From a virus (taxonomy: Duplodnaviria > Heunggongvirae > Uroviricota > Caudoviricetes): a DNA stretch of 64,000 bases. Below are positions 1 through 64,000 of the stretch, one piece after another (position 1 is the first letter of the stretch; every line of letters begins with the position of its first letter). The stretch lies in IMG/VR virus record IMGVR_UViG_3300034106_001169; one strand, written 5' to 3'. The notes beneath the pieces are model-generated. The model had not been told where the DNA came from. It saw only the letters and a program-made list of their open reading frames with translations, and did no database searches. The position numbers and the translations under genes were made by a program.

Positions 1-998
1 TAGCTACAGGACTAATAACTATACCACCAAATGGATGGGGTGCTGTAGAAAGACTTATATGGGCTTACAAAGATAGACTAAGTAAGTTAGGTCATAATGT
101 AGAGGTTAAATATATGAATGAGCTAGAGAAATGGCCTGATACAATTGTACACGCTCACCTAGCTAATCAAGCTTTATATTGTAGAGATAAAGGTATACCT
201 TATGTGTACTCTCTACATGACCACCATACAGAATGGTATGGTAAAGATAGCTGGGTGTATAAGCAAAATCTAGAAGCTATGAAGCATAGCATTATATCCT
301 TTACACATGCTGAGTATTTGATTGAATACTTTAGTGAGACTGATAAGTTATTCTATCTACCACATGGTGCTGACACTGCATTCTTTACTCCTGACTATCC
401 TCCTAAGACACACTCTTTATTGATGATAGCTAATAATGGATTAGCAGGTGACAGTGGCTTTGATAGAAAAGGATTTAGATATGGTATAGAGGCAGCTGAA
501 GAGTTAGACCTACCTATCACTATAGCTGGACATCCTGACAACCAAAAGTTCTTTGACATCCATTCAGAGCTATTACAATACAAAAAGTTAACTTTAAAGT
601 TAACAAACCCTACAGATGATGAGACTAGAGATTTATATCAATCTCATAGTATATTCTTACATCCATCTATGCTAGAAGCAGGACATCCTAATCTAACATT
701 AATGGAAGCAACAGCATGTGGTATCCCTATTGTAGGAACTTATAAAGGTTCTAGACATATGGATGGTATGTGGGTCTTACCAAACATCAGTACAGATGCT
801 GTTATCAAAGGTGTTAAAGAAGTTATTAAAACTTATGACCATAGAAAGAATGAAGTGTTAGCTGCACGTGATAGTAGAGATTGGTTCCATGTGGCTAAGA
901 CTCTTGAGAAGTTCTACATTAATGTATTAAAGATTAATGAAGGATATACATCAGAAAGAACACAACAATTATACATAAACACATACAATAATTTATGA
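1..998 (+). CDS. Glycosyltransferase, GT4/GT-B-fold family, 5' partial (reading frame +3 is open from the window start; listed Met at 114 is internal)
   Basis: Translation upstream of 114 continues in frame without a stop (…ITIPPNGWGAVERLIWAYKDRLSKLGHNVEVKYMNE…). C-terminal half has the retaining-GT4 signature EAGHPNLTLMEATACGIPIVGT (E-x7-E-like). Stop overlaps the next start (ATGA). Confidence 0.7.
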   Translation, partial: ATGLITIPPNGWGAVERLIWAYKDRLSKLGHNVEVKYMNELEKWPDTIVHAHLANQALYCRDKGIPYVYSLHDHHTEWYGKDSWVYKQNLEAMKHSIISFTHAEYLIEYFSETDKLFYLPHGADTAFFTPDYPPKTHSLLMIANNGLAGDSGFDRKGFRYGIEAAEELDLPITIAGHPDNQKFFDIHSELLQYKKLTLKLTNPTDDETRDLYQSHSIFLHPSMLEAGHPNLTLMEATACGIPIVGTYKGSRHMDGMWVLPNISTDAVIKGVKEVIKTYDHRKNEVLAARDSRDWFHVAKTLEKFYINVLKINEGYTSERTQQLYINTYNNL

Positions 999-1576
999 GA
1001 CTAGAAGTTATTTCTATAGCAGATTTTTATAACAATGTAGATGAAGTGAGAAAGTTTGCTATGGAACAAGAGTATAGAGAAGAACCAGATCATTTTCCAG
1101 GAAGAAGAACAGTTCCATTCTTAAATGATAGTACAAAAGAAATTATTAAAGATGTATTAAGACCAATGTGTGGAGAAGTTACTTGGTGGGGAGGCAAAGA
1201 CTCTGGTTGTTTTCAATATACCACTGCTACTGACAGATCTTGGATTCATTCTGATGGAACAACAATGTGGGCAGGAGTTATCTATTTAACTCCTGATGCT
1301 CCATTATCAGCAGGCACTGGCATATTCAGACATAAATCAACAGGATTAAAAGGATGGATACATACAGAACACACTGATGAAGAAAATACTAATTGGTTAA
1401 ACAGTAATGAGAGTTATGATTATACAAAATGGGATATGGTAGATAAGATTGGTAATGTTTATAATAGACTTATTATGTATAGAGGTGACTTGTTCCATGT
1501 ATCTTTAGACTATTTTGGAAAAGATATAAATGATGGCAGATTATTTCAAACCTTCTTTTTAAACACAGAGAAATGA
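995..1576 (+). CDS. Hypothetical protein, possibly a cupin/2OG-oxygenase-like fold (HSD…H)
   Basis: 193 aa, translationally coupled to flanking genes. It has IHSDG and FRHKSTG, a candidate HxD…H metal triad with short spacing. No firm family assignment from sequence alone. Confidence 0.3.
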   Translation: MRLEVISIADFYNNVDEVRKFAMEQEYREEPDHFPGRRTVPFLNDSTKEIIKDVLRPMCGEVTWWGGKDSGCFQYTTATDRSWIHSDGTTMWAGVIYLTPDAPLSAGTGIFRHKSTGLKGWIHTEHTDEENTNWLNSNESYDYTKWDMVDKIGNVYNRLIMYRGDLFHVSLDYFGKDINDGRLFQTFFLNTEK

Positions 1577-2637
1577 TAACATATAAAATATTACATATCA
1601 ATGGTTTACACTTTGAACTAGTGGATGATGGGGGAAAAGGTAGAGAATACGATGTAAGCTTTGTAGATGGTAATACAACTATCTATGAAACTAAAATGAA
1701 GAAAGGTGGATGGTCTAGGCTTAATAGAAAGTATCTATCTAACATAGCCATATTTATTAAGTACCAAGGACGTATAGTGTTACAGATTAATCTATTAGAT
1801 GAACTAGTAGGTAAGAGAGTATTTATTGTCTTTGAGTCTAAGAGTCTTGGAGATAGTATAGCTTGGATGCCATACTGTTTAGCCTTTCAAGAGAAGTATA
1901 AGTGCCACGTTGTGGTGTCTTCTTTTAAGAATGAGTTATTTGAATCTGTATATCCTGAGCTAGAGTTTGTAGAAAGGGGAGTGGTGGTACATAATATAGT
2001 GGCTCAAGTAGAGCTTGGCTGGTTTTGGGAGAAAGATAAAGAGCCTACGCATCCTGCCACTATACCATTACAGCAAGCAGCTAGTAATGTATTAGCTCTA
2101 GAATTTGAAGAGATACAACCTAGGATAGCATTTACACCAGGAGAAAGACCAATAGATAGTAAGTACATATGTATATCTACTAGATCTACAGCACAGTGTA
2201 AGCATTGGTATTATTGGCCAGAGTTAATTCAGGCTCTAAAAGATATAGGATATAGAGTGATAGAACTATCACAGGAGGCAGATGACTTAGGAGCAGAGAA
2301 GCTAGAAGATAAGTCTCTTAATGTAGCTATGAACTATCTACATCATGCAGATATATTTGTTGGTTTATCTAGTGGTATCAGTTGGTTAAACTGGGGTATA
2401 GGTAAGAAGACAGTGATGATTAGTAACTTCACTACACCAGACCATGAGTTTCAATCTAACTGTATACGCATAGTTAATAAAGACGTATGCAATGGCTGTT
2501 GGAACAATCCTGTGTTCAAGTTTAATAAAGGGGATTGGAATTGGTGTCCTGAGCACGAAGATACACCTAGACATTTTGAATGTCACAAATCTATTAGTAT
2601 GACCACTGTATTAAACACAATAAAAGAAAACCTATGA
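1573..2637 (+). CDS. Protein O-glycosyltransferase of the autotransporter-adhesin heptosyltransferase family (TibC/Aah/BAHT-like)
   Basis: 354 aa. Blocks match TibC as I recall it: KRVFIVFESKSLGDSIAWMPYCLAF, SKYICISTRSTAQCKHWYYW, LKDIGYRVIELS and FVGLSSGISWLNWGIGKKTVMISNFTTPDHEF. The C-terminal Cys cluster CNGCWNN…WCPEHEDTPRHFECHK matches the Fe-binding Cys cluster in TibC. Confidence 0.55.
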   Translation: MITYKILHINGLHFELVDDGGKGREYDVSFVDGNTTIYETKMKKGGWSRLNRKYLSNIAIFIKYQGRIVLQINLLDELVGKRVFIVFESKSLGDSIAWMPYCLAFQEKYKCHVVVSSFKNELFESVYPELEFVERGVVVHNIVAQVELGWFWEKDKEPTHPATIPLQQAASNVLALEFEEIQPRIAFTPGERPIDSKYICISTRSTAQCKHWYYWPELIQALKDIGYRVIELSQEADDLGAEKLEDKSLNVAMNYLHHADIFVGLSSGISWLNWGIGKKTVMISNFTTPDHEFQSNCIRIVNKDVCNGCWNNPVFKFNKGDWNWCPEHEDTPRHFECHKSISMTTVLNTIKENL

Positions 2638-3278
2638 ACCAGCAAGAAAATATATTAACAATATTCCCAACTATAATTTATACTAACAAAATAAATAGGG
2701 AATTTACAAAAGATGAATTAAACTGTATATTAGGTTATTATGATAAAGCAAATGCTACAGCACATGATATTTTATCTACAGATATGAATGTTCTTGACAA
2801 TGAAAAGTTATCAGATATAAAAGCTTTTTGTCAAGAAATGTTAGATGATTTCTTCTTAAAAGTATACAACCCAATTAATCCAAACAATGTAAGATTAAAA
2901 CTTACACAGTCTTGGTTAAATTTTATATATGGTGATAGACACCATGAGAGTCACAAACACCATAATTCATTTATGAGTGGAGTAATTTATATCAATGCTT
3001 ATAAAGACAAAGATTCTATTATATTTACAAAACCAGATACTGATTTTAACTGGCACATACAACCTAAAGAGGCAACTAAATATAACTATAGCCATTCTCA
3101 TCATGCTGTTAACACAGGTGATATAATTATATTTCCAGCTAACTTGTATCATAGCACACCTGTAAACACTAACAACTACGTTAGAATTAGTCTAGCTTTT
3201 AGTTCTTTTTTAACAGGAACTATAGGTTATGTTGAAGGACCACTTACAGGTATTAACCAATTAAAACTAAATTTATGA
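2634..3278 (+). CDS. 2OG-Fe(II) oxygenase, PF13759/TIGR02466-like (paralog 1)
   Basis: TQSWLNFIYGDRHHESHKHHNSFMSGVIYIN … IIIFPANLYHSTPVNTNNYVRISLAFSS. This is the HxH…H plus RISxSFN pattern typical of the small phage and cyanobacterial 2OG oxygenase family. Confidence 0.65.
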   Translation: MNQQENILTIFPTIIYTNKINREFTKDELNCILGYYDKANATAHDILSTDMNVLDNEKLSDIKAFCQEMLDDFFLKVYNPINPNNVRLKLTQSWLNFIYGDRHHESHKHHNSFMSGVIYINAYKDKDSIIFTKPDTDFNWHIQPKEATKYNYSHSHHAVNTGDIIIFPANLYHSTPVNTNNYVRISLAFSSFLTGTIGYVEGPLTGINQLKLNL

Positions 3279-3901
3279 AACTAAATACACTTCAACTATT
3301 TCCAACTCCCTTGATGACATTTGGACTTGAAAGAGATTTTACAAAAGAGGAATTAGATTATGTACATAGTCAAGAAATGGGAATTAGTATTGGTAATGAA
3401 GGTTCTTATAATCATAGAGTACTAGAAAACCCTATTATGGCAAATCTTAAAAAGTTTGCACAAGATGCTTTAGATCAATATTTTGAGGAGATTTATTCAC
3501 CAGCAAGACCAGAAGAAGTAAGATTAAAACTAACTCAATCATGGACAAACGTAACAGAACCAGGTGAAAACCACCATATACATTATCATCCTAATAGTGT
3601 AATAAGTGGAGTTATTTATATTAATGCAGATATAAATGATGATGAAATTGTTTTTTCAAATGTAAAAGAAACGATATGGGAATTTGTAGTAAAGAATAAG
3701 AATGCATACAACTCTCGTCAATATCATCTTCCTGTTTCAACAGGATTTATGGTTTTGTTTCCATCACAAATGTTTCATGGAGTTCCAGAAACCAAAAGCA
3801 AAACTGCTAGAATAAGTTTAGCCTTTAACTCTTTCTTTGAAGGTAAGCTTGGTATTGAGAACGATGGTGTGAATTATTTAGAAATAAATAATACAGTGTA
3901 G
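3275..3901 (+). CDS. 2OG-Fe(II) oxygenase, PF13759/TIGR02466-like (paralog 2)
   Basis: TQSWTNVTEPGENHHIHYHPNSVISGVIYINAD … LFPSQMFHGVPETKSKTARISLAFNSF. Same architecture as 2634..3278; tandem duplicate. Confidence 0.65.
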   Translation: MKLNTLQLFPTPLMTFGLERDFTKEELDYVHSQEMGISIGNEGSYNHRVLENPIMANLKKFAQDALDQYFEEIYSPARPEEVRLKLTQSWTNVTEPGENHHIHYHPNSVISGVIYINADINDDEIVFSNVKETIWEFVVKNKNAYNSRQYHLPVSTGFMVLFPSQMFHGVPETKSKTARISLAFNSFFEGKLGIENDGVNYLEINNTV

Positions 3902-4714
3902 CTATTTGTTATATTTGAAATACTTAAAGAACCAATCATAGTTTTTATATACCCAATCACATGCAGGCCTACCTATAATTTGTTCAGCTTGTGATTCCTT
4001 TTTCTTAACTACATTTCTAATCTCATGACTTGCAAAATAGAATATATCATTCTCTTTTGTAGTTTGTTCTATGTTATTAAAATCATGTTGGAAGTATGGT
4101 ATTTCTAAGTAGTTATAAACCCTAGCCATCTCTCTATTAGGATCTTCGCAAAAGTCTTCATACTTAATAAACAATATTTTAGAGTCAAGTCTAAAGTTAA
4201 TAATATCTTTGACAGCATCAAATACAACACCAATAGGATTTGTTTTACTCCAATCTATTATTCTCTTTTCCATTGTTGTATTCTTCAAATCAGACCAACT
4301 TATTAATGGATTTATTGTCAATGGATTTCTTCTATAGTTAGATTCAAAGGACGCAAATACATCTCTTGGGTCTCTAATCATACTTACAATCTTAGGATCT
4401 TTTCCATTAATACTTTTTAATAAATCAAAGTTCATTCCCCAATAGAAACTCTTATCTACAAAATAAGGCTTATCTGAAATTGAATTAGCATATCCTTTTA
4501 TTCCTTCTCTACAGAAAGACAATACAGCCTTTTCCATAACGTTAACATCTTGAGCTTTGAACTCAGCTAATATGAACTTTTCCTTTATTGACTGCAAGAA
4601 TTCAACCACACCACTTGTAGGAGTGGCATACATATCAGGATTTTGATTAAATACATTTTGTAATAATGTGCTTCCAGATCTGGGCAAGCTGCTATTATAA
4701 AATATCTCTTGCAT
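3902..4714 (-). CDS. Sulfotransferase (PAPS-dependent family)
   Basis: N-terminal LPRSGSTLL (5'-phosphosulfate-binding P-loop-like PKSGTT motif) and IVSMIRDPRDVFAS (3'-phosphate-binding RDPRD motif). Its stop abuts the stop of the convergent + strand gene at 3901. Confidence 0.65.
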   Translation of the reverse strand: MQEIFYNSSLPRSGSTLLQNVFNQNPDMYATPTSGVVEFLQSIKEKFILAEFKAQDVNVMEKAVLSFCREGIKGYANSISDKPYFVDKSFYWGMNFDLLKSINGKDPKIVSMIRDPRDVFASFESNYRRNPLTINPLISWSDLKNTTMEKRIIDWSKTNPIGVVFDAVKDIINFRLDSKILFIKYEDFCEDPNREMARVYNYLEIPYFQHDFNNIEQTTKENDIFYFASHEIRNVVKKKESQAEQIIGRPACDWVYKNYDWFFKYFKYNK

Positions 4715-5235
4715 TATATTGTTGTTGGTTTTGATGTATTAAAAGTTAAACTCATCTTTAAATCATTTCCTACATTCTTTGGTTCATAATATAATAAATG
4801 AGATGGGAATAATAATAAGTCACCTCTTTTTACACTAATTGTTTCTTTAACTTCTGGAAAAACAATTGTATGAAAGTTTGCACTAGCATTAACATAGAGT
4901 ATGCCAGTTATTAAACTGTTAGGATGATTGTGAGATTGATGCTCTTCGCTTGGCATTGTAAAATTTAGCCAAGACTCTGTAATGTAAATGTTAGCATCAT
5001 TAATGTATTTGTTTAAAGAACTTAAACAAAAAGATTTAATATCAATTAGTTCAGATTTGTCTAATACAGTTATGCATTTAGTTTTTGAATTTCCTAAATC
5101 TGATTCAATGTTTGCAATATTTTGAGTATAGCCAACAAAAATATCCTTCTCTTCCCTTGTAAACTTTCTATCTAAGCTAAGCTTAGAAATAAGAGACTGC
5201 ATATATTCTATTTGTAGTGTTCTCCTCCCACCCAT
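4714..5235 (-). CDS. 2OG-Fe(II) oxygenase, PF13759/TIGR02466-like (paralog 3)
   Basis: TESWLNFTMPSEEHQSHNHPNSLITGILYVNAS … LLFPSHLLYYEP … LKMSLTFNTS. Listed start overlaps the upstream gene by 28 nt; the internal Met (MQSLISK, about 5202) is a likelier start. Confidence 0.6.
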   Translation of the reverse strand: MGGRRTLQIEYMQSLISKLSLDRKFTREEKDIFVGYTQNIANIESDLGNSKTKCITVLDKSELIDIKSFCLSSLNKYINDANIYITESWLNFTMPSEEHQSHNHPNSLITGILYVNASANFHTIVFPEVKETISVKRGDLLLFPSHLLYYEPKNVGNDLKMSLTFNTSKPTTI

Positions 5236-5804
5236 AGTACGAAAGAACGTCTAGTTCCTTTAGTTACTTTGGTAACTCTGTGCATCATATAAGAAGGGAA
5301 TATAAATACAACACCTTTACCTCTTGGTGCTTTACTAGCTTTTTCAGGATCTCCTCCTCTAAAGTATTCTAAATCACCACCTTCATATTCATCAGAATCA
5401 GATAGTTGTACAGTAATACTTATCTTTCTTTTGGACATTTCATCTGGACCAATATCTTGGTGCCATGCATAATGTCCTCCTTTATCAGCATAATATTCTG
5501 TGTATTGAATATGATCTATTAAACTATGTAAATCAAAATGCCAAATTGCATTATTGGCTTCTATAACCATGTTCATTAGCTTTTCATAAAGCCATCCCCA
5601 TTGTTCATTTGGTGGAATCCATTTAATAGAAGATGATCTAATGTCTAAATTTTCTTCATCATTTCCTATAATTGCTTTTTGAAATGGAATTATTGCAACT
5701 CCATTATAAATTTTGTCTAGTTCTTCTGTAGAAAATCCTTGATTAAAGAAATAATAATTTTGTGAGTCACAAGTGTGCTTTGGAAAAACAATAGAGGTGT
5801 TCAT
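5208..5804 (-). CDS. Prolyl-4-hydroxylase-like 2OG-Fe(II) oxygenase (PF13640-type)
   Basis: HYAWHQDIGPD (HxD), MMHRVTKV (distal His) and GTRRSFVLWV (RxS 2-oxoglutarate-binding motif) in the order and spacing typical of P4H/PhyH-type enzymes. Confidence 0.7.
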   Translation of the reverse strand: MNTSIVFPKHTCDSQNYYFFNQGFSTEELDKIYNGVAIIPFQKAIIGNDEENLDIRSSSIKWIPPNEQWGWLYEKLMNMVIEANNAIWHFDLHSLIDHIQYTEYYADKGGHYAWHQDIGPDEMSKRKISITVQLSDSDEYEGGDLEYFRGGDPEKASKAPRGKGVVFIFPSYMMHRVTKVTKGTRRSFVLWVGGEHYK

Positions 5805-5829
5805 TATTTAAATTTTAGATAGAACAAAG

Positions 5830-6897
5830 TTAAGCATTATTTTCTAATATCTGCAACTTTTCATCTAATTCTTGTATAGCTTTCATTAAAATACCTAAAC
5901 TAGAAGGTATAACTATTTGATCATGAGCACTAGTAGCTAACTCTTCTCGTGTTTCTTCAGCAATAAAACCTATATGTGTTTCACCTTGAAGATCAGCATC
6001 TTCAAATTCAAAAGATATAATATCTGTATCATTAATTATTTCTAATGCAGATTTAGCAAATGGCTCAATGTTTTTCTTAATTTCTCTAGTAGAGGCTGGG
6101 AAGAAGTTACCCCCTCCTGCACCAATGCCTCCATTACTATACCATTGAGAAGATGAGTTATTATAGAAATAAACTGAACCATTTATACACCCCCTAACAC
6201 CTCCAAAATTATTCATGTTGTTAGCCATGTAAACTTGTCCACTAACATAAATAGAATTGAATGTAGGATTATCACCATAGTTTAGTGATTGACCATTTGT
6301 ATTTGAAGGACCTTGTGGACCTGTAGGGCCTGTTGGGCCTGTAGGACTAGCACCAGCAGGTCCTGTAGCACCTGCAGCTCCTTGTGGACCTTGTGGTCCT
6401 GTTCCACCATTAACACCACTAGTACCTGATGAACCTCTAGGTCCTAATGCACCTTGTGGACCAGTAAGACCTTGTGGTCCTTGTGGACCTGTGGGACCAT
6501 TGGCACCAGCTAGACCAGAGTTACCACTCGAAGCAGATAAGCCAGAGCTTCCACTTGTAGCAGCTACACCTGAAGAACCACTTGAGCCTGATGTACCTGC
6601 AGAACCTGATTCTGCAGATAATACTGAAGCACCACTAGTTCCTGCAGAGCCACTTGTTCCAGAGGTTCCAGAGGTTCCTGATGTTCCATATGCTCCTGTT
6701 AATTCAACAGTCCAAGAATTAAATGTTCCTGAACCATTTGATTCTAAAGGAGTTATAATTAATGTACCTGTGCTAGGATTATATGACACTACTCTTCCAA
6801 TAACATAATTGGTAGAGTTAGCACTAACTTGTACAAAATCATTTGTTACAAATGAAAGATTTGTAGTTACAGTGAATGTCAAATTTGAATAAGGCAT
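5830..6897 (-). CDS. Collagen-like triple-helix tail fibre with C-terminal intramolecular chaperone (peptidase S74-like) domain
   Basis: N-terminal module [10 protein letters not shown]…SWTVELTG. Gly-X-Y repeats run for about 165 residues (GTSGTSG…[16 protein letters not shown]…). C-terminus is [12 protein letters not shown]…IGFIAEE…[13 protein letters not shown], with the Ser…Lys dyad and layout of endosialidase-type self-cleaving chaperone domains. Confidence 0.8.
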
Positions 6898-6907
6898 TAT
6901 TTATTAA

Positions 6908-7270
6908 TTACTTTTGTAAAAATGGTGAATTGATTACAACAATACTAGGTGTAACTCTTTCTTGTATTCTTTTTAACACTTTGTTTTTAATCCAATCAAC
7001 ATTTCTTTGCTTCTTGTTTTCAGAAGCTTCCACCCATTTTTCAACAATTTCTGGAGTTAACTGATCATATGATGTAAAATTAGAATTTTCATCAAACTCT
7101 ATGAGAGTTACACCACTCCAAAAGTCTTTGAAAGATGTTCCAGTTTCATCAATGTATTCTCCATGTAATGAGAATCCTATTTTTGTAACTACGTTAACTT
7201 GATCTTTTAAAGATGGAACTACATGAAGCTGAGTTAATTCCCAAGTGTATTTGATATCATTTATTGTCAT
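6908..7270 (-). CDS. Hypothetical protein between fibre genes
   Basis: 120 aa ORF filling the gap between two fibre genes with 2 to 10 nt spacing. No recognisable motif. Confidence 0.4.
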   Translation of the reverse strand: MTINDIKYTWELTQLHVVPSLKDQVNVVTKIGFSLHGEYIDETGTSFKDFWSGVTLIEFDENSNFTSYDQLTPEIVEKWVEASENKKQRNVDWIKNKVLKRIQERVTPSIVVINSPFLQK

Positions 7271-7272
7271 AT

Positions 7273-8328
7273 CTATTTATTTTGTAAGTTTTTAATTTTC
7301 TCATCTAGCTCTTGAATTGCTTTCATAGCTACACAAATTGTGGAAGGAATAACCATTTCATCATGATCTGAAGAAGACATCTCAATAGGAGTTTCTTCAG
7401 CAATAAATCCTATTTTAACTAAATCTGTATAATGTGTTTCGCCTTCATATTTAAATGAAACAATTTCTGTTTGGTTAATTAGATCAAGTCCAGATTTAAT
7501 AAATGGTTCTATGTTCTTTTTAGCTTCTCTTGTAGATGTACCAAAGAAATAAGCAGAACCAATTGAGCCATAAGAAAACCAATTTGAACCATTACCATAC
7601 CAACTTACACCTTGGTTTGCACTATTAGAAACTTTTGGACATATATAATTACCTCCAGCATTTGATTGCGTCATAGCCATTCCACCAAAGTTTACATTAG
7701 CACCTGTAGTTAATCCTTGGTTATAAACTGTTTGAGGTCCTTGTCCTCCTGGAGCTCCTGTTGGTCCTGTATTGCCTGGATTTGCTGGTCCTTGTGGGCC
7801 TGTTGGACCTTGAGGACCTTGTGGTCCTGTGGCACCTGTTGGTCCATTATTCCTAGAAAGACCTGATGTTCCTGAAGAACCTGTGGCACCTGTTGGTCCT
7901 TGTACACCTTGAGGGCCTGTTGGTCCAATAGCACCTGATGTGCCTGCTGAACCTGACGTGCCTGCAGTGGCACTAGAACCAGATGTACCAGCTGTTCCAC
8001 TTGATCTACTTAAACCATCAGAGCCTGATGTTCCAGAAGTACCAGAACTTCCAGCATCACCAGATGTAGCACTTGTTCCACTAGAGCCTGATGTTCCTGA
8101 TGTTCCATTTGTTCCAGATGAACCAGCATTGCCTGTTAATTGAACGTTCCATATTGAATATGATCCACTACCTACAGATTTAACTGGGGTGATTACCATA
8201 ACACCTGTTACATCACTATACGAAACCACTGTACCAATAACGTAGTTATCTGCATCATAGCTTAGTTGCACAAAGTCTCCTGCTACATAGCTTAGTCTAG
8301 GTGAACAATTAAAAGTTGCGTTAGGCAT
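7273..8328 (-). CDS. Collagen-like tail fibre with C-terminal S74-like intramolecular chaperone domain
   Basis: MPNATFN…SIWNVQLTG N-module, long Gly-X-Y run (GTSGSSG…GPTGPQGVQGPTGATG…), C-terminal TSTREAKKNIEPF…[11 protein letters not shown]…ELDEKIKNLQNK. Confidence 0.8.
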   Translation of the reverse strand: MPNATFNCSPRLSYVAGDFVQLSYDADNYVIGTVVSYSDVTGVMVITPVKSVGSGSYSIWNVQLTGNAGSSGTNGTSGTSGSSGTSATSGDAGSSGTSGTSGSDGLSRSSGTAGTSGSSATAGTSGSAGTSGAIGPTGPQGVQGPTGATGSSGTSGLSRNNGPTGATGPQGPQGPTGPQGPANPGNTGPTGAPGGQGPQTVYNQGLTTGANVNFGGMAMTQSNAGGNYICPKVSNSANQGVSWYGNGSNWFSYGSIGSAYFFGTSTREAKKNIEPFIKSGLDLINQTEIVSFKYEGETHYTDLVKIGFIAEETPIEMSSSDHDEMVIPSTICVAMKAIQELDEKIKNLQNK

Positions 8329-9322
8329 TGTTATTTTTATTTTGTAGAGCTGTTACTCTATTATCAATTTCTTGAATTGCTTTTAATACAACTGCTAATG
8401 TATTAGTTGTATCCATTACGTTATGATCTGGAGTTGCTAATTCTTCTGGAGTATCTTCTGCTATGAATCCAATATGTTCAATTTGTGTATGTTCTCCACT
8501 TTCAAAATCCCAAGTGACTATTTCTGTGCTCTTTATAATTTCTGTAGCATCTTTAGTGAATGGTTCAATTTCTTTTTTCATACTTCTTGTAGAAGAGTTA
8601 AAGAAAAATGCACCACCTAAGCCAGCATTACTTGCCCAACCAAAGTTAAATCCAAACCATACAGGACCATATGTACCTGCAATTCCTTTATATGCATCAC
8701 CAGGCATATAAAATCTATAAGCAGTTTGCCAAGTTGTGGTTGAAGTTGGATATGTAAATGTTACATCTCCTCCAACATTAAGGTTTTGGTTATAGCTAGC
8801 TGATGTACCTGTAGGTCCTTGTGGTCCTGTTGCACCAGTTGGACCTTTAGGTCCTTGAGGTCCTTGAGGTCCTGTAGGACCTGTAGGTCCTGGGGCTCCT
8901 GTTGGACCTGTAGCTCCAGCTGAACCTGATGTTCCACTAGAACCACCTACTCCTGTTGGACCTTGTGCTCCTACAGCACCCTGAGGACCTGTACCACCTT
9001 GTACAGCACTTGTTCCTGAGGAACCAGATGTACCAGATGTTCCTGAAGACCCTGAGCTTGCTGACGTACCAGCTGAGCCTGAAGTTCCAGATGATCCTGA
9101 AGTTGCAGATGTACCATGTGTACCTGAGCTTGCTGAAGAACCACTAGTACCACTTGTGCCAGAACTAGCAGATGCACCAGAGGTTCCATTCTTACCAGCC
9201 AATTCAACGTTCCATGTATTGTATGATCCTGCATCACCTGTGTATTCAAGTGGGGTTACCACTAAACTACCAGTGACATCATCATAACTTACAACTCTTC
9301 CATGTATAAATGCATTAGCCAT
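8321..9322 (-). CDS. Collagen-like tail fibre with C-terminal S74-like intramolecular chaperone domain
   Basis: VVSYDDVTGSLVVTP…TWNVELAG N-module, Gly-X-Y run, C-terminal SSTRSMKKEIEPF…IGFIAEDTPEE…EIDNRVTALQNK. Overlaps the upstream gene by 8 nt. Confidence 0.75.
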   Translation of the reverse strand: MANAFIHGRVVSYDDVTGSLVVTPLEYTGDAGSYNTWNVELAGKNGTSGASASSGTSGTSGSSASSGTHGTSATSGSSGTSGSAGTSASSGSSGTSGTSGSSGTSAVQGGTGPQGAVGAQGPTGVGGSSGTSGSAGATGPTGAPGPTGPTGPQGPQGPKGPTGATGPQGPTGTSASYNQNLNVGGDVTFTYPTSTTTWQTAYRFYMPGDAYKGIAGTYGPVWFGFNFGWASNAGLGGAFFFNSSTRSMKKEIEPFTKDATEIIKSTEIVTWDFESGEHTQIEHIGFIAEDTPEELATPDHNVMDTTNTLAVVLKAIQEIDNRVTALQNKNNNA

Positions 9323-9336
9323 AATTTCTTTTTATT

Positions 9337-9729
9337 TTATATTGCACAAGTTAATGAACAATCTGTTCCAGCTGATGCTGCACCTGTTAAATCAACAACA
9401 GGTGTCCCTGCTCCTGTACCAAAGTTAACTTTATATACAAATCCATCACCTATGTTATAATAAAAACCATTAGTTTTTAATGTTGGAGAAACTGCAAGTA
9501 ATCCTGTTGAGAATGTTCCACATCCAGGACAATTGATTTTATCTACATCATAATAATATACAGCTGCAGTAGTAGTTGTAGTTGTTGTGGGTGTAGCAGT
9601 TGTGGTCGTTGTAGTTGTAGGTGTTGCAGTGGTTGTTGTGGTAGTAGTGGGTACATACACGTTTACAAAATCATTTGCAACAAATCTTAAACCTGGCTGA
9701 ACTTGGAATGTTAAATCTGCGTATGGCAT
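9337..9729 (-). CDS. Short fibre-related protein: fibre N-terminal motif, poly-Thr linker, small Cys-containing C-terminal domain
   Basis: MPYADLTFQVQPGLRFVANDFVNVYVP matches the start of the fibre N-module. Then (TTTTTTTATP)x3 encoded by a tandem ACN repeat at about 9590..9665, then a roughly 70 aa domain with CPGCG. Confidence 0.45.
   Translation of the reverse strand: MPYADLTFQVQPGLRFVANDFVNVYVPTTTTTTTATPTTTTTTTATPTTTTTTTAAVYYYDVDKINCPGCGTFSTGLLAVSPTLKTNGFYYNIGDGFVYKVNFGTGAGTPVVDLTGAASAGTDCSLTCAI
9590..9665 (-). repeat. Tandem 30-nt ACN-rich repeat encoding (TTTTTTTATP)x3
   Basis: Three near-identical units seen directly in 9337..9729; a slippage-prone tract. Confidence 0.6.
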
Positions 9730-9732
9730 AAC

Positions 9733-11334
9733 TTATGTTAAAGGTAAGGTTTGTGTTGTTCCTGAAGTTCCATTATATGTTGATGAATCACCAGAGGTTG
9801 CTGCAGTTCCTGAAGAAGCTGAAGTACCTGATGTTCCACTTGATCCACTAGAAGCACTTGTACCTGAACTACCATCTGTTCCATTAGTTCCACTTGATCC
9901 AGATGTAGCTGAGCTACCACTAGTTCCTGATGAGCCATCAGTTCCAGAACTACCACTCGATGCTGAAGTACCTGAAGTACCACTCACACCAATGAAGTTG
10001 AAATAGAATGCATCGTTAGCACTAGGATCTGGACCACCACTAGCAAGTTGTGTTACAGTGTAATCTTCATAGCCTGATACAAAAGGTGTATTACTTACAA
10101 TTCTTAAAAACTTATAAGTTGCAACATTACTTGAGCTTTGTAATTTAATAATTGAGTTTGCTCCAATAAAGTTTAAATATGTAGAGAAGTTTACATTTGG
10201 ATTGTATGCAGTGTCACTGATGGCAATATTTGTTACAGTTTCACTCCAAGAGTTAATATCTAATCTAAAGAATGTACTACCTGGGTTTACAGATGTGTCA
10301 GGATTTATACTATATAACCACTCTGCTAAGAATCCATCAGCACCTTGGTTACCACTTGTACCAGCTGAAGCTGATGTTCCTGAACTAGCACTTGTTCCAG
10401 ACGTACCACTTGACCCATCTGTTCCTGACGTACCTGTAGTACCACTAGAGCCATCTGTTCCAGATGTTCCACTTGACGCAGATGTACCAGACGTACCATT
10501 AGTTCCAGACGTTCCAGAAGAACCATCTGTACCTGAAGTACCATCACCTCCTGCAGCTCCTGCAAGGTTTACTTCCCAAACAGCAAATGTACCAGATCCA
10601 TTAAATGAATCTATAGTTAATACCATAGCACCTGTTGCTGAATTATAAGAAGTAACAAAACCAATCATGTCGAAGCCTACAGAGTAAGCAACAACCACAC
10701 CTTGACCAATTGTATATGCCAGTCCTAAACCAACAGTTAAATTTTGAGTGCCAACAGCTAATGTTAAACTAGTAGTAGATGTAGTCTTATATAAGTCACC
10801 AGAGTTACCAGATGTAGCTGCAGTTCCTGAGCTTCCACTTGTGCCACTACTTCCATCAGTTCCACTTGTTCCACTAGATCCATCAGTGCCACTAGTGCCT
10901 GAGCTTCCATCAGTACCTGTAGTTCCAGACGTACCAGAACTTCCATCAGTGCCTGATGTACCAGAGCTACCATCTGTACCACTTGTTCCAGAGGTTCCAC
11001 TAGACCCATCAGTTCCACTAGTTCCTGATGAACCAGAGGTACCAGAAGATCCATCTGTTCCAGAAGATCCATCAGTACCAGTTGTTCCACTTGTACCACT
11101 TGTTCCACCTGTTCCACTAGAACCTGAGACAGCAGATGCTACGACAGTCCATGTATTGAATGTACCAGCACCTAAGTAATTGGTAGGATAGAAAACAAAG
11201 ATTCCTGTTACAGGATCATATGTAACCACTTGACCAAAGATGTAGTTGTTCTCATCATGTATCACTTGGACATATTGTCCAGGATAGAATGATCTACCAG
11301 TTTCAATGGTTATGGTAATATTAGCGTAAGGCAT
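9733..11334 (-). CDS. Collagen-like fibre protein (two Gly-X-Y segments, each preceded by a copy of the about 55 aa N-module; no S74 domain)
   Basis: MPYANITITI…NTWTVV, then GSSGTGGTSG…(GTDGSSGTSG)n. A second module, LAYTIGQGVVVAYS…VTSYNSATGAMVL…AVWEVNLAG, is followed by more Gly-X-Y. C-terminal region is non-collagenous and Ser/Thr-rich. Confidence 0.75.
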   Translation of the reverse strand: MPYANITITIETGRSFYPGQYVQVIHDENNYIFGQVVTYDPVTGIFVFYPTNYLGAGTFNTWTVVASAVSGSSGTGGTSGTSGTTGTDGSSGTDGSSGTSGSSGTSGTDGSSGTSGTSGTDGSSGTSGTDGSSGTSGTTGTDGSSGTSGTDGSSGTSGTDGSSGTSGSSGTAATSGNSGDLYKTTSTTSLTLAVGTQNLTVGLGLAYTIGQGVVVAYSVGFDMIGFVTSYNSATGAMVLTIDSFNGSGTFAVWEVNLAGAAGGDGTSGTDGSSGTSGTNGTSGTSASSGTSGTDGSSGTTGTSGTDGSSGTSGTSASSGTSASAGTSGNQGADGFLAEWLYSINPDTSVNPGSTFFRLDINSWSETVTNIAISDTAYNPNVNFSTYLNFIGANSIIKLQSSSNVATYKFLRIVSNTPFVSGYEDYTVTQLASGGPDPSANDAFYFNFIGVSGTSGTSASSGSSGTDGSSGTSGSSATSGSSGTNGTDGSSGTSASSGSSGTSGTSASSGTAATSGDSSTYNGTSGTTQTLPLT

Positions 11335-11360
11335 TTATATTTATTTTATATTTTATAATT

Positions 11361-13148
11361 TTAACAAGCTACACAACTACCTGTGAATGTCATTAATGTT
11401 ATTCCTGCACCTGGAACTTTGTAAACTTGTCTAAAATTAGTTCCATCAGAAACATAAGATGTACCTCCACTTAAAGGGTCAACATCAGGGGAATCAAAAG
11501 AGGTTGAATCACAAAGACCTGTTCCACCATTATAAGTAACTGATGTTAATATAAAGAAAGGTCCAGATTGTGTACAAGCATTAGGACCACTAATTGAAGA
11601 AAAAATCAATGTTGGACCTGGAGCAGCTGTTGTTGTAGTAGATGTTGTACTTGTTGTTGTAGCTTCAGCAGGAGGAATAGTAATTGTACTACCACTTGTA
11701 CCAGCCATCAATGTAGAAATACCTGATGTTGCTGCTGTACCACTAGAACCATCTGTACCTGTAGTTCCTGAAGTTCCACTAGATCCATCTGTACCACTGC
11801 TACCATCTGTTCCTGTTGTGCCTGATGTACCTGAAGAACCATCAGTTCCACTTGTTCCAGTTGTTCCAGAGCTTCCATCAGAACCTGATGTACCTGAAGT
11901 CCCACTTGAACCATCTGTTCCTGTAGTACCACTAGATCCTGATGTACCAGAAGATCCATCTGTGCCACTTGTTCCTGTTGTACCACTTGTACCATTTGAT
12001 CCATCTGTACCACTAGTTCCAGAAGAACCAGATGTTCCAGAAGATCCTGATGTTCCACTAGAGCCATCAGTTCCAGAACTGCCACTTGTACCTGAAGAAG
12101 CTGAAGTTCCAGAAGAACCATCAGTTCCTGTTGTACCAGATGAGCCATCTGTACCAGTTGTACCTGAAGTACCTGTAGATCCTGAAGTACCTGTAGTACC
12201 ACTAGTTCCACTTGAACCTGATGTACCACTTGAACCTGCACCACCTGTGGCACCATTCAAGTTAATTTGCCATGAGCTATATGTTCCACCACCTATTATT
12301 ATTGTAGGAGCATCAAAATTAAGTGCACCTGTAGCACTGTTATAAGAAATTACATTACACTCTTGATAGTTGTTAATATCATGAGCAATAATAATTGCTT
12401 GACCAACAGTGTAAGCTAAACCAAGACTCACTTGTAAAGTACCAGCATTACCTAATGTGAATGTTTGTACTGAGAAGGTTGCATATCTATCACCTGTAAA
12501 ACCTGAAGATCCAGATGTACCAGCTGAACCTGAAACACCACCAGAACCACTTGAGCCTGATGTACCAGCACTGCCAGAAGTTCCTGTAGAACCTGACGTA
12601 CCACTAGAGGCAGATGAACCAGAAGTTCCTGCACTACCATCTGTACCAGCAGATCCAGATGTACCAGAAGAGCCAGAGGAAGCAGATGTTCCAGAAGAAC
12701 CTGAGGTACCATGAGAACCAGTTGTACCACTTGTGCCACTTGTACCATGAGAACCAGAAGTACCTGATGAACCTGCTGTACCAGCTGTACCATTTCTACC
12801 ACTAGACCCAGAACTACCTGAAGTGCCAGCTGTACCATTCCTTCCAGAACTACCAGAGGTAGCAGAAGTTCCACTTCTACCAGAAGAACCAGATGTTGCT
12901 GAGGTACCATTAGTACCACTTATTCCATTGGTTCCTGAAACTCCACTAGTTCCATTTCTTCCAGAAGAGCCACTAGTACCAGACGTACCATAGCCAGCTG
13001 ATGCAAAAGCTGCATCAATCTTCTCTAATGCTGTTTGTAAATTGTCGTTGGTATTTATACCAGAGTATACAAGATAGGGGCCTTCGTAGAATACGCAGGT
13101 CGAATCCAATATAACTGGACATGGGGTTGCAGAGCAAGTAACGTTCAT
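11361..13148 (-). CDS. Collagen-like fibre protein with Cys-rich N-terminus and C-terminal Thr-rich/Cys domain
   Basis: MNVTCSATPCPV… N-terminus, Gly-X-Y runs ([13 protein letters not shown]…), internal module LAYTVGQAIIIAHD…VISYNSATGALNF…SSWQINLNG, more Gly-X-Y, then TTSTTSTTTT and a Cys-containing C-terminus. Confidence 0.75.
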   Translation of the reverse strand: MNVTCSATPCPVILDSTCVFYEGPYLVYSGINTNDNLQTALEKIDAAFASAGYGTSGTSGSSGRNGTSGVSGTNGISGTNGTSATSGSSGRSGTSATSGSSGRNGTAGTSGSSGSSGRNGTAGTAGSSGTSGSHGTSGTSGTTGSHGTSGSSGTSASSGSSGTSGSAGTDGSAGTSGSSASSGTSGSTGTSGSAGTSGSSGSGGVSGSAGTSGSSGFTGDRYATFSVQTFTLGNAGTLQVSLGLAYTVGQAIIIAHDINNYQECNVISYNSATGALNFDAPTIIIGGGTYSSWQINLNGATGGAGSSGTSGSSGTSGTTGTSGSTGTSGTTGTDGSSGTTGTDGSSGTSASSGTSGSSGTDGSSGTSGSSGTSGSSGTSGTDGSNGTSGTTGTSGTDGSSGTSGSSGTTGTDGSSGTSGTSGSDGSSGTTGTSGTDGSSGTSGTTGTDGSSGTDGSSGTSGTTGTDGSSGTAATSGISTLMAGTSGSTITIPPAEATTTSTTSTTTTAAPGPTLIFSSISGPNACTQSGPFFILTSVTYNGGTGLCDSTSFDSPDVDPLSGGTSYVSDGTNFRQVYKVPGAGITLMTFTGSCVAC

Positions 13149-13196
13149 AGTGATAATGTGTTATGTGTAATCTATTGATATACAAAGAAGTGCATC

Positions 13197-13230
13197 AAAC
13201 TTATAGAATGTGCACTAATTATAGCAAAAA
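13197..13230 (-). promoter_or_regulatory. Candidate Bacteroidota-type sigma-A promoter (-33 TTTG / -7 TAnnTTTG) upstream of fibre gene 11361..13148
   Basis: Minus-strand reading: TTTTTG, a 21-nt spacer, TAAGTTTG, then about 45 nt to the ATG. This is one of the few intergenic gaps over 100 nt (13149..13300). Confidence 0.3.
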
Positions 13231-13300
13231 TAGTGAATTTAATTTATTTTCAATGAGTTAGGAAAATTATTCCTACATAATATAGCAATAACTATACTGT

Positions 13301-16300
13301 TTATTTACCAAATGGTTTAGCTTCAGATTGTGCCTTCATACCCAGATCTTTAGCTATGTCTGGATAGAACATTAACAGAACAGCATCTACTTGTGAGGCT
13401 ATAGGGAATCCTTTTAATAAGTATTTAATCACTTGAGTTTTCTCTGCCTTCTCTTCATCTCCTACTCCCAGAGCGTACATCTCTGTACCAAAGTTTAGGA
13501 ATAGCTTCTTGAAGTTATCTAAGTAACTTATTGCTGGGAAGATACCTGATGTGGTTAGGCTTAAGAATGATGTTGGATTGTAGAAATAAGCAACCTCATC
13601 TCTAATCTTATCCATCACTCTAAGCATATACTTATATCTATTCTTTGTGGCTTTATCGTCATCATCATCATCTGGCTGTGCAACTTTAGCTCCTATGATT
13701 AATGTAGACAATGCAAGATAGAACATGAAGTCTGTCATTTGATTACGTATGTTACTACTAACCAATTCTACAAACTCACCCTCTGTCATCCTTAGTTCTT
13801 TACCTGTATCTTTCTCATAGTCAGATCTTTTTGATTCATAAAGTCTCTTTATTTGATCGACAAACTTTTGGTCATCTCCTTTTATAGAACTCATTAAGCT
13901 ATCAACAGAACCCATAAAGTCTTCTGTTAGAAGTCTGAACATGTTTCTAGTTCTACCCCACTCATAAGCTTCTGTAGCTGAGTTATATTTTAAGTTACCA
14001 AATCTTACATCTACAAGTCTTGGTATCCAGTTCTTGAACACCATGAATGACTTACCATATATATTTAAGTTAATCTTTCTAAGGTCATCCTCAGATAGAT
14101 TACCTAATGCATCTTTAGTGATAGCCTGTACCTTTCTTCTAAGTTCAATCACACTATCAGACTTTCTATCCAAACCATCCACTACAAGCTCATTACCTTC
14201 AACTCTAGCTAGTTTTAAAAAGCCTTTCTCATCAATTAATCTCTTTACTTCTGTATCAAACTTTTCTTTTAATTGACTTCTTTCTTCAGCTGTACCTGTA
14301 AACATATTAGCAAACTCTGGCTGTTTCTTAAGATATTCTCTTACATTAAACACCTTACCATCTTCTACAATAGAGTTCTCTAGATAACTAAAGAAGTTAA
14401 TAGACTGCACATATTGATCTCCAGTTCTCATCAAAATCATTAAGAAGTCTTGTATTCCTTCTTGACTAAACTTACTAACAGATAATTGCTTAGCAAGAAT
14501 GTTGTTGTAGTTTTCTGTCAAAGGTTGAAAGTATTGAAGAGCTCCAACATATTTCTTAGAGTCTATTCCATTCATCTTTTGAGCCATCATAAACTCATTA
14601 CGTACAAAGTCTGCCTTTGTGAAGAATTTACCAGCATTGATATAACTTTGGAAGCTACCTCCCAAGAAGTTTGATAATGCTGAGATAGGATTTAATCCTA
14701 ATGTCTTCATTTGGAATACAGTATTTAACTGTGTGATTGTCTTGTTCAAAGATATCTGAGCATCATCATAGTCTTCAGTAAATATCTTTCTACCTAATAC
14801 TTTGTTTGCTCTCTTACCAAAGTTTGCTATACCTCCTAATAACTGATCAAAGTTTTCACTCTCTACATACTTCTGACCATATACAATAGCTGCCATCATG
14901 TCTCTTACAAGCTTAGTGTTGTCAGAGTTGTCTGATGTAGTTTCAAGTGTACCATCAGGTCTATATTTAGTTTTACCAAAGTAGGATGTCTTTATGGCTT
15001 CTTTGTTTGACTCAACCTTAATAATCACATTTAACTGGTGCTCAATGTTACTTAAATACTCATAACGAATGGCCATGTTATTTAACAGAGTCATGTTTCT
15101 GAACAAGTCTTCACTTGCTTCTTCTACAGTTTCTCTAGTGAAATATTTAGGAATAGAATATACTGGCTCTTTAGTAATAGGATCTATCTCACCATAACCT
15201 ACGTCTCCTTCTGTGATAGTTATGTTTCTTAACAAAGACTCACCAAGTTTATACTCACCACCCATTACAATCTTCTCTGTAAGACTCTTTCTTACAAATG
15301 GTAAAAACACCCTAGCATCTCTACTATTAATATATTTGATTCCCACTAGATATTCATTTCTACCTTTAATATAATCAAAGAACTCTTTAGCAGGTTTGTT
15401 CTCTGGTTTGTTAAGTTCTTTCCATGCTTCAGACTCCCATCTCTCCGCCTTGGGAAACTTACTAACAAACTCATACAATAACCAACCAGGAGAATCAGTT
15501 GTTGATGTATTGTATAAAGCATTAACATCAGCAACCTCTCTCTTCTTCTCTTTGTTTATACTTTCTTCATCACCAAATCTAGGTTTATCTTCTATTCTCT
15601 TAAATTCTTTTTCCTTCTGTTCTTTTAAGAATTCATTATACTTTGATACATCAATGTTATCTCTAACCCATTGTGTATCTTTCTCAGCAATCTTACTCTT
15701 CAAAGTTTCGTAGAACTCAGAACTAAACTCATTTATTAATTCATTCTTGTTCTTCTTCTTGATAATATCAAAGTAGTTTTTGTTTGTAAGCCCCTTAGAC
15801 TTAGCCCACTTATCATACTTCTCTTTAATAGCTAAAAGTTTGTTTCCTTGTTCTGACGTTTCAATAGACGCAAGACCAAAGGCTCTGTTAGCCATCTTAT
15901 ATAAAATCTCAGCAGACTTAAGCTGTATTACAGACGTAGAGTTAAATAACTTACTAAATCCTTTAATAACCTTCTCAGGTTTTAATAAGTCCATAACGTT
16001 TACATCTTTTGCAATAACATTCTCAGCAAAGTCTTTTCTTACTTCTTCAAGATCTGCTTCTAACTCATTTGCACTTTCTGCAGTGTCTCTAATGTCTTGC
16101 CACAATGCTTGATCTTTCTCAGACAAGTCTTTCTTGAACAAAGACTTTAAGTCTGTTGCCAAAGATGTATAAACCATCAGAGAGGTTTCATAAGATAGGA
16201 TTCTATCAGATAGGTCATTCTTTTGTTTATCTGTAAATGCTCCTGGATCTTTACCTTTCCACTCATTATTATATGTATCTATAACTCTTTGAACGTCAGC

Positions 16301-18307
16301 ATTTAATAACTTAGCCTGTCTAATAAGGGGCTCAACATTCTCTCTCATTTGTAATTGTCTAATAGACTCATACAATGAGTTTAATAATTCAGCTTTACTT
16401 CTTTTCTCTTCAGGACTAGCTTTCTTAGAAGATATAGTGTCATATATCTTATTAAGCTTTTCAATCAACGTATCTAGTTTCTTATTACTAGTCTTTTCAG
16501 TTTCTAAACCTACAGGTAGTAAGTATGCTAGTTCTTCTTTGTTTAAGTTTACATCTCCTATCTGAACACCTGTCAACTGTGGTAGCACTCCTTCTTTAGG
16601 AATAGCTCCAGAATAAATTGCTCTGATAGGAATCATTCTTGTTTGTTCAAAGTCTTCTGGCTTAACACCATACCCCTTTTCTATAATAGACTTGTATTGT
16701 TTCATTTGTTGTCTCCAAGCACTTACCTTATACCAAGGAACATCTTTATATCTTTGAACATTAAGGTCCATAAACTTCCAGTCTAAAATGCTTACCTTTC
16801 CTTCAGGAGTAACAGCAATAAAGTCTATAGTACCAGCTACATCACGTGATGCATTATATACAGTCATCTCAGCAAGAAACTTTGTATTAGCAGGGAATGT
16901 TTCCAAACGAGCTGCCATGTTTCTTTTAAGAATATTATACATATCCTTGTTCTTAGGATTCAACTGAGATATATATCCATTATCATCAGGTCTTTCATTC
17001 TCAGGTCTCAACGTACCATCTTCATTTAAGAAGTAGTTCTTAAGCATGTGCTCAATGTCAGCATGTCCTGCTGTACCTTTTTCTTTCTTAAGGTCATCTA
17101 CAGCTTGATCATACTCAGACTTAGTCAAGTCTTTGTTAGCAAATCTTGTGCTATACCAATCTTTAACAAAGTCAGTAACTCTTCTTTTGATTCTGTTACC
17201 ATTAATTAAATAACCAGTGTCATCTTTTGTAATCTGATTACTAGTTAATTTTAACTTATCAATTATAAGTTGTTGAGTGTTAACGTTTTGTTGGAAGAAT
17301 ATTCCTTCTTTGTTTCTAATATCATCAGCAGTGCCAATCTCTTCACCAGATAAAACCATCATTGCTGCTTGGTCAAATCCAGATTTAACAAATAATCCTT
17401 TTATAAAGTCAACTATTGTATTCCACCAACCTTCTACCTTAGCTAATAGCTCAGGCTTCTCTGTAGAACCTTCATTCTTTCTAATGATTGTCTCAGCTAA
17501 TATTTTACCAATAGCCTCCACCTTTAACTTTCTGATGTTAGGTTTGCCATCAGCAGTTTGATATTGTTTGTACTTACCATATGTAGCTAGGACATCAGAA
17601 TACATTTTGTATCCATTGATTTCTCCTAGTAATCTATTAAATAACTGAGGATTCTTTTGCTCTAATATTTCTACAACAAAGTGCATAGCTTCTTCTGTAA
17701 GGGCTACATTCTCTTTACCCTCTACTACTTGTACAAGCTTTTGCATAATGTTAGCAACACCATTTACATCTTGCTTAACACCATCCACTTCTATAGCTTG
17801 TAGTGTTTTAATATCTACACCTATTCTATTTAACAAATCTTTAACAAGACTTACAGTTTGAGGAGCTGCTTTAGAAGCAGGTATCTCTCCTGTTTGTAAT
17901 AACACTGTGCTATCTCCATCAGAGTTAACACCAAATGTAGTATCATTCTCAAGATCTAATCTGTTAGCCTCAGGTATTTCAAGATCTAATTCAGCCAAAG
18001 CTTGTTCAAGCTCAGTTGCATCTTTTGCATTTAATGCATCCAACTGCTTAACTGTAGGAGCAATAATTACTCCCACCTTATCTGAATATTGTTTAGGATA
18101 GAATACCTTTCCTAAAGCAATTTCAGAATTGATTGCTTTGTTAAGAGTGTCTGCTACAGAACGAGATACTCCATAGAAGTTGTTAGAATTAACTTTCTCC
18201 TTAGGAGATGTTCTAACTTCTATAAAATCCTTACCATCAAATCTTAAGTAAGGCTTGTTCTGTACATATTTCTCAACTGCAGTTTTTATACCTGTTTGAC
18301 AACTCAT
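13301..18307 (-). CDS. Large virion-associated protein (1668 aa), function unknown; possibly an ejected cargo/internal protein
   Basis: Long uninterrupted ORF directly downstream of the 3655-aa ORF, with a 1-nt stop/start overlap. It has a D6 acidic tract (PDDDDDDKATKN). No catalytic motif recognised. Confidence 0.55.
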   Translation of the reverse strand: MSCQTGIKTAVEKYVQNKPYLRFDGKDFIEVRTSPKEKVNSNNFYGVSRSVADTLNKAINSEIALGKVFYPKQYSDKVGVIIAPTVKQLDALNAKDATELEQALAELDLEIPEANRLDLENDTTFGVNSDGDSTVLLQTGEIPASKAAPQTVSLVKDLLNRIGVDIKTLQAIEVDGVKQDVNGVANIMQKLVQVVEGKENVALTEEAMHFVVEILEQKNPQLFNRLLGEINGYKMYSDVLATYGKYKQYQTADGKPNIRKLKVEAIGKILAETIIRKNEGSTEKPELLAKVEGWWNTIVDFIKGLFVKSGFDQAAMMVLSGEEIGTADDIRNKEGIFFQQNVNTQQLIIDKLKLTSNQITKDDTGYLINGNRIKRRVTDFVKDWYSTRFANKDLTKSEYDQAVDDLKKEKGTAGHADIEHMLKNYFLNEDGTLRPENERPDDNGYISQLNPKNKDMYNILKRNMAARLETFPANTKFLAEMTVYNASRDVAGTIDFIAVTPEGKVSILDWKFMDLNVQRYKDVPWYKVSAWRQQMKQYKSIIEKGYGVKPEDFEQTRMIPIRAIYSGAIPKEGVLPQLTGVQIGDVNLNKEELAYLLPVGLETEKTSNKKLDTLIEKLNKIYDTISSKKASPEEKRSKAELLNSLYESIRQLQMRENVEPLIRQAKLLNADVQRVIDTYNNEWKGKDPGAFTDKQKNDLSDRILSYETSLMVYTSLATDLKSLFKKDLSEKDQALWQDIRDTAESANELEADLEEVRKDFAENVIAKDVNVMDLLKPEKVIKGFSKLFNSTSVIQLKSAEILYKMANRAFGLASIETSEQGNKLLAIKEKYDKWAKSKGLTNKNYFDIIKKKNKNELINEFSSEFYETLKSKIAEKDTQWVRDNIDVSKYNEFLKEQKEKEFKRIEDKPRFGDEESINKEKKREVADVNALYNTSTTDSPGWLLYEFVSKFPKAERWESEAWKELNKPENKPAKEFFDYIKGRNEYLVGIKYINSRDARVFLPFVRKSLTEKIVMGGEYKLGESLLRNITITEGDVGYGEIDPITKEPVYSIPKYFTRETVEEASEDLFRNMTLLNNMAIRYEYLSNIEHQLNVIIKVESNKEAIKTSYFGKTKYRPDGTLETTSDNSDNTKLVRDMMAAIVYGQKYVESENFDQLLGGIANFGKRANKVLGRKIFTEDYDDAQISLNKTITQLNTVFQMKTLGLNPISALSNFLGGSFQSYINAGKFFTKADFVRNEFMMAQKMNGIDSKKYVGALQYFQPLTENYNNILAKQLSVSKFSQEGIQDFLMILMRTGDQYVQSINFFSYLENSIVEDGKVFNVREYLKKQPEFANMFTGTAEERSQLKEKFDTEVKRLIDEKGFLKLARVEGNELVVDGLDRKSDSVIELRRKVQAITKDALGNLSEDDLRKINLNIYGKSFMVFKNWIPRLVDVRFGNLKYNSATEAYEWGRTRNMFRLLTEDFMGSVDSLMSSIKGDDQKFVDQIKRLYESKRSDYEKDTGKELRMTEGEFVELVSSNIRNQMTDFMFYLALSTLIIGAKVAQPDDDDDDKATKNRYKYMLRVMDKIRDEVAYFYNPTSFLSLTTSGIFPAISYLDNFKKLFLNFGTEMYALGVGDEEKAEKTQVIKYLLKGFPIASQVDAVLLMFYPDIAKDLGMKAQSEAKPFGK

Positions 18308-21300
18308 TAGAATTTACATTTAAAGTCTTTAGTACTTAGATCTGTTTCTGTTTCAGGCTGTGAATTTACTTCATTTTCAACAATACCTGTAAAGTATTTT
18401 ATAATCTCTGAATTAGGAATCTCATCAGTCACCTTACCTGTGTTATTATCTAACTCAGAAGGTTTATTAAACTTATAGTATTCAGAAATAAATTGTCCAT
18501 CACCATATAAGTTTACCATCTTGAATACAAACTTTCCTTTATATGTTCTCAATGCTTCACCACTTATAAACTTAACTTTCTGATAACCAAACATTTGTCC
18601 AATTATAGGATCACCCTTAGCTTTTAATTCTGCATATCCTGCTCTTGTAATAGTCTTACCAGTCATGAAGTCAATCATCTCACCATACTTAGTGGTGATG
18701 ATACGTGGAATTGTAATCATATCATAGCCAGCAGCTTTAGATCTTTCACCTACAGATAGTACAAGTTTATCATTCTCACCTATACCAACCTCTGGGATTT
18801 CTACAAAGCCTGTAAACTTGTATTGAGAAACTATTTCATTCTTAAACTCACCAAGTTCTGTTATAGACTCTTCATCAATATAAGGGGCAATAGCAGGAGT
18901 GATATCTGGATTCTTCCAATTGTTTCTTTGGAACCAATTGTTATTAGCAAACTCTTGAACGTTTGTATCTACCACAGCTGTGTTTACAATATCTTTTACT
19001 TCTGTAGAATAGTCTTCAATAGGAACAATGTTCTTAATAGATACAGCAGATTGATAGGTACCTTGTATGATAGCTACTTTGATAAGATCTTTGAATAGTT
19101 GGTTAGTATTTGGATTGTCTCTCAACTCTCTCATCATACCAATATACATGTTCTCATCATAAGCTTCTTTAGTATTAGCTTTAAGCTTAATAGTCTTAGG
19201 GCTGTTTGGTCTTTCTGCAGACACTACAACTAAGTCTTGTAGTATTTGTACATTAGGATATTTTTGTTTATCTTCTTCTAACTTCACTGCTACAGATCCT
19301 GGACCAAAAGATAACTCACTGATATTCAATGCGTTCTTTCTACCTGTTTGAATAATATAATCAAGTAAGCTTGCTGTTGCTTTCTCAGCCACTCTATTAA
19401 ATGTATCCTTAGCCATGTAAAACTTCTCAGCATATTGTTGAATAGTATTCTCAAGCACCCCTCTGAATTCAGGTTGGTTAAACTTAAGGATGGCACCTAG
19501 TGCTGAATTAGATTGATCTAACACAGTCTTTTCTGTACCTAAGAAAGAACTGTCTAACACTTTCTGTGGAGAGCTAATAGCTCCTTTATTTTGTGCACGA
19601 TCAGTCATCATTTCTTTTCTGTAGAAGTCATCAGCATTTCTAAATGTACTGGTATCATAATTGATAGCCTGTGTGAAATTGAAGTTCTCATCAGCTAGGG
19701 TAACATAAGATAAGAATTCATTCAATATCTTGTGTTGTTCAGCATTCTGAGTTTCATTCATTGTATCCTTAGCGTAAGAGGATATGTTATCCTCAAAGTT
19801 ACCTTCAGCAACTGTAGCTGCTTGGATAGCTTTGGTACTTGCAGGGAAGTTTATCTTAGCCTGTTTGATATAATCAGCATTGCTTATTGCATATCTAGGA
19901 GCACCATTAGCATCTAAGTTCTTGATGTGTTCTCTTATAATAGGCTGGTTCATAAACATAGCCACTGTCTTCATAGGAACACCTGCACGCTCTAATAACA
20001 TAAATGTGCCCACAACTCTATTGCTGTAGATAATCTTCATGATGTATGGGTCTTTAGCAATATCTACGAAAGCATTCGCATACATTGATAACTTATCAGA
20101 GATGTATTTTTTATCCTGGTCTAACATACCAGAAAGAGATATATGCTCAAATCCACCATCTTTAAACTTGTTGTGTGATAAAGCCATTTCTGTTTGTGGA
20201 TTCTCAACAAACACATCTGTCTTTTGTGCAAGAGAATTACCTGTAATGTTTACAGCAGCAATACCAATCCATCTCTTACCAGTCAAGAAGGCATGTCTTT
20301 GATTAGTCATGTAGTTTCTATCCAACAATCTATTCTTGATATCACCTTCATCCTCTCCTCTTAATGTATCTAAATTACCAGCAATCTCTTTAAGAGTTGT
20401 ATCTGTATTAGGAGAAGTCAATCTATCAAAGTTATCTGGTAGAGTTAGTAATGTTTCAATAGATCTAAAGTATTCATTCTCAAGAGATTGTTTGTATAGC
20501 TTATCAGCTAATGTACCATAGTCATCAATTCTACTTCCAGATATCTCACTATTGATATCTAACATTGCTTTGATATCTTCCTCAAAGATGAATTTCTTGA
20601 TAGCCTCTTTAGCTTGATCTCCATATCCAAAGAATGGTACAGACTTGATTTCTCCAGAAGGAGTTACGTATATGTTCTTTAAGTATAGATTTAATTTATC
20701 TATGTCAAAGTCAGATCCAGCCTTTGTAGTGATTTCAGAAGGAACTACAATTGTCTTACCCATAAACTCAGGTAAGAAACCTTTGATTCTAAATACCTCT
20801 GCAGAGTTTAATCCCTGTGTTGGAATACGAAATCCTATACCTTTTAATATCTCTGAATCTTTCAATAACTCAATTAGTTCTTCATCAGTCTTTCCAACAA
20901 CACCTGCCTTAACTAATTGATTCTTAAACCATGCAGGAAGATATACCTCCATATATGGATCTTCTCTTGTATAAAACTTAAGAGCAGACTTCTTTAATCC
21001 TTCTCCTCTAGACTCACCAGCTTTCTCCCACATTGTTACAGGAACCTGTACAGCAGGGAAACCATTTACCTTAGGAGATACAATAGACTTGTCTACAATT
21101 GAATACAAGATGCTCTTGATCTGGATGTAGTTTGTTGATGCTTCGAATGGAATATAAAACTCTCCAATTTCTGGATCAATAGATATACTATCAATACCAT
21201 TCTCAGACATTTTTCTCTTAAGCATCTCCTGTCTTAATGTATCAGCTACAACAGTCTTATCTTTAACAACAAAGTTGTCACCTAGATCTTCAATACTAAG

Positions 21301-24300
21301 CTTTCTTAATAACTCTTGATATCCATTAAGTAACATCTCTTTCAACACCTCAGTGTTCTTTTCTACTGCCTTTCTAGCATCTTCATTATTAGCTTTACCA
21401 TCACTGTATAAGTCAACAGTGGCAAGCTTAGTTAACTGAGAACCAAGGGTTTGTTTGCTATCTTTATCATAGCTATTCTCTACTTGAATACCATAAGCAT
21501 CCCAGCCAACATTGATTGTATTGTTAAATGCTTCTTCATTAAAGTTACCATCTTCATTATATAATTTGTGTAACTTCTCAGCTCCCACTTTTCTACCAGA
21601 AACTACTACAGCATAGTCATAACCTTCTTTGAACATTTTCTTATAGAACTTAGCAAGATTGGTTCCTTTTACAGCTTTATAATATAAAGGCATTTGAGAG
21701 AACTTATCTAATACAAGGTCAAAGTTTGCTTTACCAAACTTATTACCAGATACAATAGGTTTTAATTCCTCTATAAAATTCTTAGGCTCAGATTGTTCTA
21801 TTAACGCTTCATCATGTTTACGAAGAGCTTCGCTTCTATATTTGTAGCCAGGAACATTCTGTCTTGTGTAAGCCATTTGCCATTGATGCCAATCTTCAGC
21901 CTCATCAGACCATTGACCATTCTTTAATTTCACTTCTTTAAATGCACCATCCATAATCCAAGAAGCAGCATCTGCTTCATTTGTCTTAGGATAAAAACTA
22001 TCTGTCACTTCTACATCAGCAGCTGTGAATGTCTTAGCAAAGTTTTTATGCTCATGATATCCATAGTCTTCTGATGTTAATTGAACACCAGCCACTGTAT
22101 TGTATTCACTATTGAATAAGTTATTAAACTCATCAGAGTTTACAGTGATTCTTCTTGGAGATAAGAAAGACTTAATACGCTTAGTCTCATCTAATTGATT
22201 GCCTTCAATCTTAAACTGATATGGATCACCAAACAATATCTTGTGGAACTCCACGTTGTTAATCATGTAGTTAGCATTAGCAAACTTGATAACATTATTA
22301 ACATCTTGATCTGCCAAAGCTAACTTATTCAAGCCAGCCTTTTCAGTGAATCTATTCTCTAGCTCAGGCATTATATATTTATCTGCTGCAAATTGAACTG
22401 AAACAGTTAAACTAAAAATAAGTTTATTTGTATCAATTAAGTTTTGTCTAGTCTTGGTAACAGTATCATTTAATGACTTTAGAATACCTGCATCTAAATC
22501 TTCACGATTTGTATTAATAAAAGTATTAATACTTTCTTCTGATGCTCTATTGTCAATAAGCTTTTGTATCTTCTTTAACAAGTTAGCAGGAAGCATATCC
22601 TTTAAGAATCTAAGCTCTGTAGCTTTATCTTCTACGTTTCTAAGCTTAGATCTGTTAGTGCTATCTTGAGCTAACTTAATCTCATCCTTTAAATATCCTA
22701 AGAATGTATCAGTGAATAACTTATCTGCATTACCAGCAGCTACGTCTGTATAGGCAATTGTATTACCTAAGTTCATCATCCACTCTCTAGAACTATCTGC
22801 AGGGATTAATACATAATATCTACCATCTAGGTTTTGGTTCATTTCTGTAATGTACCTATCACCTATGCTTAGAGAAGATGTTGTCTTTCCTTCATTGTCT
22901 ACAACATCCTTAACTCCCTGTATGTATTGTAACTTAATCTCAGCAATTCTATTACCTTCTTCATCAAAGAAGTTACCACCTAGTTTTAACACTTGGCTGT
23001 TTGTAGAGAATACATCATTTAACTGAGGCATGTTCTGCTTCAATTCTTCTAACGTGTCAGAAGAGTTAAATACGTATTCTAATAAAGAAGGATAGTTTGC
23101 ATCTGTGTCAGATTGTATTCTATTACCATCTACACCAAAGTATGTGCTGTCTTCTGCAGGAGAAGCAGCCACTGTATATAACTTAGCCAGCTCATTTAAC
23201 TGTGTACGAATACCAAGCTTTCTACCACCAAAGCTCATCAACTCATCTGTCTTACTAAGACCTATCTTAATACCAGTTACAGCATCACCAAAAGCTTTCT
23301 TGTTCTTCACCTTATTGTACACAGCCATTGGAAACTCTATACCTAACTGTGCTAAGAACTCTATCTTATCTTGTGGAAGCTTAATATTATAATCCTCTTT
23401 CTTAACTTTATATACTTTTCCATTAAAGCTAATGACAGAACCAGGCTGTTCAGCCTTAGTCTTCATGTTCTCTATCCACTCAGATCTTGTTGCAGCAATA
23501 GCAGAAGCTTGATTAGCAGGAGCAGTGTATACATTATTACCATCCATGAACATAGCTAACGCATCAGGTCTTTGTTTTGTAAACACCTGATAGAAGTTAG
23601 TAAACAATCTAATGTCATGAGGTTTGTAAGAATTAAAGTCAATCTTACCAGTGGTTAGGTTACCACCTAAACGTTCAAACAATCTAATATAGTCACTGTT
23701 TTCTTTAGCTAATTCATGTAGCTTAGATACAAACTCAGGGATACTTCTTGTGTTAGAAAGTCTATTCATTAAAGTTGTAAACGCTTGATTAAAAGGTAAC
23801 AGCTTAAGTCCACCAATACTAGATGTATCAGCTTCACGACTCAAACCTTTTGTCTTAATCAAAGTACCAATCAATAATTTAACAGCATATGGAGAAGACT
23901 TCTTGAAATTAACAGTGAACGCTTCAGCAGCATAGTCTTTTCTATTAGCTCCATCATCATTAACTGTAACTCTACTATCTTCATCAAACTCAATTCTGTA
24001 TGTTTTCAAGAACTCTTTAGTTCTTTCAACTAACTTAGCGTATTGATTCTCAGAGATTTGTGTTACAGGGTTGTCACCAATAACATTGTTCTGTATATAT
24101 TTTTCTCTGATTCTATTAAATAAATCAAAAGATGTAATGTCTTCTATATTAAACAAAGAGCTGTTGTTGGCAAATATCTCACCAAACACTCTAGCTGTAA
24201 TGTCTTGTACAAACTCATTAGTTTGCTTAGCATTTATACCTTCAATCTTTCTATACTCAGCAGCTTGATTCTTAACAGTTTCAGGAAGTGTTCTATCTGC

Positions 24301-27300
24301 AAACTCACCTGTATTTATAGCTTTGAATAAGTCTTCTTTCAATGTAGGTTTATTTACAAATGATTTGAAGAAATCCATAATAGCTTTGAAGAAGTTCTTA
24401 ATCTTTTCTGTAAGGTTTCTAGCAGGTAACTTACCAAGTCTAAACTCAGCAAAGTCATCAGCTATTCTTTCCTTAGCTTGTTGATCTGTAGCATCTGCAT
24501 AATCTATTCTTCTACCAGACTCTCTGTCTAAGAAAGAACCTGTTTGAGCTTTGAACTCATCAAGGATAGATTGTTGCTCTCCTTGAGATAAGAAACCTTT
24601 CCAGATACCTTCAAATATCTCATGGTATTCTGTACCTCTCTGAGCTCCTTTAAAAAACTTAGCCACACCATTCTCAAATGCTCCCCATGCCTTCTCTGTG
24701 TTATTAATAGTAATAACATTCTCTAACACTTGATAAGGAATGTTCTTAGCATTCTTAGCATGCCATTCTTTAAACAATGCAAGCTCAGCATCACTTATTC
24801 TATCTACATCTGTTCTACCTATTCTTCTGTATTCAGCATCACCAATGTTGATGTTCTTAGGTTGTTCTGCTTGTTCAGCTTTCTCTTCAACAGGAGCTAC
24901 TTCTACTCTATCTTTAACAAGCTTAGCTGTAATGAACTCAACAGCAAACTTAGCAGCAGTCTCAATAGGTTGGTCTAACTCATCATACTTACCTAGGTCT
25001 TTAAGTTGTTGTGTAGCAACAGCCATTAATTGTGGGTTGTCTACAATCTTCTGAATGTTTGGATTCTCACCAACTAACTCTACAGTGAAGTCACCTTTAC
25101 TATCTGTTGTAACCTTATATGTAACATCACCTACATTAGACTTATATGTCTCCACTCCAGTTTCTGCAGGTTTAACTACAGATTGTTTAGGAAGTTCTAA
25201 GCCATTTAGAATGATATACTTTTGTTTGTGTGTGTAAGGAACAGCCTCTGTAGGTTTAGCCACAGTGGTTGTTAAAGGAGCTATACGTCCAGATCCATCA
25301 GGATTCTTACTTGCTAACAAATAAGATTGATAGTTCTTCCAGTTTCTTTGTGCTAACTTACCAGCAGCATCTACATAGAATTCTATAAAAGGTTCACCTA
25401 GTCCTAAGTTAACTGTGAAGCTATTTACATTATGGAACACTCCTTGTAAATCACTTACAATAGGAATCTCTTGTTTCTCTATATTAGCAAAGTCATATGT
25501 GTTGCTTCCAATGTGCAATATAGATCCCTCTATATAAATACGATTGCCACTTCCTTCGCCTACACCATTTGCTACAGCATCTGCATTGGTATAGAATGTA
25601 ACTCCTTGTAAAAATCTTTTATATATCTCATTAAACTTAACTGGCTTCTTAGCAGCAATTTGTTGCTTAGCTTCATTAGACATAGCTTTGAGTACATTAT
25701 AAACTGCACTTGCTTGGTCTTTAGTTAAGTTAGAATTGTTTAAATATTCTAATGTGTCTTGGTTTTGGAATACAGGTCTGCCATTAGGAAATTTATAAGT
25801 TATACCATCTATATGGTCAATACCTTCTTTAGTCACAACAGTTAAGACTTGTTGTGTAGCAATCTGATTCTCAGGAATAAGAACACCACCTACAGACTTT
25901 TTAACATCATCTGTATTAGCAATACCTCTAGATGGAGTAAAGTTAAATATTGGATACTCTTCTTCAGCAGCCTCTCTTAAGTCTTTACGATATACTTCGT
26001 ATGCAGCTAACTCTAATGCAGCTTGTTCTTCTTGACCAGCTCTGTTTCTAGGTTCACCTTTACTATTGTCTAGTTTAGCAGCAGGCATACCTGTAAACAC
26101 CACCTTGTTTAATTCCACTTGCTCACCCACCTTACCAATAGGATTGCCATTCTTATCTACAAATTGTCTTTCTCCTTTCTTGTCTTCTACAAATACAAGA
26201 CCAATGAAACCATAAATAGGATCATTCAATAAAGCTGTATCAAAGTTACCTTCTCTAAAAGATAGTTCACCAAGACCAGCTAATCCCAATGCAGCTTCTT
26301 GTTTCTGAGTGACAACAATAGCTTTGATATTCTTCTTATTCTTAAAGGTCTTTACCTTGTTTATAAACTCATTGTAACGTGTAATGTTAGGAGCTAATGT
26401 TTTCTCCCAGTCAACAGAGGCAGACGTAGAAGAGGTAAACAATATACCTGCATCTTTCTTAGGAGTCTCCTTAGGACTAGGTGTATTCATTAAGTCTTCA
26501 TCATTGTTGCCTGTTGGGACAACTCCAGATGTAGCAGCAATATCAGTTTGTGCAGACTTAATCTTATCTGCTACAGCATTCATCTTCTCTCTATTAGCTT
26601 GAAGATCAGCTTGTTCTTTCAAATATGTTTCTGAAAGTGTATTGAACTCAGTCTCAACAGCATCAATTAATTGTGCATTGTCTAAAGAGTTAATATACGC
26701 TAACTTATCCTCTCCCTCAGGAAGTGTAACACCTGCAAACTCAGGAGTGGATAATACATTATCAATAGCAGCATCCATGATGTCTTTCAACTCTGGTGAC
26801 TCTGCACCTTCATCAGCTAAGTCTATTGTTGCAAAATCTTCAGGAGTTAAGAAACGCACATCACCTCTAGGTAACTGCACTTCATATTCACCACCCAATG
26901 TTTGAGATAACACCTTAATCTTAGGAGCTAATGTAAGTGTATTGTCTTGCTTTCTAACAGGTTGTTTTAAGAAGTACTCTTTACCAACCTCTAGTTTTCT
27001 TTCTGTTTGTATAGGAAAGAACTGTCCTTCTGATGTTACGTCTTCTTCTTCTTCTATCACTGTTACAGGCACTTCTCCTGCAGCACCAAACTCTACATCA
27101 GGCTTAAACTGAAAGTCTGTAGGTTTAGATTTGATAGCATCATATTCATCAATGAATAACTTTCTACGTAAACCCAATTCAATGATGTCAGACAATGCTG
27201 TCTTCAAGTCATCCTTAGTCTCAGAAGTTACATCCATCTCATTGATTTGTTTCAATGATTCTTGTACAGCTTCTTTATTAGGTTTGTTTTCTTTGATGAT

Positions 27301-29274
27301 ACTTTGTAATATGTCTTGTGTATTAACCCCTGCTGTGAACAACATGTTATTTACCTCAGGAATACGCAAGTCATAACTACCCACCTTAGCTAAAGAATAC
27401 ACCATTTTATCTAATATCTCTGATGTATAGCCAGGTTGATTACTATACTTTCTACCTAAAGAATCATATAAGTCATTTATGTTCTTTGTGATTCTTGCAA
27501 TGTTTGTAAGTCTCTTTAAGAAGTCTTCTCTAGTTTCACCAGCATTTACAATACCATTTGCAACCAATTGTTGGAAGCCTTCTTCTGTAGCTGATTGTTG
27601 AGAATAATAAGATAACTCTTCTCCAATAGAATCCACCTTACCATATTTAACTCTTGGCATAATGTAAGATAATGTAAAGTCTGTCTCAAAGTCTTTCTCT
27701 GAAACCTTATCATTATTTACAATAGATTGTTGTCTAGCCTTTTGAGAACCAATACCAATACCAATATATCTAGCATAGTCTCCAAGTACATTTTCAATAT
27801 TGCTTTGTTTCAAAGCACCTAGAGCTATATCTGTATTAGCTCTTCTTTGACCACCTGTACCTAATATACCTTGTTGTTGAATTGTATTTCTAATTTGTTG
27901 AATACCACCAGACAAGCCACCAATTAAGATGCTCTCTAAACCTTCTTTAGTAGAGATGGCATCATCTACACCCTTACCAAGTACGTTACCCATAGTACCA
28001 CTTAGAGCAGTCAAGAAGTCTTGTGTACCTTGTCTGTTTCTAAAAGCTCTATTGAAATAATCATTTGTACCTACTTGGATGGCAAACTGTGCACCTTCTT
28101 CAAATGCTTCTGTAGGAGCAAAGAATAGTTTAGAAACATCCTTTGATCTTTGTAACACTTTTCCAAACTTAGTAGAGGGAACCACTTCTGTAAAAGCAGC
28201 ACCTTGTCCTTTCTTTTCAATCTGATTAAGTAACAACTTATCAGCTCTGTTAGAAGAACCTAATATCTTTGGAAGTTGAATATAGTTTGTACCAGTTAAT
28301 AATAAAGTATTCATTCCCCAAGTGAAGTTACCAACGCTACTTACGTAGTCATCAAGTTCTTCTAGGTCAGCACCTGTAGGATTCTTACCATATTTTTGAA
28401 CATATTGTTCTATTGCCTTTTGTCTGAAATCATTTGCATTCTGTAAAGCCTCTAATGAAGCTTCACCAAATGTACCCATTGTAGAAGCAACAATTCTTTC
28501 AGGATCATTTAATAACTTACCTATAGGAGTCTTTAAATATTTCTGTGCTACAGAATTAAGAGCACCATCAAATGCAGCAAATTGATTTACTTTAGGAACA
28601 GCTTGCATTGCTCCCTCTGCAGCAGTAACAGCTTCTAATCCATATCCAGCTCTAACCAATGCATTTGTTGTACCTAGTGTTTTTAATAGTTTAGCCCAAG
28701 CTACACCACCACCTAATGCACCCACTGTATAACCTAAGTTCTTCATCAGTTTATCTGAGAAGAAGTTAGCAGTCCATATATTATCAGGAGACCACCAATC
28801 AGCATCTCTTTCTTTTGTTGTATAATAGTTAGGAGCAGTATCTTCCAATCCTTGAATAAATGTCTTATCCATGTTTCTAGTCAAATCATTATTATAAAGA
28901 CTAGAAAACTTTCCATCTTTTATAGCAGATCCAACACCATAAACAAGACCAGCTGTACCAGAAACAAGAGAAGCAGTTGCAGTGCCAAAAAACTTAATAG
29001 CACCATTCTTCCATCTATCTGCTGAAGATTGTTGTTGAGCATATGCTTCCTCAAGATTCTCACCAGGTCTAACAGCAGCATATCTTTCACCAACGTATAG
29101 GTTAGCTGTAGGAATAGCTTCCACACCTGTTGGTTTAGCAGTGCTTAATCCTTGTGTATACAAGTCAGTTATAGAAGGAGCAGGACCTTTAGATTGTCTA
29201 ATGTCTGTATTAACTACAGGTGTCTTTGGAAAACCTTCAATTGTACCCCCTAAATTTACTATTTTATCTGGCAT
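18307..29274 (-). CDS. Giant virion protein (3655 aa) containing a double-psi beta-barrel RNA-polymerase catalytic domain (crAss-like virion RNAP candidate)
   Basis: Translation of 20698..20835 (minus) gives FRIPTQGLNSAEVFRIKGFLPEFMGKTIVVPSEITTKAGSDFDIDKL. This parallels the beta-prime stretch NRAPTLHRLGIQAFEP…AYNADFDGDQMAV (RxPT… then DFDGD), with G replaced by I as in crAss-like phage vRNAPs. The position, after the tail genes in the late block, matches crAss-like genome layout. Confidence 0.65.
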   Translation of the reverse strand: MPDKIVNLGGTIEGFPKTPVVNTDIRQSKGPAPSITDLYTQGLSTAKPTGVEAIPTANLYVGERYAAVRPGENLEEAYAQQQSSADRWKNGAIKFFGTATASLVSGTAGLVYGVGSAIKDGKFSSLYNNDLTRNMDKTFIQGLEDTAPNYYTTKERDADWWSPDNIWTANFFSDKLMKNLGYTVGALGGGVAWAKLLKTLGTTNALVRAGYGLEAVTAAEGAMQAVPKVNQFAAFDGALNSVAQKYLKTPIGKLLNDPERIVASTMGTFGEASLEALQNANDFRQKAIEQYVQKYGKNPTGADLEELDDYVSSVGNFTWGMNTLLLTGTNYIQLPKILGSSNRADKLLLNQIEKKGQGAAFTEVVPSTKFGKVLQRSKDVSKLFFAPTEAFEEGAQFAIQVGTNDYFNRAFRNRQGTQDFLTALSGTMGNVLGKGVDDAISTKEGLESILIGGLSGGIQQIRNTIQQQGILGTGGQRRANTDIALGALKQSNIENVLGDYARYIGIGIGSQKARQQSIVNNDKVSEKDFETDFTLSYIMPRVKYGKVDSIGEELSYYSQQSATEEGFQQLVANGIVNAGETREDFLKRLTNIARITKNINDLYDSLGRKYSNQPGYTSEILDKMVYSLAKVGSYDLRIPEVNNMLFTAGVNTQDILQSIIKENKPNKEAVQESLKQINEMDVTSETKDDLKTALSDIIELGLRRKLFIDEYDAIKSKPTDFQFKPDVEFGAAGEVPVTVIEEEEDVTSEGQFFPIQTERKLEVGKEYFLKQPVRKQDNTLTLAPKIKVLSQTLGGEYEVQLPRGDVRFLTPEDFATIDLADEGAESPELKDIMDAAIDNVLSTPEFAGVTLPEGEDKLAYINSLDNAQLIDAVETEFNTLSETYLKEQADLQANREKMNAVADKIKSAQTDIAATSGVVPTGNNDEDLMNTPSPKETPKKDAGILFTSSTSASVDWEKTLAPNITRYNEFINKVKTFKNKKNIKAIVVTQKQEAALGLAGLGELSFREGNFDTALLNDPIYGFIGLVFVEDKKGERQFVDKNGNPIGKVGEQVELNKVVFTGMPAAKLDNSKGEPRNRAGQEEQAALELAAYEVYRKDLREAAEEEYPIFNFTPSRGIANTDDVKKSVGGVLIPENQIATQQVLTVVTKEGIDHIDGITYKFPNGRPVFQNQDTLEYLNNSNLTKDQASAVYNVLKAMSNEAKQQIAAKKPVKFNEIYKRFLQGVTFYTNADAVANGVGEGSGNRIYIEGSILHIGSNTYDFANIEKQEIPIVSDLQGVFHNVNSFTVNLGLGEPFIEFYVDAAGKLAQRNWKNYQSYLLASKNPDGSGRIAPLTTTVAKPTEAVPYTHKQKYIILNGLELPKQSVVKPAETGVETYKSNVGDVTYKVTTDSKGDFTVELVGENPNIQKIVDNPQLMAVATQQLKDLGKYDELDQPIETAAKFAVEFITAKLVKDRVEVAPVEEKAEQAEQPKNINIGDAEYRRIGRTDVDRISDAELALFKEWHAKNAKNIPYQVLENVITINNTEKAWGAFENGVAKFFKGAQRGTEYHEIFEGIWKGFLSQGEQQSILDEFKAQTGSFLDRESGRRIDYADATDQQAKERIADDFAEFRLGKLPARNLTEKIKNFFKAIMDFFKSFVNKPTLKEDLFKAINTGEFADRTLPETVKNQAAEYRKIEGINAKQTNEFVQDITARVFGEIFANNSSLFNIEDITSFDLFNRIREKYIQNNVIGDNPVTQISENQYAKLVERTKEFLKTYRIEFDEDSRVTVNDDGANRKDYAAEAFTVNFKKSSPYAVKLLIGTLIKTKGLSREADTSSIGGLKLLPFNQAFTTLMNRLSNTRSIPEFVSKLHELAKENSDYIRLFERLGGNLTTGKIDFNSYKPHDIRLFTNFYQVFTKQRPDALAMFMDGNNVYTAPANQASAIAATRSEWIENMKTKAEQPGSVISFNGKVYKVKKEDYNIKLPQDKIEFLAQLGIEFPMAVYNKVKNKKAFGDAVTGIKIGLSKTDELMSFGGRKLGIRTQLNELAKLYTVAASPAEDSTYFGVDGNRIQSDTDANYPSLLEYVFNSSDTLEELKQNMPQLNDVFSTNSQVLKLGGNFFDEEGNRIAEIKLQYIQGVKDVVDNEGKTTSSLSIGDRYITEMNQNLDGRYYVLIPADSSREWMMNLGNTIAYTDVAAGNADKLFTDTFLGYLKDEIKLAQDSTNRSKLRNVEDKATELRFLKDMLPANLLKKIQKLIDNRASEESINTFINTNREDLDAGILKSLNDTVTKTRQNLIDTNKLIFSLTVSVQFAADKYIMPELENRFTEKAGLNKLALADQDVNNVIKFANANYMINNVEFHKILFGDPYQFKIEGNQLDETKRIKSFLSPRRITVNSDEFNNLFNSEYNTVAGVQLTSEDYGYHEHKNFAKTFTAADVEVTDSFYPKTNEADAASWIMDGAFKEVKLKNGQWSDEAEDWHQWQMAYTRQNVPGYKYRSEALRKHDEALIEQSEPKNFIEELKPIVSGNKFGKANFDLVLDKFSQMPLYYKAVKGTNLAKFYKKMFKEGYDYAVVVSGRKVGAEKLHKLYNEDGNFNEEAFNNTINVGWDAYGIQVENSYDKDSKQTLGSQLTKLATVDLYSDGKANNEDARKAVEKNTEVLKEMLLNGYQELLRKLSIEDLGDNFVVKDKTVVADTLRQEMLKRKMSENGIDSISIDPEIGEFYIPFEASTNYIQIKSILYSIVDKSIVSPKVNGFPAVQVPVTMWEKAGESRGEGLKKSALKFYTREDPYMEVYLPAWFKNQLVKAGVVGKTDEELIELLKDSEILKGIGFRIPTQGLNSAEVFRIKGFLPEFMGKTIVVPSEITTKAGSDFDIDKLNLYLKNIYVTPSGEIKSVPFFGYGDQAKEAIKKFIFEEDIKAMLDINSEISGSRIDDYGTLADKLYKQSLENEYFRSIETLLTLPDNFDRLTSPNTDTTLKEIAGNLDTLRGEDEGDIKNRLLDRNYMTNQRHAFLTGKRWIGIAAVNITGNSLAQKTDVFVENPQTEMALSHNKFKDGGFEHISLSGMLDQDKKYISDKLSMYANAFVDIAKDPYIMKIIYSNRVVGTFMLLERAGVPMKTVAMFMNQPIIREHIKNLDANGAPRYAISNADYIKQAKINFPASTKAIQAATVAEGNFEDNISSYAKDTMNETQNAEQHKILNEFLSYVTLADENFNFTQAINYDTSTFRNADDFYRKEMMTDRAQNKGAISSPQKVLDSSFLGTEKTVLDQSNSALGAILKFNQPEFRGVLENTIQQYAEKFYMAKDTFNRVAEKATASLLDYIIQTGRKNALNISELSFGPGSVAVKLEEDKQKYPNVQILQDLVVVSAERPNSPKTIKLKANTKEAYDENMYIGMMRELRDNPNTNQLFKDLIKVAIIQGTYQSAVSIKNIVPIEDYSTEVKDIVNTAVVDTNVQEFANNNWFQRNNWKNPDITPAIAPYIDEESITELGEFKNEIVSQYKFTGFVEIPEVGIGENDKLVLSVGERSKAAGYDMITIPRIITTKYGEMIDFMTGKTITRAGYAELKAKGDPIIGQMFGYQKVKFISGEALRTYKGKFVFKMVNLYGDGQFISEYYKFNKPSELDNNTGKVTDEIPNSEIIKYFTGIVENEVNSQPETETDLSTKDFKCKF

Positions 29275-32060
29275 TATTGTTCAGTTAAAAGTGCTTCAAT
29301 CCACTGTGCGTTTACGTTATTTGTTAAGTTCTGAAGAACTGCTTGTAAGTTTGGACTACCAGGCATTGTCATTACCTTTGATCTTCTACCATCACTTCCA
29401 AATATGTTTGAATAATATAAACCATTTTTATATACAATATTAGCTGCAGCATCATATCCACTTCCTTTCAAGTTAATAAAGTCAGGTGTCTTAAGATAAC
29501 TATCTCCTTGTATGTATGTTGATTTTTCCTTAGGGTCACCTTTAGAAGTTTGGTCACCATTTGCATTTAAATAAGTTCTAACATTGGTAACTTCTTTTGG
29601 TTCGTATAATGTAGAAGGATTAACACCAAGTCCTCTAGCTTCATCATCTGCTATAATCATACCTCCTAATCTCTTATTATCATCTCCACCATATGCTACA
29701 ACTTCAACTAAAGGTTTACTTCCAGGACCTGTAATAACTTGTGCTTCAAAAGTAACATCTTTTTTACCAACATTAGAAGCAAAGCTTTTAAAGTCAGGAG
29801 AAATATTCTTTCCTGAAGTATTATAATTACCAGCAAATCTTGTTAATTTATCTACCATCACCTTATCATCTCCAGCATCTCCACTTAATAATCCAGCTTT
29901 TAAGTTTGGTTGAACATTATAAAATCCTTTTACAACATTTGCTTTTGTCTTTAATATATCAGCATAGTCATCTCCTAACTTATCATATATCTTATTTACT
30001 TGAGACAAGTCTATTCCTGGGAATGCACCTCTTCCTGGAAGAGGGATACCTTTACCAATTGAATTGATTGCAAGGTTTCCTATAGCTTTAGCAGATCTTA
30101 TAGTATTTGTTATTGGACCAGCATCTTCTCCATATTGTAATAGTGCAAGATCAAGTAATTCTTTTTTACCTTTTGCATCCATTCTAGCCTCAGCCTTTCT
30201 AGCTTGATCTCTTGCTCCTTTATCATTTAAAAAACCAACAGAAGATGCATTACCTTTTAAGTATAGTGCTATATCATAAAAATCATCTGGAGTTAATACA
30301 ACTGCTTTACCATCAACTAATCCTCCAACAGACTTTATACCTTCTGTTATCTTTGCTTTGTTTACATCTTTACCTAATATATTTCCTGTCACTTCATCTA
30401 CCTTTCTTTTGACAGTATTTAACATATCAAAGTTTCTTTTTGAAGCACTGTATAAATAATAAGCATCTTGAACATCAGGGTTGTTTCTTTTTTCTTGAGC
30501 AGTCATAGTGTTCATAGCTACTGTAGATTTATCACCCCATCTAGCTCTAAAGTTTTCTGGAGTTTCTTTATTCTGAGCTGCTGTACTATCAAGTAAGTTT
30601 TTAATAGCTTGATCTCTACTAGTACCTTGTGCCATCATTCTATCAAGCTTAGCTTGATTTCCAGGAACTTTAGAAATAGCAGCACTCCAAATAAAGTTAT
30701 CTGCAGAATTAGTATAGTTATCTGCAGCACTTGCATAATCTGATTCAAAATTAGAAATTAAATCAACATTACCTGGCATATCAGCTTGTTCAAAACCACT
30801 ACCTGCTCCAAAATCATCAGGTATACCATCACCATTAGTATCAATACCTTTACCTTTAGTTCCTTTCATTTGTGCAAGAACTAATTGTAATTGTCTATCT
30901 TTTGCTTTTTCTCCTAAATTAATTTCAATCTCCTTAATTTTCAAAGCTCTATCTTGAGCCCATCTAGATTGTTCATTAGCTTCTTGTAAAAGTTTGAAGT
31001 TAGCATCCCAACCTGGGTTGCTCATTGATGTTTCTTTAGTTTTCATCTCACCAAACATTGTGGTGAATCTACTTTTAACATCATCCTTATATAACAAAGA
31101 TCTGATAGCATCTGGATTATCCTGAGTTACAGACATTATATCATCATACTGACTTCTTATATTATTCTTCTTTAATTCAAGTTGATCTATCTGAGCTTGG
31201 ACATCCTTACCTGTACCTTTTTTTAAAGCAAGTTCATTTATCTCCTCATCATACTTAGCAATCATATTTTCCTTTTGAGCGTTAACCTTTTGAGCTAACA
31301 TATCTGGAGAATAGTTTTTGTATTCATATTCACCTGAGATACCTAATTGCTGACTCACTCTACTATCAGAAAAGATTTGTTCTATAGTTTGTTTTACCTT
31401 CTCTGGAAATCTACCTTCCTGCTCTAGTCTTTTCATCACTGGAGAATAAATAGGCTTGCCTGATTTATCAACTTTTATATTACCATTTCCATCTGTTTCA
31501 TAAACCATATCTGTTGTAAAACCATCAGGCTTTACAGAATCAAATGTTTCTTTAGCAAACTTCTGTACATCAAAATAAGGGATATAACCTGCTGAAAACT
31601 TTTGACCAGCTTTATCAGAAGACAACCAACTGTTAGCTTTCTTATTAAAGAAATCAACATTAGCTGGACTTGACTTACCTTCATCTACATCCTTCTGTAA
31701 CTTAGAAAGTTCTTTTCTATAATTGGCTGTAGAGTATACAGCATTCTGAACTGTAGGGTCTTTGATAACTTGGGTAGCCATACCTCCCACAGAGTTAACT
31801 AATTGCTGATTAGAGAAGTCTCCTGCTGCAACAGTCTTTAATCTACTACCCAAGTCATTTAGCTTGGACTGTAGATACTTTTTGTCAGCATCATTGACAA
31901 CGTCCATACCAGCAATATTATCTACATATCCCTGGATTTTTTGCACACCTTGGTCATACTGTTGTTGCTTTTGAGTGCCAACAGTGACCATTGCTTCTAT
32001 CAAAGGGGCCTTTGATACGTATGGGTTAAAGGTTGATATTTGATCTGTAAACGATGCCAT
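29274..32060 (-). CDS. Large virion protein (928 aa), function unknown
   Basis: Long ORF, 1-nt overlap with the downstream giant ORF, coiled-coil-like segments. No motif recognised. Confidence 0.5.
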   Translation of the reverse strand: MASFTDQISTFNPYVSKAPLIEAMVTVGTQKQQQYDQGVQKIQGYVDNIAGMDVVNDADKKYLQSKLNDLGSRLKTVAAGDFSNQQLVNSVGGMATQVIKDPTVQNAVYSTANYRKELSKLQKDVDEGKSSPANVDFFNKKANSWLSSDKAGQKFSAGYIPYFDVQKFAKETFDSVKPDGFTTDMVYETDGNGNIKVDKSGKPIYSPVMKRLEQEGRFPEKVKQTIEQIFSDSRVSQQLGISGEYEYKNYSPDMLAQKVNAQKENMIAKYDEEINELALKKGTGKDVQAQIDQLELKKNNIRSQYDDIMSVTQDNPDAIRSLLYKDDVKSRFTTMFGEMKTKETSMSNPGWDANFKLLQEANEQSRWAQDRALKIKEIEINLGEKAKDRQLQLVLAQMKGTKGKGIDTNGDGIPDDFGAGSGFEQADMPGNVDLISNFESDYASAADNYTNSADNFIWSAAISKVPGNQAKLDRMMAQGTSRDQAIKNLLDSTAAQNKETPENFRARWGDKSTVAMNTMTAQEKRNNPDVQDAYYLYSASKRNFDMLNTVKRKVDEVTGNILGKDVNKAKITEGIKSVGGLVDGKAVVLTPDDFYDIALYLKGNASSVGFLNDKGARDQARKAEARMDAKGKKELLDLALLQYGEDAGPITNTIRSAKAIGNLAINSIGKGIPLPGRGAFPGIDLSQVNKIYDKLGDDYADILKTKANVVKGFYNVQPNLKAGLLSGDAGDDKVMVDKLTRFAGNYNTSGKNISPDFKSFASNVGKKDVTFEAQVITGPGSKPLVEVVAYGGDDNKRLGGMIIADDEARGLGVNPSTLYEPKEVTNVRTYLNANGDQTSKGDPKEKSTYIQGDSYLKTPDFINLKGSGYDAAANIVYKNGLYYSNIFGSDGRRSKVMTMPGSPNLQAVLQNLTNNVNAQWIEALLTEQ

Positions 32061-32136
32061 AATACAAAATTAATTTAAAATATTAGAATTACCAAGAGTA
32101 ATAACATTTTTTGGTAAATCACTATAACTTAATTAG

Positions 32137-35010
32137 TTATAGATTTTTTAAAGCTTGAACAATAGAACCATTTCTGCTTGTCTTAGAAGTTCTGGTTCTT
32201 TCTTTACTTCCTGTAATATTGCCAGTTTTATCTCTACTAACAATTCTCTCATATAGGTCTTTTATTTTACTTTTATCTAAGTTTGATAAACCTTCTATGC
32301 CAACTCCTTCAGGTATATTAAACTGAGCAGGAGCGTTAGTATTGTAAGCTACACCACTTGGAGAGAATCTGTAGTTGTACATGTTCTCATAAACGTTAAG
32401 TGTTTGATTCTCAAGCTTGTTCTGAGCAGTCTTAGCAGCAATAGATTTAAGAGCTTCAAGAGCTTGAGCTCTAGTGTTAGATTTAGCTTGGGCCTGTCTA
32501 ACGTATTGTTGATCAAGGATTTGTAAGTTTTTCAACTGAGCATCATTTAACAAAGCTCTGTTTCTATTGTAAGTACCCATCTTGTTAGCTTGATTGACTC
32601 TGCTTTGTTCTCCCAATACTCTGTTCTTAGCTTCTAATGACTGAGCCATAATCTGTGCTTGGGCTGCTGGATTTGAACCTGCAGCTCTGATGGCAGCTCT
32701 AGACTGAGAGTCAATAGCATTAATCTGATCATTAAAAGAAATGTCATATGGAGTATCTAACATTGGCTGGAAGGTTTGAGCCTGTACAGGTTCTAACTGA
32801 TTGGTAGCCATTGCATAATATTCAGGATATATCTCTTCAGGGTCAAGACCTAATTTAGTTCTAGGTCTTAAGAATGGAGCAATGTTTGACAAAGCCATTT
32901 GACCTAATCCTTTCCAATCAAAACCTTTTCCTTTGTCTGAAGCTTCTTCAGCTCCACCAACCCCACCAGGAAGTAAGTTATTACTTGTACTTAACTTATC
33001 ACCAGTCACTGTAACTGTAGGAAGAGTTGTATTCATTGAACTATATCCTGGTTGATAAGGTATTTGAGTATATTCATCTCTTGTAGGAACTCCACTTAAT
33101 GCTGAAGATACAACATTATTTACAATATCTCTTCCTGTAGGGCCAGGATATAAATCAGGAGCATCTGAAAATGGTGTACCACTATATGGAACATTAGTTC
33201 CTTTTTGTGCTATCATACGAGGATCTTTTTCTTTTACTAATTTGCCTTGTGCTAACTCATCACTTTTAACACCTAACTCACTAGCTGTATCAAGAATAGC
33301 ATTCTGAACAGCTGCTAAGTTTTGTTTTAAAATAGCTGCACTTCTTAATTTCATGTTGGCTCCCATAAGTTGAGCTTGACTTGTATTCATTTTCAATTGA
33401 TCAAACCCACTATTTCCTGTAGTCATATCAGCTCTTTCTGTAGCTTTTTCTATTAGCTTATTTTGTTTCTTTTCTACATTGCTTATATCTGTAGCAACAT
33501 GTTTAAACTTCTTACCTTTTGCATCTGCTATACCAAACTCATCAGCAGCCATTTGTGATAATTTCATATTACCAAATACCACCATGCTGCTATCACGTCC
33601 ACCATCTTTTAACTTAACTGCTGGTTCACCACCTTCAACTTCTACACCATTCTCACCAAAGTTAATAGGGATACCACCATTATCATGTGATCTACCTTTG
33701 AACATAACTGTCTCACCACCATCTGGTAAGAAAGGATTATAAGAAATAGTTTCTGCTTTACCACCTTCAATTACTTCTAAGTCACCATTCATATCTGATG
33801 CTTTACCATTTTGAGCTTTAGGCATATCTGGTCTACCAGTGTATAATGCTGACGCACTAGGAGGAGTATAAGGTACTTGTGCAAGATGACCACCACTTCT
33901 TAACATATCTGCATCATAAGGAGGCTTTAACAAATCTTTAACATTGTATTCACCAAACTTAGCAATCACTTGTGGTTGCCATGTATGGCTCACCCACTTA
34001 TATTCATCACCCATTTTACCACCATCTTTCATAGACTTACTAAACTGACCACTTTGCAATTGATTTTGCCATGCTGCTTGTTGACTATTAAGAGCAGCTT
34101 GATCTTGATACTTTTTTAATTCTCTAGCATCTTTAGCACCACCTAATAAGTTACCTCCAACTTGACCTATTATTTTACCAGCCATACCACCAAGAGGACC
34201 ACCTAACATAGTACCTATAGTTTCACCTGCAGCACCACCAATTTGTGCTTGACCAGAATCTTGGAAGTACTCTCCTAATTCTGCTTTGGGCATCTTACCA
34301 CCTTTCTTGTATTGTTTTAGATTTTTAGATTCAATTGGTTCATATCCACCATCTGTATAAATATCACCAGGGTTATATATATTTTGAATCTCTGTAGGAT
34401 TGCCACCAATCATTGTACCATTCTGAGCTGCTAAATAGTTTGTACCTGTACCATAAGGACTACCCAATTGTCCAGGTTGTACTAAAGAATCTTCTGGTCT
34501 TACATACTTACGCTCAACTTTTTCTCTTGTAGTAGCAGCTTGGCTAGCAAGTCCTGCTAGTTGAGCTGATTGATTAGCCTTCTTGATATTTTTCTTTTGT
34601 TGACCTATTGCTTGTGCACCACCTATAATTGCTGGTAATGCATTAAGACCAGCCATAGCTGCACCTGCTGCATCAAATCCACCACCAGCAGGTTTTACAT
34701 TACCAAATCCTTCAGGAGGAGGAGTTGATCCATAACCTGCAGCCATTGTATCATACTGACTTACAGACTTTCCACTCATAGGCATTTGAAACATTCCTGT
34801 ATTAGGATTAACTGAACTACCATATTGAGCAATAGGAGGATTACCAAAGTCAGTCAACTGATGTAATTGATCATTAACCATTTTACTTCCCATAGCAGCT
34901 TTCTTAAATGCTTTACCATGAGCTTTCATAAATGCTTCCTCTGATGGATACTTCTTATAGAACTCCTTCTCAGATTTAACTTTAGCTATCTTTAACATTT
35001 GGTCTTTCAT
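32137..35010 (-). CDS. Gly/Gln-rich large virion protein (957 aa), possibly an internal/ejection protein
   Basis: Low-complexity Gly-rich segments (GGAAGETIGTMLGGPLGGMAGKIIGQVGGNLLGG) and Gln/Asn-rich C-terminal half. No enzymatic motif recognised. Confidence 0.5.
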   Translation of the reverse strand: MKDQMLKIAKVKSEKEFYKKYPSEEAFMKAHGKAFKKAAMGSKMVNDQLHQLTDFGNPPIAQYGSSVNPNTGMFQMPMSGKSVSQYDTMAAGYGSTPPPEGFGNVKPAGGGFDAAGAAMAGLNALPAIIGGAQAIGQQKKNIKKANQSAQLAGLASQAATTREKVERKYVRPEDSLVQPGQLGSPYGTGTNYLAAQNGTMIGGNPTEIQNIYNPGDIYTDGGYEPIESKNLKQYKKGGKMPKAELGEYFQDSGQAQIGGAAGETIGTMLGGPLGGMAGKIIGQVGGNLLGGAKDARELKKYQDQAALNSQQAAWQNQLQSGQFSKSMKDGGKMGDEYKWVSHTWQPQVIAKFGEYNVKDLLKPPYDADMLRSGGHLAQVPYTPPSASALYTGRPDMPKAQNGKASDMNGDLEVIEGGKAETISYNPFLPDGGETVMFKGRSHDNGGIPINFGENGVEVEGGEPAVKLKDGGRDSSMVVFGNMKLSQMAADEFGIADAKGKKFKHVATDISNVEKKQNKLIEKATERADMTTGNSGFDQLKMNTSQAQLMGANMKLRSAAILKQNLAAVQNAILDTASELGVKSDELAQGKLVKEKDPRMIAQKGTNVPYSGTPFSDAPDLYPGPTGRDIVNNVVSSALSGVPTRDEYTQIPYQPGYSSMNTTLPTVTVTGDKLSTSNNLLPGGVGGAEEASDKGKGFDWKGLGQMALSNIAPFLRPRTKLGLDPEEIYPEYYAMATNQLEPVQAQTFQPMLDTPYDISFNDQINAIDSQSRAAIRAAGSNPAAQAQIMAQSLEAKNRVLGEQSRVNQANKMGTYNRNRALLNDAQLKNLQILDQQYVRQAQAKSNTRAQALEALKSIAAKTAQNKLENQTLNVYENMYNYRFSPSGVAYNTNAPAQFNIPEGVGIEGLSNLDKSKIKDLYERIVSRDKTGNITGSKERTRTSKTSRNGSIVQALKNL

Positions 35011-35028
35011 ATTGAACGTTTGTATGAT

Positions 35029-36315
35029 TTATTTATATTTGTTTAACCAGCCACCCTCTTCTTTTTTAGGAACTTCTTTATATCTTTTTAACCAATCTTC
35101 TTTATATAATTTAACATTAGGATTAGATGTAGATATAGGTGCTTTTGAATAAACAACTGGATCGTCAAACATAGGTCCAGTAAAACCTTGTGTATTCTCA
35201 TCTACAAACAAGTCTTTGTTTCCTTTTACTTCTGCCATGTAAGGTCCTTCATATCCTGCTCTTCCAGTAGCATCTCTAAATCTTGTATCTAAAGGATATC
35301 CTTTATTATAATATGCATACTCTTGACCTAGTTCTTTTGGAGGTCTAACTATACCACTCTCTAGAGCATCTGCATATCCTCCTTCACCTATCATTCTATA
35401 ATAAGCATCTGTCTTAGGTTTAAATGCTAAAGGATTTAACTTATAAGCATTCTTTAAAGCTGTCTCTTCTGTAAGATATTTACCTGCAGCTTTGGCACCT
35501 TTACCAACAAGCTTACCTGCAAACATTCCCCCTTCCATTATCATTGCTGCTTCCATAGCATCTTGTAGATTACCAGATGCTTTAGATCTAGCAAACTTAT
35601 TTAATGGTTTGTTTTCATCAGCTATTCTTTGTAACTTCTCTCTATCTAATCTCTCTGCTTCTCCTTTCTTAGGAGTGTATTGAGACATTGTAGTTCTGTT
35701 AGCATTTTGTCTAGCTAAGAACTCCTCAGCTTGTTTCTTTAAATCTACATTTAATCTTGTACCATCCTGAGCCATTGGATATTCTGTAACCTTCTCACCA
35801 TCAAACTTATAATCTTGACCAGGCTCCATCATTTTTGTATCACCTGTATCAGATACACCAAGTACAGGATAGTCAACTCCCTGCATAGTGATGTTATTAG
35901 AACCTATCTCTGTTATCTCACCTGGATAAGCTAATTGTCCTCTGTCATCTTTAATAACAGAACCATTCTTAGATATAGACTTAGGTTTGAAGTCTAAGCC
36001 ATTCTGGTAGAAAGCCATTTCCTTGCCATTCTGAGCACTTGCTTTTGTCTTCTTAGTATACTTACCATTAGCAGGAGCTGAGCCAGCTGTGCGTGCGTAT
36101 GTGAATCCTACAGCACCTGGTAAAGCACCACCCATAGCAAACTGTCCTCCCCATGCTGGAGACTTCCAGTTTTGAGCTGTGTATCCATCTCCTTCAAAAC
36201 CAGGACCTGCAGATACTTTGACATCATTAACATTAGGTTTCTTACCATAGTTGTCCTTAGTCTTTTGTTTTAAGACTAAGCCACCTTGTTCATATTTGTC
36301 TAACCAATTTGCCAT
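35029..36315 (-). CDS. Hypothetical virion protein (428 aa)
   Basis: ORF in the structural block; stop/start overlap with the next gene. Confidence 0.5.
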   Translation of the reverse strand: MANWLDKYEQGGLVLKQKTKDNYGKKPNVNDVKVSAGPGFEGDGYTAQNWKSPAWGGQFAMGGALPGAVGFTYARTAGSAPANGKYTKKTKASAQNGKEMAFYQNGLDFKPKSISKNGSVIKDDRGQLAYPGEITEIGSNNITMQGVDYPVLGVSDTGDTKMMEPGQDYKFDGEKVTEYPMAQDGTRLNVDLKKQAEEFLARQNANRTTMSQYTPKKGEAERLDREKLQRIADENKPLNKFARSKASGNLQDAMEAAMIMEGGMFAGKLVGKGAKAAGKYLTEETALKNAYKLNPLAFKPKTDAYYRMIGEGGYADALESGIVRPPKELGQEYAYYNKGYPLDTRFRDATGRAGYEGPYMAEVKGNKDLFVDENTQGFTGPMFDDPVVYSKAPISTSNPNVKLYKEDWLKRYKEVPKKEEGGWLNKYK

Positions 36316-37181
36316 TACTTGTAAGAGATTTGAGATGGTGCAACAATGAATTGAGAAACTATATGAGCTGTAGAGCTGTTATCTAAGATGTGTCTCACCT
36401 TAAGATCCTTAGCTCTTAGTGGTTCTTTCTTAAATGATCTTTTTCCATAATCCATATTTGCTTGGTTTACAAGCTTATCTATTGATAAAGACTCACAGCT
36501 TGTTGTAAACAAAGGTACAGATTTACTTTTAATTAATCCCCAGAAAGTATTGTATTGATAGAAATTATCTGACTTAGTATAAGTGATAGTTTTACTTTCA
36601 GTATTATAGATTGGGTAGGTTAAGTATTGTTGTAGGTTATGCATTGGCTTTGGTACCAATTCTAATATACCTGTAGACTGTTGGCTATTGTAAAGAACAG
36701 CTTTGTTAAACCATTGATTATCAACACTTATCTGAGCATTATCATTAAACACACCATCAACAATAGGTAAGTAGTTAAACACCTTACTGTAGTCTTTTAT
36801 ATTCTGAAGAATCTCATCATACGTTTGGTAGGCAAATGGATACTCTATTATGTAAGGTTCTACGTTACCATAGTATTTATTGTAGTTAACTACATCAGTT
36901 AAGTGTCTCCATAAAGAACCTGTATTACATTCTGTGTAGGGTAATGCAGCAAGTTGTTCTATAGTGGCAGTGCCAATAGTAACTTGTAAAACTGTATGGC
37001 ATTTGCCCACAGATGTTATAGTAATTGTAGTGACAGAATTATCCACACTGACAGTATACCCATCAATAAGATTTTGTTTGGTTATACCAGTGCCCAAGAC
37101 AGTCCCTAAGTTATCAGAGATATCAAAGGGTCCAGTTCTGCCACCTGAACATGTTAATCTTATTATTACTGTTTTAGCCAT
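36315..37181 (-). CDS. Hypothetical structural protein (288 aa); N-terminal domain paralogous to 46419..46982
   Basis: MAKTVIIRLTCSGGRTGPFDISDNLGTVLGTGITKQNLIDGYTV resembles MTVLITLTLAGSDTGPFNLYSNADGYTTAFETGISRAALIAGYT. Confidence 0.5.
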   Translation of the reverse strand: MAKTVIIRLTCSGGRTGPFDISDNLGTVLGTGITKQNLIDGYTVSVDNSVTTITITSVGKCHTVLQVTIGTATIEQLAALPYTECNTGSLWRHLTDVVNYNKYYGNVEPYIIEYPFAYQTYDEILQNIKDYSKVFNYLPIVDGVFNDNAQISVDNQWFNKAVLYNSQQSTGILELVPKPMHNLQQYLTYPIYNTESKTITYTKSDNFYQYNTFWGLIKSKSVPLFTTSCESLSIDKLVNQANMDYGKRSFKKEPLRAKDLKVRHILDNSSTAHIVSQFIVAPSQISYK

Positions 37182-37191
37182 TTATTATTTT

Positions 37192-40100
37192 TTAAAGACA
37201 TGGTACTCCAGCACAAGATGTTACTGGTGTTGAAAATAAACCAACTGATCCTTGAATTCTTCTATATCCATTAGCTGCACCTCCATAGTAACCAGCAGGA
37301 GCAGGTATAGTTAAAAACTGATCTACATACATAACTGACGCATTGTCAAAATATGGAACACCATTGTCATCTACCCAGAATTGAGTCACTAAAGTATATC
37401 CTGATGGTACAGGAACTATTGGAAGTTCTGAAAATATAAATGCACCAAAACTATCTACATATATTAACTTTTGTATACAACAAATACCAGTGTTAGCAGC
37501 ATCTGTTTCATTATAACCAATAGCACTTGCATCAATAGCTACATATGTAGGTGCTGGTGGTAATGTAGTAGTTGTAGTAGTAGTTAGTGTTCCACATTCA
37601 GCTATACCTGTTACTTCGCCATCAAAACCTGTTACTTCATAAGTACAGTTACTTAAAGGAATATTACATGGTCTAGCATAGAACCCAGCAGGAGCAGGAT
37701 TTCCAACACTAGGTAAAGAATAGAAATGACTTCCTAATACAATAGGAGTTTCAACTACTAATACATATACAGTTGTGAGAACATTAAGTTCATAATTATC
37801 ACAAGCTTGGTTTGGATCAAATGCATTAAAACCATATTCTATAGTTGTCCATTCAGATTGTGTTGTACTAGTACTTGTAGTAGTTGTTATATCACCACAT
37901 TGACCAACTTGACTTATAATAGCTAAACTGCCTTCTAAAACATTAGGTGAATAACCATCACATAAACATGCACTTCCTGATTCACCTTCATTTAATACTG
38001 AACTTTGATTATTACCATTACAATCTGTCCACTGTACTATTGCACCTGTTGCACCTGCTGTAAAGTACCAATTGAAACAACCAGCCCCTGCACCAATTGA
38101 TTGACAATAAGTTAAAGTGGTAGTAGTGGTAGTTGTAGGAGGAGGAGTTGTTGTAGTTGTGGTTGTAGGAGGAGGAGTAGGGGTTGTTGTAGTCGTGGTA
38201 GTTGGTGGTGGAACATATGTAGCTGTACCATTTAAAGCACACTCTAATGGAACTGGTGTAGTAGTAGTTGTAGTGGTTGGAGAAGGTATCTCTGTAACAG
38301 CTACTGCTGATAATTCACATCCTTCATTTAATCCAGAATAGTAGAAACCATTTTCTCCTATGTAGAAATTAGGTATGTATGTATGGAAACTTACCCAAGC
38401 TTTGGTGTTCATGTTAAATGATGCAGTCCATGACTTATTGCAGAAGTATTCTACATCTGTTAGATTTACATATCTTATAACTGATGTATTACCAGCCACT
38501 GGTTGATTTATATAAAACTTCTGTAAAGCTTCATTATAGTATATTTGCTTATTAGGTTGAGGGATATAATCTAACTTAGTTATAATTATTCTCTCAAACT
38601 TACTATCATATACACCATGTAAACCAAGACCATTGAAGTGGTTATCTATATTTGCTGTAGGGAAGTGTCTTAATATTTCAAATGCTAAATGGTCTGTAAA
38701 GAACCTGTTTAGACCACTACCAAACGCTGAGATATCTATTGCTTTAGTAGCACCAGCTATCAAAAATATTTGACCTCTCTTAGCATCTATTGTTATTTGT
38801 CCATCAGGTATTTTAAGTAAGAACTTGTTTTGAGAACCTACATAACCTAGGTCAGTTTCAGCATAATCAATTGCAGGAGCTGATGTAAATAATGTAGGAT
38901 TACCTAAGAACGCTGCCTGAGGACTACTTGTGTTCATTGTCAATAAGTTACCATAAAGCAATGACTTGTTTTCAAATCTAGCTAGGGTAGCTTTATTCTG
39001 TATACCATCTAGTGATACTAACTTACCATAGTTCTGAGGGAAGTCAAAAAAACTTATTGGACGATATATCAACCAATTGTTAATTCTATTATCAGAATAA
39101 CTTTCTTGTGGATCAGAGTATATAGCTCTGAATGGGAAGTATGTAAAGCAAAGTTGCTTTATCCAGTCTGAAGGTAAATGAGAGAAAAAGTTCTCTGTGT
39201 TTTGTTTAGAGAAAGTGGTATTATAATAGTATGTGTTATCAAGTGCAATAGGAACTCTGCTTTCTTGGAACCAAGTATCAGGAATACCTGAGCTCACGTG
39301 TGGGTAGAAATCACCCTCTAGGTTATTAAATGCCTGACGTAAGTCTACATTAATAGAACTCTCTACATAGAAGTAAGGAATACCATAAGCAAATAGATAC
39401 ATCTTACCATCATAGATATAGTTTTGTGAACCAGCTAATACAGTACCTGGAGCAGGAGTTGTAGAAGAGGTAGTGGTAGTTGTACTAATATTATCCACTA
39501 TATAATCATTAGGACAGTCTAAATAGTGAGCTTTGGTAGAAATGATATTCTTCATTAAAGTACCACCTACAAAGTAATCAGATAATTCAGATCTAGCAGA
39601 ATACCAATATTGTGGATAGGCTACATTACCTAACTCATCGTAGTAAATGTCACTATCATCAGGAGCTCCCACTCTATTATCAATAAAGAAAGGAAGCTTA
39701 GTTTTGAATCCAAACTTACCAATATATGTATCACCACCAAATATTACTTCAGTGGCTGGAAGAGAACTAAATATTCTTTGGAATCCTGTATCAATTGTTT
39801 GATAAGAATATATTTGTCCCCATTGATTATTATTAATAGCCTTTATTGAAGCATAATAAGATACAACTTTTATATCTTCTTGCTGTTCAGGAGCACTACA
39901 GTTATTTGCTTGAGAAATAGTAAATCTTGAATTATCAGATATCTGACTTACACCTGCTATGTATAAAGAAGGAGTTTGATTAGGGAATGGTAGAGGATTT
40001 ACAACTACTCCTGATCTAGCTTCAATAGTTTTAGTATATATTGAAGACTCTCTATTAAAGTTATTAAGATCATGATTATCACCTACATTCTGTACACCTG

Positions 40101-42870
40101 GGAATACATATTGACACTTATCAAGTTGTCTTTGTTTAATACCTATATTACCAGTTAGAGGATTAGTAGCAGCATTCTGTATATCTGCACTATAGTCATA
40201 GCTAGAGACAGAGTTAAATGATTGTGCAAAGTTCTTTCTACTAATACCATTTAGGTAGATTTGTAAGTAAGTTTGATATGCTGTAAAGAATGCTACAGCA
40301 CTAAATCCTCCTAGGTCAGCAATCTTTTTGCTAGAGTTTAAGGCATCTATTTGAGTTTGTCTGGTAAGAAGCTTGTACATAGAATGCTTCTGTACCTCAA
40401 CAAAATGAGATCTTCCACCACCAAACAATACACTTTCTAATTTAAGAACATTACCTAATGTAGGTTGTCCAAAAGAAGTTTCTGGTGAATTAAATACTTG
40501 TCTATATTTAGATTCAATACTACTAAATCCATCTAAGTTATTTGGAAAACAATTAATATTTACTTTACTATTTTCCACTATAGTGAAACGATCACATCCT
40601 GATACAAATGTAGGAGCACCTATTGAATTAACTGTCACTGATGTATTAAATGGTACAGTGATAGTTTGTAAAGCTCCAGTTATAGGATCTAAATAATTAA
40701 ATACAGGTGCTGAAAAAGTTACACATTTATAAGTTGAAGAGATTATATAAGTGCTAGATGTAATGTTTGTAAATGTAGCTGCTCCTGTATTTACAACAGG
40801 AAGTGTAAGAGAACATATTTCAGTGGTAGCTGTAGTAAAATTTTGACTTGATACAGTGCCTGTATAACAATCTGTATATTGTAATGCACCATCAACTGTA
40901 GCTGTCACTTGGAAAGTATCACATTGAGACATGTAAGAATTGCTCTTCTCAAGTAAGAATGGATCTTTATCAAGGTCATTATATGGATAGTTAGGATAGT
41001 AAAAGTTTGTACCTTCTCTATTATACTTACCTACATTTCTCAATATACCTTTAGCAATAATAGATTTGTTTGCACTTCTATTTCCTCTCACTATTTTAAA
41101 TCCAACAATTGAAGCTTTTTCTTCAGTTGTTAAAGTAGATGTTTGAATTAAGAATGCTACCTGTTGTACATCTATTTTTACACCTATTGGATAGATGGCA
41201 TTAGAAGTTTGCATGATTGGTTCTATCTGACCACCTGAATATGTAATAGGAGGAGTCTCAAAGTAAGGAGAAACTAATACATCAGGAAATTTGTGATGTC
41301 TAATTTTCTGACCAGCAAGGTCTCCCCATACATCTACATTACAAGGATATTCTTCATCTTGAGCTTCCCAATAGGCAAATTCTCCAGATTGATATGGATA
41401 TGCTTGTCCTATATTTTCATTGGTAGAAACAGGATATGTAGTGGATACAGTGGCAGTGTTATATATCTTCCAATAAGGTTGAGGAGCTCCATCTCCTATG
41501 TAATCTGCATTAGCTGTTGTTACATCTGGCTGAGATAACTCTTGAGCATTTTTAACTCTACCAGGAATATGAAAGCCATCTGTTTGTTTACCATTATCTA
41601 ATAAAAATACTATCTCAAATGCATATATCTCATCTCTTAAATATCCTCTTAGATTAGCTGTATAGAAAGGATCTGCATAGCTGTTACCTGCTGGTAACTT
41701 ATAAGTTTCCCATTCTAATGTTATTTTACTAGCAATTGATTGATAGTTAATTCTATCAATAGAAGTAAGATTGTCCCAAACGATATAGTCTTGCACACTT
41801 GTAACATCTTGTGCAATATCATAATAAGGGAACTTCTCTAATATATCACCTAAGCTTAAAGGTATTTGTGTTTGGTTTTGACCTGAATAAGTGGCTGTTG
41901 TTATCTTGTCTTGAATCTTAAAAGTTCCTACAAGTTCTACACTGGTACCATTATTAATAGTCTTAATAACAGCTAAATTAAAATATTGGAAGTATCCTGT
42001 AATATCTACATTACCAATACTTAACAATATAGACTTTCCTACAGAGTATTGAAAATCAGGAGTAGTTATCTCTGTATTTGCAATAGATGTAGGATTAGTT
42101 ACAGAATAATAGGATGTGTATCCATCTCCTGAAGCATTACAATATTGAACAGCAAACTGATATGTACCTGCTTGTAAATCTCCACCTACAGCTGTTCCAG
42201 TAATATCTATGCTAGGAATAGAGAAGTTAGGTTGTACTTTTAACTTATTGCAATCAAGTACAGGAGTAACAATTGGATCACAATTTTGAGTACCTGCATA
42301 AGTTGAAATATAGGGAACTTGTTCAATGTTTATATATCTTCTTGGATTTAATCCATCAGTCCAATATACCTCAGTGGTACAGTTTGTAATCTTATGTACA
42401 GCCTTATGAATAGGATAGTTTATATCAAAGTTTAAGCATTCAGAGTTAGCACATACAGTGATTTCTAAATCAGGATATTCTGTACATAGTGTATGATATA
42501 CACAATCATTATTATCCATATATCCAATTTCACTTCCTCCTGTTTCAGGATTAGCTAAAAAGAATATGTGTTTGTTTTTCTCTTGAATGAAATGAGTTCC
42601 AATTAAATGATAGCCTTCAGGAAACTCTAAACAAGCTTCATTACTTGGCTCATTTTGATAACTTACAGAATTAGCATCAAAGTTTTCTAATGCTCCATTT
42701 AGGGCATAAGAAAGTTTACCCTTCTGTATTTGGTTTACAGAAGAATCCATATCTAGTCCAACTCTGCCAAGATTATACTCTTGTCTTATGTTAGATGTTC
42801 CTTCTTGGTTATCTGCCATATCTTGAGCTTCTGTTTGGTAGTTCATATTGTGCAAAGCGTTGTAAATCAT
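37192..42870 (-). CDS. Giant tail protein (1892 aa) with Thr/Pro-rich mucin-like linkers and a Cys-rich C-terminal region
   Basis: Longest structural ORF after the RNAP ORF. It contains TTTTTTTPVPLE…PPPTTTTTTTPTPPPTTTTTTTPPPTTTTTTT, encoded by ACN/CCN repeats at about 38100..38290. Only 10 nt separate it from the next gene. Confidence 0.6.
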   Translation of the reverse strand: MIYNALHNMNYQTEAQDMADNQEGTSNIRQEYNLGRVGLDMDSSVNQIQKGKLSYALNGALENFDANSVSYQNEPSNEACLEFPEGYHLIGTHFIQEKNKHIFFLANPETGGSEIGYMDNNDCVYHTLCTEYPDLEITVCANSECLNFDINYPIHKAVHKITNCTTEVYWTDGLNPRRYINIEQVPYISTYAGTQNCDPIVTPVLDCNKLKVQPNFSIPSIDITGTAVGGDLQAGTYQFAVQYCNASGDGYTSYYSVTNPTSIANTEITTPDFQYSVGKSILLSIGNVDITGYFQYFNLAVIKTINNGTSVELVGTFKIQDKITTATYSGQNQTQIPLSLGDILEKFPYYDIAQDVTSVQDYIVWDNLTSIDRINYQSIASKITLEWETYKLPAGNSYADPFYTANLRGYLRDEIYAFEIVFLLDNGKQTDGFHIPGRVKNAQELSQPDVTTANADYIGDGAPQPYWKIYNTATVSTTYPVSTNENIGQAYPYQSGEFAYWEAQDEEYPCNVDVWGDLAGQKIRHHKFPDVLVSPYFETPPITYSGGQIEPIMQTSNAIYPIGVKIDVQQVAFLIQTSTLTTEEKASIVGFKIVRGNRSANKSIIAKGILRNVGKYNREGTNFYYPNYPYNDLDKDPFLLEKSNSYMSQCDTFQVTATVDGALQYTDCYTGTVSSQNFTTATTEICSLTLPVVNTGAATFTNITSSTYIISSTYKCVTFSAPVFNYLDPITGALQTITVPFNTSVTVNSIGAPTFVSGCDRFTIVENSKVNINCFPNNLDGFSSIESKYRQVFNSPETSFGQPTLGNVLKLESVLFGGGRSHFVEVQKHSMYKLLTRQTQIDALNSSKKIADLGGFSAVAFFTAYQTYLQIYLNGISRKNFAQSFNSVSSYDYSADIQNAATNPLTGNIGIKQRQLDKCQYVFPGVQNVGDNHDLNNFNRESSIYTKTIEARSGVVVNPLPFPNQTPSLYIAGVSQISDNSRFTISQANNCSAPEQQEDIKVVSYYASIKAINNNQWGQIYSYQTIDTGFQRIFSSLPATEVIFGGDTYIGKFGFKTKLPFFIDNRVGAPDDSDIYYDELGNVAYPQYWYSARSELSDYFVGGTLMKNIISTKAHYLDCPNDYIVDNISTTTTTSSTTPAPGTVLAGSQNYIYDGKMYLFAYGIPYFYVESSINVDLRQAFNNLEGDFYPHVSSGIPDTWFQESRVPIALDNTYYYNTTFSKQNTENFFSHLPSDWIKQLCFTYFPFRAIYSDPQESYSDNRINNWLIYRPISFFDFPQNYGKLVSLDGIQNKATLARFENKSLLYGNLLTMNTSSPQAAFLGNPTLFTSAPAIDYAETDLGYVGSQNKFLLKIPDGQITIDAKRGQIFLIAGATKAIDISAFGSGLNRFFTDHLAFEILRHFPTANIDNHFNGLGLHGVYDSKFERIIITKLDYIPQPNKQIYYNEALQKFYINQPVAGNTSVIRYVNLTDVEYFCNKSWTASFNMNTKAWVSFHTYIPNFYIGENGFYYSGLNEGCELSAVAVTEIPSPTTTTTTTPVPLECALNGTATYVPPPTTTTTTTPTPPPTTTTTTTPPPTTTTTTTLTYCQSIGAGAGCFNWYFTAGATGAIVQWTDCNGNNQSSVLNEGESGSACLCDGYSPNVLEGSLAIISQVGQCGDITTTTSTSTTQSEWTTIEYGFNAFDPNQACDNYELNVLTTVYVLVVETPIVLGSHFYSLPSVGNPAPAGFYARPCNIPLSNCTYEVTGFDGEVTGIAECGTLTTTTTTTLPPAPTYVAIDASAIGYNETDAANTGICCIQKLIYVDSFGAFIFSELPIVPVPSGYTLVTQFWVDDNGVPYFDNASVMYVDQFLTIPAPAGYYGGAANGYRRIQGSVGLFSTPVTSCAGVPCL
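38100..38290 (-). repeat. ACN/CCN tandem repeats encoding Thr7-8/Pro3 mucin-like linker blocks in the 1892-aa tail protein
   Basis: ggtagtagtggtagttgtaggaggagga… units repeated at least three times on the plus strand (antisense of ACC/CCT codons). Confidence 0.6.
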
Positions 42871-43765
42871 TTCTTACTCTTCTTTGCTTAGTCCATACAT
42901 CTTGTTTCTTAATCTCAGTGTAAGCCATAATAAAGGCTTCTTCTGAAAGTTGCTTATAGTAAACTAACTTAGCTTGTATTTGGTTGAATGTCTCATCATT
43001 GATTTGGTTAGATAAGGTTTCAAAAACTTTATATTTAATAAAGGCTTCTACGTATTCTCTTATACGATAGTTATCAGGAATCAATTGATTACCTGTAGCA
43101 TCATAGTCTGTAGCATAGAAAATCATATGAACAACACCACAGCTGAAGTTTGTAACAAACTTATTATCTCTAATATCAAAGCTATCATAACCAGCACTTC
43201 CTGGAGTGAACTCATGCACAGGGGGTGCATTTGTATAAAACTGCCAAGCATCTGTATAGCTTACATCACATTTACCTTGGCAAGATATATTGCCTGGTTT
43301 TAATAAATACTCTTTTCTTATACCTCTAGCTATCTGTTGATTGGTTTTATATACAGCTTGGATGATATCAGGCATACACGTAGGACATCCTGTTGTACAT
43401 TGTGGATTAGTACATGGTACTCCACCACTAATAATAGGAGAGACTTGTATTGTTGTTTGGCTAGCTGCCTGAGAATAGAATGAGTTAGCTGTTTGATATG
43501 GAAGCTGAGGAATCTCTGTACACATCCAAGCTTCTCTAACAGCAAAGAAGTTGTCAGGAAGTCTAGCCTCATATCCAGAAATATCTAATGTCTGTTCAGC
43601 AATGACATAACTTGATCTACCCATCTTTTGTAGACACTTGTCTAAATAGGTGGGGAACATTAAATCATCAACTGCTCCTGTGTCAAAGTAAGATTTTAAC
43701 TCTTCTTTAACAATTGAATAGATTGGCTCAGGAGAGACAAAGTTGTATCTGTAATAGTATGCCAT
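42809..43765 (-). CDS. Hypothetical Cys-rich protein (318 aa)
   Basis: ORF whose 3' end overlaps the annotated start of the 1892-aa gene by 62 nt. It has CTNPQCTTGCPTCMPD. Confidence 0.45.
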   Translation of the reverse strand: MAYYYRYNFVSPEPIYSIVKEELKSYFDTGAVDDLMFPTYLDKCLQKMGRSSYVIAEQTLDISGYEARLPDNFFAVREAWMCTEIPQLPYQTANSFYSQAASQTTIQVSPIISGGVPCTNPQCTTGCPTCMPDIIQAVYKTNQQIARGIRKEYLLKPGNISCQGKCDVSYTDAWQFYTNAPPVHEFTPGSAGYDSFDIRDNKFVTNFSCGVVHMIFYATDYDATGNQLIPDNYRIREYVEAFIKYKVFETLSNQINDETFNQIQAKLVYYKQLSEEAFIMAYTEIKKQDVWTKQRRVRNDLQRFAQYELPNRSSRYGR

Positions 43766-43771
43766 GTTATT

Positions 43772-44248
43772 TTATTTTTTCCATTCCCTATAAAGGTGCT
43801 GGTATTTGTCATCTGTTTTTATGTAATGTGACAGCAATCTAGAAGTAGAACGAGAAGGTTTGAAGTACCATAAGTTGATGTTACGAATTCTTGTAGACTC
43901 TTTAAACCACATCCAACCAAAAAAGAATCCTTCTGTATGGAAGTTAAAGTTATAAATGATCTTACCCTTTTGTTTTGTCTTTTGCCAATCAACTGGTAGG
44001 TTAACCATCTCCTTACCATCAACTGTTTTCATCTTCTTTCTCTTCTTTTTATTGATAGAGAATTCACCAAAGCCAAAAGGAAGTCTTGCTTTCTCTCCTG
44101 TTTCTAGAATGTAGTTTTTGAAATGTTCATTATATTGATATATAATGTTTCTCCACTCATCAAATGTAACTTTTATGGTGGGATTTTTTCTGCAGAAATT
44201 GTTGTAGTTTTCTTTACTGGAGCTTCTCCAGTCAATCTTGGTTCGCAT
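43772..44248 (-). CDS. Hypothetical basic protein (158 aa)
   Basis: Lys/Arg-rich (KKKRKKMK), Trp-rich. No family recognised. Confidence 0.4.
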   Translation of the reverse strand: MRTKIDWRSSSKENYNNFCRKNPTIKVTFDEWRNIIYQYNEHFKNYILETGEKARLPFGFGEFSINKKKRKKMKTVDGKEMVNLPVDWQKTKQKGKIIYNFNFHTEGFFFGWMWFKESTRIRNINLWYFKPSRSTSRLLSHYIKTDDKYQHLYREWKK

Positions 44249-44985
44249 TAACTAGTTGGTTTAGCATTAGGAGCCTGACCATCTATACCATCAAATGTCA
44301 TGTCAGTCTTAATGCTAAAGTAAGTAGATAATAGTTTTTGAGATGTTAACTCTAATACTTGCTTTTCTAAATAACCAGGACATCCAAACTCCTTATCCAA
44401 TGGATTCATACAGTATTCTTCATCGCTCACTGTAGGAGATGGGCCACATGCACAGTCTGATGGGTATAGTATCTCATTAGGAACATCTTCTTCAAAGAAT
44501 GCAGAAATTCTCACTGAGTGCAAATTAGGATTATTAATGTATAAATATCCTCCATTTGCTATCCAGTAATATTGTTCAGCTCTAATGATAGGTAGCTTTA
44601 ATAAATTTAAGTATCTGTTAATTGTAATCTCTTTAAATCTTTTTCCTTTACCACCCATAGCGTTGATAGAATATACACCTTGTATTAGATATTGATAGTT
44701 TCCTTCACTGATGCGAGGAAGTTTGAATCTGCTTCTTGCCACTTGACAAGGATCAACATACTCACAGCAATCAGAAATAGGAACCTCTATCATCTCTAAA
44801 CAAGGAAGCGTTTGGAATACAGTGTCTGTAGCCCAAAGCTTTCTGAGATTTGTTTCTCTCTTTACCAATAAAAATGTATTGTTTCTAACCTCAGACGCAA
44901 CAACCCTATCAGTGATAAGGTTATCTGTTGTTAATAGTTTGTGCATTGCACGAACATCTGAGACCATTTTTCTTAATGTAGCCAT
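44248..44985 (-). CDS. Hypothetical protein (245 aa)
   Basis: ORF with 1-nt overlaps on both sides. Confidence 0.45.
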   Translation of the reverse strand: MATLRKMVSDVRAMHKLLTTDNLITDRVVASEVRNNTFLLVKRETNLRKLWATDTVFQTLPCLEMIEVPISDCCEYVDPCQVARSRFKLPRISEGNYQYLIQGVYSINAMGGKGKRFKEITINRYLNLLKLPIIRAEQYYWIANGGYLYINNPNLHSVRISAFFEEDVPNEILYPSDCACGPSPTVSDEEYCMNPLDKEFGCPGYLEKQVLELTSQKLLSTYFSIKTDMTFDGIDGQAPNAKPTS

Positions 44986-46235
44986 TATAAATACTGTTTG
45001 AATATATTTGTTATTCCTTCATCATAATCAATTAGGAATCCTGTAACTTCTGCTTTAGACATCGTATGACCATTCTTATCATCCCATAGACTCTTAGCAT
45101 TTGAGAATGCTGGGATCTGGTAAAATTTAATACCATTGAAATCATGACTCACTTCATGGTGTTTGTCTCCTGTGAATATATAGAACTTATCATGGTAAGA
45201 CCACCCTGCTCTATATTCTATTGGAAACAATGCAGCAAGCTTTGCAGGTTTAATAGCATCTCCATGATTAAACATCAATGCTGATTGACCATAGCTTACA
45301 TACTTTCTATACTTAGGAGAACAATCAAATGTTACTCTCCCTGTATTTCTAAAGTAGGTTTGTAACCAATTAACCATATGCCATCCTACAAACTCATCAT
45401 GATTACCTGCTACATATACTACCTTCACTTCATGACCATACTGTAATAACATTGTAATCATTAAGATCTCATGTCCACAGATATACTCAAAAGAAGTGTG
45501 ATATGTGTGAGTGTTTGTTTGAGGAGTTCCTTTTGTAGTCATACCAGTGTATTCACTATTGAACTCATCAGATCCAATGATATATGTAATTTGTTCTAAG
45601 TTATTTGAAAGCTGAGCTTGGTTAGCTATCAACTCCACCTTGTACATGATATGAGCTAGTCTATTAGTAACATCATTGTTACCATCTATGTCATATTTGT
45701 TCAAGTGAGAGTCTTGTTTGTTGATGACTAACATACCTTTTGGTTTGTCAAAGTCAACCTTAGGACTCATAACCTCTTGACTTACAGGCTTATATGAAGC
45801 TAAAAAGTCTACAAACGCATCTTGAAAAACTTGTTCTGTAGACTTCTTCCCTAACCAGGCTTTGACTTGCCAATGTGGATTCCCACCATTTCCCCAGTAG
45901 TTCTGTACGTACTTGGTGATTTCCCATTTGTCTGTGTCAATCTTACACTTTACTATGAGCTCATCTAAGCTCTTAATTTCATCTTTTGTATTGAAGACAA
46001 TCTCTCCTGTTCCTTTAGCTATATCCTCTTCAAATCTCACTATTGTTTCCTCTAGCTCAGAAACATAGTTACCTACCTCTGCCACTTCTTCAACAAGTTC
46101 TCTATTTCTTAACTCTATCAACAACTCATCAACCTCTGATTCTGTAATTCCAAGCTTGTCAGCGTAGAACTTTTTACTCTTTTTCCAATGTAGGATTTCT
46201 TCTAGCTGGTTTAGTAATGCTTGATTCTCAGGCAT
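44985..46235 (-). CDS. Calcineurin-like metallophosphoesterase domain protein
   Basis: Ordered motifs IIGSDEF, VYVAGNHDEF (the GNHD/E motif), MFNHGD and FTGDKHHEVSHD match the metallophosphatase signature set. Confidence 0.5.
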   Translation of the reverse strand: MPENQALLNQLEEILHWKKSKKFYADKLGITESEVDELLIELRNRELVEEVAEVGNYVSELEETIVRFEEDIAKGTGEIVFNTKDEIKSLDELIVKCKIDTDKWEITKYVQNYWGNGGNPHWQVKAWLGKKSTEQVFQDAFVDFLASYKPVSQEVMSPKVDFDKPKGMLVINKQDSHLNKYDIDGNNDVTNRLAHIMYKVELIANQAQLSNNLEQITYIIGSDEFNSEYTGMTTKGTPQTNTHTYHTSFEYICGHEILMITMLLQYGHEVKVVYVAGNHDEFVGWHMVNWLQTYFRNTGRVTFDCSPKYRKYVSYGQSALMFNHGDAIKPAKLAALFPIEYRAGWSYHDKFYIFTGDKHHEVSHDFNGIKFYQIPAFSNAKSLWDDKNGHTMSKAEVTGFLIDYDEGITNIFKQYL

Positions 46236-46349
46236 ATGTAGTTTATTTTGGTTAAAATTATTGTAAAGATAGGAACTATTTCTGAATTTCCCAAAAATAA
46301 GTTAACTATTTTGGTTATATACAATAACTTTTTTAGTTATAGTTAAAAC

Positions 46350-46409
46350 AAAAACTCCCAGGGTGGAAACCCTAGGAGAACTCCCTGTAAACCAACAAAC
46401 AGGGTTTTT
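46350..46409 (-). terminator. Rho-independent terminator pair (back-to-back hairpins with U-runs on both strands)
   Basis: Minus-strand RNA has CUCCUAGGG-UUUCCA-CCCUGGGAG (9-bp stem with one U·G pair) followed by UUUUU, about 40 nt after the stop of 46419..46982. The adjacent CCCTGT-aaaccaacaaa-ACAGGG TTTTT reads as a plus-strand terminator. Confidence 0.5.
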
Positions 46410-46418
46410 AAAATTGTA

Positions 46419-46982
46419 TTAGCATTGGAACTCATAATATTCAAAGGTGCCACTTATAAGCTTCCAAGATATATTCTCTGAATCATAGAATAAAGCAGTG
46501 ATAGGAGCACCTACAGCGTTTCTAGCAATTGCTGTACATGTTATAGAACTGCCTCCTCCTAGGCCTGCAAACGAGTCACCATTGGCTACAAATAAGGCAT
46601 AGTCAGAAGCATCTAAGAATATTCTTAAAATTGAACCTGTAGGACATCCATCATATCCAGCATAACGTCCTATATCAGCTAAATATAATTCATCTGGATT
46701 AGGGGTTGTAGACGTAGAAGTTGTGCTTGTGCTACTTGTAGAAGTGGTGGTGGTTGTTGGAGCTCCAGATACAATTAAGTAAAGGTCTCTTTGACAAACT
46801 CCTGTAGATCTTACAAGAACTTCTGTAGTTCCATCTGGAGCTAGGCTTGAAGTATATCCAGCAATAAGAGCTGCTCTAGAAATACCAGTTTCAAATGCTG
46901 TTGTGTAACCATCTGCATTTGAGTATAAGTTGAATGGACCTGTATCAGATCCTGCTAGGGTAAGTGTTATTAATACTGTCAT
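46419..46982 (-). CDS. Hypothetical structural protein with Ser/Thr-rich linker (187 aa)
   Basis: N-domain paralogous to 36315..37181. It has TTTTTSTSSTSTTSTSTTPNPDE, and is followed by a strong terminator. Confidence 0.5.
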   Translation of the reverse strand: MTVLITLTLAGSDTGPFNLYSNADGYTTAFETGISRAALIAGYTSSLAPDGTTEVLVRSTGVCQRDLYLIVSGAPTTTTTSTSSTSTTSTSTTPNPDELYLADIGRYAGYDGCPTGSILRIFLDASDYALFVANGDSFAGLGGGSSITCTAIARNAVGAPITALFYDSENISWKLISGTFEYYEFQC

Positions 46983-46993
46983 TATTATTATTG

Positions 46994-47920
46994 TTATGGT
47001 CTTACTAAAACTAAAAATCCTCGTCTAAATCCTGCACCATCTCCTAAGTTTATACTATAGAAATATGTTCCGTCAATAGCATCTACTCCTACATTATTGT
47101 ACTTACCATTCCAAGGAACATATACAGCTCCTGAAAAATTAGCATACCAAACATTTTGACTTATATCAAAAATTTCCCATACTGCATTTGGATAACACGT
47201 ATAGTTTAAAAGTTCCCATGTACCACCTCTTTTGCCTTGCCATTGCCATGTGTCATCTATACCATCACCATTGGGAGAAAATCCCCCTGAAAATAATATC
47301 TGTGTATATGCACATGGTCCTGGAGGTGGGGGAGGTGGTAAAGAACAACCTCCACTAATTCCAAGAGGTGATGATATCAATTGTATATTAGTTGATGTAC
47401 TATAACAAGAACCATCACATACACCTGACATTGCACAGTTCCTATATGTATAAGTTCCAAATTGTCCAAATCCTTGATATTGACCTGCATTTACATTAAG
47501 ATTTGTAATAAGTGTATCACTTATTTGATAAGGAGGAACATCTTCTTGTTCAAAATAATCATACTGAACTTCAAAAGTTAAAGTAGTTGGTGTATAATAA
47601 GCATTGCCAAACTGATCAATAAGAGATATTGTCCAAGTCTCAAATGTATCTGTATAACCATTACAACCTGGATACAAGTTATTAGTTATAGTTAAATTAT
47701 AACAAAGTAAAAATGGTGTAGTTTGTGGAACTATATCCTGATATGGAGGAAGTCTATTTCCAGTATATCCAGATAATGCAGCTGTATCTGCATAATAATT
47801 TGTAAGAATAAAGTCTTTTGTAGCACATTGATTTCCACTAGGAGGATTTGCTCCTGGTTTTTGAATTAATCCCATTGTGGTTAAATCTGTATATGTTACT
47901 AAAGCATTATTTGTTTTCAT
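46994..47920 (-). CDS. Structural protein with C-terminal T9SS type-B (gliding-motility-associated) C-terminal-domain-like module
   Basis: C-terminus is FSGGFSPNGDGIDDTWQWQG…VWEIFDISQNVWYANFSGAVYVPWNGKYNN…GTYFYSINLGDGAGFRRGFLVLVRP. This matches the FxPNGDGxND…W.G…G.Y.Y…G hallmark of Bacteroidota CHU_C/T9SS type-B sorting domains. It is preceded by a PPPPPPGP linker. Confidence 0.55.
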   Translation of the reverse strand: MKTNNALVTYTDLTTMGLIQKPGANPPSGNQCATKDFILTNYYADTAALSGYTGNRLPPYQDIVPQTTPFLLCYNLTITNNLYPGCNGYTDTFETWTISLIDQFGNAYYTPTTLTFEVQYDYFEQEDVPPYQISDTLITNLNVNAGQYQGFGQFGTYTYRNCAMSGVCDGSCYSTSTNIQLISSPLGISGGCSLPPPPPPGPCAYTQILFSGGFSPNGDGIDDTWQWQGKRGGTWELLNYTCYPNAVWEIFDISQNVWYANFSGAVYVPWNGKYNNVGVDAIDGTYFYSINLGDGAGFRRGFLVLVRP

Positions 47921-47935
47921 TTAACTACAATTGGT

Positions 47936-49495
47936 TTATAATATACAAGCTCCATTACAAGTTGTGGCAGATGGAAGAGTAAGTAATATTGGAGTACTAC
48001 CTGAACTAGTTGATTGTGTTATTTGATAAACAAATCCAGTTACACCTATATCTGCATAGAATCTATTTATTATAACAGAAGTTCCAGTTGGAAATCCTAC
48101 TAGTACATTTGTACTTGTTATATTACAACCTGAACAATTATATTCATCTGCTAAATAATAATCATAATTTGGATTTGCTGTGGTAGATGTTGTAGTTGTA
48201 GTGGTACCAGGAATATCAAGAAATCTTGACTTACTTAATCCTCCAAAAGTATAAGCTGTTGGAATAGATTGTGACGCCCAACTTGACCATGTTATACCAT
48301 TGTTATAAGTTATTTGAGCACTGTCTATATATGTTATCAATGCATAAGTTCCATCTGAATTAACAAATACTCCTCCTGGTGTTTGTCCAATTGCTGGAGC
48401 ACTTGGATTTGTATCAAAGACAGTAAAGCTAACACCATAATTTGTAGAGAAGTAAAATTTATTTAATGTATTATTAGTATTAACTAATGCTACTAACATA
48501 TACTGTCCATTCTCAGACATATCACAATAGAGTGCTCTATCATATTGATCATATGTTTTTTCAATAAATGATGCACCATAGTTAGAAGATAAATATATCC
48601 TTCCTTCTCCTTGTGTATTACCTGTACCAAAACTAGACATTTGTGATAATAATTGATATTGTCCTGAAGTATTTATAGCTACATCTGTCCAATATTTTAA
48701 ATTATAATCACCACTAACACTAAATGACACTCCAAAGTTAGAAGACTTAATTATTCTAGATCCCCAATCAAATGAGTTATTTTGTTTATTTACAACACAT
48801 GTAATATATCTACCATCACCAGAACATGCTATTTTTGGATAAGGAATTTCTATAAGTTCATTAGAACCAATAGCAGAATAGTAAATTTCACTCCAAGTAA
48901 CTCCATAGTTAGATGATTTACATATAGATGGTCCTACTGTGTTACTACCATATGTAATTATATACATATATTGACCATCGCTTGAAACAGCTGTTCCAAC
49001 AATACTTTGAATTGAACTAGGTGATGCTGGTAATGAACATGAACGTGTTGTCCATGTTACTCCATAATCACTTGAGACTTTTATATTATTAGTTTGTGTA
49101 CCTGTTAATACATATTGTCCTCTACCACTTCTAGAAACACTATATCCAGTAACAGTAGTACTTGACCATGTTACACCTGAGTTACTTGAATATATTACAG
49201 TTCCATAGGTTGGTACACCTGGTGGAGTATAAGGATTTACGTCATCAACTCCATATATTCTATTAGAATATAAAAGAGGATCCAAATCACTTTTAACAAC
49301 TAGTTGATTAGCAGATTTACTAGAAAAGCTTGGATAGGAAGTATTTAAGGCAACATAAGATGATGCCTCAGTTTTAGTTATTTGTTTTTGACTTACAGGA
49401 ATAGTAGAGGTAGGAATAAATACACCAGTATCTACACCATCCTGAAGATTATTACAAGAAACTGTTTGATTACTTGCTATGCCTGACCAACTCAT
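47936..49495 (-). CDS. BNR/Asp-box repeat beta-propeller protein (sialidase/Ycf48-like fold), likely a tail receptor-binding or glycan-binding protein
   Basis: At least seven SxDxGxTW-type repeats: SSNSGVTWSS, SSDYGVTWTT, SSNYGVTWSE, SSNFGVSFSV, SSNYGASFIE, STNYGVSFTV, YNNGITWSS. Confidence 0.65.
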   Translation of the reverse strand: MSWSGIASNQTVSCNNLQDGVDTGVFIPTSTIPVSQKQITKTEASSYVALNTSYPSFSSKSANQLVVKSDLDPLLYSNRIYGVDDVNPYTPPGVPTYGTVIYSSNSGVTWSSTTVTGYSVSRSGRGQYVLTGTQTNNIKVSSDYGVTWTTRSCSLPASPSSIQSIVGTAVSSDGQYMYIITYGSNTVGPSICKSSNYGVTWSEIYYSAIGSNELIEIPYPKIACSGDGRYITCVVNKQNNSFDWGSRIIKSSNFGVSFSVSGDYNLKYWTDVAINTSGQYQLLSQMSSFGTGNTQGEGRIYLSSNYGASFIEKTYDQYDRALYCDMSENGQYMLVALVNTNNTLNKFYFSTNYGVSFTVFDTNPSAPAIGQTPGGVFVNSDGTYALITYIDSAQITYNNGITWSSWASQSIPTAYTFGGLSKSRFLDIPGTTTTTTSTTANPNYDYYLADEYNCSGCNITSTNVLVGFPTGTSVIINRFYADIGVTGFVYQITQSTSSGSTPILLTLPSATTCNGACIL

Positions 49496-51114
49496 TATTT
49501 ATTTAATTTAGCTTCTAACTCAGCAATACGTTTTTCTAGTTGAGCAATCTTCCAGCTATGTACTTGTGTATAATCCACTACTAAGAAACCATCATCTTTT
49601 ACTTCTATAGCATCAGGAAGAAACTGTTGTACTTGTTGTGCTATGTATCCCCAGTGTTGTTTAGTATCTCTTTCTGGATTATTCCAAGCATACATTACAG
49701 TTTCTATATTTTCTGATTGAATAGCACCTAAAACAGTTTTAAGTCTTAAGTCAGAGTTTTGGAAGAAAGAGTCTGCATATATTGAATTACCACTTACATA
49801 TACACTTGAGTTTGTAAATCCAGAGTTTGCGTTAGTACATATAACTATTGCTCCTGCAGTTGCTGGAGAGATAGTTGTAAATCCAGGACCAGTTGGGCCA
49901 GTAGGGCCAGTTGCTCCTTGGGGACCTTGGGCACCTTGAGGACCAGTAGGACCAGGTCCTCCTGTTGCTCCTTGAGGTCCTGTAGCTCCCTGTGGTCCAG
50001 TTGGACCAGGACCTCCTGTTAAACCTTGTGGTCCAGTAGCTCCTTGTGGACCTTGAGGGCCAGTGGGACCAGCAGCACCAGAAGTACCAGCTGTTCCTGT
50101 TGCACCACTAGAGCCAGTAGCTCCAGATGTGCCAGCTGTTCCTGTACTAGTTCCTGCTGTAGCTGATGTACCAGAACTAGCTGATGTACCTGCTGTACCT
50201 GATGTACCTGCTGGTCCAATAGAACCAGAAGTACCACTTGTACCATTACCACCAGCAGCTCCAAATAAGTTTACAGTCCAAGCTGCATATATTCCTGAAC
50301 CTGTTGTTGCTATTATATTAACAACCATAGCACCTGTAAGACTATCATAGCTTGTAACAGTGCCTTCCATTGTATTAGAACCATCATATGCCAAAAGTAT
50401 TGTTTGAGCAACACTATAAGCTAATCCTGTACCAGTAGTTAAAGTTTGAGTACCATTTCCTATTGTTAAAGATGTGACAGAAGATGATAGGTATCTATCT
50501 CCATCTAAACCAGCTGTACCAGAAGTACCTGCTGGTCCTATTGAACCTGACGTTCCTGCTGTTCCTGCTGGTCCTATTGAGCCTGACGTACCAGACGTAC
50601 CCATTGTACCATCTGCAGCAGATGTACCTGAACTTCCTGAACTTCCAGAAAGACCAGAAGAAGCAGATGTACCATTAGTTCCAGAAAGACCAGCAGAACC
50701 TGATGTACCATTAGAACCTTCTCTACCAGAACTTCCAGATGTTCCACTAGAACCAGTGTCACCACTTGTACCAGATGAACCAGCAGCACCACTAGCACCT
50801 GAGCTACCTGAAGTGCCAGATGAACCACCAGGTCCTGTAGCACCTGAACTTCCAGATGTACCAGCAGTGCCTGTAAGACCACTAGAACCAGAAGTTCCAG
50901 AAGTACCATTAATACCAACAACACCATTGCAAAGAGCGTCATCTATTTTTGATAGAGCACAGTCTAAGTTATCTCCAGTGTGAATTCCTGAACAAGGAAG
51001 GTTTGGTCCATTATATATAACATTACCTGCTGTGGTTGCACAAGGAAGTGAACTACAGTTTTGGTTAGGATGATAGTAAGCATTGTAACAAGGATCTCCA
51101 GGATTGCAAGCCAT
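49495..51114 (-). CDS. Collagen-like tail fibre with C-terminal S74-like intramolecular chaperone domain
   Basis: Cys-rich N-terminus [14 protein letters not shown]…, Gly-X-Y runs including [28 protein letters not shown]…, internal [14 protein letters not shown]…[13 protein letters not shown]…AAWTVNLFG module, C-terminal [14 protein letters not shown]… (SDxRxK signature) and ELEAKLNK. Confidence 0.75.
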
Positions 51115-51135
51115 TTTATAATTAGTTTAATAAGA

Positions 51136-52221
51136 TTAAGGAATATACATAATATAATATGCAGCTATGACAGGTTGAATATTTGCGTGAGCTGCCCCAC
51201 CACCTGTATTAGCATTTGTAACACTTGTAGTTATATCAACAGTAAGACTAACACTACTAGTATCTCTAGCTAGAGGCACAGAAGTTCTACTTCCATCTCC
51301 TTGTCCTGAAGGAGCTTGAACTCCTGCATAACTATGGCTATGAGGATTTGGGGAAATAGTACCAACAGATGTAGCAGTTGCACTATGTGAGTGAGAAGGC
51401 ATCTGTGATGCAATAAGCGTCACTGTATTTGCTCCAGCTGTATTAAATATTGCATAGTTTGGATTACCAGGATTTGCAGGATTAACTGCAGCATCTAATG
51501 GACCACCTGGAACATTTTGAATAGCTCCAACACCAACACGTCCTCTTTTATCAGGAGTGCCATTTAAGCCATTGCATAGATTTACCTTATAGAAACCAGC
51601 AGAATTTAAGCCTGCACCTGTTCCATCAAAGTTAGTTAATGGTCCATAGTATTCATATGCTACATATGGAACCATTTTTAAATTTTGTTGGTTTGAACCA
51701 CCACCACCTTGACTAGCTAAATAAGCTGCAATCAAAGCATCTAAATCTGCTAGCTTAACATAGTTTGTATCTACATCAAGTGTAAGAGCAGCAAGATCAG
51801 TGACAGTTAGACAAAGCTTATTTATAATAGCTTGGACAATAGCATGAGTGTCAGAAGAAGCAGTTACTCCTGTAAGACAACCTATTGTGTAATTAGCATT
51901 AAGTATAGTTAATATATCATCAATAGTAAATATTTGTGCTTGTAAGCTACATATAGCTGATACTGTAGCAGTAAATAACTCTTGAGTGTTTGGTGTATGA
52001 GCAGGTAAATATAAATCAACTATAGGACAAGATATATTTAATGCAATAGCATCTCCTTCTCCTGATAATAAAGGAACCAAAGCATTCATTATGGCTTGTT
52101 CAACAGAAACTAAATTGTCTCCTGTTTCAACACCTAGTGCCTCATAGTTTATACCTGTATATCTAACACATTCATCAGATACTGTCTGAACACATCCATT
52201 ATAACAACTTTCGCAAGACAT
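51136..52221 (-). CDS. Phage tail-collar-domain fibre protein
   Basis: C-terminal LCNGLNGTPDKRGRVGVGA…NTVTLIASQMPSHSHS…GGGAAHANIQPVIAAYYIMYIP matches the tail-collar domain pattern (…PDLRGRF…, …LT.aQ.PaHtH…, …hnN.QPy..lnyiI). The N-terminus MSCESCYNGC is Cys-rich like the adjacent fibres. Confidence 0.7.
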   Translation of the reverse strand: MSCESCYNGCVQTVSDECVRYTGINYEALGVETGDNLVSVEQAIMNALVPLLSGEGDAIALNISCPIVDLYLPAHTPNTQELFTATVSAICSLQAQIFTIDDILTILNANYTIGCLTGVTASSDTHAIVQAIINKLCLTVTDLAALTLDVDTNYVKLADLDALIAAYLASQGGGGSNQQNLKMVPYVAYEYYGPLTNFDGTGAGLNSAGFYKVNLCNGLNGTPDKRGRVGVGAIQNVPGGPLDAAVNPANPGNPNYAIFNTAGANTVTLIASQMPSHSHSATATSVGTISPNPHSHSYAGVQAPSGQGDGSRTSVPLARDTSSVSLTVDITTSVTNANTGGGAAHANIQPVIAAYYIMYIP

Positions 52222-52229
52222 GGTTTAAT

Positions 52230-52505
52230 TTATTTATGAATTAACACTTTAACTCTGCTCACCACTTGAGAGGTAGTGGGAAGCCCACACACCATAGCAT
52301 AGTTAGGAGTACAAAGTCTATATGTTAATATTTGTTTGTAATGTAATAAATCATCAATTATCTCTCCAGGAATATAATTGTTCATGGAGAAGATAATATT
52401 ATTATACTGGCGATTTGCCCAGTAAGTTAATCTTTCATCAATTTGTAATAGTGTAGCAGGGATGCTAGCATCAACTACACAATCTGTTAATCTTGGTGAT
52501 AACAT
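52230..52505 (-). CDS. Hypothetical small protein (91 aa)
   Basis: ORF only; no motif. Confidence 0.35.
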   Translation of the reverse strand: MLSPRLTDCVVDASIPATLLQIDERLTYWANRQYNNIIFSMNNYIPGEIIDDLLHYKQILTYRLCTPNYAMVCGLPTTSQVVSRVKVLIHK

Positions 52506-52618
52506 CTTTTATTCTTTTTGTAGCGTTTTTAAGTTTGTTGTTGCATGCTGAGCATAGGCCATTAATCAATTGACAGCCACAGCCCACCTTCATACCACAT
52601 CCTCTACAGTTTGCCATA

Positions 52619-53176
52619 TTAAGGGAAATTAATTACATAGTTGTTTCCTGTACAACCACATTGGTTTGCAATAAAATAATCCAATTGTCTATTGGCTTGG
52701 ACATATAATTTATTGGCTGTATCAATAGCACAGTTATTAGCTGCTGCTATAGAGCCTTGAATCATATACCAAATACTATTCAATACTACTTTTGACTGGG
52801 TTCTTATAGCTGAATCACATTCCATCATGTCAAGCTTCATAAATGCACTATCAAACTTTTCTTGAATAAGTTCAGTACGCATAATGTTCTTCTCTACAAA
52901 GTTTGTAGTAGCTGGGGCAACTGAATATTTCATGAAATAAATTCCATCAGGCAATGGTGTCACTGCTGGGAATGGACTTAATCCTAAAATAATTGAGTTG
53001 TAAACATTAAAGCTATTCACATTGAATGGAATAGAAACAGGTGTAGTAAAACCAGGAACAGTAATTTGCATAGTAGGAGCACTCACATTAGGTGGATTTG
53101 TATCATAAACAGATATATCAGCCACACCAAGTGTTTGTGTGTTATATGTGTTGATTACTAAAAAATCTAATATCAT
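52619..53176 (-). CDS. Hypothetical protein (185 aa)
   Basis: ORF in the structural block, preceded (upstream in transcription) by a terminator hairpin. Confidence 0.45.
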   Translation of the reverse strand: MILDFLVINTYNTQTLGVADISVYDTNPPNVSAPTMQITVPGFTTPVSIPFNVNSFNVYNSIILGLSPFPAVTPLPDGIYFMKYSVAPATTNFVEKNIMRTELIQEKFDSAFMKLDMMECDSAIRTQSKVVLNSIWYMIQGSIAAANNCAIDTANKLYVQANRQLDYFIANQCGCTGNNYVINFP

Positions 53177-53187
53177 GGTTTTTGATA

Positions 53188-53230
53188 ATAAAAATGCCAG
53201 AGGATTTGAGATATCCTCTCACCCTCTGGC
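53188..53230 (-). terminator. Rho-independent terminator downstream of 53259..54419
   Basis: Minus-strand RNA has GCCAGAGG…(nested GAGGAU/AUCCUC)…CCUCUGGC followed by AUUUUUAUUAU. There is no U-run on the plus-strand side. Confidence 0.5.
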
Positions 53231-53258
53231 ATAGGTTAATATGATGCTACTTTTATTC

Positions 53259-54419
53259 TTAAGGAATCAAAGTAGTTGTTGTTGAAGTACTAGGCCATAC
53301 AGTAGTTGTAGTGCTAGTAGTTGTGATACAAGCAGTATCTCCAGCTACAGCTCCTAAACCAGCTACTAATATAGCTTCGATAGCAGATGTTTGGTTCTCA
53401 GGAACAGCAATGATCACCATGCTATCTTCCATAATATAGTCACCCCATTGGTAAGCACTCTTATCATATTCATTGAATTTGATATAGTACAAATCATAGA
53501 TCTGACCATCAGTTACCCAAGACTCAAAGTTCTCGTTGTAACCATTCATTCTGTAAAGATGCTTCAAGTAACCAGCTTGGTAACTATAGAAGTTCTTCTC
53601 TAATTGTTGAACCTCAGCAGAAGTACCAACAGCATAGTTAGAACGTTGTGTGATAATAGGTTGAGCAACTCTATTACAAGGATCGTCAACAATAAAGTCA
53701 GCAGTTGTAGCTGGACCAGAGAAGATGAAAGTTCTGAAATAGAATCTGTCATACTCAAAAGGGAATGCAGCAACGTCACAAGGTTGTCCATAAGCAGTCA
53801 AAGGTTTACCAGTAATACGTAACAACGCAGATGAATCGTTACCAATTCTTTGGAATTGATAAAATTGATTTAAAGTGATGTTATCAGGGTTATTACCTGG
53901 AGCATCTAACTCTAAATGATAGATAAGATCATCAATTAAAGCAGGAACATCAACGTCTGTACAAGGATCATCACCACATCCAAGACATGGAGCATTAACT
54001 GTTACAGAACGAGTGAAACCATTGAAATACAATGTGTTTAGATAACTAGAGAAACCACGTAAAGTTAATGTTACAATCTCACCAGGTTTTACTGTGAAGT
54101 CAACTACATCAGTTACTTGATTCACTGGAGTAGGACAACCTAAAGATTTGTACCATTCAGTTACGTTTGTTTTACAAGAGTTACCACTAGGACATCCAGC
54201 AATTTTGTCTGAACGCTTAGAACCTTGTAAGTAGGTGTTAACTCTACCTTGAGCTACATAAAAATAAGGGGCAGCAGCAATATTACCTGCTGTTGCAACA
54301 GAATAGTCATTTAGGAATATTCCTACTTGACCTGCTGTTAAGTCTTGTGTTGATCCAGAGCTAGGTAATGTATTTCCTACTGGTACAACAAAGAGGGTGG
54401 TTAGGGAAAAATCAGCCAT
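53259..54419 (-). CDS. Hypothetical virion protein with C-terminal Thr-rich tail (386 aa)
   Basis: Ends in TTTSTTTTVWPSTSTTTTLIP, followed by a terminator. Confidence 0.5.
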   Translation of the reverse strand: MADFSLTTLFVVPVGNTLPSSGSTQDLTAGQVGIFLNDYSVATAGNIAAAPYFYVAQGRVNTYLQGSKRSDKIAGCPSGNSCKTNVTEWYKSLGCPTPVNQVTDVVDFTVKPGEIVTLTLRGFSSYLNTLYFNGFTRSVTVNAPCLGCGDDPCTDVDVPALIDDLIYHLELDAPGNNPDNITLNQFYQFQRIGNDSSALLRITGKPLTAYGQPCDVAAFPFEYDRFYFRTFIFSGPATTADFIVDDPCNRVAQPIITQRSNYAVGTSAEVQQLEKNFYSYQAGYLKHLYRMNGYNENFESWVTDGQIYDLYYIKFNEYDKSAYQWGDYIMEDSMVIIAVPENQTSAIEAILVAGLGAVAGDTACITTTSTTTTVWPSTSTTTTLIP

Positions 54420-54445
54420 TTTGCTTTATATTTAATTGTTAAAAA

Positions 54446-55177
54446 TTATTCGTTTGTTTGTATTCTGTAAATTGAGCTTTGAACAGCACTTTGGTTTTCT
54501 GTATACATAGCCAAGTTTTGTACTGTAAGATCTAATAGTTCATCTTCTAGGTATAGTTCAAGTTCGCAATCCTGATCGAATGATGGTAATCCATCAAGCA
54601 TGATGTATCCTGCCTTATTTATATATTGAGGATATCTCATGTAAGACATATATATATCCTTAGGTATAAACGTACCATCTGTAAATATAGAGATCTCATC
54701 AGAAGATATAAAGTTGAATGTCTCTTGATATTCAAAAGAGGGTCTATAGTGAGTGTTGTTTAAGCAAAACTGTAAGTCACCATGCTTAGCCAAGTCTCTA
54801 TTAATCCATACCTTTCTATCTGTACATCTTCCTTTATCTGCTAATATATAACTATCTATGTAGAACATGTACTGAGGTACAAGGAGATGAACGTTTGCAA
54901 ACCATTGATTTAGTTCAGCATTCTTCAATGCTAGGGTAAGTGGTTGGTGATTGTAAGGCTGTACAAGACTTTGTAAGTCTTCATAACGCTTCTTAAACGC
55001 ATCCATACCTAATCCAGAAACTGTACTAAACCCATCAACTTTTTGCTTTATCAATTTGATTTGAGCTTCATTCAATGCTAGAATTTTATCTTCTACAGGA
55101 ATCTCTTGATGCTCGTTAGTGGATAGTTTATTTAGTTTCTGATCAATCTTATATAATAAACTATCTACTGGGATCAT
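54446..55177 (-). CDS. Hypothetical protein (243 aa)
   Basis: ORF with 4-nt overlap to the upstream gene. Confidence 0.5.
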   Translation of the reverse strand: MIPVDSLLYKIDQKLNKLSTNEHQEIPVEDKILALNEAQIKLIKQKVDGFSTVSGLGMDAFKKRYEDLQSLVQPYNHQPLTLALKNAELNQWFANVHLLVPQYMFYIDSYILADKGRCTDRKVWINRDLAKHGDLQFCLNNTHYRPSFEYQETFNFISSDEISIFTDGTFIPKDIYMSYMRYPQYINKAGYIMLDGLPSFDQDCELELYLEDELLDLTVQNLAMYTENQSAVQSSIYRIQTNE

Positions 55178-56139
55178 ATTGCAGCTATTTTTTTACCTTT
55201 CAATTTACCTTCTAAAATTAATAATTGGTCTTGGTTATCTTCATCTGCTAAGAACTTCACTAAATCATCTTCGTCTTTAGCTATCTCAAACTCACCTTCA
55301 TAAATCTTACCATTAGGTTTAGCTCTATATACTGAGTGAGCAACAGCTTGTTTAACCAAGTCTTTAATATGGAGTAAGTTTTCTTTCATATCTGCAAATC
55401 TGTTGAATACCTCAATTGGATTCAAACCTTGATATCTGCCATTCTTGAATTCAGTTTGTTTCAATAGGTTATCCACCTGATTGTAAACTGCTTCTTCTTT
55501 GGAATCATCTGACACTGGAAGACCAAGTAGACGAGCCACTTTCTTTTTCTTCTCAGGAGTCATACTATCAAACTTAACAATTGCTTTGTTGATAAGTTGT
55601 TTCTTCTTAAACATTACCTTGTTCTCAATATCATCATCAGCAACATAGTACTGAATATCAGCAGGGAATTCACCTCTCTCCCAAGCTTGGTAGCTAGAAG
55701 CAATTGTTGGATGAACTCTTAACCATGAGAATGCTAATTCTTGTAATGGTAATGTAAAGTCAAAATAGTTATCACCATCTAGTAACTTTACTGGTTGAAC
55801 GTGCAAAGAATCATCAACAGAAGTTGATAAGCCATAGTTCCAGAACTGAGAACGAGGACTTAAGTCAGCATTTAAAGCTGCTTGAAGTTTATCTCTTAAC
55901 TCTGTTACTCTTTCAATCTCCATCTCCTTTTCTAAAGGATCTTGGATTCTCTTGATGTAACTAGCGTTAGGATCTAAGCCTGTTCTATACTGACCATCTA
56001 ATTCTTTGTAAGGATATTTAAAAACTCCTGTACCAGGAATTCTTGTGTATCCTCTTGCTGCAAGTCCACCTTGCATCGTTTGCAATTGCGAGTTGTTGTA
56101 CTCTTTCTTAATAGTAGAGATTTTTCCTATCTTACCCAT
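55174..56139 (-). CDS. Hypothetical protein downstream of the capsid gene (321 aa); possibly a capsid-associated protein
   Basis: First ORF after the terminator cluster following the putative major capsid gene. Confidence 0.45.
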   Translation of the reverse strand: MGKIGKISTIKKEYNNSQLQTMQGGLAARGYTRIPGTGVFKYPYKELDGQYRTGLDPNASYIKRIQDPLEKEMEIERVTELRDKLQAALNADLSPRSQFWNYGLSTSVDDSLHVQPVKLLDGDNYFDFTLPLQELAFSWLRVHPTIASSYQAWERGEFPADIQYYVADDDIENKVMFKKKQLINKAIVKFDSMTPEKKKKVARLLGLPVSDDSKEEAVYNQVDNLLKQTEFKNGRYQGLNPIEVFNRFADMKENLLHIKDLVKQAVAHSVYRAKPNGKIYEGEFEIAKDEDDLVKFLADEDNQDQLLILEGKLKGKKIAAI

Positions 56140-56238
56140 ATGTAGTTGTTTTTGTTTGGTTTATTTGCAGATGGTTCCCATCGAAGGGAACACTGTACAG
56201 CATTTACTTGTACATGTCCATCTGTGATTTAGAAGACT

Positions 56239-56280
56239 CCCCCACTGGGAGAGTGGGGGGAATGTCTTCTTAGTTTTTTG
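56239..56280 (-). terminator. GC-rich hairpin terminator after the putative major capsid gene (orientation ambiguous; may act bidirectionally)
   Basis: CCCCCACT-GGGAG-AGTGGGGG, an 8-bp G/C stem in AT-rich DNA. The plus side has TCTTCTTAGTTTTTTG downstream; the minus side has UCUUCUAAAUC after the stem. Two further perfect palindromes lie between it and the capsid stop: ACACCAaTGGTGT at 56286..56298 and TAAGGATAcTATCCTTA at 56303..56319. Confidence 0.45.
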
Positions 56281-56331
56281 CGAAACACCATTGGTGTCAG
56301 TCTAAGGATACTATCCTTAAAGGGGCATTTA

Positions 56332-57885
56332 TTAGAATTGAGGAATCTCTTCAATCAATACTGTACGAGATAAATCTTCGATAAATACATCACAACGATC
56401 TTTCATCCAAATCTCATATCCAGGGAATTTATTTGCAGAACTCATACCTTGAGACTTAGCAAAGCCTAAGTGGTGACGAGTACCATCGATATAACCCCAA
56501 GTCATAGAAGGTGCACCCTTCATACGTACTTCACGAATATTATTGATCATAGAACCATCAGACATTGGAGATACATCAAACACCATAAATACTGGAGTTG
56601 ATTTCTTGTTTTGTCCAAATTCTAAATTTGTTTGAGGTAAGTCTAATTCTTTCAAGTGAATTAATTCAACACGACCAGTCTCACGAGTTACCATTGCATC
56701 GAATGCAAAGTTGTAAGTGATATGTTGACCTTCACCTTGCATGTATCTGTTACCAGAATCAGCCATGAAAGTAAGACCAGAATTCAAAGCATCTGTTTTT
56801 AAAGCTTGTTGGAATACATCAAAGCCAGCTTCATTAGTGTACATTTTAACACGTCTGTCTTTAACATCCACACGTCTGTAGAATAAGTCACCAAATACAG
56901 AACGAATTAAGTTCGCAGTGAACTCACCTCTGTTGTACTGTACTAAGTTACCATTGTTACGCATTCTGTGATATACACCAGCAGAAGTACGCTTTAATTC
57001 TTGCTTAGAACCATTAGTCTTCACAGTTCCAGGACGAGCCCAGATCATACGCTTAACTTTTAATTCTAACATAGACTTACGCATCCAGAACTCAATAAAT
57101 GGTTCCCACTTAACATCGTTACGAGTTAAAGGTAATTGGTTACGTCTTTGAGGAGCATATACTAAGATATCTAAAGGTTTGCCAGAAGCATCTCTCATCA
57201 TCTTGTCATCAGCCCACTCAGTGATTTTGTGCTCATAACCATATGCAGAACCTAAAGATTCAAACATAGTGATTTGCTCACCTAAACGAGGAAGACCTAA
57301 TAAGTCTTGGTCGAATTCACCAATCGCAGCATCAACTAACTCTAATTCCACACCCACTTGCAAGAAGATAGGGCTTACGAAATCTACAGTTGGGTTGTCA
57401 CTCACTAAAGTGAAAGTGTATAAGAATCCAACGTTCCAAGGAACTGGATCTTTTACTACGTAAAAACGAGGACCATATTGACGTGTACCTACAGAGATAA
57501 TTGCGTTCTTAGAAAATTCATTAGTATCAACAATTACTTGAAACTCTTGTCCATCAATACCAGGCTTGTTTAATTCCTGTGTAGAAGTTGGAACATCAAT
57601 AAATTTTGGGAACTTGTAAGGTACTTGCACTTGCCATTTCCAAGCATCACTATTGTTATCAATATAGTAAGGAGTAGACTTGTTAATCATGTCTAAGAAG
57701 TCATTACTATAAAGAGAACTCTGAGTGTATAAGCTGATGATTTTCTTATCATAGTCAGCAGGCTCAGTTGAGTGAAAGCTCTCTAAATGGTTTGCGTCAG
57801 TCAATTTACCTACAGCACGCTTGTCCATAGAAGCTACTCTAGCATAGGTAAAACCAGTTAAACCTGGGATTGTTTGAATTGCCAT
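56332..57885 (-). CDS. Major capsid protein candidate (517 aa)
   Basis: Call rests on position (portal, SPFH, scaffold-like, then this ORF), size and the strong hairpins immediately 3'. No capsid-specific motif was recognised from sequence. Confidence 0.45.
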   Translation of the reverse strand: MAIQTIPGLTGFTYARVASMDKRAVGKLTDANHLESFHSTEPADYDKKIISLYTQSSLYSNDFLDMINKSTPYYIDNNSDAWKWQVQVPYKFPKFIDVPTSTQELNKPGIDGQEFQVIVDTNEFSKNAIISVGTRQYGPRFYVVKDPVPWNVGFLYTFTLVSDNPTVDFVSPIFLQVGVELELVDAAIGEFDQDLLGLPRLGEQITMFESLGSAYGYEHKITEWADDKMMRDASGKPLDILVYAPQRRNQLPLTRNDVKWEPFIEFWMRKSMLELKVKRMIWARPGTVKTNGSKQELKRTSAGVYHRMRNNGNLVQYNRGEFTANLIRSVFGDLFYRRVDVKDRRVKMYTNEAGFDVFQQALKTDALNSGLTFMADSGNRYMQGEGQHITYNFAFDAMVTRETGRVELIHLKELDLPQTNLEFGQNKKSTPVFMVFDVSPMSDGSMINNIREVRMKGAPSMTWGYIDGTRHHLGFAKSQGMSSANKFPGYEIWMKDRCDVFIEDLSRTVLIEEIPQF

Positions 57886-57921
57886 TTGTTATTCTTTTTT
57901 AATTTTTGTTATATAAATTGT

Positions 57922-59205
57922 TTATTTAAACCAAGAAGTGGATTGTGTAACTGGTTTAGATTTCACTGAACTCTTCTGGGCTTGTCTGGCAACTTCACCA
58001 AATAATTCATTAGACTTTTTGGTGATACCTGTCTTTTGAATAGTTGATAATGTAGGATCTTTCTCCATTATCTTCATTAGCAACGCAAGCTTTACTTTTG
58101 TTGCATGATTCTCAGGACGTTTCAGCTCCAGAATTGTACGATCAAAATCAGTGAGAGTCTCACCTGAATTTGTTTTGTACTTGTCTGTTACTAGGAAATC
58201 TTGTAGTTCACCAGCTAATTTAGTGTTAATTGGTATGCCATCAAATTCTTTAGCTTTTATTTTCTCTTGTAAAACATTGTTTACATTTTGATAATATTGC
58301 TGTTTGATAGCTTGTTGTTGTTGTAATTGGGCCTCTCTTTCTTGCTCCATTTGTTGGAGCTTTTGGCCTTCTTTCTTTATTAGGACTTTATGGTGTTTCG
58401 TAGCAACACTTTCTAGGTCACCATAATTTTTTAATCTTTCAACTTCTGTTGTAACATCTTCAGGCTCAAATCCTTGATCAGTCAAAGCTTGTTTAATAAC
58501 AGCTATTTGATTGTTCTCTTGAGTTAAGTCCATATCAGAGAAAGATTTGATTTGGTTAAATGCACCAAAGTAATCTTCAGGTTTTACACCTTTTACATAT
58601 ATGGCATCAAATGCTTTTTGATAATCTTCTCCAAACTGACCAATGAAGTTATCTACAATTTCAATAGCTCCTTTCTTCTTCTCTGCTTGGAACTTTTCCA
58701 AGAAAGCTTCAGGAGTATCTATTGTAACGTCTTCCTCATCTTCTTCTTTTGAGAATACACCTAGTTTGAAAAGATCTCTTGATAATGCAGTGAATTGACT
58801 CGTAGGAGCTTCTTCACCTTCTTCATTATCATCTTTACTATCTTCTTGATTATCAGCATTTTGTACAGCTTTCTTAGCTGGTGCAGCTGCTGATTCATCA
58901 TTTGTTTCTTCCTCGCTTTCTTCATTATCCTCACCATATAAGAAACTTTGAATATCCTTTGTAGGATTTTCATCTTTCTTTTCAGGTTCTGGTTCTGAAG
59001 CAGCTGGTTGTTTAGAAGTAGTTTTCTTTGTTGGAGCAGGAGCAGGTGCAGGTTCATTATTAATGTCCTGAATATCATCAGGGCTAGAAGTTGCACTTTC
59101 AGGGGACAATAAGTCATTTAATAACTCTTGACTACCCATTCCCATGTCCATAGTATCTTGAATACTAAAGTTGCCCAGTTGGGGCATATCTAGATTTTCA
59201 GCCAT
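57922..59205 (-). CDS. Acidic coiled-coil protein, scaffolding-protein candidate (427 aa)
   Basis: Very acidic Glu/Asp-rich N-half (…EEETNDES…DDNEEGEE…), Gln-rich coiled-coil C-half (EQEREAQLQQQQAIKQQ), located between portal and capsid candidates. Confidence 0.45.
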   Translation of the reverse strand: MAENLDMPQLGNFSIQDTMDMGMGSQELLNDLLSPESATSSPDDIQDINNEPAPAPAPTKKTTSKQPAASEPEPEKKDENPTKDIQSFLYGEDNEESEEETNDESAAAPAKKAVQNADNQEDSKDDNEEGEEAPTSQFTALSRDLFKLGVFSKEEDEEDVTIDTPEAFLEKFQAEKKKGAIEIVDNFIGQFGEDYQKAFDAIYVKGVKPEDYFGAFNQIKSFSDMDLTQENNQIAVIKQALTDQGFEPEDVTTEVERLKNYGDLESVATKHHKVLIKKEGQKLQQMEQEREAQLQQQQAIKQQYYQNVNNVLQEKIKAKEFDGIPINTKLAGELQDFLVTDKYKTNSGETLTDFDRTILELKRPENHATKVKLALLMKIMEKDPTLSTIQKTGITKKSNELFGEVARQAQKSSVKSKPVTQSTSWFK

Positions 59206-59323
59206 ATGTAGTTGTATTTATTTGGTTTTCAATGTAAAAGTATATCAAGTTAAATTAACAGCAAAGAGACAAGGCTCTATATAGATCATTATTCAATATA
59301 ATATAGCATTAATGTTTTTTACT

Positions 59324-59854
59324 CTAATCTAATTTGTTAGTAAAATTGTCATTTATAAGTCTAAAGCTTCTGATTGGAGCCAAGTCAGTAAGGGTAACTT
59401 GTTGAACCTCAACTCCCCACTTCCTAGCTTCCACCCTAACCTTCTTTGTCAAAGTGTTGTCAAGTTCTGAATCTGTACATTCATCCATACTCATAGACAT
59501 AATGACATTTTTGATGATGCTTTGAGACATATCTGACAGAGCATCCTGGGCATCAAATACCTCAAGAAGAAATATCTTGACATCAGCTATCTTATATTTA
59601 ATGACTCCTTTCACTACAATGTTCTGCTTGTCTTTAGTATATAAAGATTGGGCATCTAAACTGAGAGTTGTGACAACCACATGTTGGTCAATCACTTCAT
59701 CAAATAGAGGCATCTTGAAATGTATTCCAGGTTTGAGTACTCTTTTAAAGATACCAAACCTGAGTAATACTGCTTCTTCATAGTCTCTAATAATGATAGC
59801 TGGTGTGAGTTGTAACCACCAATTGGTGATTATCTCTATCAGTTTATCAAACAT
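59324..59854 (-). CDS. SPFH/band-7 (stomatin/prohibitin-like) domain protein
   Basis: EEAVLLRFGIFKRVLKPGIHFKMPLFDEV, TKDKQNIVVKGVIKYKIADV and ARKWGVEVQQVTLTDLAP align with the SPFH core consensus (…AVV.RFG…L.PGLHF.IPFID.V…TKDN..V.VD.VV.YRI.D…WGI.V..V.I.DI.P). Confidence 0.7.
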   Translation of the reverse strand: MFDKLIEIITNWWLQLTPAIIIRDYEEAVLLRFGIFKRVLKPGIHFKMPLFDEVIDQHVVVTTLSLDAQSLYTKDKQNIVVKGVIKYKIADVKIFLLEVFDAQDALSDMSQSIIKNVIMSMSMDECTDSELDNTLTKKVRVEARKWGVEVQQVTLTDLAPIRSFRLINDNFTNKLD

Positions 59855-59856
59855 AT

Positions 59857-62439
59857 TTATTTAGTTTTCTTAGCTCTGCCCTTGGCATTCTCCTTGGCCA
59901 CAGCTAAATCATTTGCTTGGTTTTCTCTAGCTATCTTTAACTTCTCTCTTTCTATTTCTAGTTTTTGAGAAGCTAATTGATTTTTACTTTGTACATCCAT
60001 CATCTTAGCCTGATAGTCTCTTTCAGCTTTTGATTGAGCTAGGGCTAGTTTATCTATTTCTAAAACATCAGGGGTACCACTTGCGTCAATATCTGATAAA
60101 GGACCTGCTTTAGATTCAGCTGCAATAAGAGCAATCTCTTTCTTGTTGATTCTATCAAGCTCTGCTTGGTAGTTTTCATTAGCTATTTTCTCTTCAGATT
60201 GTTGTTGAGCTAATTGAATTTGAGCTTGAGCTTGTTGTTGTTGTTGCTCAAGTTCTTGTTGTTTTTGTTGTAACTGAGCATTCTGTAAAGCTTCTTGTCT
60301 ATCTTTCAACTTCTTAAAGACTTGCTTCATTTGTCTCATTGAGTTAGTACTGTAAAGCTCAATCACATCATGTAAGCTACCACCATTTTGGATGACAGCT
60401 TGAGATAATCCTCTAATCTCACTAAACATTTGTCTGTCTTCTGGTCTATTAGTTAAGAATACTTTAAGATCTCTGAAACGTAAATCTGTACCATTTACAG
60501 AAACAAACGCAGATTCTCCTTCATTAGTAATATAAGAAATAGTAGATTGTGGTTTAGCACTTTCTATATATAAAGCTGCGTCAACAATTGCTTGATACAA
60601 TTGACCTAGTACATATTCATGAGCTACAAATAAAGGTTCTGTCTGAGCGTAAGATTGTGTAATAGCTGCATTAGTACCTGTAGCTGATTCACTAGCTTGT
60701 ACAGATCCAAGTCTTTGTCTTGACATACCAATTAATTCCCAGCACTCATTCTTTATTTGTTGTGCTAGAGTATATCTTGCTTGGATTTCCTGTGTACGTG
60801 TAAGGTCAAGACTTGTAAATTGGTTGAAGCTAGATGGACTCTTTAAGTTCTCAGGACTATCATCAACAAATACTACACCTCTATTACGTGCTTCCATTTC
60901 CCAGATATCTAATGCATCTTGAGCATCACCATCCTTAGGAATAGGAATATGTCGAATAGACATTAACTGCACCTTACCTACTTCTTTCTCTAATAACTTA
61001 TAAAGTTGATTCATACAAACATTATAAATTACTTGGAAAGGCTTCATCATATCCACTAAGCTCTTAGCTTCTGTGTTCTTAACTTCAAATGTTTGTCCAA
61101 TGATTGGGCAATAAGGTAATAACTTATAAGGTTTAATATGATAGATGTCTGGACCAATCTTAATACCTTGGTACCATTGGTTAATCCATCCCCACTCTAA
61201 TGAAATTTGTGTAGGAATATTATTAGACTTATAGTCTTCATCAACTAACATAGACTGTTCGTTGCCCATCTCATCTGTATATATAACTTTACCAATCTTC
61301 TTTTTACTAATCCAATATGCTCTTACCACCACATACTTATAACCAAATGAGCTTACATTAGATGTAAGTCCTAAGAAGTCTTTAAGACCATCATTATTTT
61401 CTTTCATCTCAGACTCAATAATCATTCTAGTTTGTAGAACAAGAGGATCGTATGTATCATATTGAATAGAGTCATTACCTGGAACAGCATTAGGATTACC
61501 TAAGTTAGATTCACGTACATTGATTAATCCATAGTCTTGTAATGAACTACGTAAGTGATCAATCTCATCTTTAGTTAAGTCAGGAACTGATTCAATAATC
61601 TCAGATAGTTCTAATACCTGTACAGTACCAGCAGCATATGCTCCTTGATTTCTACCTGTAGGATCTGAAATATATTTTCTATCAGGAGTAGTTAAGAACC
61701 AAGTGTTTTTAGGGTTAGCTACCTCAATGTTAAAACCAGTTTTAGAATTGTCCTCGTATACATGGAAGAACTCTCTAGAAGAAATTAAAAGATCTCTAAA
61801 TGCATCTTCAGATTTCTCCTTTAATACAAACTCAGCTTTCTCAGCAGTCAATACGTGGTTTGCCCATTTCTCTGCTACAGATGTATAATTGTCAAGTTCA
61901 TCTTTTACTTGTTGTAATGTTTTCTCTTGTAACTCCTCATCTGTAATCTCCACTCCATCAAATGAAGCTTTTTCTAATATCTTTCTTTGTGCTTGAGAAA
62001 CAACGTAGTCTTGTAATAGTTGAGTTTTAAATTCTAACTCTTCAGACTTACTATCATCATCAAATGCTTTGACACGAAATGCATCAGGTCTTTTACTAAT
62101 CTCTCCCACTAATTCATTAATAGGAGTGGTCATTATAGAATAATGTTTTACATAGGCAGGAAGTTCAAGATCTGCTGTAAGCACATCTGTGAAGCTTCTT
62201 ACTTCTGGTTCTACAAAGAAATCCTCTCTTCTTAAAATACCCTTTACAAGATCATAGTTCTTTACAAATGTATCTCTAGCTTTAACATATTCAGCATATG
62301 CCTTATTGGCAAAGTAATCCATTGAATTCTTTATCCAGCTCTCATCCATCTTTTCCTTCTCAGTTTTAAACTGATCAGGGAAGATATTCAGATAAGCATA
62401 TCTTATAGTTGCGTCTTTCGTGTATCTTATAATTGCCAT
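59857..62439 (-). CDS. Portal protein candidate (860 aa) with C-terminal Gln-rich coiled-coil extension
   Basis: Large ORF immediately downstream of the terminase ORF with 1-nt overlap. C-terminal about 160 aa is QQKQQELEQQQQQAQAQIQLAQQQ… low-complexity coiled coil. Call is by position and size. Confidence 0.5.
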   Translation of the reverse strand: MAIIRYTKDATIRYAYLNIFPDQFKTEKEKMDESWIKNSMDYFANKAYAEYVKARDTFVKNYDLVKGILRREDFFVEPEVRSFTDVLTADLELPAYVKHYSIMTTPINELVGEISKRPDAFRVKAFDDDSKSEELEFKTQLLQDYVVSQAQRKILEKASFDGVEITDEELQEKTLQQVKDELDNYTSVAEKWANHVLTAEKAEFVLKEKSEDAFRDLLISSREFFHVYEDNSKTGFNIEVANPKNTWFLTTPDRKYISDPTGRNQGAYAAGTVQVLELSEIIESVPDLTKDEIDHLRSSLQDYGLINVRESNLGNPNAVPGNDSIQYDTYDPLVLQTRMIIESEMKENNDGLKDFLGLTSNVSSFGYKYVVVRAYWISKKKIGKVIYTDEMGNEQSMLVDEDYKSNNIPTQISLEWGWINQWYQGIKIGPDIYHIKPYKLLPYCPIIGQTFEVKNTEAKSLVDMMKPFQVIYNVCMNQLYKLLEKEVGKVQLMSIRHIPIPKDGDAQDALDIWEMEARNRGVVFVDDSPENLKSPSSFNQFTSLDLTRTQEIQARYTLAQQIKNECWELIGMSRQRLGSVQASESATGTNAAITQSYAQTEPLFVAHEYVLGQLYQAIVDAALYIESAKPQSTISYITNEGESAFVSVNGTDLRFRDLKVFLTNRPEDRQMFSEIRGLSQAVIQNGGSLHDVIELYSTNSMRQMKQVFKKLKDRQEALQNAQLQQKQQELEQQQQQAQAQIQLAQQQSEEKIANENYQAELDRINKKEIALIAAESKAGPLSDIDASGTPDVLEIDKLALAQSKAERDYQAKMMDVQSKNQLASQKLEIEREKLKIARENQANDLAVAKENAKGRAKKTK

Positions 62440-64000
62440 TATGAAAACAATTTATTGCGTTTATATTTATTTTTTGTTTGTCCAAACATGTTGTTTCTAG
62501 AATCAGTGAAGAGTATGTTTCCTCTCTTCTTCTTAAACATAGAAGCAACTCTCTCATCTGATGTTCCACCTATCCTACCCATAATTGGGTCCATCTTTAA
62601 AGCCTGTGCTATGGCTAACTCTGCAGCTACAATTCTATCAAAGTTTCCTTGATCATTGTATTGAATGATTTCTTCAAGTAATACAGGATCAAATATCTTA
62701 CTTACACCTAGCACTTCTCTTATCACTTCACCTGCTTCATTTGTTTCTTTAAAGATTGCAGCTTCCATATACTTCTTTAAACAAGTGTGAAGATAGTCAA
62801 TTATCTTTGCAGCTGAACGATGTATACCATAGTCTCTTTTTACAGTGGTGTTTGGTACAATCTCCTTTAACCATTCAGGTTGTTTTTCTAGATAATGAGC
62901 ATCTCCTTTACTCTTCATATATTCAATAAAGGATATATCATCATTCTCACAAAGAGCTCGTGCATTATAATACTTTATAAGAAGTCTAGCTTGTTCTTCC
63001 CAAGTTTCTTTCTTATCAGGTCTTGCACAATACGAAGCTACGAACATATCTTGATATTTCTCACCACTAATTTCATGCATCCTTTTATAGATGTATACAG
63101 ATCCAAGTGAAGTTGAATATGCAGACTTACCTTGTCTATATGGATCGACTCCTGCTACATACAATCCATAAGGTGGATTATCTATAGGGAATTCATATAT
63201 AACTATAGGTGCTTCTTTTAGGTCTGAGTTCTTTAGAGGAAAGTTAGATATGGGTAGTTTATCTGTAAACTCATGAGCTATCTTCTCTCCATCATTAAAC
63301 AATACAACAGGAGTTCCTGTTTTTTCTTGTTGTAACAATCTAGCTTTCTGTCTCTTAGCACTCTCAATATCAAATATATTTGTATCCTCATTTAGAAAGA
63401 TATCATCCACTTCCTGAGGATAGTACATCTTTTCTTTTAGATAGGCTATACGATCACCAGCCTTTTTAAGTCTCTCTAAGTTATCATTAGTAATCTTTGT
63501 AGCTTTCTCTTCATCACTTACAAGCATCTTAACATTATGTAAATCAGATTTACCTGATATATTTAAATATGCTCCTAGTGTAGATTCATCTTTAGCCTCC
63601 ATCCTATACTTATGTGAGATGAACAAACCATGTATACGTTTGTCATCTTTAGCATTGTTATATGTAAGGAAGTTAAAGTTATCTACATCAAACATCAAGC
63701 TTTTAGCATCCATGAATTTCTTCATGTCACCACCAGTCCCAGTAAGTATGGGGCTACATCCCCAGCCATAGGGTGTAGTGAAACCTGGAATAGCAGCTTG
63801 TAAGCCTCGAAGGAAATTACCTTTACCAATCTCATCTATAATTAATTTACGTGGTTTTGTACCTGCAATAGCTTCTTCATTATTACCTTCATCAAGGTTA
63901 CGTATTAGAATGGAAGAGAATGGGATACGTTCACCAGACTTGGTCTTTATACCTAGAGTCACTTGGTTCTTCCAGTTGTCCTCAATTCTCTGCCATCTCC
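62439..64000 (-). CDS. Terminase large subunit candidate, 5' end outside the window
   Basis: Frame is open to the window edge (…RWQRIEDNWKNQVTLGIKTKSGE…; the listed start at 63962 is a GTG inside the ORF). It has a Walker-B-like KLIIDEIGK, and is the first gene of the leftward structural block. Confidence 0.5.
   Translation of the reverse strand, partial: RWQRIEDNWKNQVTLGIKTKSGERIPFSSILIRNLDEGNNEEAIAGTKPRKLIIDEIGKGNFLRGLQAAIPGFTTPYGWGCSPILTGTGGDMKKFMDAKSLMFDVDNFNFLTYNNAKDDKRIHGLFISHKYRMEAKDESTLGAYLNISGKSDLHNVKMLVSDEEKATKITNDNLERLKKAGDRIAYLKEKMYYPQEVDDIFLNEDTNIFDIESAKRQKARLLQQEKTGTPVVLFNDGEKIAHEFTDKLPISNFPLKNSDLKEAPIVIYEFPIDNPPYGLYVAGVDPYRQGKSAYSTSLGSVYIYKRMHEISGEKYQDMFVASYCARPDKKETWEEQARLLIKYYNARALCENDDISFIEYMKSKGDAHYLEKQPEWLKEIVPNTTVKRDYGIHRSAAKIIDYLHTCLKKYMEAAIFKETNEAGEVIREVLGVSKIFDPVLLEEIIQYNDQGNFDRIVAAELAIAQALKMDPIMGRIGGTSDERVASMFKKKRGNILFTDSRNNMFGQTKNKYKRNKLFS

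Follow-up and report, generated by a model that had tools for sequence, protein, structure and literature searches.

We analyzed a 64,000-nt stretch of viral DNA (here called the window) in which one open reading frame (ORF) of 308 aa probably encodes, in a reading that we hold with modest confidence, a small tail-appendage protein belonging to a crAss-like phage of environmental origin, with a host-derived CHU_C domain exapted as a distal binding module. Presence in the virion, distal position, and binding function are all properties that we infer. The conserved N-terminal segment probably plugs the protein into the fiber/hub assembly and would be followed in order by a cysteine-rich beta-sandwich, a proline linker, and the distal beta-sandwich. 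The latter would descend from the type B CTD (C-terminal domain) of the Bacteroidota type IX secretion system (T9SS), or CHU_C, captured long ago by phages. Without a signal peptide, the protein would be produced in the cytoplasm, the sorting role of the domain having been lost, and the domain would serve as an exposed, fast-evolving, and exchangeable tip of a tail protein, most likely acting as an adhesin or an accessory module for receptor binding that attaches to a component of the host surface.

The window carries matches to Crass_capsid (92.5 bits), crAss_MUZ (112.9 bits), CrAss_Ring_1, and CrAss_Ring_2, as well as to PHROG portal and terminase families, and is thus from a crAss-like phage. 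The ORF is located between the collagen/S74 fiber and BNR-like genes and the ring genes, on the same strand and with gaps of 11 to 15 nt (Table 1), and this neighborhood is kept in all of the related contigs examined (L001 to L006, L008, and L009). An earlier note on this DNA had spoken of a phage structural ORF; the phage part is well founded on the above markers, while the structural part comes down to gene position and synteny, which suggest a protein of the tail module.

Table 1. Positions of the 308-aa ORF, its parts, and the genes around it (window coordinates)
Feature	Position	Strand	Remarks
Whole ORF, tail-module protein with CHU_C-like C-terminal domain	46994..47920	-	308 aa; stop codon 46994-46996; from the ORF list
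N-terminal conserved segment, aa 1-65 (NALVTYxDL...ATKxFI), proposed attachment region	47726..47920	-	most conserved region of the family; without signal peptide
Central beta-sandwich domain, aa 66-194, of no known family	47339..47725	-	six long strands, pLDDT 83-93
Proline-rich linker, aa 195-202 (PPPPPPGP)	47315..47338	-	pLDDT<50 at residues 196-201
C-terminal CHU_C-like beta-sandwich, putatively type B CTD-derived, aa 203-308	46997..47314	-	Pfam match aa 212-304 = nt 47009-47287
BNR/Asp-box-like repeat protein, 519 aa, probable fiber-associated, upstream neighbor	47936..49495	-	sub-threshold BNR matches; 15-nt gap to ORF
Collagen-like tail fiber with Peptidase_S74 chaperone C-terminus	49495..51114	-	Collagen 105.5 bits, Peptidase_S74 29.7 bits; PHROG tail fiber families
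Downstream neighbor, 187 aa: conserved N-half, Thr-rich linker, exchangeable C-half	46419..46982	-	11-nt gap to ORF
Conserved 416-aa protein immediately upstream of ring protein 2	44985..46235	-	phrog_704, 146.5 bits
Crassvirus tail ring protein 2	44248..44985	-	PF25702, 46.5 bits
Crassvirus tail ring protein 1	42809..43765	-	PF24228, 34.4 bits
Crassvirus muzzle protein, 1892 aa	37192..42870	-	PF25731, 112.9 bits

The AF2 model of the whole protein (monomer) had a mean pLDDT of 84.7, with the linker as the sole segment of very low confidence; linker length differs between family members. The central domain, with five cysteines invariant in the family alignment (C73, C162, C168, C172, and C192), had no Pfam or PDB sequence match. 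The 26 full-length homologues in the family are each about 300 aa long and metagenomic without exception. No tblastn match to the ORF at E<=0.01 was found in 50,697 phage records, leaving it with no homologue in a cultured phage, and megablast of the surrounding 8.3 kb against the same records gave no match either. When PDB sequences were searched with the family profile, nothing came up below E 0.1, the solved components of PhicrAss001 included.

The evidence on the C-terminal domain begins with Pfam, in which PF13585 (CHU_C) was the sole family matching the ORF, even at E<=10 (33 bits versus the gathering score of 27 bits, E 6.6e-8, aa 212-304); the isolated last 108 aa scored 36.4 bits. NCBIfam TIGR04131 (T9SS type B sorting domain), however, reached 25.4 bits with the full-length protein and 31.3 bits with the isolated domain, both below its curated cut-off of 35 bits, and was matched at E<=1e-3 by 9 of the 27 family members. 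Therefore, the HMM check proposed in the earlier note, for which it had named both models, gave a divided answer, PF13585 coming out above its threshold and TIGR04131 below. Every motif quoted for the end of the ORF (46994..47300, which takes in the stop and roughly the final 101 codons) was present in the translation. The domain sits at the extreme C-terminus, the PF13585 match ending at aa 304 and that of TIGR04131 at aa 306.

A chance or compositional match could draw on the low TIGR04131 score and on the fact that just 18 of the 26 relatives have a precomputed PF13585 match, but we consider it extremely improbable given the Pfam score and E value, and it was ruled out by the reciprocal profile search. 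In that search, a profile built from the domain of 21 family members was run against 1.84 billion proteins and found 376 of them at E<=1e-3, and nearly all were matched at their C-terminus (within 12 residues of it in 140 of the 147 matches retrieved). Nine out of 10 sampled matches had PF13585 at 60 to 95 bits. Direct alignment of the window domain with canonical bacterial CHU_C tails gave 37 to 41% identity, and 16 invariant columns are shared between the phage domain and the bacterial tails. These comparisons show the C-terminal domain to be truly homologous to the CHU_C/type B CTD family of Bacteroidota.

Five conserved blocks have been described in the last 100 aa of type B CTDs, each reported to be necessary for secretion (PMC12618676); we placed the observed blocks tentatively, by alignment, on motifs A to E of that work. 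The translation contains FSPNGDGIDDTW (aa 214-225), VPWNGK, GTYFYSI, and GFLVLVRP, and the window protein retains four of the five blocks, namely, PNGDGxDD-W, PW.G, GTYFY, and the terminal G-hydrophobic-R (G..L.R), with the NRxG block replaced by DISQ. The erosion is more marked in the family as a whole, where conservation of the blocks is 12 to 73% in 33 phage-type proteins at positions conserved at 74 to 100% in the tails of 35 signal-peptide-bearing bacterial proteins. For PNGDGxND, the values are 55 to 61% versus 74 to 97%, and for the N, R, and G of NRxG the frequencies are 0.12, 0.27, and 0.73 versus 0.77, 0.89, and 1.00. Thus, NRxG is gone almost entirely, and PNGDGxND is gone in about 45% of members. 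There are also phage-specific invariant residues (Y42, W50, Y61, Y68, W71, and G96 in profile numbering). The spacer after the first block is 17 aa in the window protein and 15 to 20 aa in the phage-type CTDs where it could be measured, versus 8 aa in most bacterial tails. A long spacer is common to the phage domain and one bacterial subclass; SprB repeats were found in all eight of the checked bacterial proteins with a long spacer and in none of the six with a short or near-canonical one (8 to 9 aa). The spacer sequences of the phage and bacterial versions are not alignable.

Modeled alone, the CTD gave a confident compact seven-strand beta-sandwich (pLDDT 94.5), and solved T9SS type A CTDs were among its best structural matches (NucA 8glk_D, RemA 8gl6_D, RemZ 8gl8_D, and mirolase 8qb1). 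Fn-type domains of streptococcal SpyCEP/ScpA (5xyr and 7bj3) were also among the best matches, at 20 to 27% identity. Calling the motif a hallmark of the T9SS CTD was therefore too strong, as it is not unique to it. A Foldseek comparison of the full-length model with the PDB yielded generic tandem beta-sandwich matches only (TM about 0.2). These were uninformative, since the model leaves it uncertain how the two domains are oriented toward each other; the model of the CTD alone resolved this issue.

The N-terminus of the window protein has a maximum 10-residue Kyte-Doolittle hydropathy of 0.67, with no predicted transmembrane segment or signal h-region. This maximum does not exceed 1.63 in any of the 26 relatives, while it is >=2.0 in 40 of the 84 full-length domain-carrying representatives. 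By this hydropathy heuristic (not SignalP), neither the window protein nor its 26 relatives have a Sec signal peptide. The cognate PorP/SprF-like shuttle gene of a type B substrate is usually found directly downstream. Here, the downstream 187-aa protein had no Pfam or PHROG match and is not PorP/SprF-like, and there was no match to the PorP/SprF family among 37 window proteins scanned against Pfam, a set that took in almost every ORF of >=176 aa and excluded three short ORFs (120, 130, and 173 aa) that do not overlap others. All T9SS substrates require a Sec signal peptide (PMC12618676). As a cytoplasmic protein without one, the product would carry a domain whose function in secretion or sorting has been lost, and as far as can be told from sequence, the domain is unable to act as a normal secretion signal; this agrees with the earlier expectation that it could not serve secretion in the usual way. 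Because the export signal is absent, the domain is most likely a binding tip and not a secretion tag. Phage-encoded ORFs with T9SS CTDs have been read before as genuine cargo, as in the type A CTD genes of "Cryophage" (PMC7468147), and the above-threshold CHU_C match at the extreme C-terminus would suit a non-virion product exported to the surface of the infected cell, e.g., for superinfection exclusion or surface remodeling. We find this very unlikely, as the absence of a signal peptide already refutes it for the most part; the lack of an adjoining PorP/SprF-like gene, the TIGR04131 score, and the embedding of the gene in a tail-fiber operon also speak against it, and the secreted-cargo reading was rejected.

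Variation within the family increases toward the C-terminus, with mean pairwise identity falling from 62.5% in the N-terminal segment to 46.3% in the middle domain and 43.4% in the CTD. The parts are also exchanged, as the N-terminal segment is replaced wholesale in four members (P0022 to P0025) and the CTD in another (P0026), while P0027 combines the same N-terminal segment and CTD with a different middle. The phage-type domain appears on at least three further architectures, for two of which a phage tail-fiber neighborhood was shown: a 1222-aa Ig-rich protein of another crAss-like contig (L011), upstream of ring 2 and ring 1, and a DUF5977 protein located four genes after a collagen tail fiber (L097). 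A conserved N-terminus with a variable, exchangeable distal part fits the behavior typical of a receptor-binding protein. The earlier suggestion of an acquired beta-sandwich module finds support in the predicted fold, the shuffling among tail-module proteins, and the N-to-C conservation gradient.

A purely structural or assembly role, in which the domain acts as a folding nucleus, an oligomerization cap, or an Ig-like "velcro" decoration that holds to mucus or particles without a specific receptor, or the protein is an assembly factor absent from mature virions, strikes us as unlikely. C-terminal assembly modules are in use in this phage, whose other fibers end in Peptidase_S74 chaperone domains, and mucus adhesion has been reported for Flavobacterium phages with Ig-like domains (PMC6867891). 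However, conservation is lowest in the CTD, which also moves between architectures, and this fits host-interaction pressure better than fixed assembly, and the phage-specific invariant residues point to a maintained function.

The CTD displayed on the virion could also mimic T9SS cargo and recognize a PorP/SprF-family shuttle or anchor, or the SprA translocon, as receptor or first docking site. The four blocks retained by the window protein and the long spacer shared with the SprB-repeat subclass would favor such a role, as would the finding that type B CTDs bind their cognate PorP/SprF shuttles and remain with them at the surface (PMC12618676 and PMC9143113). Mutations in gliding and T9SS genes have been linked to phage resistance in Flavobacterium in two reports (bioRxiv 10.1101/2020.10.02.323337 and PMC9804748). 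Nevertheless, we judge it quite unlikely, since in F. johnsoniae, mutation of a single motif, whichever of the five it was, did away with secretion or with recognition by the shuttle (PMC12618676), while the phage family has lost NRxG and, in many members, PNGDGxND as detailed above; in addition, the spacers cannot be aligned, and surface shuttles would normally already be filled by their own cargo. The specific version in which a SprB-type type B CTD on the tail docks into the PorP/SprF-family anchor or the gliding/T9SS apparatus of the host, imitating an adhesin tag, is equally doubtful, if not more so. If it were true, it would provide a molecular reason for the phage resistance of T9SS and gliding mutants of Flavobacteriia and would represent the first instance in which a virus has made a receptor-binding device out of a secretion-signal domain. 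With a defined domain at hand, phage targeting of the T9SS/gliding apparatus becomes directly testable.

The domain resembles the type B CTDs of Bacteroidota (e.g., those of SprB-repeat adhesins) in overall identity, above-threshold Pfam score, extreme C-terminal location, the four retained blocks, and the long spacer of the SprB-repeat subclass. The protein differs from type B substrates in having neither a Sec signal peptide nor a cognate PorP/SprF gene, in scoring under the TIGR04131 cut-off, in its DISQ and phage-specific signature residues, in its size of just 308 aa, and in being encoded in a tail operon. T9SS-type CTDs on variable genes of Bacteroidota-linked phages were already known from "Cryophage," with type A sorting domains on enzymes interpreted as secreted cargo (PMC7468147), and from cluster 2 gut phages with BACON or T9SS sorting-domain ORFs, for which the type of CTD was not stated (PMC6949934); both studies left their function unresolved. 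In contrast, the domain described here is apparently type B derived, comes without a signal peptide in a crAss-like tail-fiber module, and forms a diverged subfamily spread over several architectures. Phage structural proteins often display beta-sandwich modules, as the crAssphage BACON paper (PMC6949934) notes with reference to Fraser et al. 2006, and the Ig-like accessory domains presented there have in common with ours a small all-beta module on a tail or fiber protein, promiscuous exchange, and presumed weak or accessory surface binding. Unlike I-set, Big_2, or Fn3 domains, however, this one would originate from a lineage-restricted bacterial secretion/anchoring domain. The principle is thus not new, as both T9SS CTDs in phage ORFs and Ig-like tail modules are already known.

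In PhicrAss001, gp22 is docked by its N-terminal residues 1 to 26 into the THA/THB hub, and further fiber proteins are attached (PMC10172136). The window phage is likewise a crassvirus and encodes ring 1, ring 2, and muzzle, with several fiber proteins encoded together and a short conserved N-terminal segment that may serve for attachment, although no sequence similarity of the ORF to any PhicrAss001 protein was detected and the gene order around the hub differs.

The phage-specific signature patterns of the domain matched nothing in 185,579 species genomes (GTDB), and the best cellular identities were just 29 to 41% among the matches listed. For both reasons, an old capture of the domain by phages appears probable, with what is now a phage-specific subfamily. 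With patterns taken from canonical bacterial tails, 79 of the best 80 cellular homologues among the matches listed were from Bacteroidota, in line with the tie to this phylum proposed in the earlier note. One caveat is that, judged by capsid and portal, the nearest phage in culture was recorded on a cyanobacterium, Leptolyngbya; that phage lacks the gene for the 308-aa protein (tblastn). No tRNA genes that could hint at the host were found in the window. Since the nearest cultured relative of this uncultured crAss-like clade was recorded on a cyanobacterium, the domain is useful as a sequence marker tying the clade to Bacteroidota. More generally, a lineage-restricted bacterial sorting/anchoring domain seems to have been captured by phages and, without its secretion context, reused as an exchangeable tail tip in at least four architectures, making the 308-aa protein a concrete candidate for receptor-binding studies.

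The genes next to the ORF show different degrees of stability. The 416-aa protein is syntenic in every related contig and in Leptolyngbya phage Lbo-JY46, and the 519-aa BNR-like protein is kept as the upstream neighbor in L001 to L006 and L009. In L009, the homologue of the 187-aa downstream protein keeps the N-half, with the C-half swapped. The 519-aa protein might also share an N-terminal anchor with two CTD-bearing proteins (P0033 and P0034), a weak similarity (E 0.007, in a single pairwise comparison, and 0.11) on which the proposed reading does not rest.

All motifs quoted in the earlier note are found in the translation of a minus-strand ORF encoding a 308-aa protein that ends in ...PPPPPPGPCAYTQILFSGGFSPNGDGIDDTWQWQGKRGGTWELLNYTCYPNAVWEIFDISQNVWYANFSGAVYVPWNGKYNNVGVDAIDGTYFYSINLGDGAGFRRGFLVLVRP. 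The only Pfam family assigned to it, even at an E value of ≤10, was CHU_C (PF13585, "Type IX secretion signal domain"), matched at aa 212 to 304 with 33 bits (E value of 6.6e-8; gathering score, 27) and with 36.4 bits when the last 108 aa were searched in isolation. The stricter NCBIfam model of the type B sorting domain of type IX secretion systems (T9SS), TIGR04131, gave 25.4 bits for the whole ORF and 31.3 for the isolated domain, both under its curated cutoff of 35 bits. Hence, the refuting condition named in the earlier note, HMM scores under threshold, has a divided outcome: the domain was recovered above threshold with PF13585 but not with TIGR04131.

A profile built from the C-terminal domains (CTDs; aa 203 to 308 in the window protein) of 21 family members gave 376 matches (E value of ≤1e-3) among 1.84 billion representative proteins. 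Matches ended within 12 residues of the C terminus in 140 of the 147 retrieved, in proteins ranging from <100 to >4000 aa. Nine of 10 sampled matches carried Pfam CHU_C at 60 to 95 bits, accompanied by SprB repeats, PKD, DUF11, or beta-propellers, and are adhesins and enzymes typical of T9SS type B. In direct alignment, which contains a 10-residue insertion after PNGDGxDD-W, the window CTD was 37 to 41% identical to bacterial CHU_C tails, with 16 invariant columns. The reciprocal profile search and this identity indicate that, judged by sequence, the homology to type B CTDs is real, as previously claimed; the reciprocal search also refutes a chance match, the probability of which is negligible.

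In the full-length AF2 model (pLDDT of 84.7), an N-terminal segment is followed by a sandwich of six strands (aa 70 to 185), a PPPPPP linker that is disordered, and a second sandwich at the C terminus. Modeled alone, the CTD forms seven strands (pLDDT of 94.5 and pTM of 0.84). T9SS CTDs and components are heavily overrepresented among the top structural matches of this model, which include PorZ (score of 6.9), the mirolase CTD (6.4), RemZ (6.4), RemA (6.3), PorU (5.9), FspA (5.7), and the RgpB CTD (5.4); S-layer, glycosidase, and streptococcal protease sandwiches scored in the same range. No structure of a type B CTD exists for comparison (PMC12618676). The confidently predicted sandwich is compatible with a CTD but, by structure alone, cannot be told from a generic Ig-like sandwich, and the CHU_C assignment rests on sequence. 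The Fn-type domains of ScpA (C5a peptidase, 7bj3_A) and SpyCEP (5xyr_A) align with the CTD model over 90 to 94 residues at 20 to 27% identity, above every solved T9SS CTD, which hints at a common ancestry of CHU_C and these streptococcal protease domains; the FSPNGDG-type motif may perhaps not be unique to T9SS tails.

The genome is that of a crAss-like phage, bearing out the phage identity given before. Pfam detected Crass_capsid (92.5 bits), crAss_MUZ (112.9 bits), CrAss_Ring_1, and CrAss_Ring_2, and PHROGs identified the large terminase, portal, and major head protein. Minus-strand genes follow the order terminase, portal, SPFH protein, capsid, tail protein, collagen-like fiber with a Peptidase_S74 end, 519-aa BNR-like protein, 308-aa ORF (flanked by gaps of 15 and 11 nt), 187-aa modular protein, conserved 416-aa protein, ring 2, 158-aa protein, ring 1, muzzle, and giant ORFs, the longest of 3655 aa. 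The ring, hub, and muzzle proteins of PhicrAss001 are structural components, and short N-terminal segments attach its fibers to the hub (PMC10172136). The highly conserved 416-aa protein, located within the tail module directly before ring protein 2, at about the position of the PhicrAss001 tail hub genes, has homologs in many unrelated siphophages. The four giant ORFs past the muzzle gene, one of them of unusual length, had no Pfam match at an E value of ≤1e-3; judging from position, they probably encode cargo or virion RNA polymerase-type proteins of crassviruses.

Coordinates of the features discussed (window positions unless a contig is named)
Feature	Location	Strand	Remarks
CHU_C-tailed ORF	46994..47920	minus	308 aa; contains the interval 46994-47300 of the earlier note
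Collagen-like fiber with Peptidase_S74 end	49495-51114	minus	
519-aa BNR-like protein	47936-49495	minus	
187-aa modular protein	46419-46982	minus	
Conserved 416-aa protein	44985-46235	minus	PHROG "DNA repair exonuclease" family phrog_704, 146.5 bits
SPFH/Band 7 domain protein	59324-59854		Between portal and capsid-region genes; 89.6 bits
Giant ORFs downstream of muzzle gene	13301-18307, 18307-29274, 29274-32060, 32137-35010		1668, 3655, 928, and 957 aa
Regions behind the Lbo-JY46 capsid/portal comparison	56332-57885 and 59857-62439		
Short DUF5977 proteins	L097 6093-7031; L094 645-1463; L096 118-1068		No signal peptide

T9SS substrates require a Sec signal peptide as well as the CTD; in type B, five conserved motifs are all necessary, and the cognate PorP/SprF shuttle gene usually lies directly downstream (PMC12618676). 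The window protein lacks a Sec signal peptide, its top 10-residue N-terminal hydropathy being 0.67 (a heuristic, not SignalP). The value was ≤1.63 in all 26 relatives, but among 84 full-length representatives with the domain, 40 reached ≥2.0. Pfam found no PorP/SprF member among the 37 window proteins scanned and no family in the ORF downstream of the 308-aa gene. When 35 tails of signal-peptide-bearing bacterial proteins were compared with 33 phage-type tails, PNGDGxND was conserved at 74 to 97% versus 55 to 61%, and the NRxG block at 0.77 (N), 0.89 (R), and 1.00 (G) versus 0.12, 0.27, and 0.73, the window protein having DISQ instead. PW.G and L..G are retained in phage-type tails, to which near-invariant Y42, W50, Y61, Y68, N77, and G98 (profile numbering) are peculiar, and 9 of 27 family members match TIGR04131 (E value of ≤1e-3). 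The type B motifs thus appear partly eroded. Together with the missing signal peptide and shuttle partner, this agrees with the earlier expectation of no ordinary secretion role: the CTD is a homolog of type B CTDs that does not function as one in the usual way.

We lean, with moderate confidence, toward a virion tail appendage, in which the N terminus would dock to the fiber/hub assembly and the distal, host-derived sandwich would serve as an adhesin or an accessory module for receptor binding that touches the cell surface, its secretion role having presumably been lost. It seems unlikely that the protein serves only in structure, assembly, or adherence to mucus. Mimicry, with the CTD still recognizing PorP/SprF-type shuttles or the translocon, is in line with the phage resistance that gliding and T9SS mutations confer on Flavobacterium, according to two reports (bioRxiv 10.1101/2020.10.02.323337; PMC9804748), but is weakened by the motif erosion in phage-type tails, and we regard it as quite improbable. 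True secreted cargo, the least credible of these roles, is largely ruled out by the absent signal peptide.

Among 5.8 billion proteins, the ORF had 26 full-length relatives, of ca. 300 aa each and all metagenomic; tblastn (E value of ≤0.01) found no homolog in cultured phages. Every contig inspected (L001 to L006, L008, and L009) shares a neighborhood of fiber, usually BNR-like protein, CHU_C ORF, usually small modular protein, 416-aa protein, Ring_2, Ring_1, and muzzle, the two optional genes being missing from L008. Mean pairwise identity drops along the protein, from 62.5% (aa 1 to 65) through 46.3% (central domain) to 43.4% (CTD). Modules are exchanged within the family, since P0022 to P0025 have a different N terminus, P0026 has a different C-terminal domain, and P0027 combines the family N terminus and CTD with another middle. 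There is further modular exchange within the same fiber block: the 187-aa ORF and the C terminus of the 519-aa protein have in common a Thr-rich linker, after which come NP..D.YLAD and a small domain, and a homolog of the 187-aa ORF (L009, 8039-8683) keeps the N half with a different C half.

Beyond this family, the top profile matches differ in architecture. The Ig-rich protein P0031 (1222 aa; 86 bits to the CTD profile) comes from a 131-kb crAss-like contig (L011), with collagen/S74 fiber and fn3 genes around it and Ring_2 and Ring_1 downstream. P0037 combines DUF5977 and CHU_C, and its gene lies four genes after a collagen-like tail fiber (phrog_5073, 186.7 bits) on contig L097, where the other genes are on the same strand and unannotated. 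P0032 to P0034 are short proteins with yet another N terminus, the last two with DUF5977. All of these lack a signal-peptide-like N terminus, so the CTD moves as a module among tail-region proteins of phages. A CHU_C-type tail scoring above the threshold stored by Pfam is present in two of the three short DUF5977 proteins in the table (L097 and L094). From its neighbors, L097 looks phage-like; L094 and L096 are too short for such a judgment. Their central motif is common to P0032 and P0053, which suggests that a second phage family employs this C-terminal module.

Phage structural proteins are classical carriers of Ig-like modules. T9SS CTD ORFs have been noted twice before in Bacteroidota-linked phages, adjoining BACON ORFs in gut phage lineages (PMC6949934) and in "Cryophage," where CTDs on variable enzyme genes were described as unique and interpreted as secreted cargo (PMC7468147); the latter are type A, whereas the window CTD is type B derived. 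What is new is this type B-derived domain as a diverged, signal-peptide-less, phage-specific subfamily, its place in the tail-fiber module of environmental crAss-like phages across several architectures, and a link that may exist to the SprB-type subclass.

This link comes from the spacer that separates the first conserved block from the "YP" strand after it and measures 8 aa in 52 of 74 measurable representatives and 14 to 20 aa in 15. All measurable phage-type CTDs are long spacer, with spacer sequences not alignable between phage and bacterial versions. Among Pfam-examined bacterial proteins, SprB repeats occur in 8 of 8 with long spacers versus 0 of 6 with 8 to 9 aa, a correlation suggesting that the phage CTD derived from the CTD subclass of SprB-repeat adhesins. 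Scanning with canonical CHU_C patterns, each of 185,579 species being represented by a single genome, and confirmation with the window CTD yielded at least 316 relatives, of which the best 80 (29 to 41% identity) include 79 from Bacteroidota (among them Chitinophagaceae, Mucilaginibacter, Pedobacter, Flavobacteriales, and Cytophagales). The other one (L034, 3001-3243) belongs to a MAG labeled Janthinobacterium lividum and is probably a binning error or contaminant. Phage-specific CTD patterns matched none of these species genomes, so the capture would be old rather than a recent pickup from the current host.

Portal homologs at 24 to 27% identity belong to crAss-like phages of Bacteroides, Flavobacterium, Cellulophaga, and Azobacteroides. 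The best portal match (29%, 274 bits) and the sole capsid match (26%) are, however, from Leptolyngbya phage Lbo-JY46, recorded on a cyanobacterium. Its 125-kb genome (PP438436.1; region L093, 80000-118000) is syntenic with the window (terminase, portal, capsid, fiber, 416-aa-like protein, ring-sized genes, and giant gene) and by tblastn has no homolog of the 308-aa ORF; apparently, either this is a crAss-like phage from outside Bacteroidota or its host has been misassigned. The tie to Bacteroidota made in the earlier note is thus strengthened by the CTD relatives and tempered by this nearest cultured phage, and a Bacteroidota host is the best inference, short of proof.

Elsewhere in the window (114-5804 and 5830-13148), a modification-enzyme cluster adjoins five collagen-repeat fiber genes with Peptidase_S74 ends, the sixth being the fiber gene in the table. 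The enzymes are GT1 and GT9-like glycosyltransferases, DUF6445, a sulfotransferase, and three 2OG-Fe(II) oxygenases (two PF13759 and one P4H-type PF13640). This set suggests that collagen-like tail fibers are hydroxylated, glycosylated, or sulfated in a crAss-like phage, which recalls the collagen modification of mimivirus.
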